The position numbers were made by a program, and so were the translations under genes. From positions 1 through 44,571 of the forward strand of contig NW_021834866.1 in NCBI RefSeq assembly GCF_006345805.1: 44,571 nucleotides of DNA. The letters run 5' to 3'. Every line of letters starts with the position of its first letter. Within the stretch, counting starts at the first letter, position 1. The stretch comes from Octopus sinensis. Lineage: Eukaryota. Below are positions 1 through 44,571 of the stretch, one piece after another. The notes beneath the pieces are model-generated. The model was not told the origin of the DNA and ran no database searches. It saw nothing but the letters and a program-made list of their open reading frames with translations.

Positions 1-365
1 CAGTGTGGAGTTCACACATTATCATGCAATGCAGGATTTTGAAAAAAATTATCAGTTTCCTATTACTCAAGACAAGCATTTTCAGTTTGGTGTTTCCCAA
101 AACAAGAGACAAACATTATGGATATGTTACTCACAAATGGAATGGCTAAAGCCTCGTTGAAATTCCGTTGACTAGAAATACAATGATTAACTAACCTGAC
201 CATATTAATAACATGTTATATATATATATATAATATATATATATATAGGAAATAAATAATAATAATAATAATAATAAGGCAGAATGCTAAATTGAAAGCA
301 AATTTTAAGAAAGATTAAAAAAGGAAATCAAACTGGCTTTCCTGGCAAGGCAAATTTCAAGAAAT

Positions 366-873
366 CTGCCCTACAGATATCGTTATGGTTTTGACACCTG
401 GGCACTACCATTCAGTCCAGCAATGTCAACAGCACTAAAATAAGTGTTGTTTGGGAACAAACATGCCAAAGAAACACAACTTTCAAACACATTTACCCAA
501 TACACAACAGTTTTGGTAAATAAATACAATAAGTAAATCTATAACCAACTCCTAAATATGTAACTAAACAGCGACCAAACCTTTATATATATATATCTTG
601 GTCAGTTGTCCATAAGTCCAATAAAAACCATGGAACAAAAAATGCTTTTAAGATGAGGAAGGGGAAAAACAATTCAAAAAAAATTTTTTTTTGTCCTTCC
701 TCATCTTGAAAATTTGCCTTACAATGAAGCTGTTTTGATTTTCTTTTTTAATCTTTCTTACATCCATTTATATTAAAATTTGCTTTCAATTTAGCATTCT
801 GCCTTATTATTATTATTTTTTCCTTTTCTATCATTTCTCCACATGCAGTTAAAACAACCCCACCATTTACTGA

Positions 874-918
<45 letters not shown>

Positions 919-1261
919 AAACGCTGTGTTATAATACTATTCCACATATACAAAAACAGCCATACCAACAATCCAACATACCTCCATCATCAGCTGCCCT
1001 ACAGATATCGTTATGGTTTTGACACCTGGGCACTACCATTCAGTCCAGCAATGTCAACAGCACTAAAATAAGTGTTGTTTGGGAACAAACATGCCAAAGA
1101 AACCACAACTTTCAAACACATTTACCCAATACACAACAGTTTTGGTAAATAAATACAATAAGTAAATCTATAACCAACTCCTAAATATGTAACTAAACAG
1201 CGACCAAACCTTTATATATATATATCTTGGTCAGCTGTCCATAAGTCCAATAAAAACCATG
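366..1261 (+). repeat. Near-identical direct duplication of about 267 bp (copies 366-632 and 994-1261)
   Basis: Both copies read ctgccctacagatatcgttatgg...taaaaaccatg. They differ only by one 1-bp indel (aacac/aaccac) and one T/C substitution. Confidence 0.95.
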
Positions 1262-1976
1262 CTCTGAAAGAAGTGTTTTTTGAGCAATAACATGTTATGT
1301 AATTATTGGTTACGGCTAATTAGAATGTTATAATTGGTTTCATGTCTACTATTGCACATAGCAACACAAGTGACTCACCCGGCCTGCTAGTTGAGGGTGC
1401 ATAACCTCTTCCCAAATGGAGGTAAAAATATAATCTTGGTCAGCTTGGTGGTGTAAAACTTCTGAAATGAAAATATTTTCAAACCGAAACTTCTTCTGGG
1501 CGTGATGGGGTCAACACCCTTTGAACAATTTCAGTTGTGTCTGAAAAGGGTAAGTTCATATACGTTTCTCTATGTTTTCCATTCAATATTCAATTATGAA
1601 TTTTCTATCATATGGGTATAGACTAAACACTTCACTTTTTGAATTTAAGAAGGCACCTAGAACAAGCAAATTTTTTAGGATCCTTGTCCTCTCGACTAAG
1701 CAAAGTTTGCACCATTCCCATTCATTGAGGTATATGGTAGGGTGGTTCTAGTAGCTTCCATTTACTCTTCTATGGTATTCCCAGTTATTTTAAACACCAA
1801 ATTTAGTTTGCCAATGCTGTAATGTTGTTCCTCTCTGGGATCCTAAATGAGAACCTGTGGTTATTTAGGCACAGCTTAAAGGGGCCCTCCATTGTTCCAA
1901 CATATTTCTGTGCATGTGACCCTACATTGTTTGTGTTGCTGCTGTTGTCTTCTTCTTTCAATCAAGACTCAGGCCA

Positions 1977-2172
1977 TTAGCCACGAAGAATAATCTCTAA
2001 GGTACTAAGAATGCGTGTGACAACTTGAAAATCCACCCACCACACGCGATAGACTGGCGGTTGCACGGGTGCGAAAGCTACATTGTTATCCTCATTCAGT
2101 AAATGGTAGCTTTTAATGGGTGGAGAGCTGAACCATCCTGGGGTACAGAGGATTCGCAATCTAGAATAGGGT
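1977..2172 (-). CDS. Candidate alternative terminal coding exon of the Srrm234 gene (R-PYSRLRILCTPGWF...LEIILRG-stop)
   Basis: Two in-frame acceptors, ctttcag|A at 2172 and ttctag|A at 2160, both match the phase-2 donor at 11165. An in-frame TAA lies just upstream (2183-2181) and the frame is open to TAA at 1979-1977. I recognise no homology and there is no expression evidence. Confidence 0.3.
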
Positions 2173-2214
2173 CTGAAAGTTTACCACACCATAGTGGGTC
2201 ACACCATGGTTCCT

Positions 2215-2422
2215 CTGCTTTGTGGCAGAAGTAGGAAGAAAGAGTGAGAGAAAGATGTGGTGAAAGAGTACAGCAGGGTTCATCCCCCACCCCTCGCTGA
2301 AGCCTCGTGGAGCTGAGGTGTTTTTGCTCAATAAACACTCACAATGCCTGATCTGGGAATTGAAACTGCGTTCTTATGACCGCAAGTCCGCTGCCCTAAC
2401 CACTGGACCATTGCGCCTCCAC
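2215..2422 (-). mobile_element. tRNA-derived SINE, family C (label used here), 5' portion
   Basis: Minus strand starts gtggaggcgcaatggtccagtggttagggcagcggac (A-box-like). The body matches copies at 8161 and 26955. Confidence 0.8.
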
Positions 2423-2812
2423 TCTGCTGCCGCTGTTGCTGTTGTTCCTGCCACTGCCATTGCTTCTGCTACCACTGGACACCACCTGTGCATCATAGAC
2501 CACAACCACATGGTTGGGCATTCAGAGCTAACCCAACATGAGCATAGCGCCTCTGTGTGCTGTTTAGGGGTGTTCACTAAAATTATTTTTACACAGGGGA
2601 CACAGCTGAGCAAGACCCTTATGTCATGTCTATTAAATAATTGCCTATAGAATTCCGCTACAGTTAAACGGTTAACAAAGCCTCTTTATGTTTGTTGAGC
2701 ATATCTGACTGAAATGTCCAAGCAGGTACAAACGAATTGAGCCATGTAGAAGTTTTAATGTAGCCACATGTTGTGTTGTGTCGTATTATGTTCTGTTCTC
2801 TCAGTTGTGCTA

Positions 2813-3047
2813 CCTATTTCTTTACTACCCACAAGGGGCTAAACACAGAGAGGACAAACAAGGACAGACAAACGAATTAAGTCGATTACATCGACCCCAG
2901 TGCGTAACTGGTACTTATTTTATCGACCCCGAAAGGATGAAAGGCAAAGTCAACCTTGGCGGAATTTGAACTCAGAACGTAGCCGCAGACGAAATACCGC
3001 TAAGAATTTCGCCTGGTGTGCTAACGTTTCTGCCAGCTCGCCGCCTT
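2813..3047 (-). mobile_element. SINE family B (label used here), single unit with head
   Basis: Reverse complement of ggcggcgagctggcagaaacgttagc...gagttcaaattcc...gtaaagaaatagg. There are many copies in the window. Confidence 0.85.
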
Positions 3048-3489
3048 ATATTCTCGTTGTGCTACCATTGAGCAAGGACTCACAAGCAGTGAATGCTCTG
3101 CTTTGCATGTTCAAACCTATCACCCTTGTTCCTTAAGAGGAAGGGGTGGGGGATACATAATGAAAATAATAAACAGAATAAAAGATTAAGCATAAAACAG
3201 CAAAATCAAATTCAAAAATAAAAAATACATAGATTAAATAAAAATAAGAATTTTAGCAACTGAAAAATTAATGTAAAAACTGAAAATTTGATTTTAAAGC
3301 AAAACATAGAAAAAGAAAAAATTAAAAATAAAAACAAATTAGAATAATGAAAAAAAAAACAACAGAAAATAAATATAAGTGAATATAGATTTTTATGATT
3401 AAAAATGAAAACAAACAATTGTCCACACAAACATACATAGACATGAGTGCACAGGTAAATTTTTAAAAATAAATTTACATATATAGATT

Positions 3490-3721
3490 GAAAGGCACAC
3501 GCACACACACACACACACACACAAACACACACATGCTCAGTCACACACAAATAAATGAACCCTCATAACAAATTACTGAAGAAAACCAACATACACGCAT
3601 TCAAACAAATATATACTTTTATATATATATATATATACACACACACATATATATATATATATACATACACAAACACACATATATATACATGCACACACAC
3701 ACACACACACATATATACATG

Positions 3722-3782
<61 letters not shown>

Positions 3783-4010
3783 ACACACATACATATATAT
3801 ACATATATATATACACATACACACATATGTATATATATATATATATACATACACATATATACATACACACACACACGCATGTGTTAATGCATACATATAT
3901 ATATATATATATATACTGATATGTGTTAATGTGTGCATGTTTGTATGTATATACATGTATATTTATATGTATATACATGTCTACACCTGCTTAATAAATC
4001 ATGGAAATAA
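3490..4010. repeat. Compound (CA)n/(TA)n microsatellite field
   Basis: Direct reading. It explains the HT/YI/VC-repeat ORFs here. Confidence 0.95.
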
Positions 4011-4049
4011 AATGAAATTCCCACACACACACACATACACAAACATCAT

Positions 4050-4455
4050 TTATCTTTTACTGGTTTCAGTCATTGGATTGCAACCATACTGGAGCACTGC
4101 CTTGCTGGGTTAACTCAAACAGATCAACCCCAATACTTATATTTTTAAGTCTGTTACTTATCCTGTCACTTTCTTTAGTTGAACTACTTAGTTATTGGAA
4201 TGCAAACAAACCAACACTGGTTGTCAAACAGTGGCAGTGGGGGACAATCATAAAGACACATACACACACACACGTGCACATATATATATATAGGCAGTGG
4301 GATTCTGCACAGTTTCCATCTACCAAATTCGCTCAAAGGCATTATTAGCCATCCTGGGCCTATAGTAGAAGATACCTGCTCAAGGTACCATGCTGTGGGA
4401 CTGAACCCAAAACTACATAACTGTAAACAAAGCTTCTTAGCTACTCGGCCAAAAC
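4050..4455 (-). mobile_element. Degenerate SINE family A copy
   Basis: Diverged match to the reverse complement of the 11361-11770 copy (ttttactggtttcagtcatt...; agtttccatctaccaaattc...; gggactgaaccc). Confidence 0.65.
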
Positions 4456-5065
4456 TGTACCTAAATGTGTGTGTGTGCGTGCATGCACATGTGTGCATGT
4501 GTAAACACACACACACATGCAAGCAAACACGCTTTAATGCAAATTATTGAAGATCAACAAAGATGCACACATGCAGAAATACACATACACACACACAAAC
4601 ACACACTCATGCAGTTGTGTACATATACACACAAATACACACGTACACATATATACTCATAATCACACACACACATACACACACACAAATACTGAAATAA
4701 ACTCCTTACAACTACAAGAAAATAAACAATTATTTTAATAATGAATAAATAAATAATTAAGAGGTTGATTAAATGATTCATTAAGACTGTATAATTTGCA
4801 GTTGATGAGATTTTTTGAGATATTTATGCATTTCTAATTTTTAAATAATTAGTGAAGATGACTATTTGGCATTGGTATTGTTATTGTTGTCAGTGATGGT
4901 GATGATGATGTCACTAAGAACCTGGGTCAGCCCTGATTCCATGTAGGTGTAATCATGGACATGCCACCCATACAACCATACAAGCATGCAAGCTTTTCTC
5001 TAGATATCTACAACTATATTGGCAAATATGTTCCTTGCATGAGAAAGTAACGCTGGAACATACAT

Positions 5066-5561
5066 AAGAGATGTACCGGACACACGAGAGGTGTACTGGA
5101 CACAGAAGATGTGTGCTGGACACAGAAGAGGTGTACTGGACACAGAAGAGGTGTACTGGACACAGAAGATGTGTGCTGGACACAGAAGAGTTGTACTGGA
5201 CACAGAGGTGTACTGGACACAGAAGTGTACTGGACACAGAAGTGTACTGGACACAGAAGTGTACTGGACACATGAGAGGTGTACTGGACACAGAAGAGGT
5301 GTGCTGGACATAGAAGAAGTGTGCTGGACACATGACAGGCATACTTGACTAACGTGAGTTGTACTGGACACATGAGAGGTTTACTGGACCCACAAGAGGT
5401 TTACTGGACAAACGTGAGGTTTACTGGACACACGAGAGCTGTACTGGACACATGAGAGGTGTACTGGACCCATGAGAGGTTTACTGGACAAACGTGAGGT
5501 TTACTGGACCCATGAGAGGTGTACTCGACCCACGAGAGGTTTACTGGACACATAAGAAGTG
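5066..5561. repeat. 20-bp minisatellite, about 25 copies (three are 17-bp variants), core gtgtactggac
   Basis: The core recurs at 5071, 5091, 5111 ... 5539 with a 20-bp period, except for 17-bp steps between 5191 and 5259. Confidence 0.95.
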
Positions 5562-6062
5562 TCAGCATGCAGCTCACTCAGAAGACAATGAAAGAGAAGA
5601 GGAGTGCACCTTTATGGTTGGAAATGAGGGTTAAGGTATGAAAGGAGGAGGAGGAGAGGGCGAGGCTGAAGAGGCTCTGTTTGCAGAGGAGTTATGTGGC
5701 TACTTGCATTTAGGGGAATGTGTGAGAATGAATCAGTTGCAACTGCAAGGAAGCTAATAGGGATGATGAGGGGCCCAGGTGGCACCACAAGAAATACCAT
5801 AACACACACACACACACATCATAATCATCATCATAATCATCATCATCATGTTTTAATGTCCATCTTCCATCATGGTATTGACTGGAAGGCTCAACAGGAT
5901 TTGATAGGTCAAAGGACTGTGCCATGATCACAGCGCACACACACACACACACATACACATATGAACCCACACATACACACACACACAATCATATATACTT
6001 ATGCATACATATATACCAAGACATGCATACACAATTATGTATATGTCAATCATTAAACACAT

Positions 6063-6100
<38 letters not shown>

Positions 6101-6292
6101 TATACAGAAATACACATGTACACATTATATCAAAAACACAAACACATACATGCACACACACACACACACACACACTATATACAGAAACACAACACACACA
6201 CACACACACATTTAAGCATACACACACACACATATACACACATATGCGCATACAATTATGTGTACATCAGTTAGTAAACACACACACATGTA

Positions 6293-6461
6293 TATCATCA
6301 TCATCGTTTAACGTCCGCTTTCCATGCTAGCATGGGTTGGACGGTTCAACTGGGGTCTGGCAAGCCTGAAGGCTGCACCAGGCCAGTCAGATCTGGCAGT
6401 GTTTCTACAGCTGGATGCCCTTCCTAACGCCAACCACTCCGAGAGTGTAGTGGGTGATTTT
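6293..6461 (-). mobile_element. SINE-like family D (label used here), 3' end with (GAT)n tail on the minus strand
   Basis: catcatcgtttaacgtccgctttccatgctagcatgggttggacgg... is the reverse complement of the 3' end of the 8950-9301 copy. Confidence 0.85.
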
Positions 6462-6888
6462 ATGTGCCACCGACACAGGTGCCAGACGAGGCTGGCAGAC
6501 GGCCACGCTCGGATGGTGTTTTTTATGTGCCACCGGCACAGGTGCCAGACGAGGCTGGCTGACGGCCACGCTCGGATGGTGTTTTTTATGTGCCACCGAC
6601 ACAGGTTGCCAGACGAGGCTGGCAGACGGCCACGCTCGGATGGTGTTTTTATGTGACCACCGACACAGGTGCCAGACGAGGCTGGCTGACGGCCACGCTC
6701 GGATGGTGTTTTTTATGTGCCACCGACACAGGTGCCAGACGAGGCTGGCAGACGGCCACGCTCGGATGGTGTTTTTTATGTGCCACCGACACAGGTGCCA
6801 GACGAGGCTGGCTGACGGCCACGCTCGGATGGTGTTTTTTATGTGCCACCGGCACAGGTGCCAGACGAGGCTGGCTGACGGCCACGCC
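6462..6888. repeat. 63-bp tandem repeat (6 full copies plus one partial) derived from an internal segment of SINE family D
   Basis: Unit atgtgccaccgacacaggtgccagacgaggctggcagacggccacgctcggatggtgtttttt starts at 6462, 6525, 6588, 6651, 6715, 6778 and 6841. Its reverse complement resembles 9043-9090. Confidence 0.95.
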
Positions 6889-7489
6889 GTATATATACTA
6901 TATACAAAAACACGCCGTATATATACTATATACAGAAACACAAACATACATTTATGCATACATACACATATACATGCACAATTATGTGTATATCAATCAC
7001 TAAACACACACACACACACACATACACACACACACACATACACACACACACATACACACACACACACATATGCACAGATAAGCATCAAAACTTTGCACTA
7101 GATATACATATATCATGCCAGAATACGAGTGGACACCAGGTCCCATAAGCCATCTGACCCGCTGACCTTTGGTCACTTACAAAGACACATCAATAATAGT
7201 TTAATAAGCTGTACAAAATGCTTTGATTTATAGCCAGATCTGTAGCATTGCCAAGATATAGATTTGTGCTTGTGAGTTTCTGCATAAAGGGGCAGAGTGT
7301 GTGTGTGTATTTGTGTGTGCAAGTGTGTGTGTGTGTATTTGTGTGTGCATACATATGTATAAGTATAAATGATGATGATGTGCGTGTATATAGATATATG
7401 TATGTCTATATAATTATCATTTAATGTCAATTTTCCTTGCTGCCATGGCTAGAAAGTTGTGCACAAACACATTCATTTATAGTGTGTGT

Positions 7490-7490
7490 G

Positions 7491-7522
<32 letters not shown>

Positions 7523-8150
7523 TATATATACAGGCATACATATATAAATATATACATTCATGTGTGTGTTTGTGTATGTATATATATATATATATATATA
7601 ATACACACACACATACACACATATTTATATACAGGCATACATATATAAATATATACATTCATGTGTGTGTTTGTGTATGTATATATATATATATAAATAC
7701 ACACACACATACACACATATTTATATACAGGCATACATATATAAATATATACATTCATGTGTGTGTTTGTGTATGTATATATATATATATAAATACACAC
7801 ACACATACACACAATTTTATATACAGGCATACATATATAAATATATACTTCATGTGTGTGTTTGTGTATGTATATATATATATAGAAATACAACACACAC
7901 ATACACACATATTTATATACAGGCATACATATAAATATATACATTCATGTGTGTGTTTGTGTATGTATATATATATATATATAAATACACACACACATAC
8001 ACACATATATATACAGGCATACATATATAAATATATACATTCATGTGTGTGTTTGTGTATGTATATATATATATATATATAAATACACACACACATACAC
8101 ACATATTTATATACAGGCATACATATATAAATATATACATTCATGTGTTT
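7490..8150. repeat. About 96-bp tandem repeat of a composite microsatellite, 7 copies
   Basis: Marker caggcatac at 7531, 7632, 7728, 7824, 7920, 8014 and 8114. Confidence 0.9.
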
Positions 8151-8160
8151 GTGTGTGTGT

Positions 8161-8464
8161 GTGGAGGCACATGCCTAGTGGTTAGAGCAGCGGACTCGCA
8201 GTCGAGGGATCGCGGGTTCGAATCTTAGACCGGGCGATGTGTGTGCTTATGAGCAAAACGCCTAAGCTCCACGCGGCTCCGGCAAAAGGTAATGGCAAAC
8301 TTCTGCTGACTCTTTTGCCACAACTTTCTCTCACTCTTTCCTCCTGCATCTTGCAGCTCACCTGCGATAGACTGGCGTCCTATCCAGGTGGGGAACCTAT
8401 ACGCCAAGGAAACCGGGAAACTGGCCCTTATGAGCCAGGCACGGCTCGAGAAGGAACAAACAAC
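8161..8464 (+). mobile_element. tRNA-derived SINE, family C variant
   Basis: A-box-like tgcctagtggt and B-box gggttcgaatc, followed by a non-tRNA body shared with 2215-2422. Confidence 0.85.
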
Positions 8465-8779
8465 ATGTATATATATATATATGTATGAAGCTTCTTTGGA
8501 GAAATGGTTAAAACATAAGAGGATACACATTTTTTATCATCATCACCATTGTCATCATCATGGGTCACATGAAGTTTACTGAGGCCGTGTTTCTATCCGC
8601 AGATGCTTTTCCTGTTGCCAACCTTCAACTGCTTCCTAGCCCAGTTAATATTTACTCGTGTCTAGATGTGCTTCTGTGTTTGAAATTTTAAGGTGATATG
8701 AGGGACTCTCCCATTGTTAGACACTGTATGAGGGTTCAACAGGTGCAATGGGTGCCACATGTCAGATGTCAAAATGATC

Positions 8780-8890
8780 GCAGAGCAACGTGAAATGGAG
8801 TGCTTTGCTCAAGAACACAATGCAATGCCTGCTCTGGGAATTGAACCCACAATCTCACAATCAGAAGTGCAACCCCTAACCACCAAGAGA
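8780..8890 (-). mobile_element. tRNA-like SINE head fragment related to 40380-40620
   Basis: Shares gtg.tttgctcaagaacacaa followed by a reversed B-box (gggaattgaaccc). Confidence 0.6.
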
Positions 8891-8949
8891 TATGCACATT
8901 CCCATATATATATATATATATATATAATATATATATATTCACTTTGGAT

Positions 8950-9301
8950 TGTAGGGCGACCTGTTGTGCTTGAGGAGACCTATTGAGTCAAGTACATCAA
9001 CATCAAAATACAAATCAAACAGAAGTTGTAGCTGTGATACCTGTGCCGGTGGCACGTAAAAAGCACCATCCGAACGTGGCCAATGCCAGCGCTGCCTTGA
9101 CTGGCTTCCATGCTGGTGACACGTAAAATGGACCCACTACACGCATGTTGTAGTTGGTGTTAGGAAGGGCATCCAGCTGTAGAAACACTGCCAGATCAGA
9201 CTGGAGCCTGGTGCAGCCTCCTGGCTTCCCAGACCCAGGTCAAACTGTCCAACCCATGCTAGCATGGAAAACGGACGTTAAACGATGATGATGATGATGA
9301 T
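8950..9301 (+). mobile_element. SINE-like family D, sense orientation, (GAT)n tail
   Basis: ...gtgccggtggcacgtaaaaagcacc...aggaagggcatccagctgtagaaac...acggacgttaaacgatgatgatg. Confidence 0.85.
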
Positions 9302-10024
9302 ATATTGGAAGCAGATACAGCATGTAAAAGAGAATACTATGTTGGTTTAGACACGTGATGTGTATGAATGATGACAGCTGTATAAAGTGCTGATCGCTTA
9401 AAGTGGATGACACCTGTGGAAGAGGGAGACTCCGGAAGACATAGGATTAAGTAGTGAGGACTGAATTCAAGATTTTGGGCCTCATGGAGGAGATGACACT
9501 GGGCCATGATTTCTGGGGATACAAGGTTCTTCAACACCTGCCCACCTCAGTGAAACTGAGTTCTGGAAGTGCAATGTGCCACACCCACAGGTAACATAAG
9601 ACTTTTCATACACTGTGCCCAAATAAACCAAACTACATCTCTTCCCTTCCTCCTCCTCATGTTCCCTTTTCCCTTGCATTATACTTATCCCTCCCCCTCC
9701 ACTCCTGCTGCCCAATCCTGTCCCCCCTGCACTGCCAAGTGTATCGTTCCAATACTGTTGTGCCTAGGTTTCGCCAATCACTGCATCCCCACTTCTCACC
9801 CTACTTTTTTGCATTCACATGAACTCCCTACTCATGTGTCCTCAGCCCTGAGAGTATTCCCTAGCACATTGCCTCCATCCCTCTCGATTCTCTCATCTTT
9901 GCTCCCTCCCTCCCTCACACTCTCCACCTGCCACCTGTTGCTGTCCTTCTGTTGTACTCCAAACTCATCTCCTGGCACGAAGCCACTTCCTCCAGTACCC
10001 ACCCCTCTCAAAGGACGTTTGTCT

Positions 10025-10320
10025 TGCAAGTTGCTTGGTAAAAAAACATTCACTCATCCACTCAGTAAAGTGGTTGCTCTTTGGAAAGGCATCCAGCTGT
10101 AAAAACCATGCCAAAAAAGACATCACTAGTGCTGGTGCCACATAAAGAAGCACCGAATCCACTCTGTATAGTGGTTGGCATTATGAAGGACATCAAGTCA
10201 GAAGAACCATGTCAAAATAGACTCCAGAACATGCTGCAGTCCTCTGGTTTGTCAATTCCTGGCAAGCCATACAACCCATGACAGCATGGAAGCTGGCTGT
10301 TAACTGATGATCATGATCTA
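10025..10320 (+). mobile_element. Degenerate SINE family D copy
   Basis: Retains ggaaaggcatccagctgtaaaaaccatgcc and acaacccatgacagcatggaa. Confidence 0.6.
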
Positions 10321-10419
10321 TAAACATATATGCATATATAAGCATAGAAACTCTAAACACATAGGCTTCTGTATATATATCTGTGTGAGTGTGTGAATAT
10401 ACATATATATATACATGTT

Positions 10420-10683
10420 ATAAACATCTATATGCATATTTGCACGTGTATATATATGCATAGAAACTATAAATATACATGCATGTGTGTGTGTATATAT
10501 ATATATATATCTTTGAGTGTGAATATATGTATATATATATATATAAACATCTATACAAATATTTAATGTATATAGAAGCTATATACATAAATGCATATAA
10601 TTACATATATATATATATACACATATATAAACTAATGTGCATATATTCATACATGTATATGCATAAATTAGTTAGATACATGG

Positions 10684-10721
<38 letters not shown>

Positions 10722-10726
10722 GTATG

Positions 10727-10759
<33 letters not shown>

Positions 10760-10890
10760 GTATGTATATATATATATATATATATGTATGTATATATATA
10801 TATATATTATGTATGTATATATATATATATATATGTATGTATATATATATATATAAGCTATATACATATGTGCATATATTTATGTATATA
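10420..10890. repeat. (TA)n-rich microsatellite field
   Basis: Direct reading. Confidence 0.95.
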
Positions 10891-11099
10891 CTGAAACTCC
10901 TGAAAATATAAATGGCAATAAATGGAAAAGTCTAGAATCCTATAAAGAATCTCAGAAAAAAAAGAGTGAAATAAAATAGATTTCTTCAAAATTTTTATGC
11001 TAACAACAACAACAACAACCACAACAACAATGGAAACAACAAAAGCAGCAACGACAACAACAACAACAAAAACTATTGTCATGACAACAGTTAAGTGGC

Positions 11100-11154
11100 T
11101 AAAAAAGACAACAACAACATCAACATGGACTGGAAATTTTAATATAAAGTGTTA
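11100..11154 (-). terminator. Candidate intronic polyadenylation site directly after the eMIC-N exon
   Basis: Minus strand: read-through stop TAA at 11154-11152, ATTAAA at 11143-11138, CA at 11127-11126, then GU/U-rich tgttgatgttgttgttgtctttttt. Confidence 0.4.
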
Positions 11155-11164
11155 TGGGCCATAC

Positions 11165-11311
11165 CTCGTGATTCTTCGTTTATCAAGATGGCTTGGTGAG
11201 CCTGGTCGCCGTCGAATGGAAGGGCTGCGAGATTCTCTCCTCCTGGAGCCTCGGCTCTGACTTCGGCTGTAATCACGACCATGGCTGTGTGATCGGCTCG
11301 GACTTAAGCGC
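11165..11311 (-). CDS. Srrm234: 147-nt RS-rich exon encoding the N-terminal half of the eMIC domain (RLSPSRSHSHGRDYSRSQSRGSRRRESRSPSIRRRPGSPSHLDKRRIT)
   Basis: Acceptor is a T-tract then atatatcaacag|G; donor is AG|gtatgg; phase 2 at both ends and in frame with the 25452-25868 exon. SPSHLxxRRIT matches the SRRM3/SRRM4 eMIC motif (human SRRM4 RRRDSPSHLEARRITSARKRPIPY, from recall). Confidence 0.9.
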
Positions 11312-11360
11312 CTGTTGATATATAAAAAAAAAAAACGTACAGTATATAAATTAAAAAAAA

Positions 11361-11770
11361 GGCGCAGGAGTGGCTGTGTGGTAAGTAGCTTGCTAACCAA
11401 GCCACATGGTTCCGGGTTCAGTCCCACTGCGTGGCATCTTGGGTAAGTGTCTTCTGCTATAGCCCCGGGCCGACCAATGCCTTGTGAGTGGATTTGGTAG
11501 ACGGAAACTGAAAGAAGCCTGTCGTATATATGTATATATATATGTATGTGTGAGTGTGTTTGTGTGTCTGTGTTTGTCCCCCTAGCAATGCTTGACAACC
11601 GATGCTGGTGTGTTTATGTCCCCGTCACTTAGTGGTTCGGCAAAAGAGAACGATAGAATAAGTACTGGGCTTACAAAGAATAAGTCCCGGGGTCGATTTG
11701 CTCGACTAAAGGCGGTGCTCCAGCATGGCCGCAGTCAAATGATTGAAACAAGTAAAAGAGTAAAAGAGTA
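11361..11770 (+). mobile_element. Full-length tRNA-derived SINE family A
   Basis: Head ggcgcaggagtggctgtgtggt with B-box-like gggttcagtcc, internal TA/TG microsatellite, tail gtaaaagagtaaaagag. Multiple copies in the window. Confidence 0.9.
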
Positions 11771-11856
11771 CAGAGTTATGGGAACTGTTGTTCTAAGCAG
11801 AGTAAATATTAACAGCTTTGTGTGTGTGTGTGTGAAGATTTTCTAAGGATAATACG

Positions 11857-12429
11857 GGGAACTGGCAGAAATGTTAGCATACCGGGCAAAATGATTAGCG
11901 GTATTTCGTCCGCCACTGCATTCTGAGTTCAAATTCCGCCGAGGTCGACTTTGCCTTTCATCCTTTCAAGGTCGATTAAATAAGTACCAGTTATGCACTG
12001 GGGTCGATATAATCGACTTAATCTGTTTGTCTGTCCTTGTTTGTCCCCTCTGTGTGTAGCCCCTTGTGGGCAGTAAAGAAATAGGTATTTCGTCTGCCGC
12101 TACGTTGTAGGTTCAAATTCTGCCGAGGTTGACTTTGCCTTTCATCCTTTCGGGGTCAATTAAATAAGTACCAGTTATGCACTGGGGTCGATATAATCGA
12201 CTTAATCCGTTTGTCTGTCCTTGTTTGTCCCCTCTGTGTGTAGCCCCTTGTGGGTAGTAAAGAAATAGGTATTTCGTCTGTCATTATGTTCTATGTTCAA
12301 ATTCCACCGAGGTCAAGTTTACCTTTCATCCTTTTGGGGTCAATAAAGTACTGATTGCATACTGGGGTCGATCTAATCGACTGGCCCCCTTCCCCAAAAT
12401 TTCGGGCCTTGTGCCTAGAGTAGAAAAGA
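11857..12429 (+). mobile_element. SINE family B, head plus three tandem 184-bp units
   Basis: ggtatttcgtc recurs at 11900, 12084 and 12268. The third unit ends in a different tail (ccccttccccaaaatttcgggccttgtgcctagag). Confidence 0.9.
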
Positions 12430-12713
12430 CTATTTGGTATTCTAACAAAACATCCATGTTAAGTTGGATATAATGATTACCTTTTGGTACTAATACTTTC
12501 TCCATCACAAATAATTAATTTTTAATAAACCTGCCAGCCATCTGCAATATCAGTGTCTTAAAAGATGCTGATATTTTATATATCTTAGCAGCAAGGTTTG
12601 ACTGGCATGTAGTGACCGGATGCTCTCCACTGATGATATCTAGTAGAATGAAATCACATGATATGGGAGTTCCAGCACCTATGGCAGATGGTTCTCATCT
12701 ATGATATGTGTAT

Positions 12714-15342
12714 AGAAACCAGATGCCTATGTAGAAACCAAGTGCCTATTTAGAAACCAGATGCCTATTTAGAAACCAGATGCCTATGTAGGAACCAAGT
12801 GCCTATTTAGAAACCAGATGCCTATTTAGAAACCAGATGCCTATGTAGAAACCAAGTGCCTATTTAGAAACCAGATGCCTATTTAGAAACCAGATGCCTA
12901 TTTAGAAACCAGATGCCTATGTAGAAACCAAGTGCCTATTTAGAAACCAGATGCCTATTTAGAAACCAAGTGCCTATTTAGAAACCAGATGCCTATGTAG
13001 AAACCAGTGCCTATTTAGAAACCAGATGCCTATTTAGAAACCAGATGCCTATGTAGAAACCAAGTGCCTATTTAGAAACCAGATGCCTATTTAGAAACCA
13101 GATGCCTATGTAGAAACCAAGTGCCTATTTAGAAACCAGATGCCTATTTAGAAACCAGATGCCTATGTAGAAACCAAGTGCCTATTTAGAAACCAGATGC
13201 CTATTTAGAAACCAGATGCCTATTTAGAAACCAAGAGCCTATTTAGAAACCAGATGCCTATTTAAAAACCAGATGCCTATTTAGAAACCAAGAGCCTATT
13301 TAGAAACCAGATGCCTATTTAGAAACCAGATGCCTATGTAGAAACCAAGTGCCTATTTAGAAACCAGATGCCTATTTAGAAACCAGATGCCTATGTAGAA
13401 ACCAAGTGCCTATTTAGAAACCAGATGCCTATTTAGAAACCAGATGCCTATGTAGAAACCAAGTGCCTATTTAGAAACCAGATGCCTATTTAGAAACCAG
13501 ATGCCTATGTAGAAACCAAGTGCCTATTTAGAAACCAGATGCCTATGTAGAAACCAAGTGCCTATTTAGAAACCAGATGCCTATTTAGAAACCAGATGCC
13601 TATTTAGAAACCAAGAGCCTATTCAGACACCAAATGCTTATTTAGAAACCAAATGCCTATTTAGAAACCAGATGCCTATTTAGAAACCAAGAGCCTATTC
13701 AGACACCAAATGCTTATTTAGAAACCAGATGCCTATGTAGAAACCAAGTGCCTATTTAGAAACCAGATGCCTATTTAGAAACCAGATGCCTATGTAGAAA
13801 CCAAGTGCCTATTTAGAAACCAGATGCCTATTTAGAAACCAGATGCCTATTTAGAAACCAAGAGCCTATTCAGACACCAAATGCTTATTTAGAAACCAAA
13901 TGCCTATGTAGAAACCAAGTGCCTATTTAGAAACCAGATGCCTATTTAGAAACCAGATGCCTATTTAGAAACCAAGAGCCTATTCAGACACCAAATGCTT
14001 ATTTAGAAACCAGATGCCTATGTAGAAACCAAGTGCCTATTAGAAACCAGATGCCTATTTAGAACCAGATGCCTATGTAGAAACAAGTGCCTATTTAGAA
14101 CCAGATGCCTATTTAGAAACCAGATGCCTATGTAAAACCAAGTGCCTATTTAGAAACCAGATGCCTATTTAGAAACCAGATGCCTATGTAGAAACCAAGT
14201 GCCTTTTAGAAACCAATGCCTATTTAGAAACCAGATGCCTATTTAGAAACCAAGAGCCTATTCAGACACCAAATGCTTATTTAGAAACCAGATGCCTATG
14301 TAGAACCAAGTGCCTATTTAGAAACCAGATGCCTATTTAGAAACCAGATGCCTATGTAGAACCAAGTGCCTATTTAGAAACCAGATGCCTATTTAGAAAC
14401 CAGATGCCTATGTAGAAACCAAGTGCCTATTTAGAAACCAGATGCCTATTTAGAAACCAGATGCCTATTTAGAAACCAGATGCCTATTTAGAAACCAGAT
14501 GCCTATTTAGAAACCAAGAGCCTATTCAGACACCAAATGCTTATTTAGAAACCAAATGCCTATGTAGAAACCAAGTGCCTATTTAGAAACCAGATACCTA
14601 TTTAGAAACCAGATGCCTATGTAGAAACCAAGTGCCTATTTAGAAACCAGATGCCTATTTAGAAACCAGATGCCTATGTAGAAACCAAGTGCCTATTTAG
14701 AAACCAGATGCCTATTTAGAAACCAGATGCCTATGTAGAAACCAAGTGCCTATTTAGAAACCAGATGCCTATTTAGAAACCAGATGCCTATTTAGAAACC
14801 AAGAGCCTATTCAGACACCAAATGCTTATTTAGAAACCAAATGCCTATGTAGAAACCAAGTGCCTATTTAGAAACCAGATGCCTATTTAGAAACCAGATG
14901 CCTATGTAGAAACCAAGTGCCTATTTAGAAACCAGATGCCTATTTAGAAACCAGATGCCTATGTAGAAACCAAGTGCCTATTTAGAAACCAGATGCCTAT
15001 TTAGAAACCAGATGCCTATGTAGAAACCAAGTGCCTATTTAGAAACCAGATGCCTATTTAGAACCAGATGCCTATGTAAAACCAAGTGCCTATTTAGAAA
15101 CCAGATGCCTATTTAGAAACCAGATGCCTATGTAGAAACCAAGTGCCTATTTAGAAACCAGATGCCTATTTAGAAACCAGATGCCTATGTAGAAACCAAG
15201 TGCCTATTTAGAAACCAGATGCCTATTTAGAAACCAGATGCCTATGTAGAAACCAAGTGCCTATTTAGAAACCAAATGCCTATGTAGAAACCAAGAGCCT
15301 ATTCAGACACCAAATGCTTATTTAGAAACCAAATGCCTATGT
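12714..15342. repeat. 19-bp satellite array, about 138 units, with a 57-bp higher-order trimer
   Basis: Units agaaaccagatgcctattt, agaaaccagatgcctatgt and agaaaccaagtgcctattt alternate regularly. A variant doublet (...aagagcctattc agacaccaaatgcttattt) recurs 8 times. Confidence 0.98.
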
Positions 15343-16032
15343 GTGGGGATCTTTCAGGGCTCAAAATGCAGTATTTGACTTGCTAAGAAGTGAGTTGGAT
15401 ATAAAGATTATCTCTTGGTATTGATATTGCTTCCATCACAAATAATATATAGACACACACACACACACACATACACACACACATATACATTTTCTTTTTA
15501 CTATTTACTTTTTATTTGTTTCTGTCATCATCTTATACGTCCTTACATCATAAGAATACGAATTTAGAAACTTCAAGAGAACAGGAAATAATTTGTTCGA
15601 TAAATGCAGAACTCAAAGTAGATAAAGCTATAAATAATATTTACATACTATCATTTATAGCCTTATCTCCTTCAAGTTCTAGTTATATAATGAAATATAC
15701 ATACATATATATATATATATATAGATAGATTATATAGATAGATAGATATTTATATATCAAACAGACAGGAGCAGACATAATTAATAGTTAAATCTGATGA
15801 TAATGAGCCAATTAGTTTGAGGTGACTTTTAATGGTTTTGAAACTATTATTAACATAAACTGATTCTGTGCTATTTTAGTATTCATAATCATCATCATCG
15901 TTTCCATGTCAGCTGCTTCGGGCTTACAAGGGTCAGGCAAGAATATGTTGGTGCGGAGTTGTCTATGGCTGTATGCTCTTCCAGTTGCCTACTGTGATGT
16001 ATTTCTATGCGAGATAATATTCTACTGGTGTA

Positions 16033-16068
<36 letters not shown>

Positions 16069-16199
16069 TATATTATATATAAAGCTGAAGTTGTTTGTGT
16101 ATTGCAGGTTTGGTAGCCTACAACTAACACTATCTCCTCCGAGACCCTGCGGTGCAAGTTGACCAAAATTGAGAGTATGATAGAAGAAGGCTTGCTCTT

Positions 16200-16460
16200 C
16201 CTTCCGTAGAAGAAAAAACTCAAATCAAACCATATTAACATCAAAAATTATTTACATCAAAAAGGTGATTTTTTTCTATGAAAATCTCGATTTTTAACGG
16301 TTTTTTGACTGCTGTGTTGCCACTTTTCGGTGTATTTCAACCAGAAAAATGTTCACTTAAAGAGAATAACAAGCTACATAATGCAAAATTTTGACTTTTA
16401 AAAAATTCCAATTCTAAAGGGTTGAAACAAACCCGAGCAATGCCGAGCGATACTGCTAGT
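16200..16460 (+). mobile_element. Possible non-autonomous Helitron 3' end
   Basis: Ends in GC-rich cccgagcaatgccgagcg followed by CTAG (16456-16459) and T, the Helitron 3' signature. The hairpin is imperfect and the 5' end was not identified. Confidence 0.4.
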
Positions 16461-16712
16461 ATATATATATAATTCCTAGAGAGTTAGAGGTTGTGAATCC
16501 AACCAACTAAGGGATAATATCTATCCAATGTATATTGGATAGATATATTGCTGGTAGAATACCCAATTAGTAATACACAAGTGTTTTTTCACTGCATGGT
16601 AATTACACTACTGAATGTAATAAATGGGTGAAGGTAAAGAGTTATTTTAACCCTAATTTATACGGCAATAAGAAAATGGAGGGGATCAATAGGTGGTATT
16701 CATCAACATATA

Positions 16713-16880
16713 TACGATGGGCTTCTTTCAGTTTCCGTCTACCAAATTCACTCACAAGGCTTTGGTCGGCCCGGGGCTATAGTAGAAGACACTTGCCCAA
16801 GGTGTGCTATGCAGTGGGAATGAACCCAGAACCATGTGGTTGGTAAGCAAGCTACTTACCACACAGCCACTTCTGTGCCT
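16713..16880 (-). mobile_element. SINE family A, 5' half
   Basis: Reverse complement of the head of the 11361 copy. Confidence 0.85.
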
Positions 16881-16999
16881 AAATAAGAAATGCAATTTTG
16901 AATTACGTGGGATTTGAACACAGAATGTTAACAGAAGAATTACCATAAAGCATTTTTGTCCAACTTTAACGATTCTGCCAATGTGCAAGGGGATACATG

Positions 17000-17222
17000 T
17001 ATATATACATACATAAATATATACATACATACATACATATATATATGTAAGTATGTATATGTGTATGTATATATAAATATATATATGTCTACATATACAT
17101 GCATATACATATAAATATATACACACACACTTCAATTTAGATAGATATATTATTCAAATATACATTTATGTTTATACATTTAAGTATACTCACACACACA
17201 CATATATATACACACATACACA

Positions 17223-17256
<34 letters not shown>

Positions 17257-17331
17257 CATACATATATATATATACATGCATATATATATATAAATACATA
17301 TATATATAAATACATATATATATATATACAT

Positions 17332-17372
<41 letters not shown>

Positions 17373-17447
17373 CATACATATATATATATATATACATACA
17401 TATATTTATACATACATATATATATATATACATACATATATATATAC

Positions 17448-17484
<37 letters not shown>

Positions 17485-17550
17485 TATACACACATACACA
17501 CACACATATATATATATACATGTATGTATGCGTATATATATATATATTCA
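17000..17550. repeat. Long (TA)n/(CATA)n microsatellite field; similar fields at 17870-18640, 31140-31520 and 36060-36950
   Basis: Direct reading. Confidence 0.95.
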
Positions 17551-17880
17551 ACAGACCAGAAGCAGTTTGCAAAGTTAATGAGCACCATGAAGAAAGCCTC
17601 ATCATAATGGCTGCCAGCCCTCCCCCCCCCCCGACAGACTCGATCTCCCAACTGTTTTATAGTCCAAGCTCGATGCTATGGTTTTATTTCAAGTTATATT
17701 TCAACTTTTACAATACACTTTTGGGTTTTAGTTTTCAAAAACTAAAACTTCTTTTCACTTTTTTATGACAAAATTGCAAATTTGTGCAATAACATTTTCA
17801 AATAACGACATATATTTGTCTCTCTTTCGAAATTTCTGTGTCTTTTTCTGATTCTCAATCTTGTCGCTATTATATATATA

Positions 17881-17911
<31 letters not shown>

Positions 17912-18126
17912 GATATACACAAACATATATACACACCTACACTTATACATATGTGTAGTTGTGTGTATATTTGAACGCGTATTTTATATATATATTGCAC
18001 TTAGATAATTATGCACATATATCGTATATATATATATATATATACATATATGATATTATATGTGTGTATGTGTTTGTAAGTATATGTATGCATGTATATA
18101 TAAGTGTATATATATATGTATGTCAA

Positions 18127-18163
<37 letters not shown>

Positions 18164-18207
18164 AATTTGAGCTTGTATGTAAATGTCTGTGTGGGTATAT
18201 ATGTACA

Positions 18208-18245
<38 letters not shown>

Positions 18246-18315
18246 CACACGCACGCAAATATGTATTCATAGTAAATGCATACACACATATATCTATACA
18301 TAAAATGTATATTTA

Positions 18316-18357
<42 letters not shown>

Positions 18358-18580
18358 ATTTACATACCTATAGAAATATACACATACATACCTTTGCGCA
18401 TGAATGTATATATGCATGTGACGCAGCTCTCTATGCATTCACACATGTATACATTCTAAAATATGAAACAGAAAGCATTTCGTTGGGTTCTTTGACATAC
18501 ATAGCAGGTAACCTGTTCATTCAGAATTGATCAACATCATATACACACACACACTTGATGCTGCTGGATCTCTCTTCATC

Positions 18581-18632
<52 letters not shown>

Positions 18633-18635
<3 letters not shown>

Positions 18636-19052
18636 TTTCTCTTTTATTTGTTTCAGTCAGTTGACTGCGGCTATGCTGGAGCACCGCCTTTAGTCGAGCA
18701 AATCGACCCCGGGACTTATTCTTTCTAAGCCCAGTACTTATTCTATCAGTCTCTTTTGCCGAACCGCTAAGTGACGGGGATGTAAACACTCCAACATCGG
18801 TTGTCAAGCAATGCTAGGGGGACAAACACAGACACACAAACATATACACACACACTTATATATATATATATATATATATATACGACAGGCTTCTTTCAGT
18901 TTCCGTCTACCAAATCCACTCACAAGGCATTGGTCGGCCCGGGGCTATAGCAGAAGACACTTGTCCAAGATGCCACGCAGTGGGACTGAACCCGGAACCA
19001 TGTGGTTGGTAAGCAAGCTACTTACCACACAGCCACTCCAGCCACTCCTGCG
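18633..19052 (-). mobile_element. Full-length SINE family A
   Basis: High similarity to the reverse complement of 11361-11770 along its whole length. Confidence 0.9.
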
Positions 19053-19123
19053 ATTAATTAGCTTTTTTTTAATTGCATTGATTGTGAATGTACAATTGTA
19101 CTTTGTTATACTGAGTATACATA

Positions 19124-19330
19124 TTAACCCTATAGCATTTAAACCAGTGATATCTGGCCAAAATAAACTGCTTGTTTTACTTTCAAGCTGGTCAGATCTG
19201 ATTTCTCACACCTACCCTACAATATCGTTCTAAAAAAATTAACAGTTGCCTCATCAAAATCTCAAAGTGCAAGATTAATTCAAAGCAATGCGAACAAATA
19301 AGCATCACTATTTGACAGAATAATTATTTC
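19124..19330 (-). mobile_element. TTAA-bounded (piggyBac-type) MITE copy
   Basis: Starts ttaaccctatagcattt. The interior is the reverse complement of the two copies at 25905-26337. Confidence 0.6.
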
Positions 19331-19334
19331 TACT

Positions 19335-19730
19335 CTAGGCACAAGACCTTGAAAATTTGGCGGGAAGGGGGAATTCGATCACATCGGCCTCAGTGCATAA
19401 CTGGTACTTATTTTATCGACCCCCAAAAGGATGAAAGGCAAAGACGATCACAGCAGAATGTAGTGGCAGACAAAATGCTGCTAAGCATTTCACCCGGCAT
19501 GCTAACATTTCTTATTTGTTCATTGTCCACAAGGGGCCAAACACAGAGGGGACAAACAAGGACAGACAAACGGATTAAGTCGATTACATCGACCCCAGTG
19601 CGTAACTGGTACTTAATTTATCGACCCCGAAAGGATGAAAGGCAAAGTTGACCTCAATGGAATTTGAACTCACAACGTAACGGCAGACGAAATACCTATT
19701 TCTTTACTACCCACAAGGGGCTAAACTTTG
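19335..19730 (-). mobile_element. SINE family B, several tandem or partial units
   Basis: Repeated ggtactta..ttatcgacccc.aaaggatgaaaggcaaag blocks. Confidence 0.85.
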
Positions 19731-20863
19731 TCCATGTTTGGAATGAGAAGGAGAAGTATTTTAACTGCTTGGATACAGGTGAGTGTTGGCAACAGGAAGA
19801 GCACACTGCTGTAGGACATCTGCTGCAACGGCTTTGCTTTGATTAAGCAAGGATGGAAATGTCAATGTTATAAATGACGATGTTACATTTGTAGAAATGT
19901 TCATTAACTCAAGCTTAAGCCACCAATGTGATTGATCAAGAGATGCATCTTAATTAAAAGTTTAATAAAAAAATTGAAAAATGATTAGGGAATAATTGCT
20001 GGTGTACAGCACTGTCTTGAGTATATTGAAAACTTCTGTATGATCTAAGGAGAAGCTGTGTTCATTTCTATCTTGTTCCTTTTAATTCACCCAGTTTGAT
20101 TCCACAATTAAAGTTTGAGAGCTAAAATTTGTTTTTGTGAAGACATAGAGACATTATCTCTGCTCTTTCATTAATGTTTCAGTTTTGGGGATTGTAATCT
20201 GATGATTTTCCAAAAAAGGAATATTTGCCTACTTCCATATGCAAAGTGTTGCATGCTTATTAATTTACCAGTGTATATCTAAATGGTCCATACACCATTC
20301 TCTCAAGTTCCAATACGTACCTTGACGATGTCTCTTCCTAAATGTGAAACGATGTTGGAGGATACGTCTTTAGAATTTTCTCTCTTCCTTCATAATTACA
20401 TAACATCGTTTTCCTTTCTAGGTACTCGTCAGGATATTGCCTTCACTTCATAAATAATTACTTTGCTTAAACATTTAACCAATTAACGAACAGAACTGAC
20501 TGATTGACAAACCTAGCTGACTGGTTAATCAATGGAATGATTAATCAAACAATTAGTTAATTGGTTAAATGGTTAGTTGATTAATAATAATAAAATAATA
20601 ATAAAAACGTGTGTGGTTATTATTGGCATAACTCCTCTCCCAAGATTTGACAAAATATCATTATTTGCTTCATCATCAAAGTCTTGACAGTGATTCTTCC
20701 ATAATTGTATGGCTAATTCCTTTATTTATTTCAGTCAATTTACTATGGCCATGCTAGAGCACCACCTTAAATTTGTTAAAGCAGAACTTCTAAGGCTGGA
20801 TGCAATTTCTGTCAGTAACCCTCACCTATTTCTAAGCAAGAATAATATTTCATTATGGCCATA

Positions 20864-21265
20864 GACACAGGAGTGGCTGTGTGGTAAGTAGCTTGCTTAC
20901 CAACCACATGGTTCCGGGTTCAGTCCCACTGCATGGCACTTTGGACAAGTGTCTTCTACTATAGCCTCGGGCCGACCAAAGCCTTGTGAGTGGATTTGGT
21001 AGACGGAAACCGGAAGAAGCCCGTCGTATATATGTATATATGTGTGTGTGTATGTATATGTTTGTGTGTCTGTGTTTGTTCCCCCAACGTCACTTGACAA
21101 ACGATGATGGTCTGTTTATGTCCCCGTAACTTAGCGGTTCGGCAAAAGAGACCGATAGAATAAGTACTAGGCTTACAAAGAATAACTCCTGGGGTCAATT
21201 TGCTCAACTAAAGGTGGTGCTCCAGCAGGGCCACAGTCAAATGACTGAAACAAGTAAAAGAGTAG
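20864..21265 (+). mobile_element. Full-length SINE family A
   Basis: Matches 11361-11770 from head to gtaaaagag tail. Confidence 0.9.
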
Positions 21266-21339
21266 ATGTTATTATCCCGCACAGATGGATTGCTTCATTG
21301 ATGGCATATCTAAAAATCCATAACTACCCCTAGCAAGTT

Positions 21340-21750
21340 ACTTAGTGACCCCACAGGTGCTTGTGCCACGTAAAATGCATCCATCACACACTGTAAAGTG
21401 GTTGATATTTAGAAGGGCATTCAGTTGTAAAAACCACGTTAATGTAAACCTTGCCAGTATCAGTGCTATGTAAAAGCATTCAGGCCATTCTGTAAAGTGG
21501 TTGGCATTAGGAAGGGCACCCAACCTTAAAAACCATTCCCAAACTGAATTTGCCGGTGCCATATGAAATATACTCAGTCCAATCTGTAGGGTTGTTGGCA
21601 CAAGGAAGGGCATCCAGCAGTAGAAACCATGCCAAAGTGGACAGTGAAGCCTGCTGAAGTCTTCTGGCTAGCCAGTGCCTGTCAAACTATTCAACCCATG
21701 CCAGCATGGAAAACAGATAGATGATGATGACGATGATGATGTTGATGAGC
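21340..21750 (+). mobile_element. Degenerate SINE family D with repeated internal segments and (GAT)n tail
   Basis: Three agaagggca/ggaagggca blocks and aacccatgccagcatggaaaa before gatgatgatg. Confidence 0.65.
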
Positions 21751-22632
21751 CCCAGAGTTTATATAAACATTAACAAGGAAAATGTGAACATTTCATTGAA
21801 ACATTCTACAATTGTTTCATCAACACTTTGCCAATTTATTGCTAGAATATTATTATATAATATACGAAATGATACATCGAATCAGTATTATTCTGGCAAT
21901 ACTAGAAAGTAACAACTCTTCAGGTCTGTACATAAATCGAAAGGCCTAAATGCATTCGGAAACATATTTGAAACTCGTTGAAGTCGTTCATATCATTGCA
22001 TTAGGTAATCAATAGTTAAAACAAAAAACAAATACACAATAGGCCACAAATCCAAAACAACCGGTCAAGAAACAGGTGGAATCAAAGAGAATAAAGGGAA
22101 AATGAATAAATAAAATAAGGAAATAAATAGATACAGTATATAAGATAAGGAATCTTTGTGTCTCCAGACTCATACATCTGTTAATAGATAGTGTCTTCCG
22201 CCAAAGTCTTTTGGTTGACTGAAGGCATAACTTAGCATCTATTTAGTAATTTGATGTTGCTGTCTCTCACCCAGAATTAATTGTTAAGACTTTTCACACC
22301 ACCAACTGATTTAGTAGCAGGCTGCTGGTAAAAATATTTATGATGTTTACTCACTGTCACAAACATAGAGACAGATACATTTTTTTAGGCAAATAAAAAC
22401 TAAGTTATTTCTTTGTGAAAATGTTTTTTTTTTTGAGGTAATAAAACTAATTAATATGATGTAGGATATTCAAGGAATATATATACTGATACAGTATATA
22501 TAGGTATTCACACATATATCAATACACCCACATATCTATATCCATACAGAAGTGCAAGGGTAAAGACATATATATTGTATATGGATTGATGCAACCATAA
22601 CAGTATTCCTTTACACAGACTTTCTATAAATC

Positions 22633-23370
22633 TATCATCATCATTTGACGTCCACTTTCCTTGCTGGCATGGGTTGGACAGTTTTACCACAAACTAGAAA
22701 GCCAGGGAGCTGGACCAGGCTCCAATTTGATGAAGGCAGCGAACTGGCAGAAACGTTAGCACGCCGGGCGAAATGCTTAATGGTATTTCGTCTGCTGCTA
22801 CGTTCTGAGTTCAAATTCCACCGGGATCAACTTTGCCTTTCATCCTTTCGGGGTCGATTAGATAAGTACCAGTTATGCACTGGGGTCGATATAATCGACT
22901 TAATCCGTTTGTCTGTCCTTGCTTGTCCCCTTTGTGTGTAGCCCTTGTGGGCAGTAAAAAAATAGGTATTTCGTCTGCCATTCTGAGTTCAAATTCCACC
23001 GAGGTCAACTTTGCCTTTCATCCTTTCGGGGTCGATAAATAAGTACCAGTTATGCACTGGGGTCGATATAATCGACTTAATCCGTTTGTCTGTCTTTGTT
23101 TTTCCCCTGTGAATAGCCCCTTGTGGGCAGTAAAGAAATAGGTTCCAATCTGATTCGGCAAGGTTTTCACGGTTAGATACCATTCCTAATGCCAACCACT
23201 CCAAGAGAGTAGAGGGTGCTTTTTACATGCCACTGGCACAGGTGCCATTGACATGACTCTGGTATTGGCCATGGCTACAATTCCATTTGACTTGACAGGT
23301 CTACACAAGCACGGTGTATCAACAAAGGTCTCGGTCACCTGTCACTGTCTTCATGAACCTCCCAGAATAT
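22633..23370. mobile_element. SINE family D (minus) interrupted by a two-unit SINE family B (plus, about 22732-23142)
   Basis: Family D sequence stops at ccaggctccaatttgat and resumes at ccaatctgattcggcaagg after the family B block. Confidence 0.75.
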
Positions 23371-24209
23371 GTAAAAATGTATGTAAAAATATTTACATTG
23401 CTGCATGCACACACACACACACACATACAATATGTAAGCATTTATATGAATCATATAACACAATCTTATATCTACTGGGGTCCATTTTCCCAAAATACAA
23501 TATCTCTTTATGTATTATATTATTTTAATAATACTTATTCCAAAATGCCATTTTGAATTTTCCCAAGATTGATACAAGATGTTATTAAAAACAATTATCC
23601 ATTGGCGATAATATTTTTTCCTGTATTCCCTTCTGATCTCATAATATTACATCTCATAATAATGTCTGAGTAATCGCATAATCTGGAGTTCACATGATGC
23701 CGGTAAACTGTTTTTATCACAAACAGATGTTGTGCAGTACCTTTTGTTTGTACTTTTAAATGATGGAATGTGATTACATTTAAATAATCAACTGCAGCAC
23801 TTATATATGTAAATTCTTTATCTTAAGTTCAGTCTATGCATTTAAATACAATATTTCATTGGAGACACTCATTCCCTAGAGGATATACAGTTTTATTCTT
23901 ACAATTGCATTTTTTTCTTATAAAATAATTAGTCATCATTAGTGCTAGTCATGTTACTACCAACAGTATTATTAGTGCAATAATTATTATTTTTGTTGCT
24001 TTTATTATTGCTATAATCATTATTATCAATATTATTATTATAATTGTTATTATTACTATCGTTGTTATTGTTGTTAATATTACCATTATACAAGCTAATA
24101 TAACCATTCCCCATAATGCTATTGTTATGATTGTCTATGGGATTTACATTACAACCAGACATATTGTTGATATTATTATCAATTTGGTTAAGTTTCCTAT
24201 TATTAAATT

Positions 24210-24560
24210 TAAGAATAAATTATTCCAATTTATGTGAGATGCATAGAATTGCTTCAGTATATGTCTGAAAAGTATGTGGCGTCTATTTGATGTTTCCTAT
24301 TCCACCTACTCTATGCTTTTGAGTTGTTGCAATTTTCTTCTATATTATTATTAGGCATATTTTCATGTTCAAATTTTTCGGAAAAAATTCTTACAAGTTA
24401 AGAGGATACTTGGGGTCCAAACTCAGGGTTGTACCACAATATGTTCCTCTCATTCCACTTCTTATTAGGGTGATTATTATAGCCATTACAATTTATACAT
24501 TCACATCCTGAAGAGATTCTGATAGATTCACTATTAAATTTTTTGCTTTTCCTTATTAGA
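24210..24560 (-). mobile_element. Highly degenerate Penelope-like retroelement fragment
   Basis: Minus strand translates ...NKKWNERNILWYNPEFG...NMPNNNIEENCNN, resembling the conserved RNIIWFNPP...SCMPN region of Penelope-like elements. Contains stops. Confidence 0.45.
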
Positions 24561-24649
24561 CTATTTTCCTTAGTCATTGCACGGTGATTGCTTTAAGTTT
24601 TAAGCTTTTACAGGATCATAAATTTTTACAGAATATTTATATTCTGTTG

Positions 24650-25400
24650 GCATTAGAAATGGTTGGCATTAGAAAGGGCATTCAACTGTAGATACCATGC
24701 CAAACAAACAATGGATCCCAGCCTTACCAGACCCTGTCAAAATGTCCAACCCATACCAGCAGTGAAAAGTGACATTAGATGATAATGATGATACTACTAG
24801 TATGGGGGCATGTGCCATAATAGCATATCCCTGCATCCACCATTTGATCAGGGTTCCGTTACGTTTTGACTTCAAATTCCACTGAGTCGACTTTGCCTTT
24901 CATCCTTTCAGGGTCAACAGATTAAGTACTAGTTATGCACTGGGGGGGTCGATGGAATTGACTTAATCCCTTTGTTTGTCCTTGTTTGTCCCCTCTATGT
25001 TTAGCCCCTTGTGGACAATAAAAAACTAATAAATACCCTTATATAGAATGTAAGATAGCCATGTATTTCTTCTATGGCAAGACAACTGTTCTGTCCCTCT
25101 ATCATACTTCAGAGTCTCAACATCCTGCATGCATCCCTCTCAGATGCTCCCCTCTCTTGGTCAAGGTGTGTATGTGTAGGTGTGTGTGTGAGATTTGGGT
25201 CTGTGCCCCACCACAGCTTTACAACCAGTGTGTTGGTATGTTTACGTCCCTATAACTTAGCAGTTCGGCAAAAGAGACTGATAAAATAAGTCCTGGGCTT
25301 CAAAAAATAAGAGTATTGGGGTCGATTCAACCAATGTCAAACACCTCAAGGCAGTGCTCCAGAATGGCCGCAGCCTGATGATTGAAAGGAGTAAAAAAGG
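24650..25400 (+). mobile_element. Cluster of SINE fragments: family D (24650-24790), family B (24860-25022), family A 3' half (25175-25400)
   Basis: Matches to other copies in the window. Confidence 0.75.
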
Positions 25401-25451
25401 GAAGGAAAAAGAATAAAAGGAACAAAACATAAAAAACAAAAAACTTCTAAC

Positions 25452-25868
25452 CTTCGATAGCTGCGTGACCTTGAACATGACCTTGACCGTGACCTTGATG
25501 GTGACCTCGTCTTTCTGGACCTGGCACGAGAAAACGATCTGGAGCGACTACGGCTGCGCGACCGCTGTTGCCGACGCCGTGGTGACTTGCTGCCAGACTT
25601 GGACTGACTCGAGCGGTAGGTGCGCGACGACGTCTTGTGAGCAACGGGTGACGGACTTCGTGAGCTGTCTGACGAATATCTGGGCTTTGTGTACTTGTGC
25701 TGGGTAGGTGAGCCACCCTTCTTCGCTCGCTCGGTCGACGAATATGACAGTGAACGGCTTCGATTGCGACCACTTTTTGGACAGGGACTAGAACTTGATT
25801 TGCCATTCTGTTTCGGAGAAGTTGCCGCTGAACTGATGCTTGCCAGCAGACCATTTGGTTTACAGCTC
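25452..25868 (-). CDS. Srrm234: 417-nt serine/arginine-rich coding exon (SCKPNGLLASISS...RSRSRSCSRSRSYR)
   Basis: Acceptor tttttcaattctttatctgcttccag|G and donor AAG|gttaga, phase 2-2. Open RS-dipeptide-rich frame with higher GC and CpG than the flanks. Joins in frame to the 11311 exon (AG+G = Arg). Confidence 0.9.
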
Positions 25869-25904
25869 CTGGAAGCAGATAAAGAATTGAAAAATGCCAT
25901 GATA

Positions 25905-26337
25905 TTAACTCTTTCACTTTCAGATTACTCTGTCAAATGTAAGAATTATTTATTCACATTGTTTTGAATTAATCATGGATTATCTCATAGCTTTGAGATT
26001 TAAATGATGTGATTGTTTGGTTTAAGAATTACATTGTAGAATAGCAGTGAGAAGCTCGACCTGGTGGTCTGAACATAAAACAGAATATTTAAACCATATA
26101 TGGCTGGTTTAACCTGGTAGTGCTCAAATAACTCTATCAAACATAACGCTTATTTATTCACATAGTTTTGAATTAATCATGAATTATGTTGTAGCATTGA
26201 GATTTTGATGGTAGGGTTGTTTATTTTTAAAATGATGATGTAGAGTAGGTGTGGGAAGCTGTATATGACCAGTTTGAACATAAAATAGGTAGAACATTTT
26301 GGCTAGGTATGGCTGGTTTCAATGTTAAAATGTTAAA
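25905..26337 (+). mobile_element. Two tandem copies of a TTAA-bounded MITE
   Basis: ttatttattcaca..gttttgaattaatcatg occurs in both copies (about 25945 and 26150). TTAA at 25905-25908. A third copy lies inverted at 19124. Confidence 0.7.
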
Positions 26338-26550
26338 ACAAGCTCGCTTGCTATGCTGCACTGGGGAAAAAATCCACGAAATTGTTTATGTTATAAGAAT
26401 TCATAAACTTTCAGAGAACACAAAAAATTTCATTTTCATTGGTGTAGCTCAAATTAGATGGGGCTATAAACAATAACATGAAGAATATTGGGTTTAAAAA
26501 AAGGATTTGGATGAAAAAAGTCAAAAGCAGTCTTCAACATATTTTGTTTT

Positions 26551-26687
26551 TTAACCTTTAGCCTGCTTAGGTAAATGATGTTGCCATATGAGTTTTGTTC
26601 CTTGTAGCTGTAAGTAGATTGTATCACACTGAGAAGGGAGAAAACTCATATAGTGACACGGTCAGCCTTCAGTGTGCTAAAGGTTAG
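26551..26687. mobile_element. Short palindromic MITE with 11-bp terminal inverted repeats
   Basis: taacctttagc (26552-26562) and gctaaaggtta (26676-26686) are exact reverse complements, with TTAA at the left end. Internal arms 26579-26603 and 26634-26658 also pair. Confidence 0.55.
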
Positions 26688-26954
26688 CATGTGGATATTG
26701 GGTTTATTAATGCATTATTTACAGGTTATTATTTATGATAACAACAGAATTTGTTGAGACAGATATTATACAGTTGGACACCTTTCCTGTCCCAAACCCT
26801 CGTCTGTTTTCAAGCAAGGAAATATTTCCTGCTATCTAGATGTGCTTTTCATGAAAGATTGGTAATAAACTAACTTGATATTCATTTACAACCATCACAT
26901 TTACAAGGGTATTCTCAAGTGTAAATACATATATATATATATTTTTTTTTATTT

Positions 26955-27260
26955 ATGCGCCCTTTTCAAGCCAAGCCAGGCTCATGGGCCCAGTTTCCCA
27001 GTTTCTGTGGCGTATGTGCTCCCCCCAGCTGGTCAGGACACCAGTCCATCACAGCGTTACTCAAGAAACAGGAAAAAAGAGTGAGAGAAAGTTGGGGCGC
27101 AAGAGTACAACAGGGATCGTCACCACCCCCTGCCGGAGCCTCATGGAGCTTTAGGTGTTTTCACTCAATAAACACACACAACGCCTGGTCTGGGAATCAA
27201 AAGTGTGATGCCCCGACCACGAGTCCGCTGCCCTACCCACTGGACCATTGCGCCTTCACA
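26955..27260 (-). mobile_element. tRNA-derived SINE family C variant
   Basis: Reverse complement head gtgaaggcgcaatggtccagtgg...; body shared with 2215-2422. Confidence 0.8.
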
Positions 27261-27537
27261 TATATATACATATCTATCTATCTATATATCTATCTATCTA
27301 TATATATATAGTTAATCCAAACAAGAAAGCACAAAAAAACACAACAACGCGAGGACGTGGAACAAATATAGTATTATTGGACGCTCAGGAAAGAAGGAAA
27401 GAAGGAGGGTTTAACGTTTCGAGCGGAGCTCTTCATCGGAAACATAGGAGAAGGAAAGATCCAGAGAAGGGAAGACAAAGGAAAAAACAATCGCCAACGG
27501 TACACACGAGGTCATATATATACATATATATATATAT

Positions 27538-28380
27538 AATCATCAGTTAACATCCGTTTTCCATGCTGGCATGGGTTGGATGGTTTGACTAGAGCTGGCA
27601 AGCAGGAGAGCTGCAGTAGGTTCCGGTCTGATTTGGTTTGACCCCTAAGGTTGGATGCTTTTCATGTTGCACCAGCACAGGGTACTTGCAGGTTCATCCT
27701 CTTCAGCAGGGGGGAGTGGCACTAATACTTCTGCTGTGGAGAACAATCTTCTTTCAGTTTGTGCCAACCAGATTCACTCACAAGGCTTTGATTGGCCTGG
27801 GGTCATAGGAGAAGACACTTGCTCAAGGTGGTGTGTGGTGAAACTGAATCCCAGACCACATGGTTGGAAAGCAAGCTTCTCGACCACACAGTCACGCCTT
27901 TGACTTACATATACAATTGTACTGTGAGATATATGGCTGCTATTTCTAGCATGCTGAGTGACCATGTGGAAGCCTTCTTTATTACTCTTACTTTCTCTTT
28001 TACTCTTTTACTTGTTTCAGTCATTTGACTGTGGCCATGCTGGGGCACCGCCTTTAGTCAAGCAAATCGACCCCAGGACTTATTCTTTGTAAGCCTAGTA
28101 CTTATTCTATCAGTCTCTTTTGCTGAACCGCTAAGTTACGGGGATGTAAACACACCAGCATCGGTTGTCAAGCAATGCTAGGAGGACAAACACAGACACA
28201 CAAACACACATATATACGATAGGCTTCTTTCAGTTTCCGTCTACCAAATCCACTCACAAGGCTTTGGTCAGCCTGAGGCTATAGTAGAAGACACTTGCCT
28301 AAGGTGCCACGCAGTGGGACTTATCCCAGAACCATGTGGTTGGTAAGCAAGCTACTTACCATACAGCCACTCCTGCATCT
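27538..28380 (-). mobile_element. SINE cluster: family D 3' end (27538-27730), family A 5' half (27745-27900), full family A (27985-28380)
   Basis: Matches to other copies in the window. Confidence 0.8.
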
Positions 28381-29009
28381 ATAAGGGTGTACTGAAGGCT
28401 TTTACACAGCACCAGCATGGGGGATTTTATGTGGCCCCAATGCAGATGCTTTTCACATAGCACCAGCCCCAACACGCCTGCAAGATTAGGAATGTTCTTC
28501 TGGGGAGGAATGCAGGGAACATGGGTGCATGCAAGGACAGCCACAATTTTATTTAGATTGGTGTGTCTCCTCAAGCACAGCAAACCACCAGGAGTCTCAA
28601 TTTATTGCCCATAAATTTTAACATCAAAATCATGTATAGACTCTGAAGGGCCATAAAGACACTGGATTAGATGAAAAGAAATCCAATTTCAAATCTCAGT
28701 GAACATGCACAGCACTGAAATTGACTTAGGGAATGAAACCCCAACCAAAGAAACAACCCTATCCCCTTCTGATCTTGAAGGCTGGTTATTAGGACAAAGA
28801 CCTGAGCTTGAAAAGAAATTCTGATTACAAGAATTTCAGACACTCAGAAGAACCCACAACACCTGGGAGACCCAATGATACCTGACCTGACCTGGAAAGA
28901 GAAGGAAGCATGAAGATGCGCTCGAGTGAAGTCAAGGGGCAACTCAAGGTTCAGTCACACTCCACTTGTCAATCTAAAGATATGGCAGTGATGACATGGG
29001 CTCCGTGAC

Positions 29010-29830
29010 AGAAAGAAAGAAAGAAGGAAGGAAGGAAGAAAGGAGGGAAATATAGAAGATCCAAGAACTGGAGAAGTGATGCGAAACAGAGGCAGGCTGG
29101 TGTGAATGAGAGAGAGAAAGATTTTGTGGGTGGAAGGAGCCTTATGTGCCAGAGGAGGAGGAGGAGGAGAAAGAGAGGAAGAAGAAGAAGAAATGGAAGA
29201 GATGAAGTGGAAGAAGAAATGGAAGAAAGAGGAGGAGGAAAAGAAGAAATGGAGGAGGAATGGAAGGAGTAAGAGGAGGAAAAGGAAAAGAGAAATGAAG
29301 GAAGGAGGAGGAGGAAGAGAATAAGAACGAAAAGAAGAGGAGGGGAAAAGAGGAGGAGAATAAGAAGAAACGGAAGAAGAAATTGAGGGAGAAGAAGAAA
29401 AAGTAATGGAAGAAGAAATTGAAGGAGAAGAAGAAAGAGAAATGAGAAGAAATTGAAGGAGAAGAAGAAGAAATGGAAGAAGAAATTGAAGGAGAAGAAG
29501 AAAGAGAAATGGAAGAAAGAGGAGGAGGAAAAGAAGAAATGGAGGAGGAATGGAAGGAGTAGAGGAGGAAAAGAAGAAATGGAAGGAAGAGGAGGAGGAA
29601 TAGAATAAGGAAACGAAAGAAAGAGGAGGAGGAAGAGGAGGAGAATAAGAAGAAACGGAAGAAGAAATTGAGGGAGAAGAAGAAAAAGTAATGGAAGAAG
29701 AAATTGAAGGAGAAGAAGAAAGAGAAATGGAAGAAGAAATTGAAGGAGAAGAAGAAAGAGAAATGGAAGAAGAAATTGAAGGAGAAGAAGAAAGAGAAAT
29801 GGAAGAAAGAGAAGGAGGAGGAGAAGACAA
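29010..29830. repeat. Purine-rich (GAA/GGA) low-complexity repeat with internal block duplications
   Basis: gaagaagaaattgaaggagaagaagaaagagaaatg repeats. A longer block starting aataagaagaaacggaag occurs near 29358 and 29644. Confidence 0.9.
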
Positions 29831-29879
29831 CAATGATGACACAGTGTAAACTGGTTGGCAAATGAACTGAGAAAGTGTT

Positions 29880-30165
29880 GAGTTGTGAAGTTCTTTTGGT
29901 TCTGCCTGACTAAGGACTACGCAACCTCTTTCGAGCTTGTGCCACAGAAAATGCACATTGGCGACATCTGCTGGAAAGATCCTGGTGATGAGTGTATGAT
30001 AGCTATGACTTGGGCCCCTGAAGGAAGGAGGAAGTGCAGACGAGCCAAGAAGAGCTGGAGAAGAACTGTTGAAAACCAGAGAGGAAAGCTGATAGGGAAT
30101 ATGGATCAGGTGCTGATCACAACCATCAAAAGGGCCAGATGGAGAAAGAGGGAGAGAGAGTAGGA
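29880..30165 (+). mobile_element. Degenerate RTE-clade LINE C-terminal fragment
   Basis: Translates MTWAPEGRRKCRRAKKSWRRTVE, similar to the W.PEGKRKRGRPK.TWRRTVE motif at the end of RTE ORFs. Confidence 0.65.
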
Positions 30166-30279
30166 GATGTATGTACCATCAGATCATCATCATCATTTAA
30201 TGTCAGTTTTCCATGCTAGCATGGGTTGGACAGTTTGACAGAGGACTGGTTACCATGGTTCCAAGAAAGTGCAATGATA

Positions 30280-30556
30280 GCTTGAGAGGCGGTTGGATGG
30301 AACCTACACTCGCCTCCTTATGAGAGCTCAAAATCTCTCGTGGAAGCATCATCCAACCAGGTAGGAGAGTCCAGTTTGCTGGACATTGTTGTAGAGCTAA
30401 AAAAGAGGTAATTTCTACTCTTCTCCCAGATGTAATCTCCAGGGATACAGGCATCCAGCAACAGGACCTCCATAATGCCATGATGGACCGTGAAGTCTGG
30501 CGTAGCAGGGTAAATTCCATTGTCTCGACCACGGTCGAACAATGATGATGATGATG
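30280..30556 (+). mobile_element. RTE-clade LINE 3' end with (TGA)n tail, internally deleted
   Basis: Translates LERRLDGTYTRLLMRAQNLSWKHHPT and PDVISRDTGIQQQDLHNAMMDREVWRSRVNSIVSTTVEQ-stop, followed by tgatgatgatg. Confidence 0.75.
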
Positions 30557-31380
30557 TGACATCAAACATGAGTTGTTCTGGAAATACGATAGCTGGGTAG
30601 AGTCTAAATACAACATGTCAAAAATGGTATAGATAAATGGAATCTTCCATGAACAGTCTACTGTTAGAAGTGATTCAATAGAGCCTCCAAAATGAAGAGA
30701 CAGAGAGAGAGAGACCAGGTAATAATCCATTTTTTGCCTGTTAGATTTCCTTTCCCAAAATGAACATCTCCATAAGAATCTGTTACACACTCTCTATGTC
30801 ACTCATTCTTTTCTCTCTCCTCTCTCTCTCTCCTTTCCTCGCTTTTCCTCCCTCTCTGTTCTCTTTCTCTCTCTCTTCTCCCCTCTCTTTCTCTCTCCCT
30901 CTGACAGCTATTGAGCTACATTGGCAACTCCCCTTCTGAGCAGCAAGAGCGCCAAATGCTATTTGAGTTAGACTGTGTGATTTTTTTGCTCAGAGTTTAC
31001 ATTGTGTGTGTGTGTGTTGTGTGTCTGTGGTAAAGTATTGAAAATAAACCATCAAACTAAATTAATTAGTAAAAAAGAAATATACAAAAGAATATTTAAT
31101 ATCTTATATAGAAAAGCAAAATAATAACATTACTCACAAACATATATACTGTATATAGCTTATATATTAATACATGCACATTATATAGCTATATGTGCAT
31201 TTACACATATACACAGAAATATATACATAGTTTTATATATGTATGTATGTATACACACATATATATACAGATATATACATATATATGCACATATATACAT
31301 ATATCATATATATGCATATATATACATATATGTATGTGTATATATATGCACATATATATATACATATATCATATATATGC

Positions 31381-31411
<31 letters not shown>

Positions 31412-31641
31412 CATACACACATATGAATAAATATATATTCATGCATATATATATAATATACACACACATGTATATTATATATATATATGTGTATATATAT
31501 ATATGCACACGCATATATATATCGAATTATTTTTCCCCCATCTTCATTCACATTTTCCCCTGTGCCTCCAATTCGCCCCCACCCCCGCCTTCAGTTTCTC
31601 CTCCACAGTCACATTACTTTCTGTTTCGCATCACACACACA

Positions 31642-31681
<40 letters not shown>

Positions 31682-32599
31682 TGGTGCAGTCTTCTGGCAC
31701 CTCTCTTTGGTAATTATAATATTCCTGCAATAGTCATAGACGTTTCTTGGCACTATTGCATTACAGCCTTACCAAAGAGCCGAAAAAGATTTTCTCATTA
31801 ACGAGACGTGTGAATAAAATCTTAATTAATTATTCTGTTAGTCGCCTTCCTTTCCTTTGCTTGGTCTCTCGTTATTTTATTTTACTTCTTTATTATTTTA
31901 TTTCTATTTTTTTTTATTCTTGTTTCATATGTAGATTACTATTATTATGAATAATAATAAAATAATAATAATAATAATAATAATAACAAACAATAATAAT
32001 AATGATATATTTTGCAAATTATTCTGCATATGCGTGAATATTTTGTGGGAGACAGGGGTGGGGGTGAGTTTGATGATTTTTTTCATTTTTTTTTTTCTTT
32101 TCTTTTTGTTTTGGCTTTTGTAGTTTTATTTATTTTCATTTTTCTCTCTGGGAACCAATATTTTTCGTAAAATTTTTTTATCTTTCATTTTTTTAAATTT
32201 ATTTATTTTTATTTTTATTTTTATTCTATCCTTCCAAAAAAACTGCTACCCCAACACCCGACTGATTTCTGGCTGTTTTTGCTGGCTTTTTATTTCTCCC
32301 ATATTGAGATGAACTACACACATGCACATATGCATTAATGCACGTCATTCCAACATATATATTCATACACAGGGAAGCACACACAAAAATAACAACAAAA
32401 ACATCAAAAACAAATAACCAAAACATAAAATAAAAAGACAAAGTCTTCATAAGCAAAAAATATAGATTATGATGATAATAATAATAATAATAATGATATT
32501 AATGATGATAATAATTATAATAATGATAATAATAATAGTGATAATAATAATAATAATAATAATAATAATATTAGTGATAATAATTATGATAATAATAAT

Positions 32600-32765
32600 A
32601 ATCATCATCATCATCATCGTTTAACGTCCGCTTTCCATGCTAGTATGGGTTGGACGATTTGACTGAGGTCTGGCGAACTTGATGGCTGCACCAGGCTCCA
32701 ATCTTGATCTGGCAGTTTCTACAGCTGGATGCCCTTCCTAAACCAACCACTCCGAGAGTGTAGTA
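32600..32765 (-). mobile_element. SINE family D 3' end
   Basis: catcatcgtttaacgtccgctttccatgctag...ccactccgagagtgtag. Confidence 0.85.
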
Positions 32766-32792
32766 AATAATAATAATAATATAATAATAGTG

Positions 32793-32829
<37 letters not shown>

Positions 32830-32842
32830 TAATAATAATAAG

Positions 32843-33117
32843 AAGAATGATCCCTGGCTTACCATCCCTGCAAGAAGTGCAAAAGATTGTCTTAACTGGT
32901 ACATCACATGTATTGAGAAGAGCATTGTCGATGTGAGAACTATTACTACCCATGTATTTTAATTTAACTTTATTTCTATCAAAAAAAAAAAAAATGAACG
33001 AACTAGTGAGTTTAGTTTAATGGCCTACCAATGCATACAATGAGTTTCTTTGCCCTAGGAGTAGGGAAGACACTTGGCAAGAAATGGAAGCAAATTTGAA
33101 AGAAGAAGAAAAACCCA
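32843..33117 (+). mobile_element. 5'-truncated 3' end of an RLE-type (Dong/R4-like) non-LTR retrotransposon
   Basis: 32847-32936 translates MIPGLPSLQEVQKIVLTGTSHVLRRALSM-stop, a typical R4-clade C-terminus. Flanked by (AAT)n on both sides. Confidence 0.65.
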
Positions 33118-33236
33118 TAAATAATGATAATAATAGTGATGATAATAATAATAATAATAACAATAATAATAATAGTGATAATGATAATAATAATAATAAT
33201 AGTGATAATAATATTAATAATAACAATAATAATAAT

Positions 33237-34470
33237 AAGCCTCTGTATGGACAATATATTCTTCCAAGTCAAAATGCTGATGTAGTCAAAGCAACGCCCC
33301 ATGAGTGGCTGTGGAGTTCAGGATTGAAAGCAGAGATTGAAGGCTTCATACTAGCAGCACAAGATCAAAGCTTGCTCACCAGAAATTACCAGGCTAACAT
33401 TCTTCAAGACAGTGCTGACCCTAAATACAGATTCTGTGACCCGTTTCTCAAACAATCCATCTCATTTTGAGATGTCCCGTGCTGACACTAAGCGAACGCA
33501 GAAGTTACCACAGCAGGGCAAGACTATATCCACATTAGAAAATATGGAAGCAGTACAGTTTCGGTACTACAGCTAAATGAAATGGTATGAACCTCATCTT
33601 CAGCCAGTTGTTGAGGGTAAAAATGTTACCATCCTCAGGGATTTTCCAGCAAACACTAACAGAATGATCCCTGCTAACCAACCAGACATAATAATGAAAG
33701 ACAGGGAAGAAAATACTGGTGGACTGGTAGGTGTTTCCATTGACCTCGGTGGAATTTGAACTCAGAATGTAAAGGCAGACGAAATACTGCTAAGCATTTT
33801 GCCCGGCACCCTAACATTTCTGCCAGCTCACCATTGGTCTAAAAGTTTCTGTTGTCCCTTTTTTTTTTAATCATACCTAGGGTACCTACAAATGTGAAGG
33901 AATTTGGCAAACTTGGTAAATATAAGGACCATGAAATTGAAATACAAGAGATGTGGCAGCTTAAAGTTGATCCTGATACTGTAGGTGCTCTAGGTACGAT
34001 TAAAAAAAAAAGGGACGACAGAGACTTTTAGACCAACAGCAAGCTGGCAGAAATGTTAGGGCGCCGGGCGAAATGCTTAGCAATATTTCATCTGCCTTTA
34101 CATTCTGAGTTCAAATTCCGACGAGGTCAACTTTGCCTTTCATCCTTTCGAGGTCGATTAAATAAGTACCTATTTCTTTACTACCCACAAGGGGCTACAC
34201 ACAGAGAGGACAAACAATGACAGACAAACAGATTAAGTCGATTATGTCAACCCCAGTGCGTAACTGGTACTTATTTAATCGACCCCGAAAAGATGAAAGG
34301 CAAAATAAGTACCAGTTACGCACTGGGGTCGATATAATCGACTTAATCCATTTGTCTGTCCTTGTTTGTCCCCTCTGTGTGTAGCCCCTAGTTGGGCAGT
34401 AAAGAAATAAGAAACATTTAGACCAATATGTCAGAAGAATCAAGCCTGAAGAAAATCCAAAAGATTCAGC
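33237..34470 (+). mobile_element. Degenerate Dong/R4-like RLE retrotransposon fragment interrupted by SINE B insertions
   Basis: Segments KPLYGQY...EWLWSSGLKAEIEGFILAAQDQSLLTRNYQANI...KYRFC, WYEPHLQPVVEGKNVTILRDF...ANQPDIIMKD (PD-type endonuclease motif) and KLGKYKDHEIEIQEMWQLK...VGALGTIKK, with frameshifts. Confidence 0.8.
34039..34410 (+). mobile_element. SINE family B copy carrying an internal inverted family B segment (34171-34301)
   Basis: aaataagtacc is duplicated at 34160-34170 and 34302-34312 around the inverted segment. tttagaccaa flanks the whole element (34027-34036 and 34417-34426). Confidence 0.85.
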
Positions 34471-34852
34471 TGATAAGTCTTCCCTCTGTTACGACGATGA
34501 GGGTTCCAGTTGATCCAATCAATGGAACAGCCAGATTGTGAAATTAACATGCATGTGGCTGAGTACTCCACAGACATGCACACCCTTAATACAGTTCCCA
34601 GGAAGATTCTGCATGACACAGAATGTGACAAGGCTGGCCTTTTGAAATACAGGTACTGCACAGTTTTGCCAGCTGAGTGGATTGGATTGACATTAAATAA
34701 AGTGTCTTGCTTAAGGACAAAATGCATCTCCAGGAATTGAACTTGTAACCTTGTGATTGTAAGCTAGATACCTGGCCACATGCTTTGTGCTGACAAGTAC
34801 AGCCTTAGAAAAACGCTGTCAATTTAAATATTTTTCCAGGGTACAAACAGTT

Positions 34853-35575
34853 CTTATTTCTTTATAGCCCATAAGGAGCTAAACATAGTGGGAACAGACA
34901 AAGGGATTAAGTTGATTACATCGACCCCAGTGTGCAACTGGTACCTAATTTATCGACCCCAAAAGATGAAAGGCGAAGTTGACCTCGGTGGAATTTGAAC
35001 TCAGAACATAACGGCAGACGAAAAACCTATTTTTTTACTACCCACAAGGGTCTACACACAGAGAGGACAAACAAGGACAGACAAACGGATTAAGTTGATT
35101 ATATCGACCCCAGTGCGTAACTGGTACTTAATTTATCGACCCCAAAAGGATGAAAGGCAAAGTCGACCTCGGCGGAATTTGAACTCAGAATGTAACGGCA
35201 GACAAAATACCGCTAAGCATTTCGCCCAGCGTGCTAATGTTTCTGCCAGTTCGCCGCCTTAACAGTTCTGTCAGTTAGCTGCCCTAGGGCGATTCCTTTT
35301 GGCACAGGGCCCGTTACCAGAAAGTAGTAGGTTAGTTGATAATTAATAATTTTTTTGATTAAAGGCACACAGCCTGAAATTTGTTGGGGAGGGGGTAAGT
35401 CGATTACATCGGACCCCAGTGTTTCACTGGTACTTAATTTATTGACCCTGAAAGGACGAAAGGTAAAGTCGACCTCGGTAGAATTTGAGCTCAGAACATA
35501 ACAATGGCCAAAATGCCACTAAGCATTTCAGCCACATGCTAATGAACTAATGATTCTGCCAGCTCACCATCTTAA
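34853..35575 (-). mobile_element. SINE family B: two tandem units plus head (34853-35262) and a further copy (35360-35575)
   Basis: Reverse complement matches to 11857-12429. Confidence 0.85.
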
Positions 35576-35910
35576 TCAATAATTAATAATAATGATAATA
35601 ATCTCACGAGAGATTTCCATTTGAAAAAAAAATAATATAAGTACAAAAAAAAATATATAGATTAAATAATAACAAGGATGGCATTGAAAATAATAATAAA
35701 AATAATGATAATGATAATAATAAATAATAATAATAATAATAAAAATAATAATAATAATATTAAAAATAATAATAATAATAATGATAATCATAATAATAAT
35801 AATAATAATAATACAAACAACACTGCTACTGCAACTAATAACAATAATAATAATAACGATATAATGATGACGATGGTAATAATAATGATGATGATAGAAA
35901 TAATAATAAT
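35575..35910. repeat. (AAT)n-rich microsatellite field; similar at 31945-32005, 32470-32600 and 32765-33237
   Basis: Direct reading. Confidence 0.95.
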
Positions 35911-36229
35911 AATGTTCTTGTCAGCATGAAGGGTGTAATACAAGGGAGTTGTGGTATTTCTTATATTATTAGGTATGTGTCATTGGTAAGAAGCGTGGGT
36001 GGGGTGCGGACATTATTAATTGAAAAGTGACACGTAAACAAGTGATAAATCTTTAAAATTAGTGAGTGTATATGCATGTGTGTGTGTGTGTGGAGGCTTT
36101 CATGTCTGTATGTGTTTGCAGCAATATATATACCATATATATATGCATGTATGTATATATATGTATATATATATATATATGTATATATATAGGTATATAT
36201 ATATGAATGTATATATATATATGAATGTG

Positions 36230-36260
<31 letters not shown>

Positions 36261-36412
36261 GTACATATATGTATGTATGTACATATATGTATATATAGAT
36301 ATGTATGTATATATATATATGTGTGTGTGTCTGTGTGTGTATATATGTATGCATATATGTATGTATATATGTATGCATATATGTATGCATATACATATGT
36401 ATATATGCATGC

Positions 36413-36452
<40 letters not shown>

Positions 36453-36489
36453 ATATATGTATGCATGTATATATATATGTGTGTATATA

Positions 36490-36531
<42 letters not shown>

Positions 36532-36860
36532 GGTATACCGTATACTTCATGTAATTATATATATATATATGTGTGTGTATATATTATATGCACACCCACA
36601 GACATACATCCCTATATACACTGTCATATTATAATGTATATATGTGTGCATGTGTATATATACATGTAAAAACATTGTTTTCCATATAAATGTGTGTGAA
36701 TGTACGCATATATTTCATATATATGGATATCTTCATAGATTCATATATATGTGTACTGATATGTGTGTGCGTGTGTGTTCATAAATATATGTATACATGT
36801 ACATATATATATATATTCACCTATATGTGTGTGTGAGTGTTTAAGAACACACACACACAC

Positions 36861-36895
<35 letters not shown>

Positions 36896-37194
36896 CATAC
36901 ATATGTAGAAACACAGATGCGTATGTATACATACACATATATTCTTCAATATAATGGTGCCGTTAAAATTGCTTATTTCACTTCCATTCTTTTGAAGAAT
37001 TAGCAGAACATTTGTTAATAATGTTTCTCATATATATAACTTTGACCATTTTTTTCCCCTGCCTGATTCTTTCTCAGAATTCATATTCTTTAATTAGTGC
37101 TGTTGTTTCCATTAATTCTGTCAAATATTAAAGTTATGGAAAAATTGATGATAATTGCCGTAGTAATTTTCAGTAAAAATATATCTTTTTAGCG

Positions 37195-37545
37195 CTAGGT
37201 TTTCCTGCAATGATCAGCAAGTTAGGCAGCAAGATTCCTCCAGTAGGTTTTTGTCAGCAGCTACTCTTGACCTTCCATTCCATGTAATATTGAATGTCTT
37301 CAGGTCATCTTGAAGTATCTGCTGCCAACTGATCTTCCACAAGCCCCTTAAGCGCCTTCCAATTTGTGGTACCCAAGTTGTGGCAGTTTTCAAGAGCTGT
37401 TGATCAGCTAGAATGAGACTGAGCCCAGCCAGGAAGGATCAGCACGCTTGCTACAATCTCTCCCAATGGTTGCGATCCTTCTCTTCTCAGAATCTCCGTG
37501 TTTGTGACTCAGTCCTTTCACCTCGGGGTCCTTCTGAGGCACCTT
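37195..37545 (-). mobile_element. Degenerate RTE-clade LINE C-terminal fragment
   Basis: Minus strand gives ...VTNTEILRREGSQPLGEIVA... and WVPQIGRRLRGLWKISWQQILQDDLKTFNITW, typical of RTE ORF ends. Frameshifted. Confidence 0.65.
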
Positions 37546-37562
37546 TAAAGGAATGAATTTTC

Positions 37563-37722
37563 TAGGTGTATGGGTGGTAAGCAGCTTGCTTCCCAGCCCC
37601 ATCGTTCTGGATTCAGTCTCACTGCGTGGCACCTTGTACAAGTGTCTTTTGCTATAGCCTCAGGCTGACCAAAACCTTGTGAATGAATGTGGTAGATGGA
37701 AACTGAAAGAAACCATCACATA

Positions 37723-37765
<43 letters not shown>

Positions 37766-39135
37766 ATGTTTAAATATTGTTTGATAAATTTGTTCAAAAT
37801 TTTACCCGTAATCCTCTCTGTTGCCGGGTATGATTTGCGTCTACGCAGAGGTTTGAAAAGTTAGGATTTACAAACCGTTAGATCTACATATGGATCTAGC
37901 AGTCTTTACGTCAGGATTATGAAGGCTGTCTCACTGAAGAAACTTGCCTTCAGCAAATATTTTTAGGCTGGAAATAGTTAGAAACCGTCGGTCTGGGATA
38001 TAGTTGAGATGGTAAATGTTTTTAATTTTCATTCCTTTCATGAATTTATCCCTTTTTTGTGTTCTAGCACAACGCTTTCCTATTTGGAAGCCCTTTATTG
38101 TATTTCTATATGAATAATATATAGTCTAATGACTAATTCGTCTTTTGTGCTAGGCCACTGGTAATAATAATTTATTATTACCCTATTTTATTATGTTTAT
38201 ATATATATGAGTGTGTCTTTGTGACAGCATTTCCCCCACCACCATCACCACTTCACAACAGATGCTATTGTGTTTACTTCTCTTTAACTTAGTGGTTTGG
38301 CAAAACAGACTGATAGAATAAGAACTAGGCTTTAAAAAAATAAGTCCTGGGTCGATTTGATTTACTTAAACCCTTCAAGGCAGTAATACATCATGGCCAC
38401 AGTCAGATAACTGAAACAAGTAAAGGATAAAAAAATCTTTCTTTACCATTCTCTTCCAAGTCTCTGACATGGATTGCAAAAGCCAAAATGATGGAAGTTA
38501 TACAGACAAATTTCACCTCAGTATCCATGTTCGAGGCCAACCAGATGGAATGCCCATGCTGCAACACAGCTTCTGCTTTTCCTCCATCCAAAGGGGCCAG
38601 GCTAGATAGGAGTGCATGGTGAGCCAGATGGAATCAGCACTTTCATAGCAACCATGACCTTGCTCTTCTCAGTTTCTCCTCATTTGTGGCATAATCATAG
38701 TTGCTATGAAAGTGCTGATTCCATCTCATGTATAAAAAATGTAATATACAAATAAATCTCTGTAAATATAAACCATCCGATTTTCTGAGTACCCCACCAT
38801 CATTTCTTCTAATTTAAAATACCGTGTACATCATCTCCAAACCTTCCAATAAATAAATATATATATATATATATATATTATATATTATACATACATAATA
38901 TATAGATATATTTATATAAATGGATGTGTGTGTGTATATGTTTGTCCCCCCGACATCGCTTGACAACCAATGCTGGTGTGTTTATGTCCCTGTAACTTAG
39001 CGGTTCGACAAAAGACGCCGATAGAATAAGTACTAGGCTTACAAAGAATAAGTCCTGGAGTCGATTTGCTTGACTAAAGGCAGTGCTCCAGCATGGCTAC
39101 AGTCAAATGATTGAAACAAGTAAAAGAGTAAGAGT
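37563..39135 (+). mobile_element. SINE family A fragments: 5' half 37563-37715, 3' halves 38205-38430 and 38925-39135
   Basis: Matches to 11361-11770. Confidence 0.7.
38626..38726. repeat. Perfect 27-bp inverted repeat with 47-nt spacer
   Basis: agatggaatcagcactttcatagcaac (38626-38652) and gttgctatgaaagtgctgattccatct (38700-38726) are exact reverse complements. Confidence 0.95.
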
Positions 39136-39364
39136 AATCACACAGCCATACATGCCCACCCCAACAAATTATTCAAATTTCAAAAAGAGGAAAACAACAG
39201 TCTAAATAGATAAAACACAACCGAGATCAATACCAATGCGTTTTGATATTTTGTTTGAACTTATATTGATTGTTGTTGCTTATTTAACCCCGGGACAGGC
39301 CTATGATCAAAGCTAGTTCAGCCTTGATATTCCCGTCTTTTTTCGTTTCATTTTTTATCTAGAC

Positions 39365-39980
39365 ATAGATGTAAGCATGCCTGTGTGACAAGAATTTCAC
39401 TTCCCATGGTTTCTGGTACAGTCAAGCTGCTGTGTGGCACCTGGGACATCTTCCATTACAGCTGTGGGTCAACCAATGCCTTGTGAGTGAATTTGGAAGA
39501 CGGAAACTGAAAGAAGCCCATTGTATACATATGGGTGCATGCATGCATATGTGAGGGTTGCTGAAAAGTTCCTGGCCTTGGGTAAAAATAAATAGAGGAG
39601 GATCAGTTAATTATTACAAATATTTCCCTCCCAGATTCACACACTTATTGCAGCGGTCCTTCAGTTTTTCTAAGCCCTGCAAAAGAACTCAGAAGGTTGG
39701 GCCCCCAACAAAGCCTGTTATGGTACACTTAAATCCAGGAAATTTTCAGCACCCCAGCATATGTATATGTATTTTTAGCATCTGTGTCCATACCCACCAC
39801 CACCACCATCACCTGAATACCTGCATTGGTTTGTTTACATCCCCATAACTCAGCAATTTGAAAAAGTATCAGTCTAGAAAAAAAAAAGTCCTGGGGTTGA
39901 TTTATTGGCTAAAACCCTTCAGTATGGTGCTCCAGAATAGCCACAGTCTGATGAACAAAATGAGTAAAAGATAAAAGAAT
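39365..39980 (+). mobile_element. Degenerate SINE family A split by a nested MITE
   Basis: 5' half about 39365-39530 and 3' half about 39780-39980. Confidence 0.65.
39549..39761. mobile_element. Tc1/mariner-type MITE, about 210 bp, TA-flanked
   Basis: gggttgctgaaaagttcctgg at the left end versus ccaggaaattttcagcacccc at the right end (19 of 21 complementary). TA at both ends. Confidence 0.65.
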
Positions 39981-40379
39981 ATACTTTTATATAGGACTGT
40001 CTTATCCAATTTCTCATTGTTTTTTAAATAGTAAGATGCTGTTTGGAGAAGATTTGACTGTTATATCTAGCAGTCTTGTTTTATGTAAATTAATATATGA
40101 ACAGAGAACAATTTTTCATTCATTTCTTTATCTCTGTTTATTTTTTGCTGTGATAGCATGGGTTAGATGAGTATATAATACTAAGGCAGTGTTTTACAGC
40201 TGGATGCTCTTCCTGATGCTAACCCTTGCCTGTTCTTCAAATGATTAGTTGATGGGGGAAATGACAACAATGACAACATTGCTCAATGATTTTTGGAGCA
40301 CTGCATACATAAACAAACATTCACACACACACACACACACTCACATACACATGCATGTTCACTTACACTCACACATATG

Positions 40380-40620
40380 GTAAGTGTTGCCTTCAGGTCT
40401 TAGAGCTCATAGGCCCAGTTACCCACTATCCATTGCATACATGTGACCAAGATCCCCCCCTGGATGAGATGCCAGCCCATCACAAGGTAACTCATTTACT
40501 GCTGAGTTGACTGAAGCAACATGAAATGAAGTGTTTTGCTCAAGAACACAATGTACCAACCCAGTCTGGAAATCAAAACCATGGTCTTGCAATTGTGACT
40601 GCAACACCCTAACCAACAGA
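40380..40620 (-). mobile_element. Degenerate tRNA-derived SINE of another family
   Basis: Reversed tRNA-like head and a block shared with 8780-8890 (gaaatgaagtgttttgctcaagaacacaa). Confidence 0.6.
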
Positions 40621-40804
40621 CCTGTTATGAGTAGGAAATTCTAAATCATAAGAATTATGTCAGCCAACATTTAATTTCTATTTCTATTCCTACAGTAACC
40701 AATTCCCTAGAGTTTAATCACTACTCCTTTCCAATAAATGATAGTCTTCTATAGAAAAAAAAACCAACTTCAGTTCTGTATTTAAGAGATGAGGAATTAT
40801 GTAC

Positions 40805-40936
40805 ATCATCATCATCATATCCTCGTTTAGTGTCCGCTTTCCATGCTAGCATGGGTTGGACGGTTCAACTGGGGTCTGGGAAGCCAGAAGGCTGCACCAG
40901 GCCCAGTTTGATCTGGCGATGTTTCTACGGCTGTTT
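40805..40936 (-). mobile_element. SINE family D 3' end, truncated by the palindrome
   Basis: gtccgctttccatgctagcatgggttggacggttcaactggggtctggg... Confidence 0.8.
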
Positions 40937-41175
40937 CTAAGGGACATGCTCAACTGGTTAAGGTCAAACAACTGACAAGCAAATCTGTGGCATTGAGCAG
41001 AATATTTGCTGTAGCCCATCTTTTATACCAAGAAAAAACAATGTACATGATAACACTTCCAATCATGTACATTGTTTTGTCTTGGTATAAAAGATGGGCT
41101 ACAGCAATATTTCTGTCAATACCACAGATTTGCTTGTCAGTTGTTTGACCTTAACCAGTTGAGCATGTCCCTTAG
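40937..41175. repeat. Long palindrome, arms 115 and 114 bp, 10-nt loop
   Basis: ctaagggacatgctcaactgg...gtacatgat (40937-41051), loop aacacttcca, then atcatgtac...gcatgtcccttag (41062-41175). About five differences between the arms. Confidence 0.95.
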
Positions 41176-41345
41176 TGGCTGAGGATATGTGCATCTCTGA
41201 TCACGAGCAGAAGTAGTGGGGGAGAATCATAGCCATGTGTTGAGAGGAATTCTTTGGGGTTTGAATAATTCACCTCTGGAAACATGGGGGGTTCTTTCAA
41301 CATCCTTAAACAACCCTTATTCAGGGACCTTTTGAGCGGGATATT
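41052..41345 (-). mobile_element. Probable 3' portion of a non-LTR retrotransposon starting in an (AAT)n tract
   Basis: The minus frame after the (AAT)n ends ...PLLLLVIRDAHILSH-stop, weakly like R4-clade C-termini. Its downstream region forms the right arm of the palindrome. Confidence 0.4.
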
Positions 41346-41385
41346 ATTATTATTATTATTGCTATTATTATTATTATTGCTATCA

Positions 41386-41575
41386 AGATGGTGAGCTGGC
41401 AGAATCGTTAGCATGCTGGACGAAATGCTAAGTGGTATTTCATCTGTCTTCATGCTCTGAGTTCAAATTCTGCTGAGGTCGACTTCGTCTTTCATCTTTT
41501 CAGCAGTGGTGGGTGGTGGTGATGAAATAAGTACCAGTTGTGTACTGGGGTCGATGTAATCAACATATCAAACAC
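41386..41575 (+). mobile_element. Degenerate SINE family B
   Basis: gatggtgagctggcagaatcgttagc...gagttcaaattc...aataagtaccagtt. Confidence 0.75.
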
Positions 41576-41614
41576 CTCCCTTGCAGTTGAAAGTCTTGCT
41601 CCGAACTTTAAGAC

Positions 41615-41885
41615 CACTATCATCATCATCATCATCTCCACCACCATCACAAGCACCACAACAATCATCATCATCATGACTACCATCACTACCACCACCA
41701 CCATGACCACCACCATCTACAACCACCACAACAATCATCATCATCATGACTACCACCACTACCACCACCATCTACAACCACCACAACAATCATCATCATC
41801 ATGACCACCACCATCATCATCATCATGACTACCATCACTACCACCACCATCTACAACCACCACAACAATCATCATCATCATCATG

Positions 41886-41919
<34 letters not shown>

Positions 41920-42465
41920 TATCAATCGCAAGTGACAAGAGCCGAAACAACCAGTACATTACCAACAACAACAAAAAAAAAGAACAGCAACAACAACAGG
42001 AATAACATCATCATTGCTACCACCACCACCAACACCACTACAACAACCGCCACCACCACCACCACCACAACAACAACAACAACAAAAATAACACAAAGTT
42101 CTCTTTTGATCACAATTCCTTTCAAGAAACCCACATGCAGGAGAGAGTTACAAATCAGTGCTGCTACTACTACTACTACTACTACTATACTACTACTACT
42201 ACTACTACTACTGCTGCTGCTGCTACCTCCGCTGCTACTGCTGCTGCTGCCCCTGCATTGTTTTTCATTATGTTCAGACTGGTATGTATGAAAAAAAAAA
42301 AGAAAAGGAAACCCTCTCCTCTCCCTCCGTCCCCCACCCCACTCCACCCCAAACGTACATACTTGAACCAAAGAAATACAAAAAAAGTAAAAGAAAAAGA
42401 AAAAAAAAGAAAATTTGGTCAACGGAATTATTCATAAGGTTGCTTGATGTTCAGAGGTGATGATG

Positions 42466-42497
<32 letters not shown>

Positions 42498-43329
42498 GGT
42501 AGTGTTGGTTGTAATGACGAGTGATGATGATGATGATAGTAATGATGATGGTGGTGGTGGTGACATGAGTGATGAGAATGATGGTGGTTGTGATGATGAT
42601 GATGATAATGATGGTGATTGTGATGCTGATGGTAGTGGTGGTGTTTATGATGAGTGATGACGATGGTGATGATGACGAGAGTGATGACGACTATGGTGAT
42701 GATGATGGTGGTCATGGGAACAAGTGATGACAATGGTGGTGGTGGTGGTGGTTATGATGATGAAAGTGATGACGGTGATGACAATGGTGATGATGATGAC
42801 GACAGTGATGATGATGATGATGATGGTGATGATGATGGTGGTCATGGGGACAAGTGATGACAATGGTGGTGGTGGTGGTTATGATGATGAAAGTGATGAC
42901 GGTGATGACAATGGTGATGATGATGACGACAGTGATGATGATGATGATGATGGTGATGATGATGGTGGTCATGGGGACAAGTGATGACAATGGTGGTGGT
43001 GGTTGTGATGATGAAAGTGATGACGGTGATGACAATGGTGATGATGATGATGACGACGACGACGGTGATGATGATGATGGTGATGATGATGGTGGTGGTG
43101 GTGGTGTTGGTTGTAATGCTGATGGTGATGGTGGTGGTGAAGGCGAGAGAGGGCTGTGGTGCCCTGGATATGGAGATGATGATGGTGACGACGACAACGG
43201 TGATGATGATGATGGTGATGATGATGGTGGTGGTGGTGGTAGTGGTGGCTGAGGTATATGTGATGGTGATGGTGGAGGTGATGCAAGGTGTTGTTGTTCT
43301 TGTTGGTGGTGGTAAAGGCAGTGGTGGTA

Positions 43330-43360
<31 letters not shown>
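41615..43360. repeat. Trinucleotide low-complexity field (CAC/CAT, CAA, TAC/TGC, GAT/GGT) with a 127-130-bp triplicated block
   Basis: catggg(a/g)acaagtgatgacaatgg starts at 42713, 42843 and 42970. Confidence 0.92.
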
Positions 43361-43361
<1 letters not shown>

Positions 43362-43469
43362 GTTCCTTACGGACATTCAGAAGAATTAAATATCAACTAC
43401 ATGCTGTGGTCATCATGTTGGAACAAAATAAATGTTGGTATGTATTAATTTTGAAAATAATCCTTTCTT

Positions 43470-43675
43470 CTGGAGGCATAAGGCCTAAAATTTTTAGGGA
43501 GGGAACTAATCGATTATATTGATCCCAGTGTTTCACTGGTACTTTATTTATTGACCCCAAAATGATGAAAGGCAAAGTCAACCCCGGCAGAATTTGAAAC
43601 CAGAACGCAGCAATGGGTAGAATACCAGTAAGCATTTTGTCCGATGTGCTAACGACTCTGCCAGCTCACTGCCTG
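43470..43675 (-). mobile_element. SINE family B with the alternative tail
   Basis: Reverse complement match including gatcccagtgtttcactggtac and gaaaggcaaagtcaacc. Confidence 0.75.
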
Positions 43676-43794
43676 TTAATTTATAAAATAATAAATTTAA
43701 TAAAATAAATTTGTCTTTACTAAGCTGGTGTTTAACCTAAATAAACAAAAAATTTTGATGGAAGATTTTGAAGAATTTAATAAAATAATTTTGT

Positions 43795-43955
43795 TTGGAG
43801 TGGCTGTGTGGTAAGTAGTTTGTTTACCAGCCACATGGTTCAGGGTTCCATCCCACTGCATAGCACTTTGGGCAAGTGTCTTCTACTATAGCCTCGGGCT
43901 GACCAAAGCCTTGTGAGTAGATTTCGTAGACAGAAACTGAAAGAAGCCCTTCGTA

Positions 43956-44001
<46 letters not shown>

Positions 44002-44125
44002 TGTATGTCTGTGTTTGTCCCACCAACATCATTTGAAAACCGATGCTGGTGTGTTTACATCCCCGTAACTTAGCAGTTTGGCAAAAGAGACCAATAGAAT
44101 AAGTACTGGGCTTACAAAAGAATAA
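43795..44125 (+). mobile_element. SINE family A
   Basis: ggagtggctgtgtggtaagtag head through aagtactgggcttacaaaagaataag. Confidence 0.85.
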
Positions 44126-44217
44126 GTACCAATTGAGTACTGGGGTCAATGTAATCAACTGTCCTCGCCCCTATCCCAAAATTTCAGACCTTGTGTCCAT
44201 AATAGAAAGGATTATTA

Positions 44218-44447
44218 ACTCTTTACTCTTTTACTTGTTTCAGTCATTTTGATTGTGGCCATGCTGGAGCACCACTTTTAGTTGAGCAAATCGACCCCGG
44301 GACTTATTCTTTGTAAGCCCAGTGCTTATTCTATCGGTCTCTTTTGCCGAACCGCTAAGTGACGGGGATGTAAACACATCAGCATCGATTGTCAAGCCGA
44401 TGTTGCAGGGACAAACACAGACACACAAACACCACACATGCATATAT

Positions 44448-44492
<45 letters not shown>

Positions 44493-44571
44493 TACAACAT
44501 ATACGGTCTTCTTTCAGTTTCCATCAACCAGATCCACTCACAAGGCATTGGTCGGCCGGGGCTATAGCAGA
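44218..44571 (-). mobile_element. SINE family A, cut by the window end
   Basis: Starts with the reversed tail actctttactcttttacttgtttcagtc. Lies inverted about 90 bp from the 43795 copy. Confidence 0.85.

What the first reader, a model, noticed from the sequence alone, without database searches (positions are those of the whole stretch)
11000..11164. Built-in off-switch: stop codon, poly(A) signal and GU-rich element right behind the eMIC-N donor
Seen: if the donor at 11164 is not used, the frame reads RRIT-R-Y-G-P-stop (TAA 11154-11152). ATTAAA follows 8 nt later, then a CA 11 nt on, then a GU/U-rich run (tgttgatgttgttgttgtctttttt), with more (TTG)n at 11000-11075. This is the canonical order of a cleavage and polyadenylation site. 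Inference: competition between U1 and this site could give a short isoform with a broken eMIC, a compact tissue switch for the whole microexon programme. Caveat: ATTAAA is common in AT-rich DNA.
Basis: partly seen in the sequence, partly recalled or inferred. Interest (0 to 1): 0.7.

Follow-up and report, generated by a model that had tools for sequence, protein, structure and literature searches.

The report
Poly(A)-like site behind Srrm234 eMIC exon

Summary
Exon 11311-11165 encodes the first part of the SRRM_C/eMIC domain, with its donor GT at 11164. Read-through gives R-Y-G-P-TAA, followed by ATTAAA, a CA, a 25-nt GU/U-rich run and a (TTG)n microsatellite.

On this strand a hexamer+CA+GU-rich arrangement within 30 nt occurs at only about 0.15% of positions, so it is unusual. 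The thresholds were chosen after seeing the site, and the GU-richness comes from a microsatellite in a microsatellite-rich intron.

The early stop carries no information. Four of six other spiralian loci stop immediately after this donor, because a phase-2 AG|GTRR donor creates a stop.

The switch idea is already known. It is published for Drosophila Srrm234. In other molluscs and echinoderms, database proteins diverge exactly after "KRRIT" into an eMIC tail (SARKRPVPYYRP) or a short RS-rich tail. In Lymnaea and Plakobranchus that tail is a separate exon 1.5-3.2 kb downstream.

The octopus-like window holds neither the tail exon nor the second eMIC exon within 11.1 kb. No cephalopod or transcript data were reachable. 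The canonical hexamer is absent at the six other loci.

Verdict: a known switch point, and an unproven (about 30%) read-through poly(A) variant.

The parts
25452..25868 (-). Upstream Arg/Ser-rich coding exon of the Srrm234-like gene (417 nt, phase 2 in, phase 2 out). Acceptor ...ctgcttccag|G, donor CGAAG|GTTAGA.
   Evidence: Sequence and frame were read. The frame joins exactly to the next exon (AG + G = Arg). The exon resembles Haliotis asinina XP_067651420.1 at residues ~318-443 (KQNG...SLSYS...).
11312..25451 (-). 14.1-kb intron between the RS exon and the first eMIC exon. It is full of SINE copies and tandem repeats, including a 2.6-kb array of a 19-bp unit at 12713-15340.
11165..11311 (-). 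First eMIC-coding exon ('eMIC-N'), 147 nt. It encodes (R)RLSPSRSHSHGRDYSRSQSRGSRRRESRSPSIRRRPGSPSHLDKRRIT(R/S).
   Evidence: Pfam SRRM_C at 32.2 bits, E=1.6e-7, profile 13-55/67. It is 83-88% identical to the eMIC-N of Haliotis and unnamed spiralians. The exon boundary after RRIT is shared with all homologues.
11159..11164 (-). 5' splice site GAG|GTATGG. It matches the consensus at +1,+2,+3,+5 and not at +4,+6.
   Evidence: The same donor is non-consensus at +4..+6 in all seven loci compared.
11152..11163 (-). Read-through codons TAT GGC CCA TAA. The stop is at 11154-11152, so an unspliced product would end ...KRRITRYGP.
   Evidence: A stop this close occurs at 18-24% of pseudo-donors.
11138..11143 (-). 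ATTAAA hexamer, 22 nt into the intron. It is a candidate polyadenylation signal.
   Evidence: It is the only canonical hexamer within 60 nt of this donor among the seven loci.
11126..11127 (-). CA dinucleotide, candidate cleavage site 17 nt from the start of the hexamer. The 3' UTR would be only about 26 nt.
   Evidence: Inferred, with no read support.
11101..11125 (-). GU/U-rich run UGUUGAUGUUGUUGUUGUCUUUUUU. It is a candidate downstream element or a binding site for GU/U-binding proteins.
   Evidence: 92% G+T, in the top ~3% of the stretches that follow the 151 hexamers in the window.
11000..11075 (-). (TTG)n microsatellite on the transcribed strand.
   Evidence: TRF reports (AAC)n at 11002-11073, 24 copies, 75% matches. 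TTG-type arrays occur at only one other place on this strand (about 42.0 kb).
1..11100 (-). First 11.1 kb of the intron after the eMIC-N donor. It contains no RS-tail alternative exon and no second eMIC exon (SARKRPVPYYRP).
   Evidence: tblastn with nine alternative tails and four eMIC-C sequences, a motif search, and a scan for acceptor plus RS-rich ORF were all negative.

Best explanation
The region is the 3' boundary of the first eMIC-coding exon of a molluscan-type Srrm234 ('SRRM2-like') gene on the minus strand.

Its donor (11164) is the conserved branch point where invertebrate Srrm234 pre-mRNAs are processed in one of two ways. They are spliced either to the second eMIC exon (...RIT|SARKRPVPYYRP, active in microexon splicing) or to a short Arg/Ser-rich terminal exon (...RIT|RS..., no functional eMIC).

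I think the octopus-like gene most likely does the same, with both downstream exons lying beyond the window, because its introns are about 10-20 times longer than those of the snails and oyster I compared.

On this reading:
- The in-frame stop is a by-product of the reading frame.
- The ATTAAA plus (UUG)n/U-run is ordinary AT-rich, microsatellite-rich intron sequence that happens to resemble a poly(A) site.
- The site is kept silent by U1 snRNP bound 21 nt upstream.

Shown: exon identity, frame, the motifs, the isoform split in relatives, and the genomic position of the alternative exon in two gastropods.

Inferred: that the octopus-like gene keeps that exon outside the window, and that the poly(A)-like site is not used.
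For: - Exon identity: SRRM_C hit. Closest relatives are molluscan Srrm234 proteins.
- Two isoform classes diverge exactly after KRRIT.
  - eMIC class: Haliotis asinina X2, Lymnaea, Saccostrea, Solemya, Mytilus, Aplysia, Strongylocentrotus, Antedon.
  - RS-tail class: Haliotis X4, Pomacea X3, Biomphalaria X3, Apostichopus, and three intron-less transcript contigs, P0020, P0023 and P0025.
- Only the eMIC class completes the Pfam profile: 53.9 bits with profile 16-67/67, against 22 bits with profile 16-57.
- The RS-tail exon is a separate exon between the two eMIC exons. It lies 3.2 kb after the donor in Lymnaea and 1.5 kb after it in Plakobranchus. It is included as a cassette in Dreissena and Plakobranchus proteins.
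- Drosophila has the same architecture: a shared donor in the first eMIC exon, a proximal non-eMIC exon with its own poly(A) site, and a distal eMIC exon (PMC8797185).
- No canonical hexamer lies within 60 nt of this donor at six other spiralian loci.
- Immediate stops occur at four of those six loci, so an early stop is generic.
- The upstream intron is 14.1 kb here and 0.77 kb in Lymnaea, so absence of the alternative exon from 11.1 kb says little.
- Other equally GU-rich hexamer sites sit deep in this gene's introns and rest on microsatellites.
Against: - The arrangement hexamer + CA + at least 88% GU within 30 nt of a donor is found at only 0.14-0.18% of positions on this strand. Here it sits at the one donor where regulated 3' end processing is expected.
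- The order and spacing are textbook. The intron is long and the donor suboptimal, which are the conditions that favour intronic polyadenylation (my own knowledge).
- No RS-tail exon was found in 11.1 kb, so the off-isoform has no visible source in the window.
- Lymnaea has a variant TATAAA at the same offset (+21), followed by GT-rich sequence.
Confidence: 0.5

Rival explanations
1. The site is a working intronic poly(A) site (a composite terminal exon).

When U1 snRNP fails to engage the suboptimal donor GTATGG, CPSF binds ATTAAA at +22 and CstF binds the GU/U-rich run. The transcript is then cleaved near 11126. The mRNA encodes ...KRRITRYGP with a ~26-nt 3' UTR and lacks the second half of the eMIC.

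In neurons, a GU/U-binding protein of the ELAV/Hu type could mask the downstream element. That would allow splicing across the intron of more than 11 kb to the second eMIC exon.
For: - The motifs and spacing are confirmed.
- The arrangement is rare on this strand, at 0.14-0.18% of positions, and ranks in the top ~3% of hexamers for downstream GU content.
- The site lies at the known isoform branch point.
- The intron is long and the donor suboptimal.
- A review describes ELAV binding to UUGUUUU-type motifs downstream of poly(A) signals to block cleavage (PMC11802343).
- The truncated product lacks SRRM_C profile positions 56-67.
Against: - There is no transcript evidence of any kind.
- The canonical hexamer is not conserved at six other spiralian loci.
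- Relatives make the off-isoform by splicing, which requires this donor to work in all tissues.
- A 5' splice site 21 nt upstream is expected to inhibit the site strongly (my own knowledge).
- No UGUA upstream element lies in the preceding 100 nt.
- The GU element is a microsatellite.
- The thresholds used for the rarity estimate were chosen after seeing the site.
Confidence: 0.3
2. The GU/U-rich run and the (UUG)n tract act as an intronic splicing regulator of the weak eMIC-N donor rather than as a poly(A) downstream element.

Proteins that bind U- or GU-rich RNA just downstream of weak 5' splice sites (TIA1/TIAR-, CELF- or ELAV-type) would raise or lower U1 recruitment. That would tune which downstream exon is chosen. 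On this reading the ATTAAA is incidental.
For: - The donor is suboptimal here and at all six other loci.
- The U/GU-rich run starts 40 nt after the donor.
- TTG-type arrays are otherwise found at only one other place on this strand of the window.
- Lymnaea and L001 also have GT-rich sequence within 60 nt of the donor.
- Enhancement of weak donors by downstream U-rich elements is established (my own knowledge).
Against: - No conservation could be tested, and no binding data exist.
- Classical TIA1 sites lie closer to the donor, within about 5-35 nt.
- Microsatellites are abundant throughout this window.
- Saccostrea, L002, L005 and L006 show no comparable element.
Confidence: 0.15

Closest known systems
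Drosophila Srrm234 (CG7971) 3' end switch (Torres-Mendez et al. 2019; 2022, PMC8797185)
   Same: - The gene family is the same, and so is the branch point, the donor of the first eMIC-encoding exon.
- Processing downstream of that donor decides whether a functional eMIC is made.
- The off-isoform keeps the first eMIC exon but lacks microexon activity.
- GU/U-binding ELAV proteins are the published regulators.
   Different: - In the fly the off-isoform uses a separate proximal exon with its own 3' splice site and poly(A) site (pA1).
- The proposal here is cleavage 37-40 nt into the intron without any splicing.
- No such proximal exon was found within 11.1 kb of the window, and no expression data exist for this locus.
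Molluscan and echinoderm Srrm234 isoform pairs (e.g. Haliotis asinina SRRM2-like X2 versus X4; Lymnaea and Plakobranchus loci)
   Same: - The eMIC-N exon is 71-88% identical.
- The exon boundary and phase are identical (AG|N).
- The eMIC tail SARKRPVPYYRP is encoded by the next eMIC exon.
   Different: - These species have an RS/Tyr-rich alternative tail exon 1.5-3.2 kb downstream.
- Their introns are 0.4-6 kb, against more than 11 kb here.
- None has AATAAA or ATTAAA within 60 nt of the donor. Lymnaea has TATAAA at +21.
Composite terminal exon / intronic polyadenylation switches, such as immunoglobulin M secreted versus membrane form (my own knowledge)
   Same: - A 5' splice site competes with a poly(A) site in the intron that follows it.
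- A weak donor and a long intron favour the poly(A) site.
- The outcome changes the protein's C-terminus.
   Different: - In known cases the poly(A) site usually lies about a hundred to thousands of nucleotides from the donor, not 21 nt.
- Use of those sites is shown by RNA data, whereas here it is only a sequence resemblance.
U1 snRNP suppression of nearby poly(A) sites (telescripting; U1-70K inhibition of poly(A) polymerase) (my own knowledge)
   Same: A functional 5' splice site lies immediately upstream of a poly(A)-like signal. This is the configuration in which U1 is known to silence cleavage and polyadenylation.
   Different: This mechanism predicts that the site is normally silent, which is the opposite of a default off-switch. 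It was not tested here.

Membership tests
SRRM_C / eMIC domain of Srrm234-Srrm3-Srrm4 | Significant match to Pfam PF15230 (SRRM_C) | tested here: met
   The exon alone scores 32.2 bits against a cut-off of 27, E=1.6e-7, profile positions 13-55/67.
SRRM_C / eMIC domain of Srrm234-Srrm3-Srrm4 | Invariant core RSPSIRRR-GSPSHLDKRRIT ending at a phase-2 exon boundary | tested here: met
   22 columns are invariant across eight spiralian sequences. The boundary is the same in all homologues.
SRRM_C / eMIC domain of Srrm234-Srrm3-Srrm4 | Second half of the domain (SARKRPVPYYRP, profile positions 56-67) encoded by a downstream exon | tested here: inconclusive
   It was not found in window 1-11164. The intron may run off the window. 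The feature is present in Haliotis X2, Saccostrea, Lymnaea and Plakobranchus.
Srrm234 alternative-last-exon switch (Drosophila type) | The donor of the first eMIC exon is shared by eMIC and non-eMIC isoforms | tested here: inconclusive
   This is shown for relatives. No isoform data exist for this locus.
Srrm234 alternative-last-exon switch (Drosophila type) | A proximal non-eMIC terminal exon with its own poly(A) site lies between the two eMIC exons | tested here: inconclusive
   It is present in Lymnaea (53393-53534 of L004, with AATAAA about 300 nt after its stop) and in Plakobranchus. It was not found in the 11.1 kb available here.
Srrm234 alternative-last-exon switch (Drosophila type) | Neural restriction of the eMIC isoform; dependence on ELAV-family proteins | not testable with these tools
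   This needs tissue RNA data or perturbation experiments.
Metazoan cleavage and polyadenylation site | AAUAAA or AUUAAA hexamer 10-30 nt upstream of the cleavage site | tested here: met
   ATTAAA lies at 11143-11138 and CA at 11127-11126.
Metazoan cleavage and polyadenylation site | U- or GU-rich downstream element within about 40 nt of the cleavage site | tested here: met
   The run at 11125-11101 is 92% G+T and ends in six U.
Metazoan cleavage and polyadenylation site | Auxiliary upstream UGUA elements | tested here: not met
   There is no TGTA in the 100 nt upstream of the hexamer. This feature is common but not obligatory.
Metazoan cleavage and polyadenylation site | Transcripts that end there with untemplated A tails | not testable with these tools
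   No cephalopod transcript or protein could be reached in the collections.
Metazoan cleavage and polyadenylation site | Conservation of the signal at orthologous positions | tested here: inconclusive
   No canonical hexamer lies within 60 nt at six other spiralian loci, and Lymnaea has TATAAA at +21. These species are too distant for intron alignment, and close relatives were unavailable.
Composite terminal exon (intronic polyadenylation) | Suboptimal 5' splice site followed by a long intron | tested here: met
   The donor is GAG|GTATGG, and the intron is longer than 11.1 kb.

The most novel reading that the evidence does not exclude
In this cephalopod-like lineage the ancestral spliced 'off' exon of Srrm234 would be supplemented or replaced by a minimal composite terminal exon.

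A poly(A) signal would sit 22 nt behind the eMIC-N donor, so that U1 snRNP and the cleavage machinery compete for overlapping RNA. A GU/U-binding neuronal protein (ELAV-type) on the (UUG)n/U-run would tip the balance towards splicing.

That would place the whole on/off decision for the microexon regulator within about 65 nt.
Probability: 0.3. Interest if true: 0.5.

Novelty: new member of a known kind. Interest (0 to 1): 0.3.

Why it matters
[quoted passage not shown] In Drosophila, its mis-expression outside neurons is harmful (PMC8797185). How each lineage keeps it neuron-specific is therefore a real question, and cephalopods are the invertebrates with the largest nervous systems.

This work pins down the exact branch-point exon in the window. 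It also shows that gastropods and echinoderms, with a cassette form in a bivalve, carry the same two-tail isoform split described for flies.

If the read-through poly(A) site were used, it would be an unusually compact variant of a known switch. It would also be a clean system for studying U1-versus-CPSF competition. If it is not used, which is my leading view, the finding is an ordinary AT-rich, microsatellite-bearing intron start at an interesting but already understood position.

Tried and rejected
**Searches for cephalopod orthologues or transcripts**
- Protein word-index search with the 52-aa read-through peptide found nothing.
- The same search with the RS exon plus eMIC-N, and an exhaustive HMMER search of 1.84 billion representatives, found only non-cephalopod hits. 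The best was Haliotis at 47.5 bits.
- Exact look-up of the window's own 148-aa ORF is not on record.
- A search with full-length Haliotis Srrm234 returned 373 hits at E<=1e-10. No cephalopod was among the best 120 listed.
- Conservation among close relatives and transcript ends therefore could not be tested.

**Metagenome scans**
- A profile scan found 152 pattern matches, none confirmed.
- A degenerate DNA pattern for HLDKRRIT+AGGT gave one non-cephalopod contig, L006.

**Locus look-ups**
- Look-ups for Haliotis X4 and X2, Pomacea X3 and Mytilus are not on record.

**Search for the second eMIC exon or an RS-tail exon in window 1-11164**
- The motif regex, tblastn with 13 tails, and the acceptor plus RS-ORF scan were all negative.

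**Considered and rejected**
- Rejected: that the in-frame stop is meaningful. It is expected at 18-24% of positions, and it is immediate at four of six other loci because a phase-2 AG|GTRR donor encodes a stop.
- Rejected: that the 89 nt after the donor belong to a repeat family. That stretch is unique in the window.
- Bacterial promoter/terminator, tRNA and Rfam scans of the region or window found nothing relevant.
- Three long ORFs elsewhere in the window have no Pfam hit.

**Paper not available**
- The 2019 paper that first described eMIC isoforms across non-vertebrates is not held. I could not check whether an octopus locus was already analysed there.

Full report
**1. What is there**

The gene lies on the minus strand. 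Reading that strand, an exon runs from 11311 to 11165. It follows the acceptor ...tttttatatatcaacag|G and ends at the donor GAG|GTATGG, whose GT is at 11164-11163.

Its translation is RLSPSRSHSHGRDYSRSQSRGSRRRESRSPSIRRRPGSPSHLDKRRIT. This matches Pfam SRRM_C (PF15230) above the curated cut-off: 32.2 bits against 27, E=1.6e-7, profile positions 13-55 of 67. SRRM_C covers the conserved C-terminal region of SRRM3/SRRM4/Srrm234, which the literature calls the eMIC (PMC8797185).

An Arg/Ser-rich exon at 25868-25452 joins it in frame across a 14.1-kb intron.

If the donor is not used, the frame continues R-Y-G-P-TAA, with the stop at 11154-11152. The elements that follow are:
- ATTAAA at 11143-11138
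- CA at 11132-31 and at 11127-26
- the run tgttgatgttgttgttgtctttttt at 11125-11101
- a (TTG)n microsatellite at 11075-11000

Every coordinate in the finding is correct.

**2. Is it more than chance?**

I used every position, or every GT, on the transcribed strand of the window as a pseudo-donor.
- A stop within three codons occurs at 18-24%.
- A canonical hexamer within 30 nt occurs at 2.5-4.7%.
- Hexamer + CA + a 25-nt stretch of at least 88% G+T occurs at 0.14-0.18%.
- Of the 151 AATAAA/ATTAAA hexamers on both strands, only four reach that GU level, and this is one of them.

The poly(A)-like arrangement is therefore unusual at a given donor, roughly 1-2 per thousand. Three cautions apply.
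- I set the thresholds after seeing the site.
- With a looser threshold (at least 80% GU), 10 of 65 hexamers on this strand qualify.
- The GU-richness comes from a microsatellite in a window that has 118 tandem-repeat rows. The other three top-scoring sites also rest on (GT)n or (ATG)n repeats deep in introns.

The 89 nt after the donor are not part of a repeat family.

The stop codon deserves no weight. At six other loci with this exon, the stop falls immediately after the junction codon in four (TGA, TAG, TAG, TAA). The reason is that a phase-2 donor AG|GTRR reads AGG-TRR.

**3. What the relatives show**

No cephalopod protein or contig could be reached. The closest hit is Haliotis asinina 'serine/arginine repetitive matrix protein 2-like isoform X4' (XP_067651420.1).

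A search with that protein returned many spiralian and echinoderm Srrm234 proteins. Their C-termini fall into two classes that diverge exactly after ...SPSHLDKRRIT.

| Class | Sequence after RIT | Found in |
|---|---|---|
| A (eMIC) | SARKRPVPYYRPSP... | Haliotis X2, Lymnaea, Saccostrea, Solemya, Mytilus, Aplysia, Strongylocentrotus, Antedon |
| B (RS tail) | Short Arg/Ser/Tyr-rich tail, e.g. Haliotis X4 RSGSRERKYDDHHGSRSRSYNRRRSPSPYYRSSKRPRDRY | Haliotis X4, Pomacea X3, Biomphalaria X3, Apostichopus, P0020, P0023, P0025 |

The three Logan contigs P0020, P0023 and P0025 are 1.4-2.8 kb long. They carry the whole coding sequence without introns, so they are spliced transcripts.

Only class A completes the Pfam profile: 53.9 bits with positions 16-67/67. 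Class B reaches 22 bits with positions 16-57. The octopus-like read-through product reaches position 55.

In genomic DNA the class-B tail is a separate exon between the two eMIC exons.
- In Lymnaea stagnalis the donor is at 50157. The tail exon is at 53393-53534, with its own stop and an AATAAA about 300 nt further on. The second eMIC exon starts near 56020.
- In Plakobranchus the tail exon lies 1.5 kb after the donor and the second eMIC exon 4.7 kb after it.
- Dreissena and Plakobranchus protein models include the tail exon as a cassette before SARKRPVPY.
- In Saccostrea the intron between the eMIC exons is only 439 nt.

This is the architecture published for Drosophila. [quoted passage not shown] Elav/Fne promote the distal choice, and the isoform without the second exon has no microexon activity (PMC8797185; reviews PMC10551640 and PMC11802343). 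The same paper states that in non-vertebrate bilaterians the eMIC is restricted to neurons by post-transcriptional processing.

**4. What this means for the finding**

The concept is published, however, and the mechanism in every relative I could inspect is splicing to a separate exon, not read-through.

A canonical hexamer within 60 nt of this donor occurs only in the window. Lymnaea has the variant TATAAA at +21 followed by GT-rich sequence. The other five loci have nothing.

The window contains neither an RS-tail exon nor the second eMIC exon in the 11.1 kb after the donor. That absence is weak evidence. The upstream intron here is 14.1 kb against 0.77 kb in Lymnaea, so the downstream exons may simply lie beyond position 1.

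If the gene keeps the spliced off-isoform, the donor must work in all tissues. U1 snRNP bound 21 nt upstream of the hexamer would then be expected to silence it (established U1 suppression of nearby poly(A) sites; my own knowledge).

**5. Weighing the explanations**

For the poly(A) reading:
- the rarity of the arrangement
- its position at the one donor where regulated 3' processing is expected
- the long intron and the suboptimal donor
- a GU/U-rich element of the type ELAV proteins bind downstream of poly(A) signals

Against it:
- no transcript evidence
- no conservation where it could be tested
- a conserved alternative mechanism in relatives
- the microsatellite origin of the GU element
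- expected U1 suppression
- no UGUA upstream element

My estimates are:
- about 0.5 that the site is fortuitous and silent
- about 0.3 that it is used to a detectable degree
- about 0.15 that the GU/U tract matters as a splicing regulator of the weak donor rather than as a poly(A) element (this overlaps partly with the other two)

**6. Novelty and score**

The exon and its branch-point role are a new member of a known kind, namely the Srrm234 eMIC 3' switch. The read-through variant, if real, would be a new variant of that kind: a composite rather than a skipped terminal exon, unusually close to the donor.

Interest is 0.3. The source organism was not identified by any tool.

Noticed in passing
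window 11365-11620 (-), with copies at 19042-18783, 20868-21122, 28376-28147, 43797-44057, 16880-16706, 37571-37745, 4408-4204 and others: A ~260-bp SINE-like repeat, whose sequence looks tRNA-derived, has at least ten copies in the window at 72-93% identity. One copy ends only ~50 nt upstream of the eMIC-N acceptor. ARAGORN and Rfam call nothing there.
   Followed up: partly
window 12713-15340: A 2.6-kb tandem array of about 139 copies of a 19-bp unit (TAGAAACCAGATGCCTATT, 87% matches) lies inside the intron between the RS exon and the eMIC-N exon.
   Followed up: no
window 5067-5552, 6458-6887, 7491-8162: Three further minisatellites, with units of 20, 63 and 96 bp, lie in the intron downstream of the eMIC-N exon. 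Their long open frames are repeat artefacts.
   Followed up: no
window 28000-30000 and 42000-44000: Two stretches show strong purine or G skew (GC skew +0.33). One is an (AGA/GAA)n-rich block at 29171-29827. The other is a set of (TGA)n/(TGG)n blocks at 42458-43362, adjacent to (CCA)n at 41624-42081.
   Followed up: no
L001 1884, L002 ~629, L003 46920, L004 50158, L005 29966, L006 ~2592, window 11164: The donor after the first eMIC exon departs from the GTRAGT consensus at +4..+6 at all seven loci (GTGGGG, GTGACC, GTAGGA, GTAGAG, GTACAG, GTAATA, GTATGG). A consistently weak donor fits a regulated splice site, but seven loci give no statistics.
   Followed up: partly
L004 50158-50230 (Lymnaea stagnalis): The variant hexamer TATAAA sits 21 nt into the intron, the same offset as ATTAAA in the window. 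It is followed by GT-rich sequence including (GT)5. This could be coincidence or a recurrent feature.
   Followed up: no
window 11165-11311 and 25452-25868: Both coding exons have lengths divisible by three (147 and 417 nt) and the same phase. Skipping either would keep the reading frame.
   Followed up: no
proteins P0051 (Mizuhopecten X2) and P0094 (Mya arenaria): Two bivalve models continue after KRRITR with non-RS sequence. In Mya the continuation repeats an upstream part of the same protein (AKQTHQIVEATAEKNARLKEA...), which suggests a tandem duplication or a model artefact at this junction.
   Followed up: no
window 33084-33470 (+): A 128-aa ORF begins with an Asn/Asp-rich low-complexity stretch. 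It ends in a motif (...GLKAEIEGFILAAQDQSLLTRNY...) that reminded me of retrotransposon ORF tails. It has no Pfam hit.
   Followed up: partly

What the first reader, a model, noticed from the sequence alone, without database searches (positions are those of the whole stretch)
11165..11311. eMIC half-domain exon identifies the locus as the neural microexon regulator Srrm234
Seen: a canonical 147-nt exon ending RRRPGSPSHLDKRRIT plus a split AG codon, in frame with an upstream RS exon. Established: SRRM3/4 and bilaterian Srrm234 carry the eMIC motif SPSHLxxRRITSARKRPIPY, which drives neural microexon inclusion and is switched on by alternative 3' end processing in non-vertebrates. If the next exon starts with T or C, AG becomes Ser and the motif continues. 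I found no SARKRP-coding segment in 1-11164, so the completing exon should be more than 11 kb downstream, left of the window. The domain itself is known; its exact 3' architecture here is the part worth checking.
Basis: partly seen in the sequence, partly recalled or inferred. Interest (0 to 1): 0.8.

Follow-up and report, generated by a model that had tools for sequence, protein, structure and literature searches.

The report
First eMIC exon of an Srrm234 gene
This is a real 147-base coding exon, on the minus strand, that encodes the first part of the known eMIC domain of the splicing regulator Srrm234 in a lophotrochozoan, probably a mollusc; it is an ordinary ortholog, and the exons that complete or replace the domain lie outside the window.

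Summary
Window 11311..11165 (minus strand) is a 147-nt exon with a good acceptor (T-run...CAG|G) and a GT donor (GAG|GTATGG). It encodes RLSPSRSHSHGRDYSRSQSRGSRRRESRSPSIRRRPGSPSHLDKRRIT plus a split AG.

On its own it passes Pfam SRRM_C (PF15230) at 34.7 bits (cut-off 27), covering profile positions 13-56 of 67. It is 77-88% identical to mollusc Srrm234 orthologs. One of these is Haliotis asinina XP_067651420.1, which carries an N-terminal cwf21 domain. The exon joins in frame to an upstream RS exon (25868..25452) that aligns colinearly with the Haliotis protein.

The phase-2 intron after RRIT-AG is at the same place in five other protostome loci. An annelid and a snail also have a proximal non-eMIC RS-tail exon between the two halves, the Drosophila-type layout.

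Neither the eMIC second half, nor an RS-tail exon, nor cwf21 is in the window. The 3' architecture here therefore cannot be resolved. The terminal intron is over 11.16 kb, against 50 nt to 5.9 kb in the comparators. This is a known gene family and a known mechanism, so interest is low.

The parts
11165..11311 (-). First eMIC-encoding exon (147 nt, phase 2/2). It encodes RLSPSRSHSHGRDYSRSQSRGSRRRESRSPSIRRRPGSPSHLDKRRIT plus a split AG codon.
   Evidence: Sequence and translation. Pfam SRRM_C 34.7 bits, profile positions 13-56 of 67. 77-88% identity to mollusc orthologs. Alignment A1.
11159..11167 (-). Shared 5' splice site, GAG|GTATGG. It sits in phase 2 inside the Ser codon that follows RRIT. 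This is the decision point between eMIC and non-eMIC C-termini.
   Evidence: The same intron position and phase occur in L001, L003, L004, L005, L006 and L002. [quoted passage not shown]
11312..11345 (-). 3' splice site of the exon: a T-run and pyrimidine tract ending in caacAG.
25452..25868 (-). Upstream Arg/Ser-rich exon (417 nt, phase 2/2), in frame with the eMIC exon. The donor at 25452 is inferred; in-phase AG|GTCA alternatives exist a few codons upstream.
   Evidence: tblastn to Haliotis P0008 residues 303-461, E = 6e-17. The non-RS part aligns to P0008 321-361, 53% identity, E = 2e-4 with composition adjustment.
11312..25451 (-). Intron of 14,140 nt between the RS exon and the eMIC exon, unless an undetected small exon lies inside it. 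It is rich in SINE-like repeats and microsatellites.
   Evidence: No further RS-rich or homologous coding segment was found.
1..11164 (-). The first 11,164 nt of the intron downstream of the shared donor. It holds no eMIC second half and no RS-tail alternative exon, and is mostly tandem and interspersed repeats.
11152..11164 (-). Read-through tail if the donor is not used: AG+G TAT GGC CCA TAA, giving ...RRIT-RYGP-stop. The product would be truncated and lack the ARKRPxPY half.
   Evidence: Relatives read RRITR-stop at the same place.
11138..11143 (-). Speculative: an ATTAAA hexamer 22 nt after the donor, followed by CA and a (TGT)n/T-rich run. It is a candidate intronic poly(A) signal.
   Evidence: There is no expression evidence, and the GT-rich run is a microsatellite.

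Best explanation
Window 11311..11165 (minus strand) is the penultimate-type coding exon of the single-copy-type bilaterian gene Srrm234. This gene is the ortholog of vertebrate SRRM2/3/4 and Drosophila CG7971. The source is a lophotrochozoan, probably a mollusc, with long repeat-rich introns.

**What the exon encodes.** It encodes the last stretch of the Arg/Ser-rich region and the first roughly two thirds of the eMIC domain (...RSPSIRRRxGSPSHLDKRRIT). It ends two bases into a Ser codon.

**How it most likely works.** The 5' splice site at 11165/11164 is a shared donor.
- Joined to a distal exon beginning C/T-GCN-CGN-AAR-CGN-CCN (S-ARKRPVPYYRPSP...), it completes the eMIC domain. That form is the only one active in promoting neural microexon inclusion.
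- Joined to a proximal exon beginning with a purine (Arg, then an RS-rich tail and a stop), or not spliced at all (RRIT-RYGP-stop), it yields a general Srrm234 isoform without eMIC activity.

**Shown here:** the exon, its frame, its family, the conserved intron position and phase, and both kinds of C-terminus in relatives.

**Inferred:** that the same two alternatives exist downstream of this window's left edge, and that the choice is neural-specific.
For: - Exon anatomy and frame.
- Pfam SRRM_C above its gathering score for the exon alone.
- Only four hits in 1.84 billion representatives. The best is Haliotis asinina XP_067651420.1 (cwf21 + RS + RRIT).
- Colinear match of both window exons to that protein.
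- Among the 127 proteins collected, 37 carry the SPS[HF]L..RRIT motif. After RRIT they continue either with SARKRP[VI]PY or with an RS-rich tail, including two isoforms of one Haliotis gene (X2 eMIC, X4 non-eMIC).
- Same phase-2 intron in annelid, oyster, snail and two compact metagenomic eukaryote contigs. The eMIC exon starts with C/T in all five.
- Proximal RS-tail ORF between the halves in Paralvinella and Lymnaea.
- Drosophila mechanism, and the requirement for the complete domain: PMC8797185.
Against: - The second half of the eMIC domain, any RS-tail exon and the cwf21 exons are all absent from the 44.6-kb window. The gene is identified from two exons only.
- An intron over 11.16 kb between the eMIC halves is longer than in any comparator (50 nt to 5.87 kb).
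- No transcript data were available, so exon use, tissue specificity and the 3' ends are untested.
- No protein from the source species or a close relative turned up in the protein searches.
Confidence: 0.9

Rival explanations
1. In this species the exon is mainly a composite terminal exon. Cleavage and polyadenylation at the ATTAAA 22 nt after the donor would give an ...RRITRYGP-stop protein. The eMIC switch would then be splicing against intronic polyadenylation right at the donor, rather than, or in addition to, a choice between two downstream last exons.
For: - ATTAAA at 11143, a CA about 12 nt later, then a GT/T-rich run.
- The donor GTATGG departs from consensus at +4 and +6.
- No RS-tail exon within 11 kb.
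- No AATAAA on the sense strand for 15.5 kb.
Against: - ATTAAA is frequent in this AT-rich intron (10 in 11 kb).
- The GT-rich run is a microsatellite.
- No PAS sits in the equivalent position in Paralvinella or Lymnaea.
- There is no expression evidence.
Confidence: 0.12
2. The locus is a decayed or truncated copy: a pseudogene, a partial duplicate, or a lineage that lost the second eMIC half. No completing exon would then exist downstream.
For: The second half and cwf21 were not found in the window. No annotated ortholog from a close relative was recovered.
Against: - Both exons have open frames, matching phases and intact canonical GT-AG splice sites.
- The eMIC half is 100% conserved over RRRESRSPSIRRR and GSPSHLDKRRIT relative to other molluscs. 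That argues for purifying selection.
- The neighbouring intron is 14 kb, so over 11 kb is unremarkable here.
Confidence: 0.05
3. It is a chance RS-rich open frame, or an exon of another RS protein such as SRRM1, PPIG/NKTR or CLASRP.
For: RS-rich sequence is low-complexity and attracts spurious matches. The first homolog search was saturated with RS proteins.
Against: - The match lies in the non-repetitive motif SPSIRRRxGSPSHLDKRRIT.
- It passes Pfam's curated cut-off.
- It hits only Srrm234-type proteins in an exhaustive HMMER scan.
- The exon boundary coincides with a conserved intron.
Confidence: 0.01

Closest known systems
Drosophila melanogaster Srrm234 (CG7971) 3' end: first eMIC-encoding exon with a common donor, a proximal non-eMIC exon (pA1, or poison exon) and a distal eMIC exon (pA2) (PMC8797185)
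   Same: - The eMIC domain is split by an intron after RRIT.
- The first half sits on a constitutive-type exon with a shared donor.
- The full domain is required for activity.
   Different: - Neither downstream alternative is visible here; at least 11.16 kb of repeat-rich intron follows the donor.
- The motif is the lophotrochozoan SPSHL form, not the arthropod SPSFL form.
- Regulation by Elav/Fne is untested.
Mollusc Srrm234 orthologs annotated as 'SRRM2-like' or 'SRRM4': Haliotis asinina isoforms X2 (eMIC) and X4 (RS tail), Lymnaea stagnalis, Saccostrea echinata, Pomacea, Biomphalaria, Aplysia
   Same: - 77-89% identity over the exon.
- Identical core RRRESRSPSIRRRxGSPSHLDKRRIT.
- Same exon phase, and nearly the same exon size: 144 nt in Saccostrea and L002 against 147 nt here.
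- Colinear upstream RS region.
   Different: - The intron after the exon is 0.44 kb in Saccostrea and 5.87 kb in Lymnaea, but over 11.16 kb here.
- Read-through gives R-stop there and RYGP-stop here.
- The N-terminal part of the exon (RLSPSRSHSHGRDYSRSQSRG) is species-specific.
Paralvinella palmiformis (annelid) locus LSH36_12g10009 (L001)
   Same: Same split, AG|C-GCT-CGC-AAA-CGT-CCT. A proximal RS-tail ORF lies between the halves.
   Different: The layout is compact: a 2.84-kb intron with many AATAAA hexamers. The submitted gene model stops at RRITR and places the eMIC exon in a separate model.
Vertebrate SRRM3 / SRRM4 (Pfam SRRM_C, PF15230)
   Same: Same domain family, and the same proposed biochemical role in enhancing microexon inclusion.
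   Different: In vertebrates the neural restriction is transcriptional, through separate paralogs. In non-vertebrates it is post-transcriptional, within one gene.

Membership tests
Srrm234 / eMIC-bearing SRRM proteins (Pfam SRRM_C, PF15230) | Sequence match to the SRRM_C profile at or above Pfam's gathering score | tested here: met
   The exon peptide alone scores 34.7 bits against a cut-off of 27, E = 2.7e-8, profile positions 13-56 of 67.
Srrm234 / eMIC-bearing SRRM proteins (Pfam SRRM_C, PF15230) | Complete eMIC domain, including the second half (S)ARKRP[IV]PY | tested here: inconclusive
   Absent from all six frames of the window. The gene runs off the left edge of the window. All five comparator loci have it on the next eMIC exon.
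Srrm234 / eMIC-bearing SRRM proteins (Pfam SRRM_C, PF15230) | Conserved phase-2 intron after RRIT-AG, with a shared donor | tested here: met
   GAG|GTATGG at 11165/11164. Same position and phase in L001-L006. Drosophila common donor.
Srrm234 / eMIC-bearing SRRM proteins (Pfam SRRM_C, PF15230) | N-terminal cwf21 domain (PF08312) in the same gene | tested here: inconclusive
   tblastn with the Paralvinella and Haliotis N-termini finds no cwf21 in 25.9-44.6 kb. The proteins that best match both window exons do carry cwf21. Upstream exons would lie beyond position 44571.
Srrm234 / eMIC-bearing SRRM proteins (Pfam SRRM_C, PF15230) | Arg/Ser-rich region immediately upstream, colinear with orthologs | tested here: met
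   Exon 25868..25452 aligns to Haliotis P0008 303-461. Its non-RS part aligns to 321-361, E = 2e-4.
Srrm234 / eMIC-bearing SRRM proteins (Pfam SRRM_C, PF15230) | Alternative last exons (non-eMIC against eMIC) with neural-specific choice, and microexon-enhancing activity | not testable with these tools
   No transcript data are available, and the alternative exons are not in the window.
Other RS proteins (SRRM1, PPIG/NKTR, CLASRP) | Best homologs belong to these families, or carry their domains (PWI, cyclophilin) | tested here: not met
   An exhaustive HMMER scan returns only Srrm234-type proteins or fragments. Pfam gives only SRRM_C.

The most novel reading that the evidence does not exclude
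In this large-genome lophotrochozoan, the eMIC on/off switch may be built differently from the fly, annelid and snail layout. The first 11 kb after the shared donor holds no proximal RS-tail exon. The sense strand has no AATAAA for 15.5 kb. An ATTAAA with a GT-rich element sits 22 nt after a sub-consensus donor. The non-eMIC isoform could therefore be made by intronic polyadenylation at the donor itself (RRITRYGP-stop), competing with very long-range splicing to a distant eMIC exon.
Probability: 0.1. Interest if true: 0.35.

Novelty: new member of a known kind. Interest (0 to 1): 0.15.

Why it matters
The exon marks the locus of the master regulator of neural microexons in a lophotrochozoan with a large genome. 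That is useful for annotation. Automatic gene models in relatives often stop at RRITR or split the eMIC exon into a separate gene, as in Paralvinella. It also marks the splice donor whose usage would report eMIC expression in RNA-seq.

It adds no new biology. The domain, its split by an intron, and the alternative 3' processing are published for Drosophila. They are also visible in RefSeq isoforms of other molluscs.

Tried and rejected
- A homolog search with the exon plus a canonical second half returned one candidate and no hit. That search was wasted.
- The first homolog search was saturated by RS-repeat proteins and gave only 7 hits.
- Haliotis isoforms X2 and X4 could not be located on their genome, because only the longest product of a gene is indexed. 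The closest mollusc architecture therefore came from Lymnaea and Saccostrea.
- An exact look-up of read-through ORFs of the window found nothing. The source species could not be identified and the scaffold could not be extended.
- No cephalopod protein appeared in the top 120 relatives. My impression that the SINE-like repeat and microsatellite load look cephalopod is from memory and untested.
- The 2019 Nat Ecol Evol paper that defined the eMIC domain is not held. Literature searches for eMIC in octopus, molluscs or lophotrochozoans found nothing relevant.
- Aragorn and Rfam found nothing in the window. Pfam found nothing meaningful in other long ORFs.
- A dinucleotide-shuffle test timed out and was replaced by a first-order Markov expectation.
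- One tblastn run used an invalid option and was repeated.
- I did not try to nominate alternative acceptors in 1..11164. Without transcripts or conservation, any AG would give some short ORF.

Full report
**1. The observation**

Read on the minus strand, window 11311..11165 is 147 nt. It is flanked by a long T-run and pyrimidine tract ending ...caacAG| and by |GTATGGCC. Only frame +1 is open. It gives one leading base (G), then RLSPSRSHSHGRDYSRSQSRGSRRRESRSPSIRRRPGSPSHLDKRRIT, then a split AG.

The only other Arg/Ser-rich coding segment in the window is on the same strand at 25868..25452. It is 417 nt, with acceptor cttccAG|G and donor CGAAG|GTTAGA. It ends with AG, so AG+G makes Arg and the two exons join in frame. 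Both are phase 2/2. The donor of the upstream exon is my inference, because in-phase AG|GTCA sites exist a few codons earlier.

**2. It is not chance**

- The 49-residue peptide alone passes Pfam SRRM_C (PF15230): 34.7 bits against a curated cut-off of 27, E = 2.7e-8, profile positions 13-56 of 67.
- An exhaustive HMMER scan of 1.84 billion representative proteins returned only four hits at E <= 0.001.
- The best hit (E = 2.3e-7, 83% identity) is XP_067651420.1, 'serine/arginine repetitive matrix protein 2-like isoform X4' of the gastropod Haliotis asinina. It has an N-terminal cwf21 domain, an RS region and ...SPSHLDKRRIT.
- Searched back against the window, that protein hits exactly this exon (E = 4e-18, 77% identity) and the upstream exon (residues 303-461, E = 6e-17) in colinear order.
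- The non-repetitive part of the upstream exon still aligns with composition correction: 53% identity over 47 residues, E = 2e-4.
- Other RS families (SRRM1, PPIG/NKTR, CLASRP) do not appear.

**3. What relatives show about the junction**

Among the 127 proteins collected, 37 carry SPS[HF]L..RRIT. After RRIT they fall into three classes.

- *The eMIC form.* It continues SARKRP[VI]PY... It is seen in Haliotis X2, Lymnaea, Saccostrea, Solemya, Mytilus, Aplysia, sea urchin, crinoid, aphids and springtail.
- *A non-eMIC RS-rich tail.* It begins with R. It is seen in Haliotis X4, Pomacea X3, Biomphalaria X3, horseshoe crab, sea cucumber and several unnamed assemblies.
- *Models that stop at RRITR or RRITRY.* These are a read-through of AG|GTAA or AG|GTGA into the intron.

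I fetched five genomic loci:

| Locus | Source |
|---|---|
| L001 | Paralvinella palmiformis (annelid) |
| L005 | Saccostrea echinata (oyster) |
| L006 | Lymnaea stagnalis (snail) |
| L003, L004 | two compact eukaryotic contigs from metagenomes |

In all five, the exon ends ...AT[CAT] AC[NC] AG|GT, and the eMIC-completing exon begins AG|C or AG|T followed by GCN-CGN/AGA-AAR-.... The intron position is conserved across protostomes.

A sixth contig, L002 (Logan SRR13616525), shows the same exon of 144 nt with no DNA similarity to the window.

The exon is 147 nt in the window, 144 nt in Saccostrea and L002, 153 nt in Paralvinella and 237 nt in Lymnaea, always in phase 2/2.

**4. Architecture in relatives against the window**

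The intron between the two eMIC halves has these lengths:

| Locus | Intron length |
|---|---|
| L004 | 50 nt |
| L003 | 52 nt |
| Saccostrea | 439 nt |
| Paralvinella | 2,843 nt |
| Lymnaea | 5,869 nt |

In Paralvinella and Lymnaea an ORF lies between the halves. It is preceded by an AG, starts with a purine (AG+A or AG+G = Arg), encodes an RS-rich tail and ends in a stop. In Paralvinella it is RSTSRDRRHSYSRSRSPHSRSHH... In Lymnaea it is RSRSSSRSRKYRSYSRSYSRS....

This is the layout published for Drosophila. [quoted passage not shown] Neural choice depends on Elav/Fne, and only the complete eMIC is active (PMC8797185).

In the window, the 11,164 nt after the donor contain neither element.

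- No ARKRP-like motif, under relaxed patterns, occurs in any frame.
- No 24-residue RS-rich stretch occurs.
- tblastn finds nothing with ten tails and three second halves from relatives.

The region is largely tandem repeats, microsatellites and SINE-like copies. The intron upstream of the exon is already 14.1 kb, so a downstream intron over 11 kb fits the local scale. It is still the longest among the loci examined. cwf21 exons are likewise not in the 18.6 kb upstream of the RS exon.

**5. How it most likely works**

*Shown:* the exon supplies eMIC profile positions 13-56 and stops inside a Ser codon at a conserved shared donor.

*Inferred from relatives and from the Drosophila work:*
- Splicing to a distal C/T-initial exon completes the domain. 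This gives the microexon-enhancing isoform, reported to act through U2AF and SF1 contacts.
- Splicing to a purine-initial RS-tail exon, or failure to splice (here RRIT-RYGP-stop), gives an isoform with an incomplete, inactive eMIC.

Tissue specificity is untested here.

**6. A minor variant not excluded**

- An ATTAAA lies 22 nt after the donor, followed by CA and a (TGT)n/T-run.
- The donor GTATGG is sub-consensus.
- The sense strand has no AATAAA from position 15510 down to 1, against 25 on the other strand.
- A first-order Markov model expects 4.8 in 1..11164 (P about 0.008) and 7.5 in 1..15510 (P about 5e-4, for a region chosen post hoc). ATTAAA is not depleted.

This could mean intronic polyadenylation at the donor, plus selection against premature canonical sites in a very long intron. 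It could equally be T-over-A skew plus repeats. I give it about 10%.

**7. Comparison, novelty and verdict**

The locus behaves as, and by every feature testable in the window is, a member of the Srrm234/eMIC family. Three things remain untested only because they fall outside the window or need transcripts: the second eMIC half, cwf21, and alternative last-exon use.

No protein from the source species or a near relative was found. The signature SPSHL, and 81-88% identity to mollusc sequences, place it in Lophotrochozoa, probably Mollusca. My suspicion of a cephalopod rests on memory of the repeat type and is unverified.

The family, the domain, the split and the switch are all known, so this is a new member of a known kind and of low interest. 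The one part it flagged as worth checking, the exact 3' architecture, cannot be settled from this window.

Noticed in passing
window 1..15510, minus (sense) strand: There is no AATAAA hexamer on the sense strand, against 25 on the plus strand. A Markov-1 model expects 4.8 in 1..11164 and 7.5 in 1..15510. ATTAAA is not depleted. This may reflect selection against premature polyadenylation in a long intron, or simply T>A skew and repeats.
   Followed up: partly
window 11100..11143, minus strand: An ATTAAA lies 22 nt after the exon's donor, followed by CA and a (TGT)n/T-rich run. This is a poly(A)-site-like arrangement that would give an RRITRYGP-stop isoform.
   Followed up: partly
window 11341..11600 (-), 4219..4408, 16706..16880, 18799..19042, 20868..21100, 27748..27899, 28163..28376, 37571..37745, 39405..39558, 43797..44021, 44472..44571: About eleven copies of a SINE-like repeat of roughly 240 nt, 73-93% identical to each other. 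One ends about 30 nt upstream of the eMIC exon's acceptor. Aragorn and Rfam do not recognise it.
   Followed up: partly
window 28955..29956: A strongly strand-asymmetric purine-rich (plus strand) satellite, with GC skew 0.76 and AT skew 0.62. It creates long spurious K/E/R-rich and S/F/L-rich ORFs and attracts false RS/KE matches in tblastn.
   Followed up: no
window 5067..5552, 6458..6887, 7491..8162: Three tandem arrays inside the downstream intron: 20 nt x 25, 63 nt x 6.8 (96% matches) and 96 nt x 6.9.
   Followed up: no
L001 29788..32198 (Paralvinella palmiformis GCA_025642065.1): The submitted annotation ends the Srrm234 model at RRITR. It also calls a separate 158-aa gene that contains the proximal RS-tail ORF and the eMIC-completing exon. 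This is probably a split gene model.
   Followed up: partly
proteins P0038 (Dreissena polymorpha) and P0111 (Plakobranchus ocellatus): These gene models carry in-frame insertions of 11 and 30 residues between RRIT and SARKRP. They may be poison or alternative exon inclusion, or prediction artefacts.
   Followed up: no
L003 and L004 (ENA metagenome contigs ERZ17174854, ERZ908233): Compact eukaryotic Srrm234 loci with only 50-52 nt between the eMIC halves and no room for a proximal alternative exon. In these organisms the switch, if any, must work differently, for example by intron retention giving RRITR-stop.
   Followed up: no
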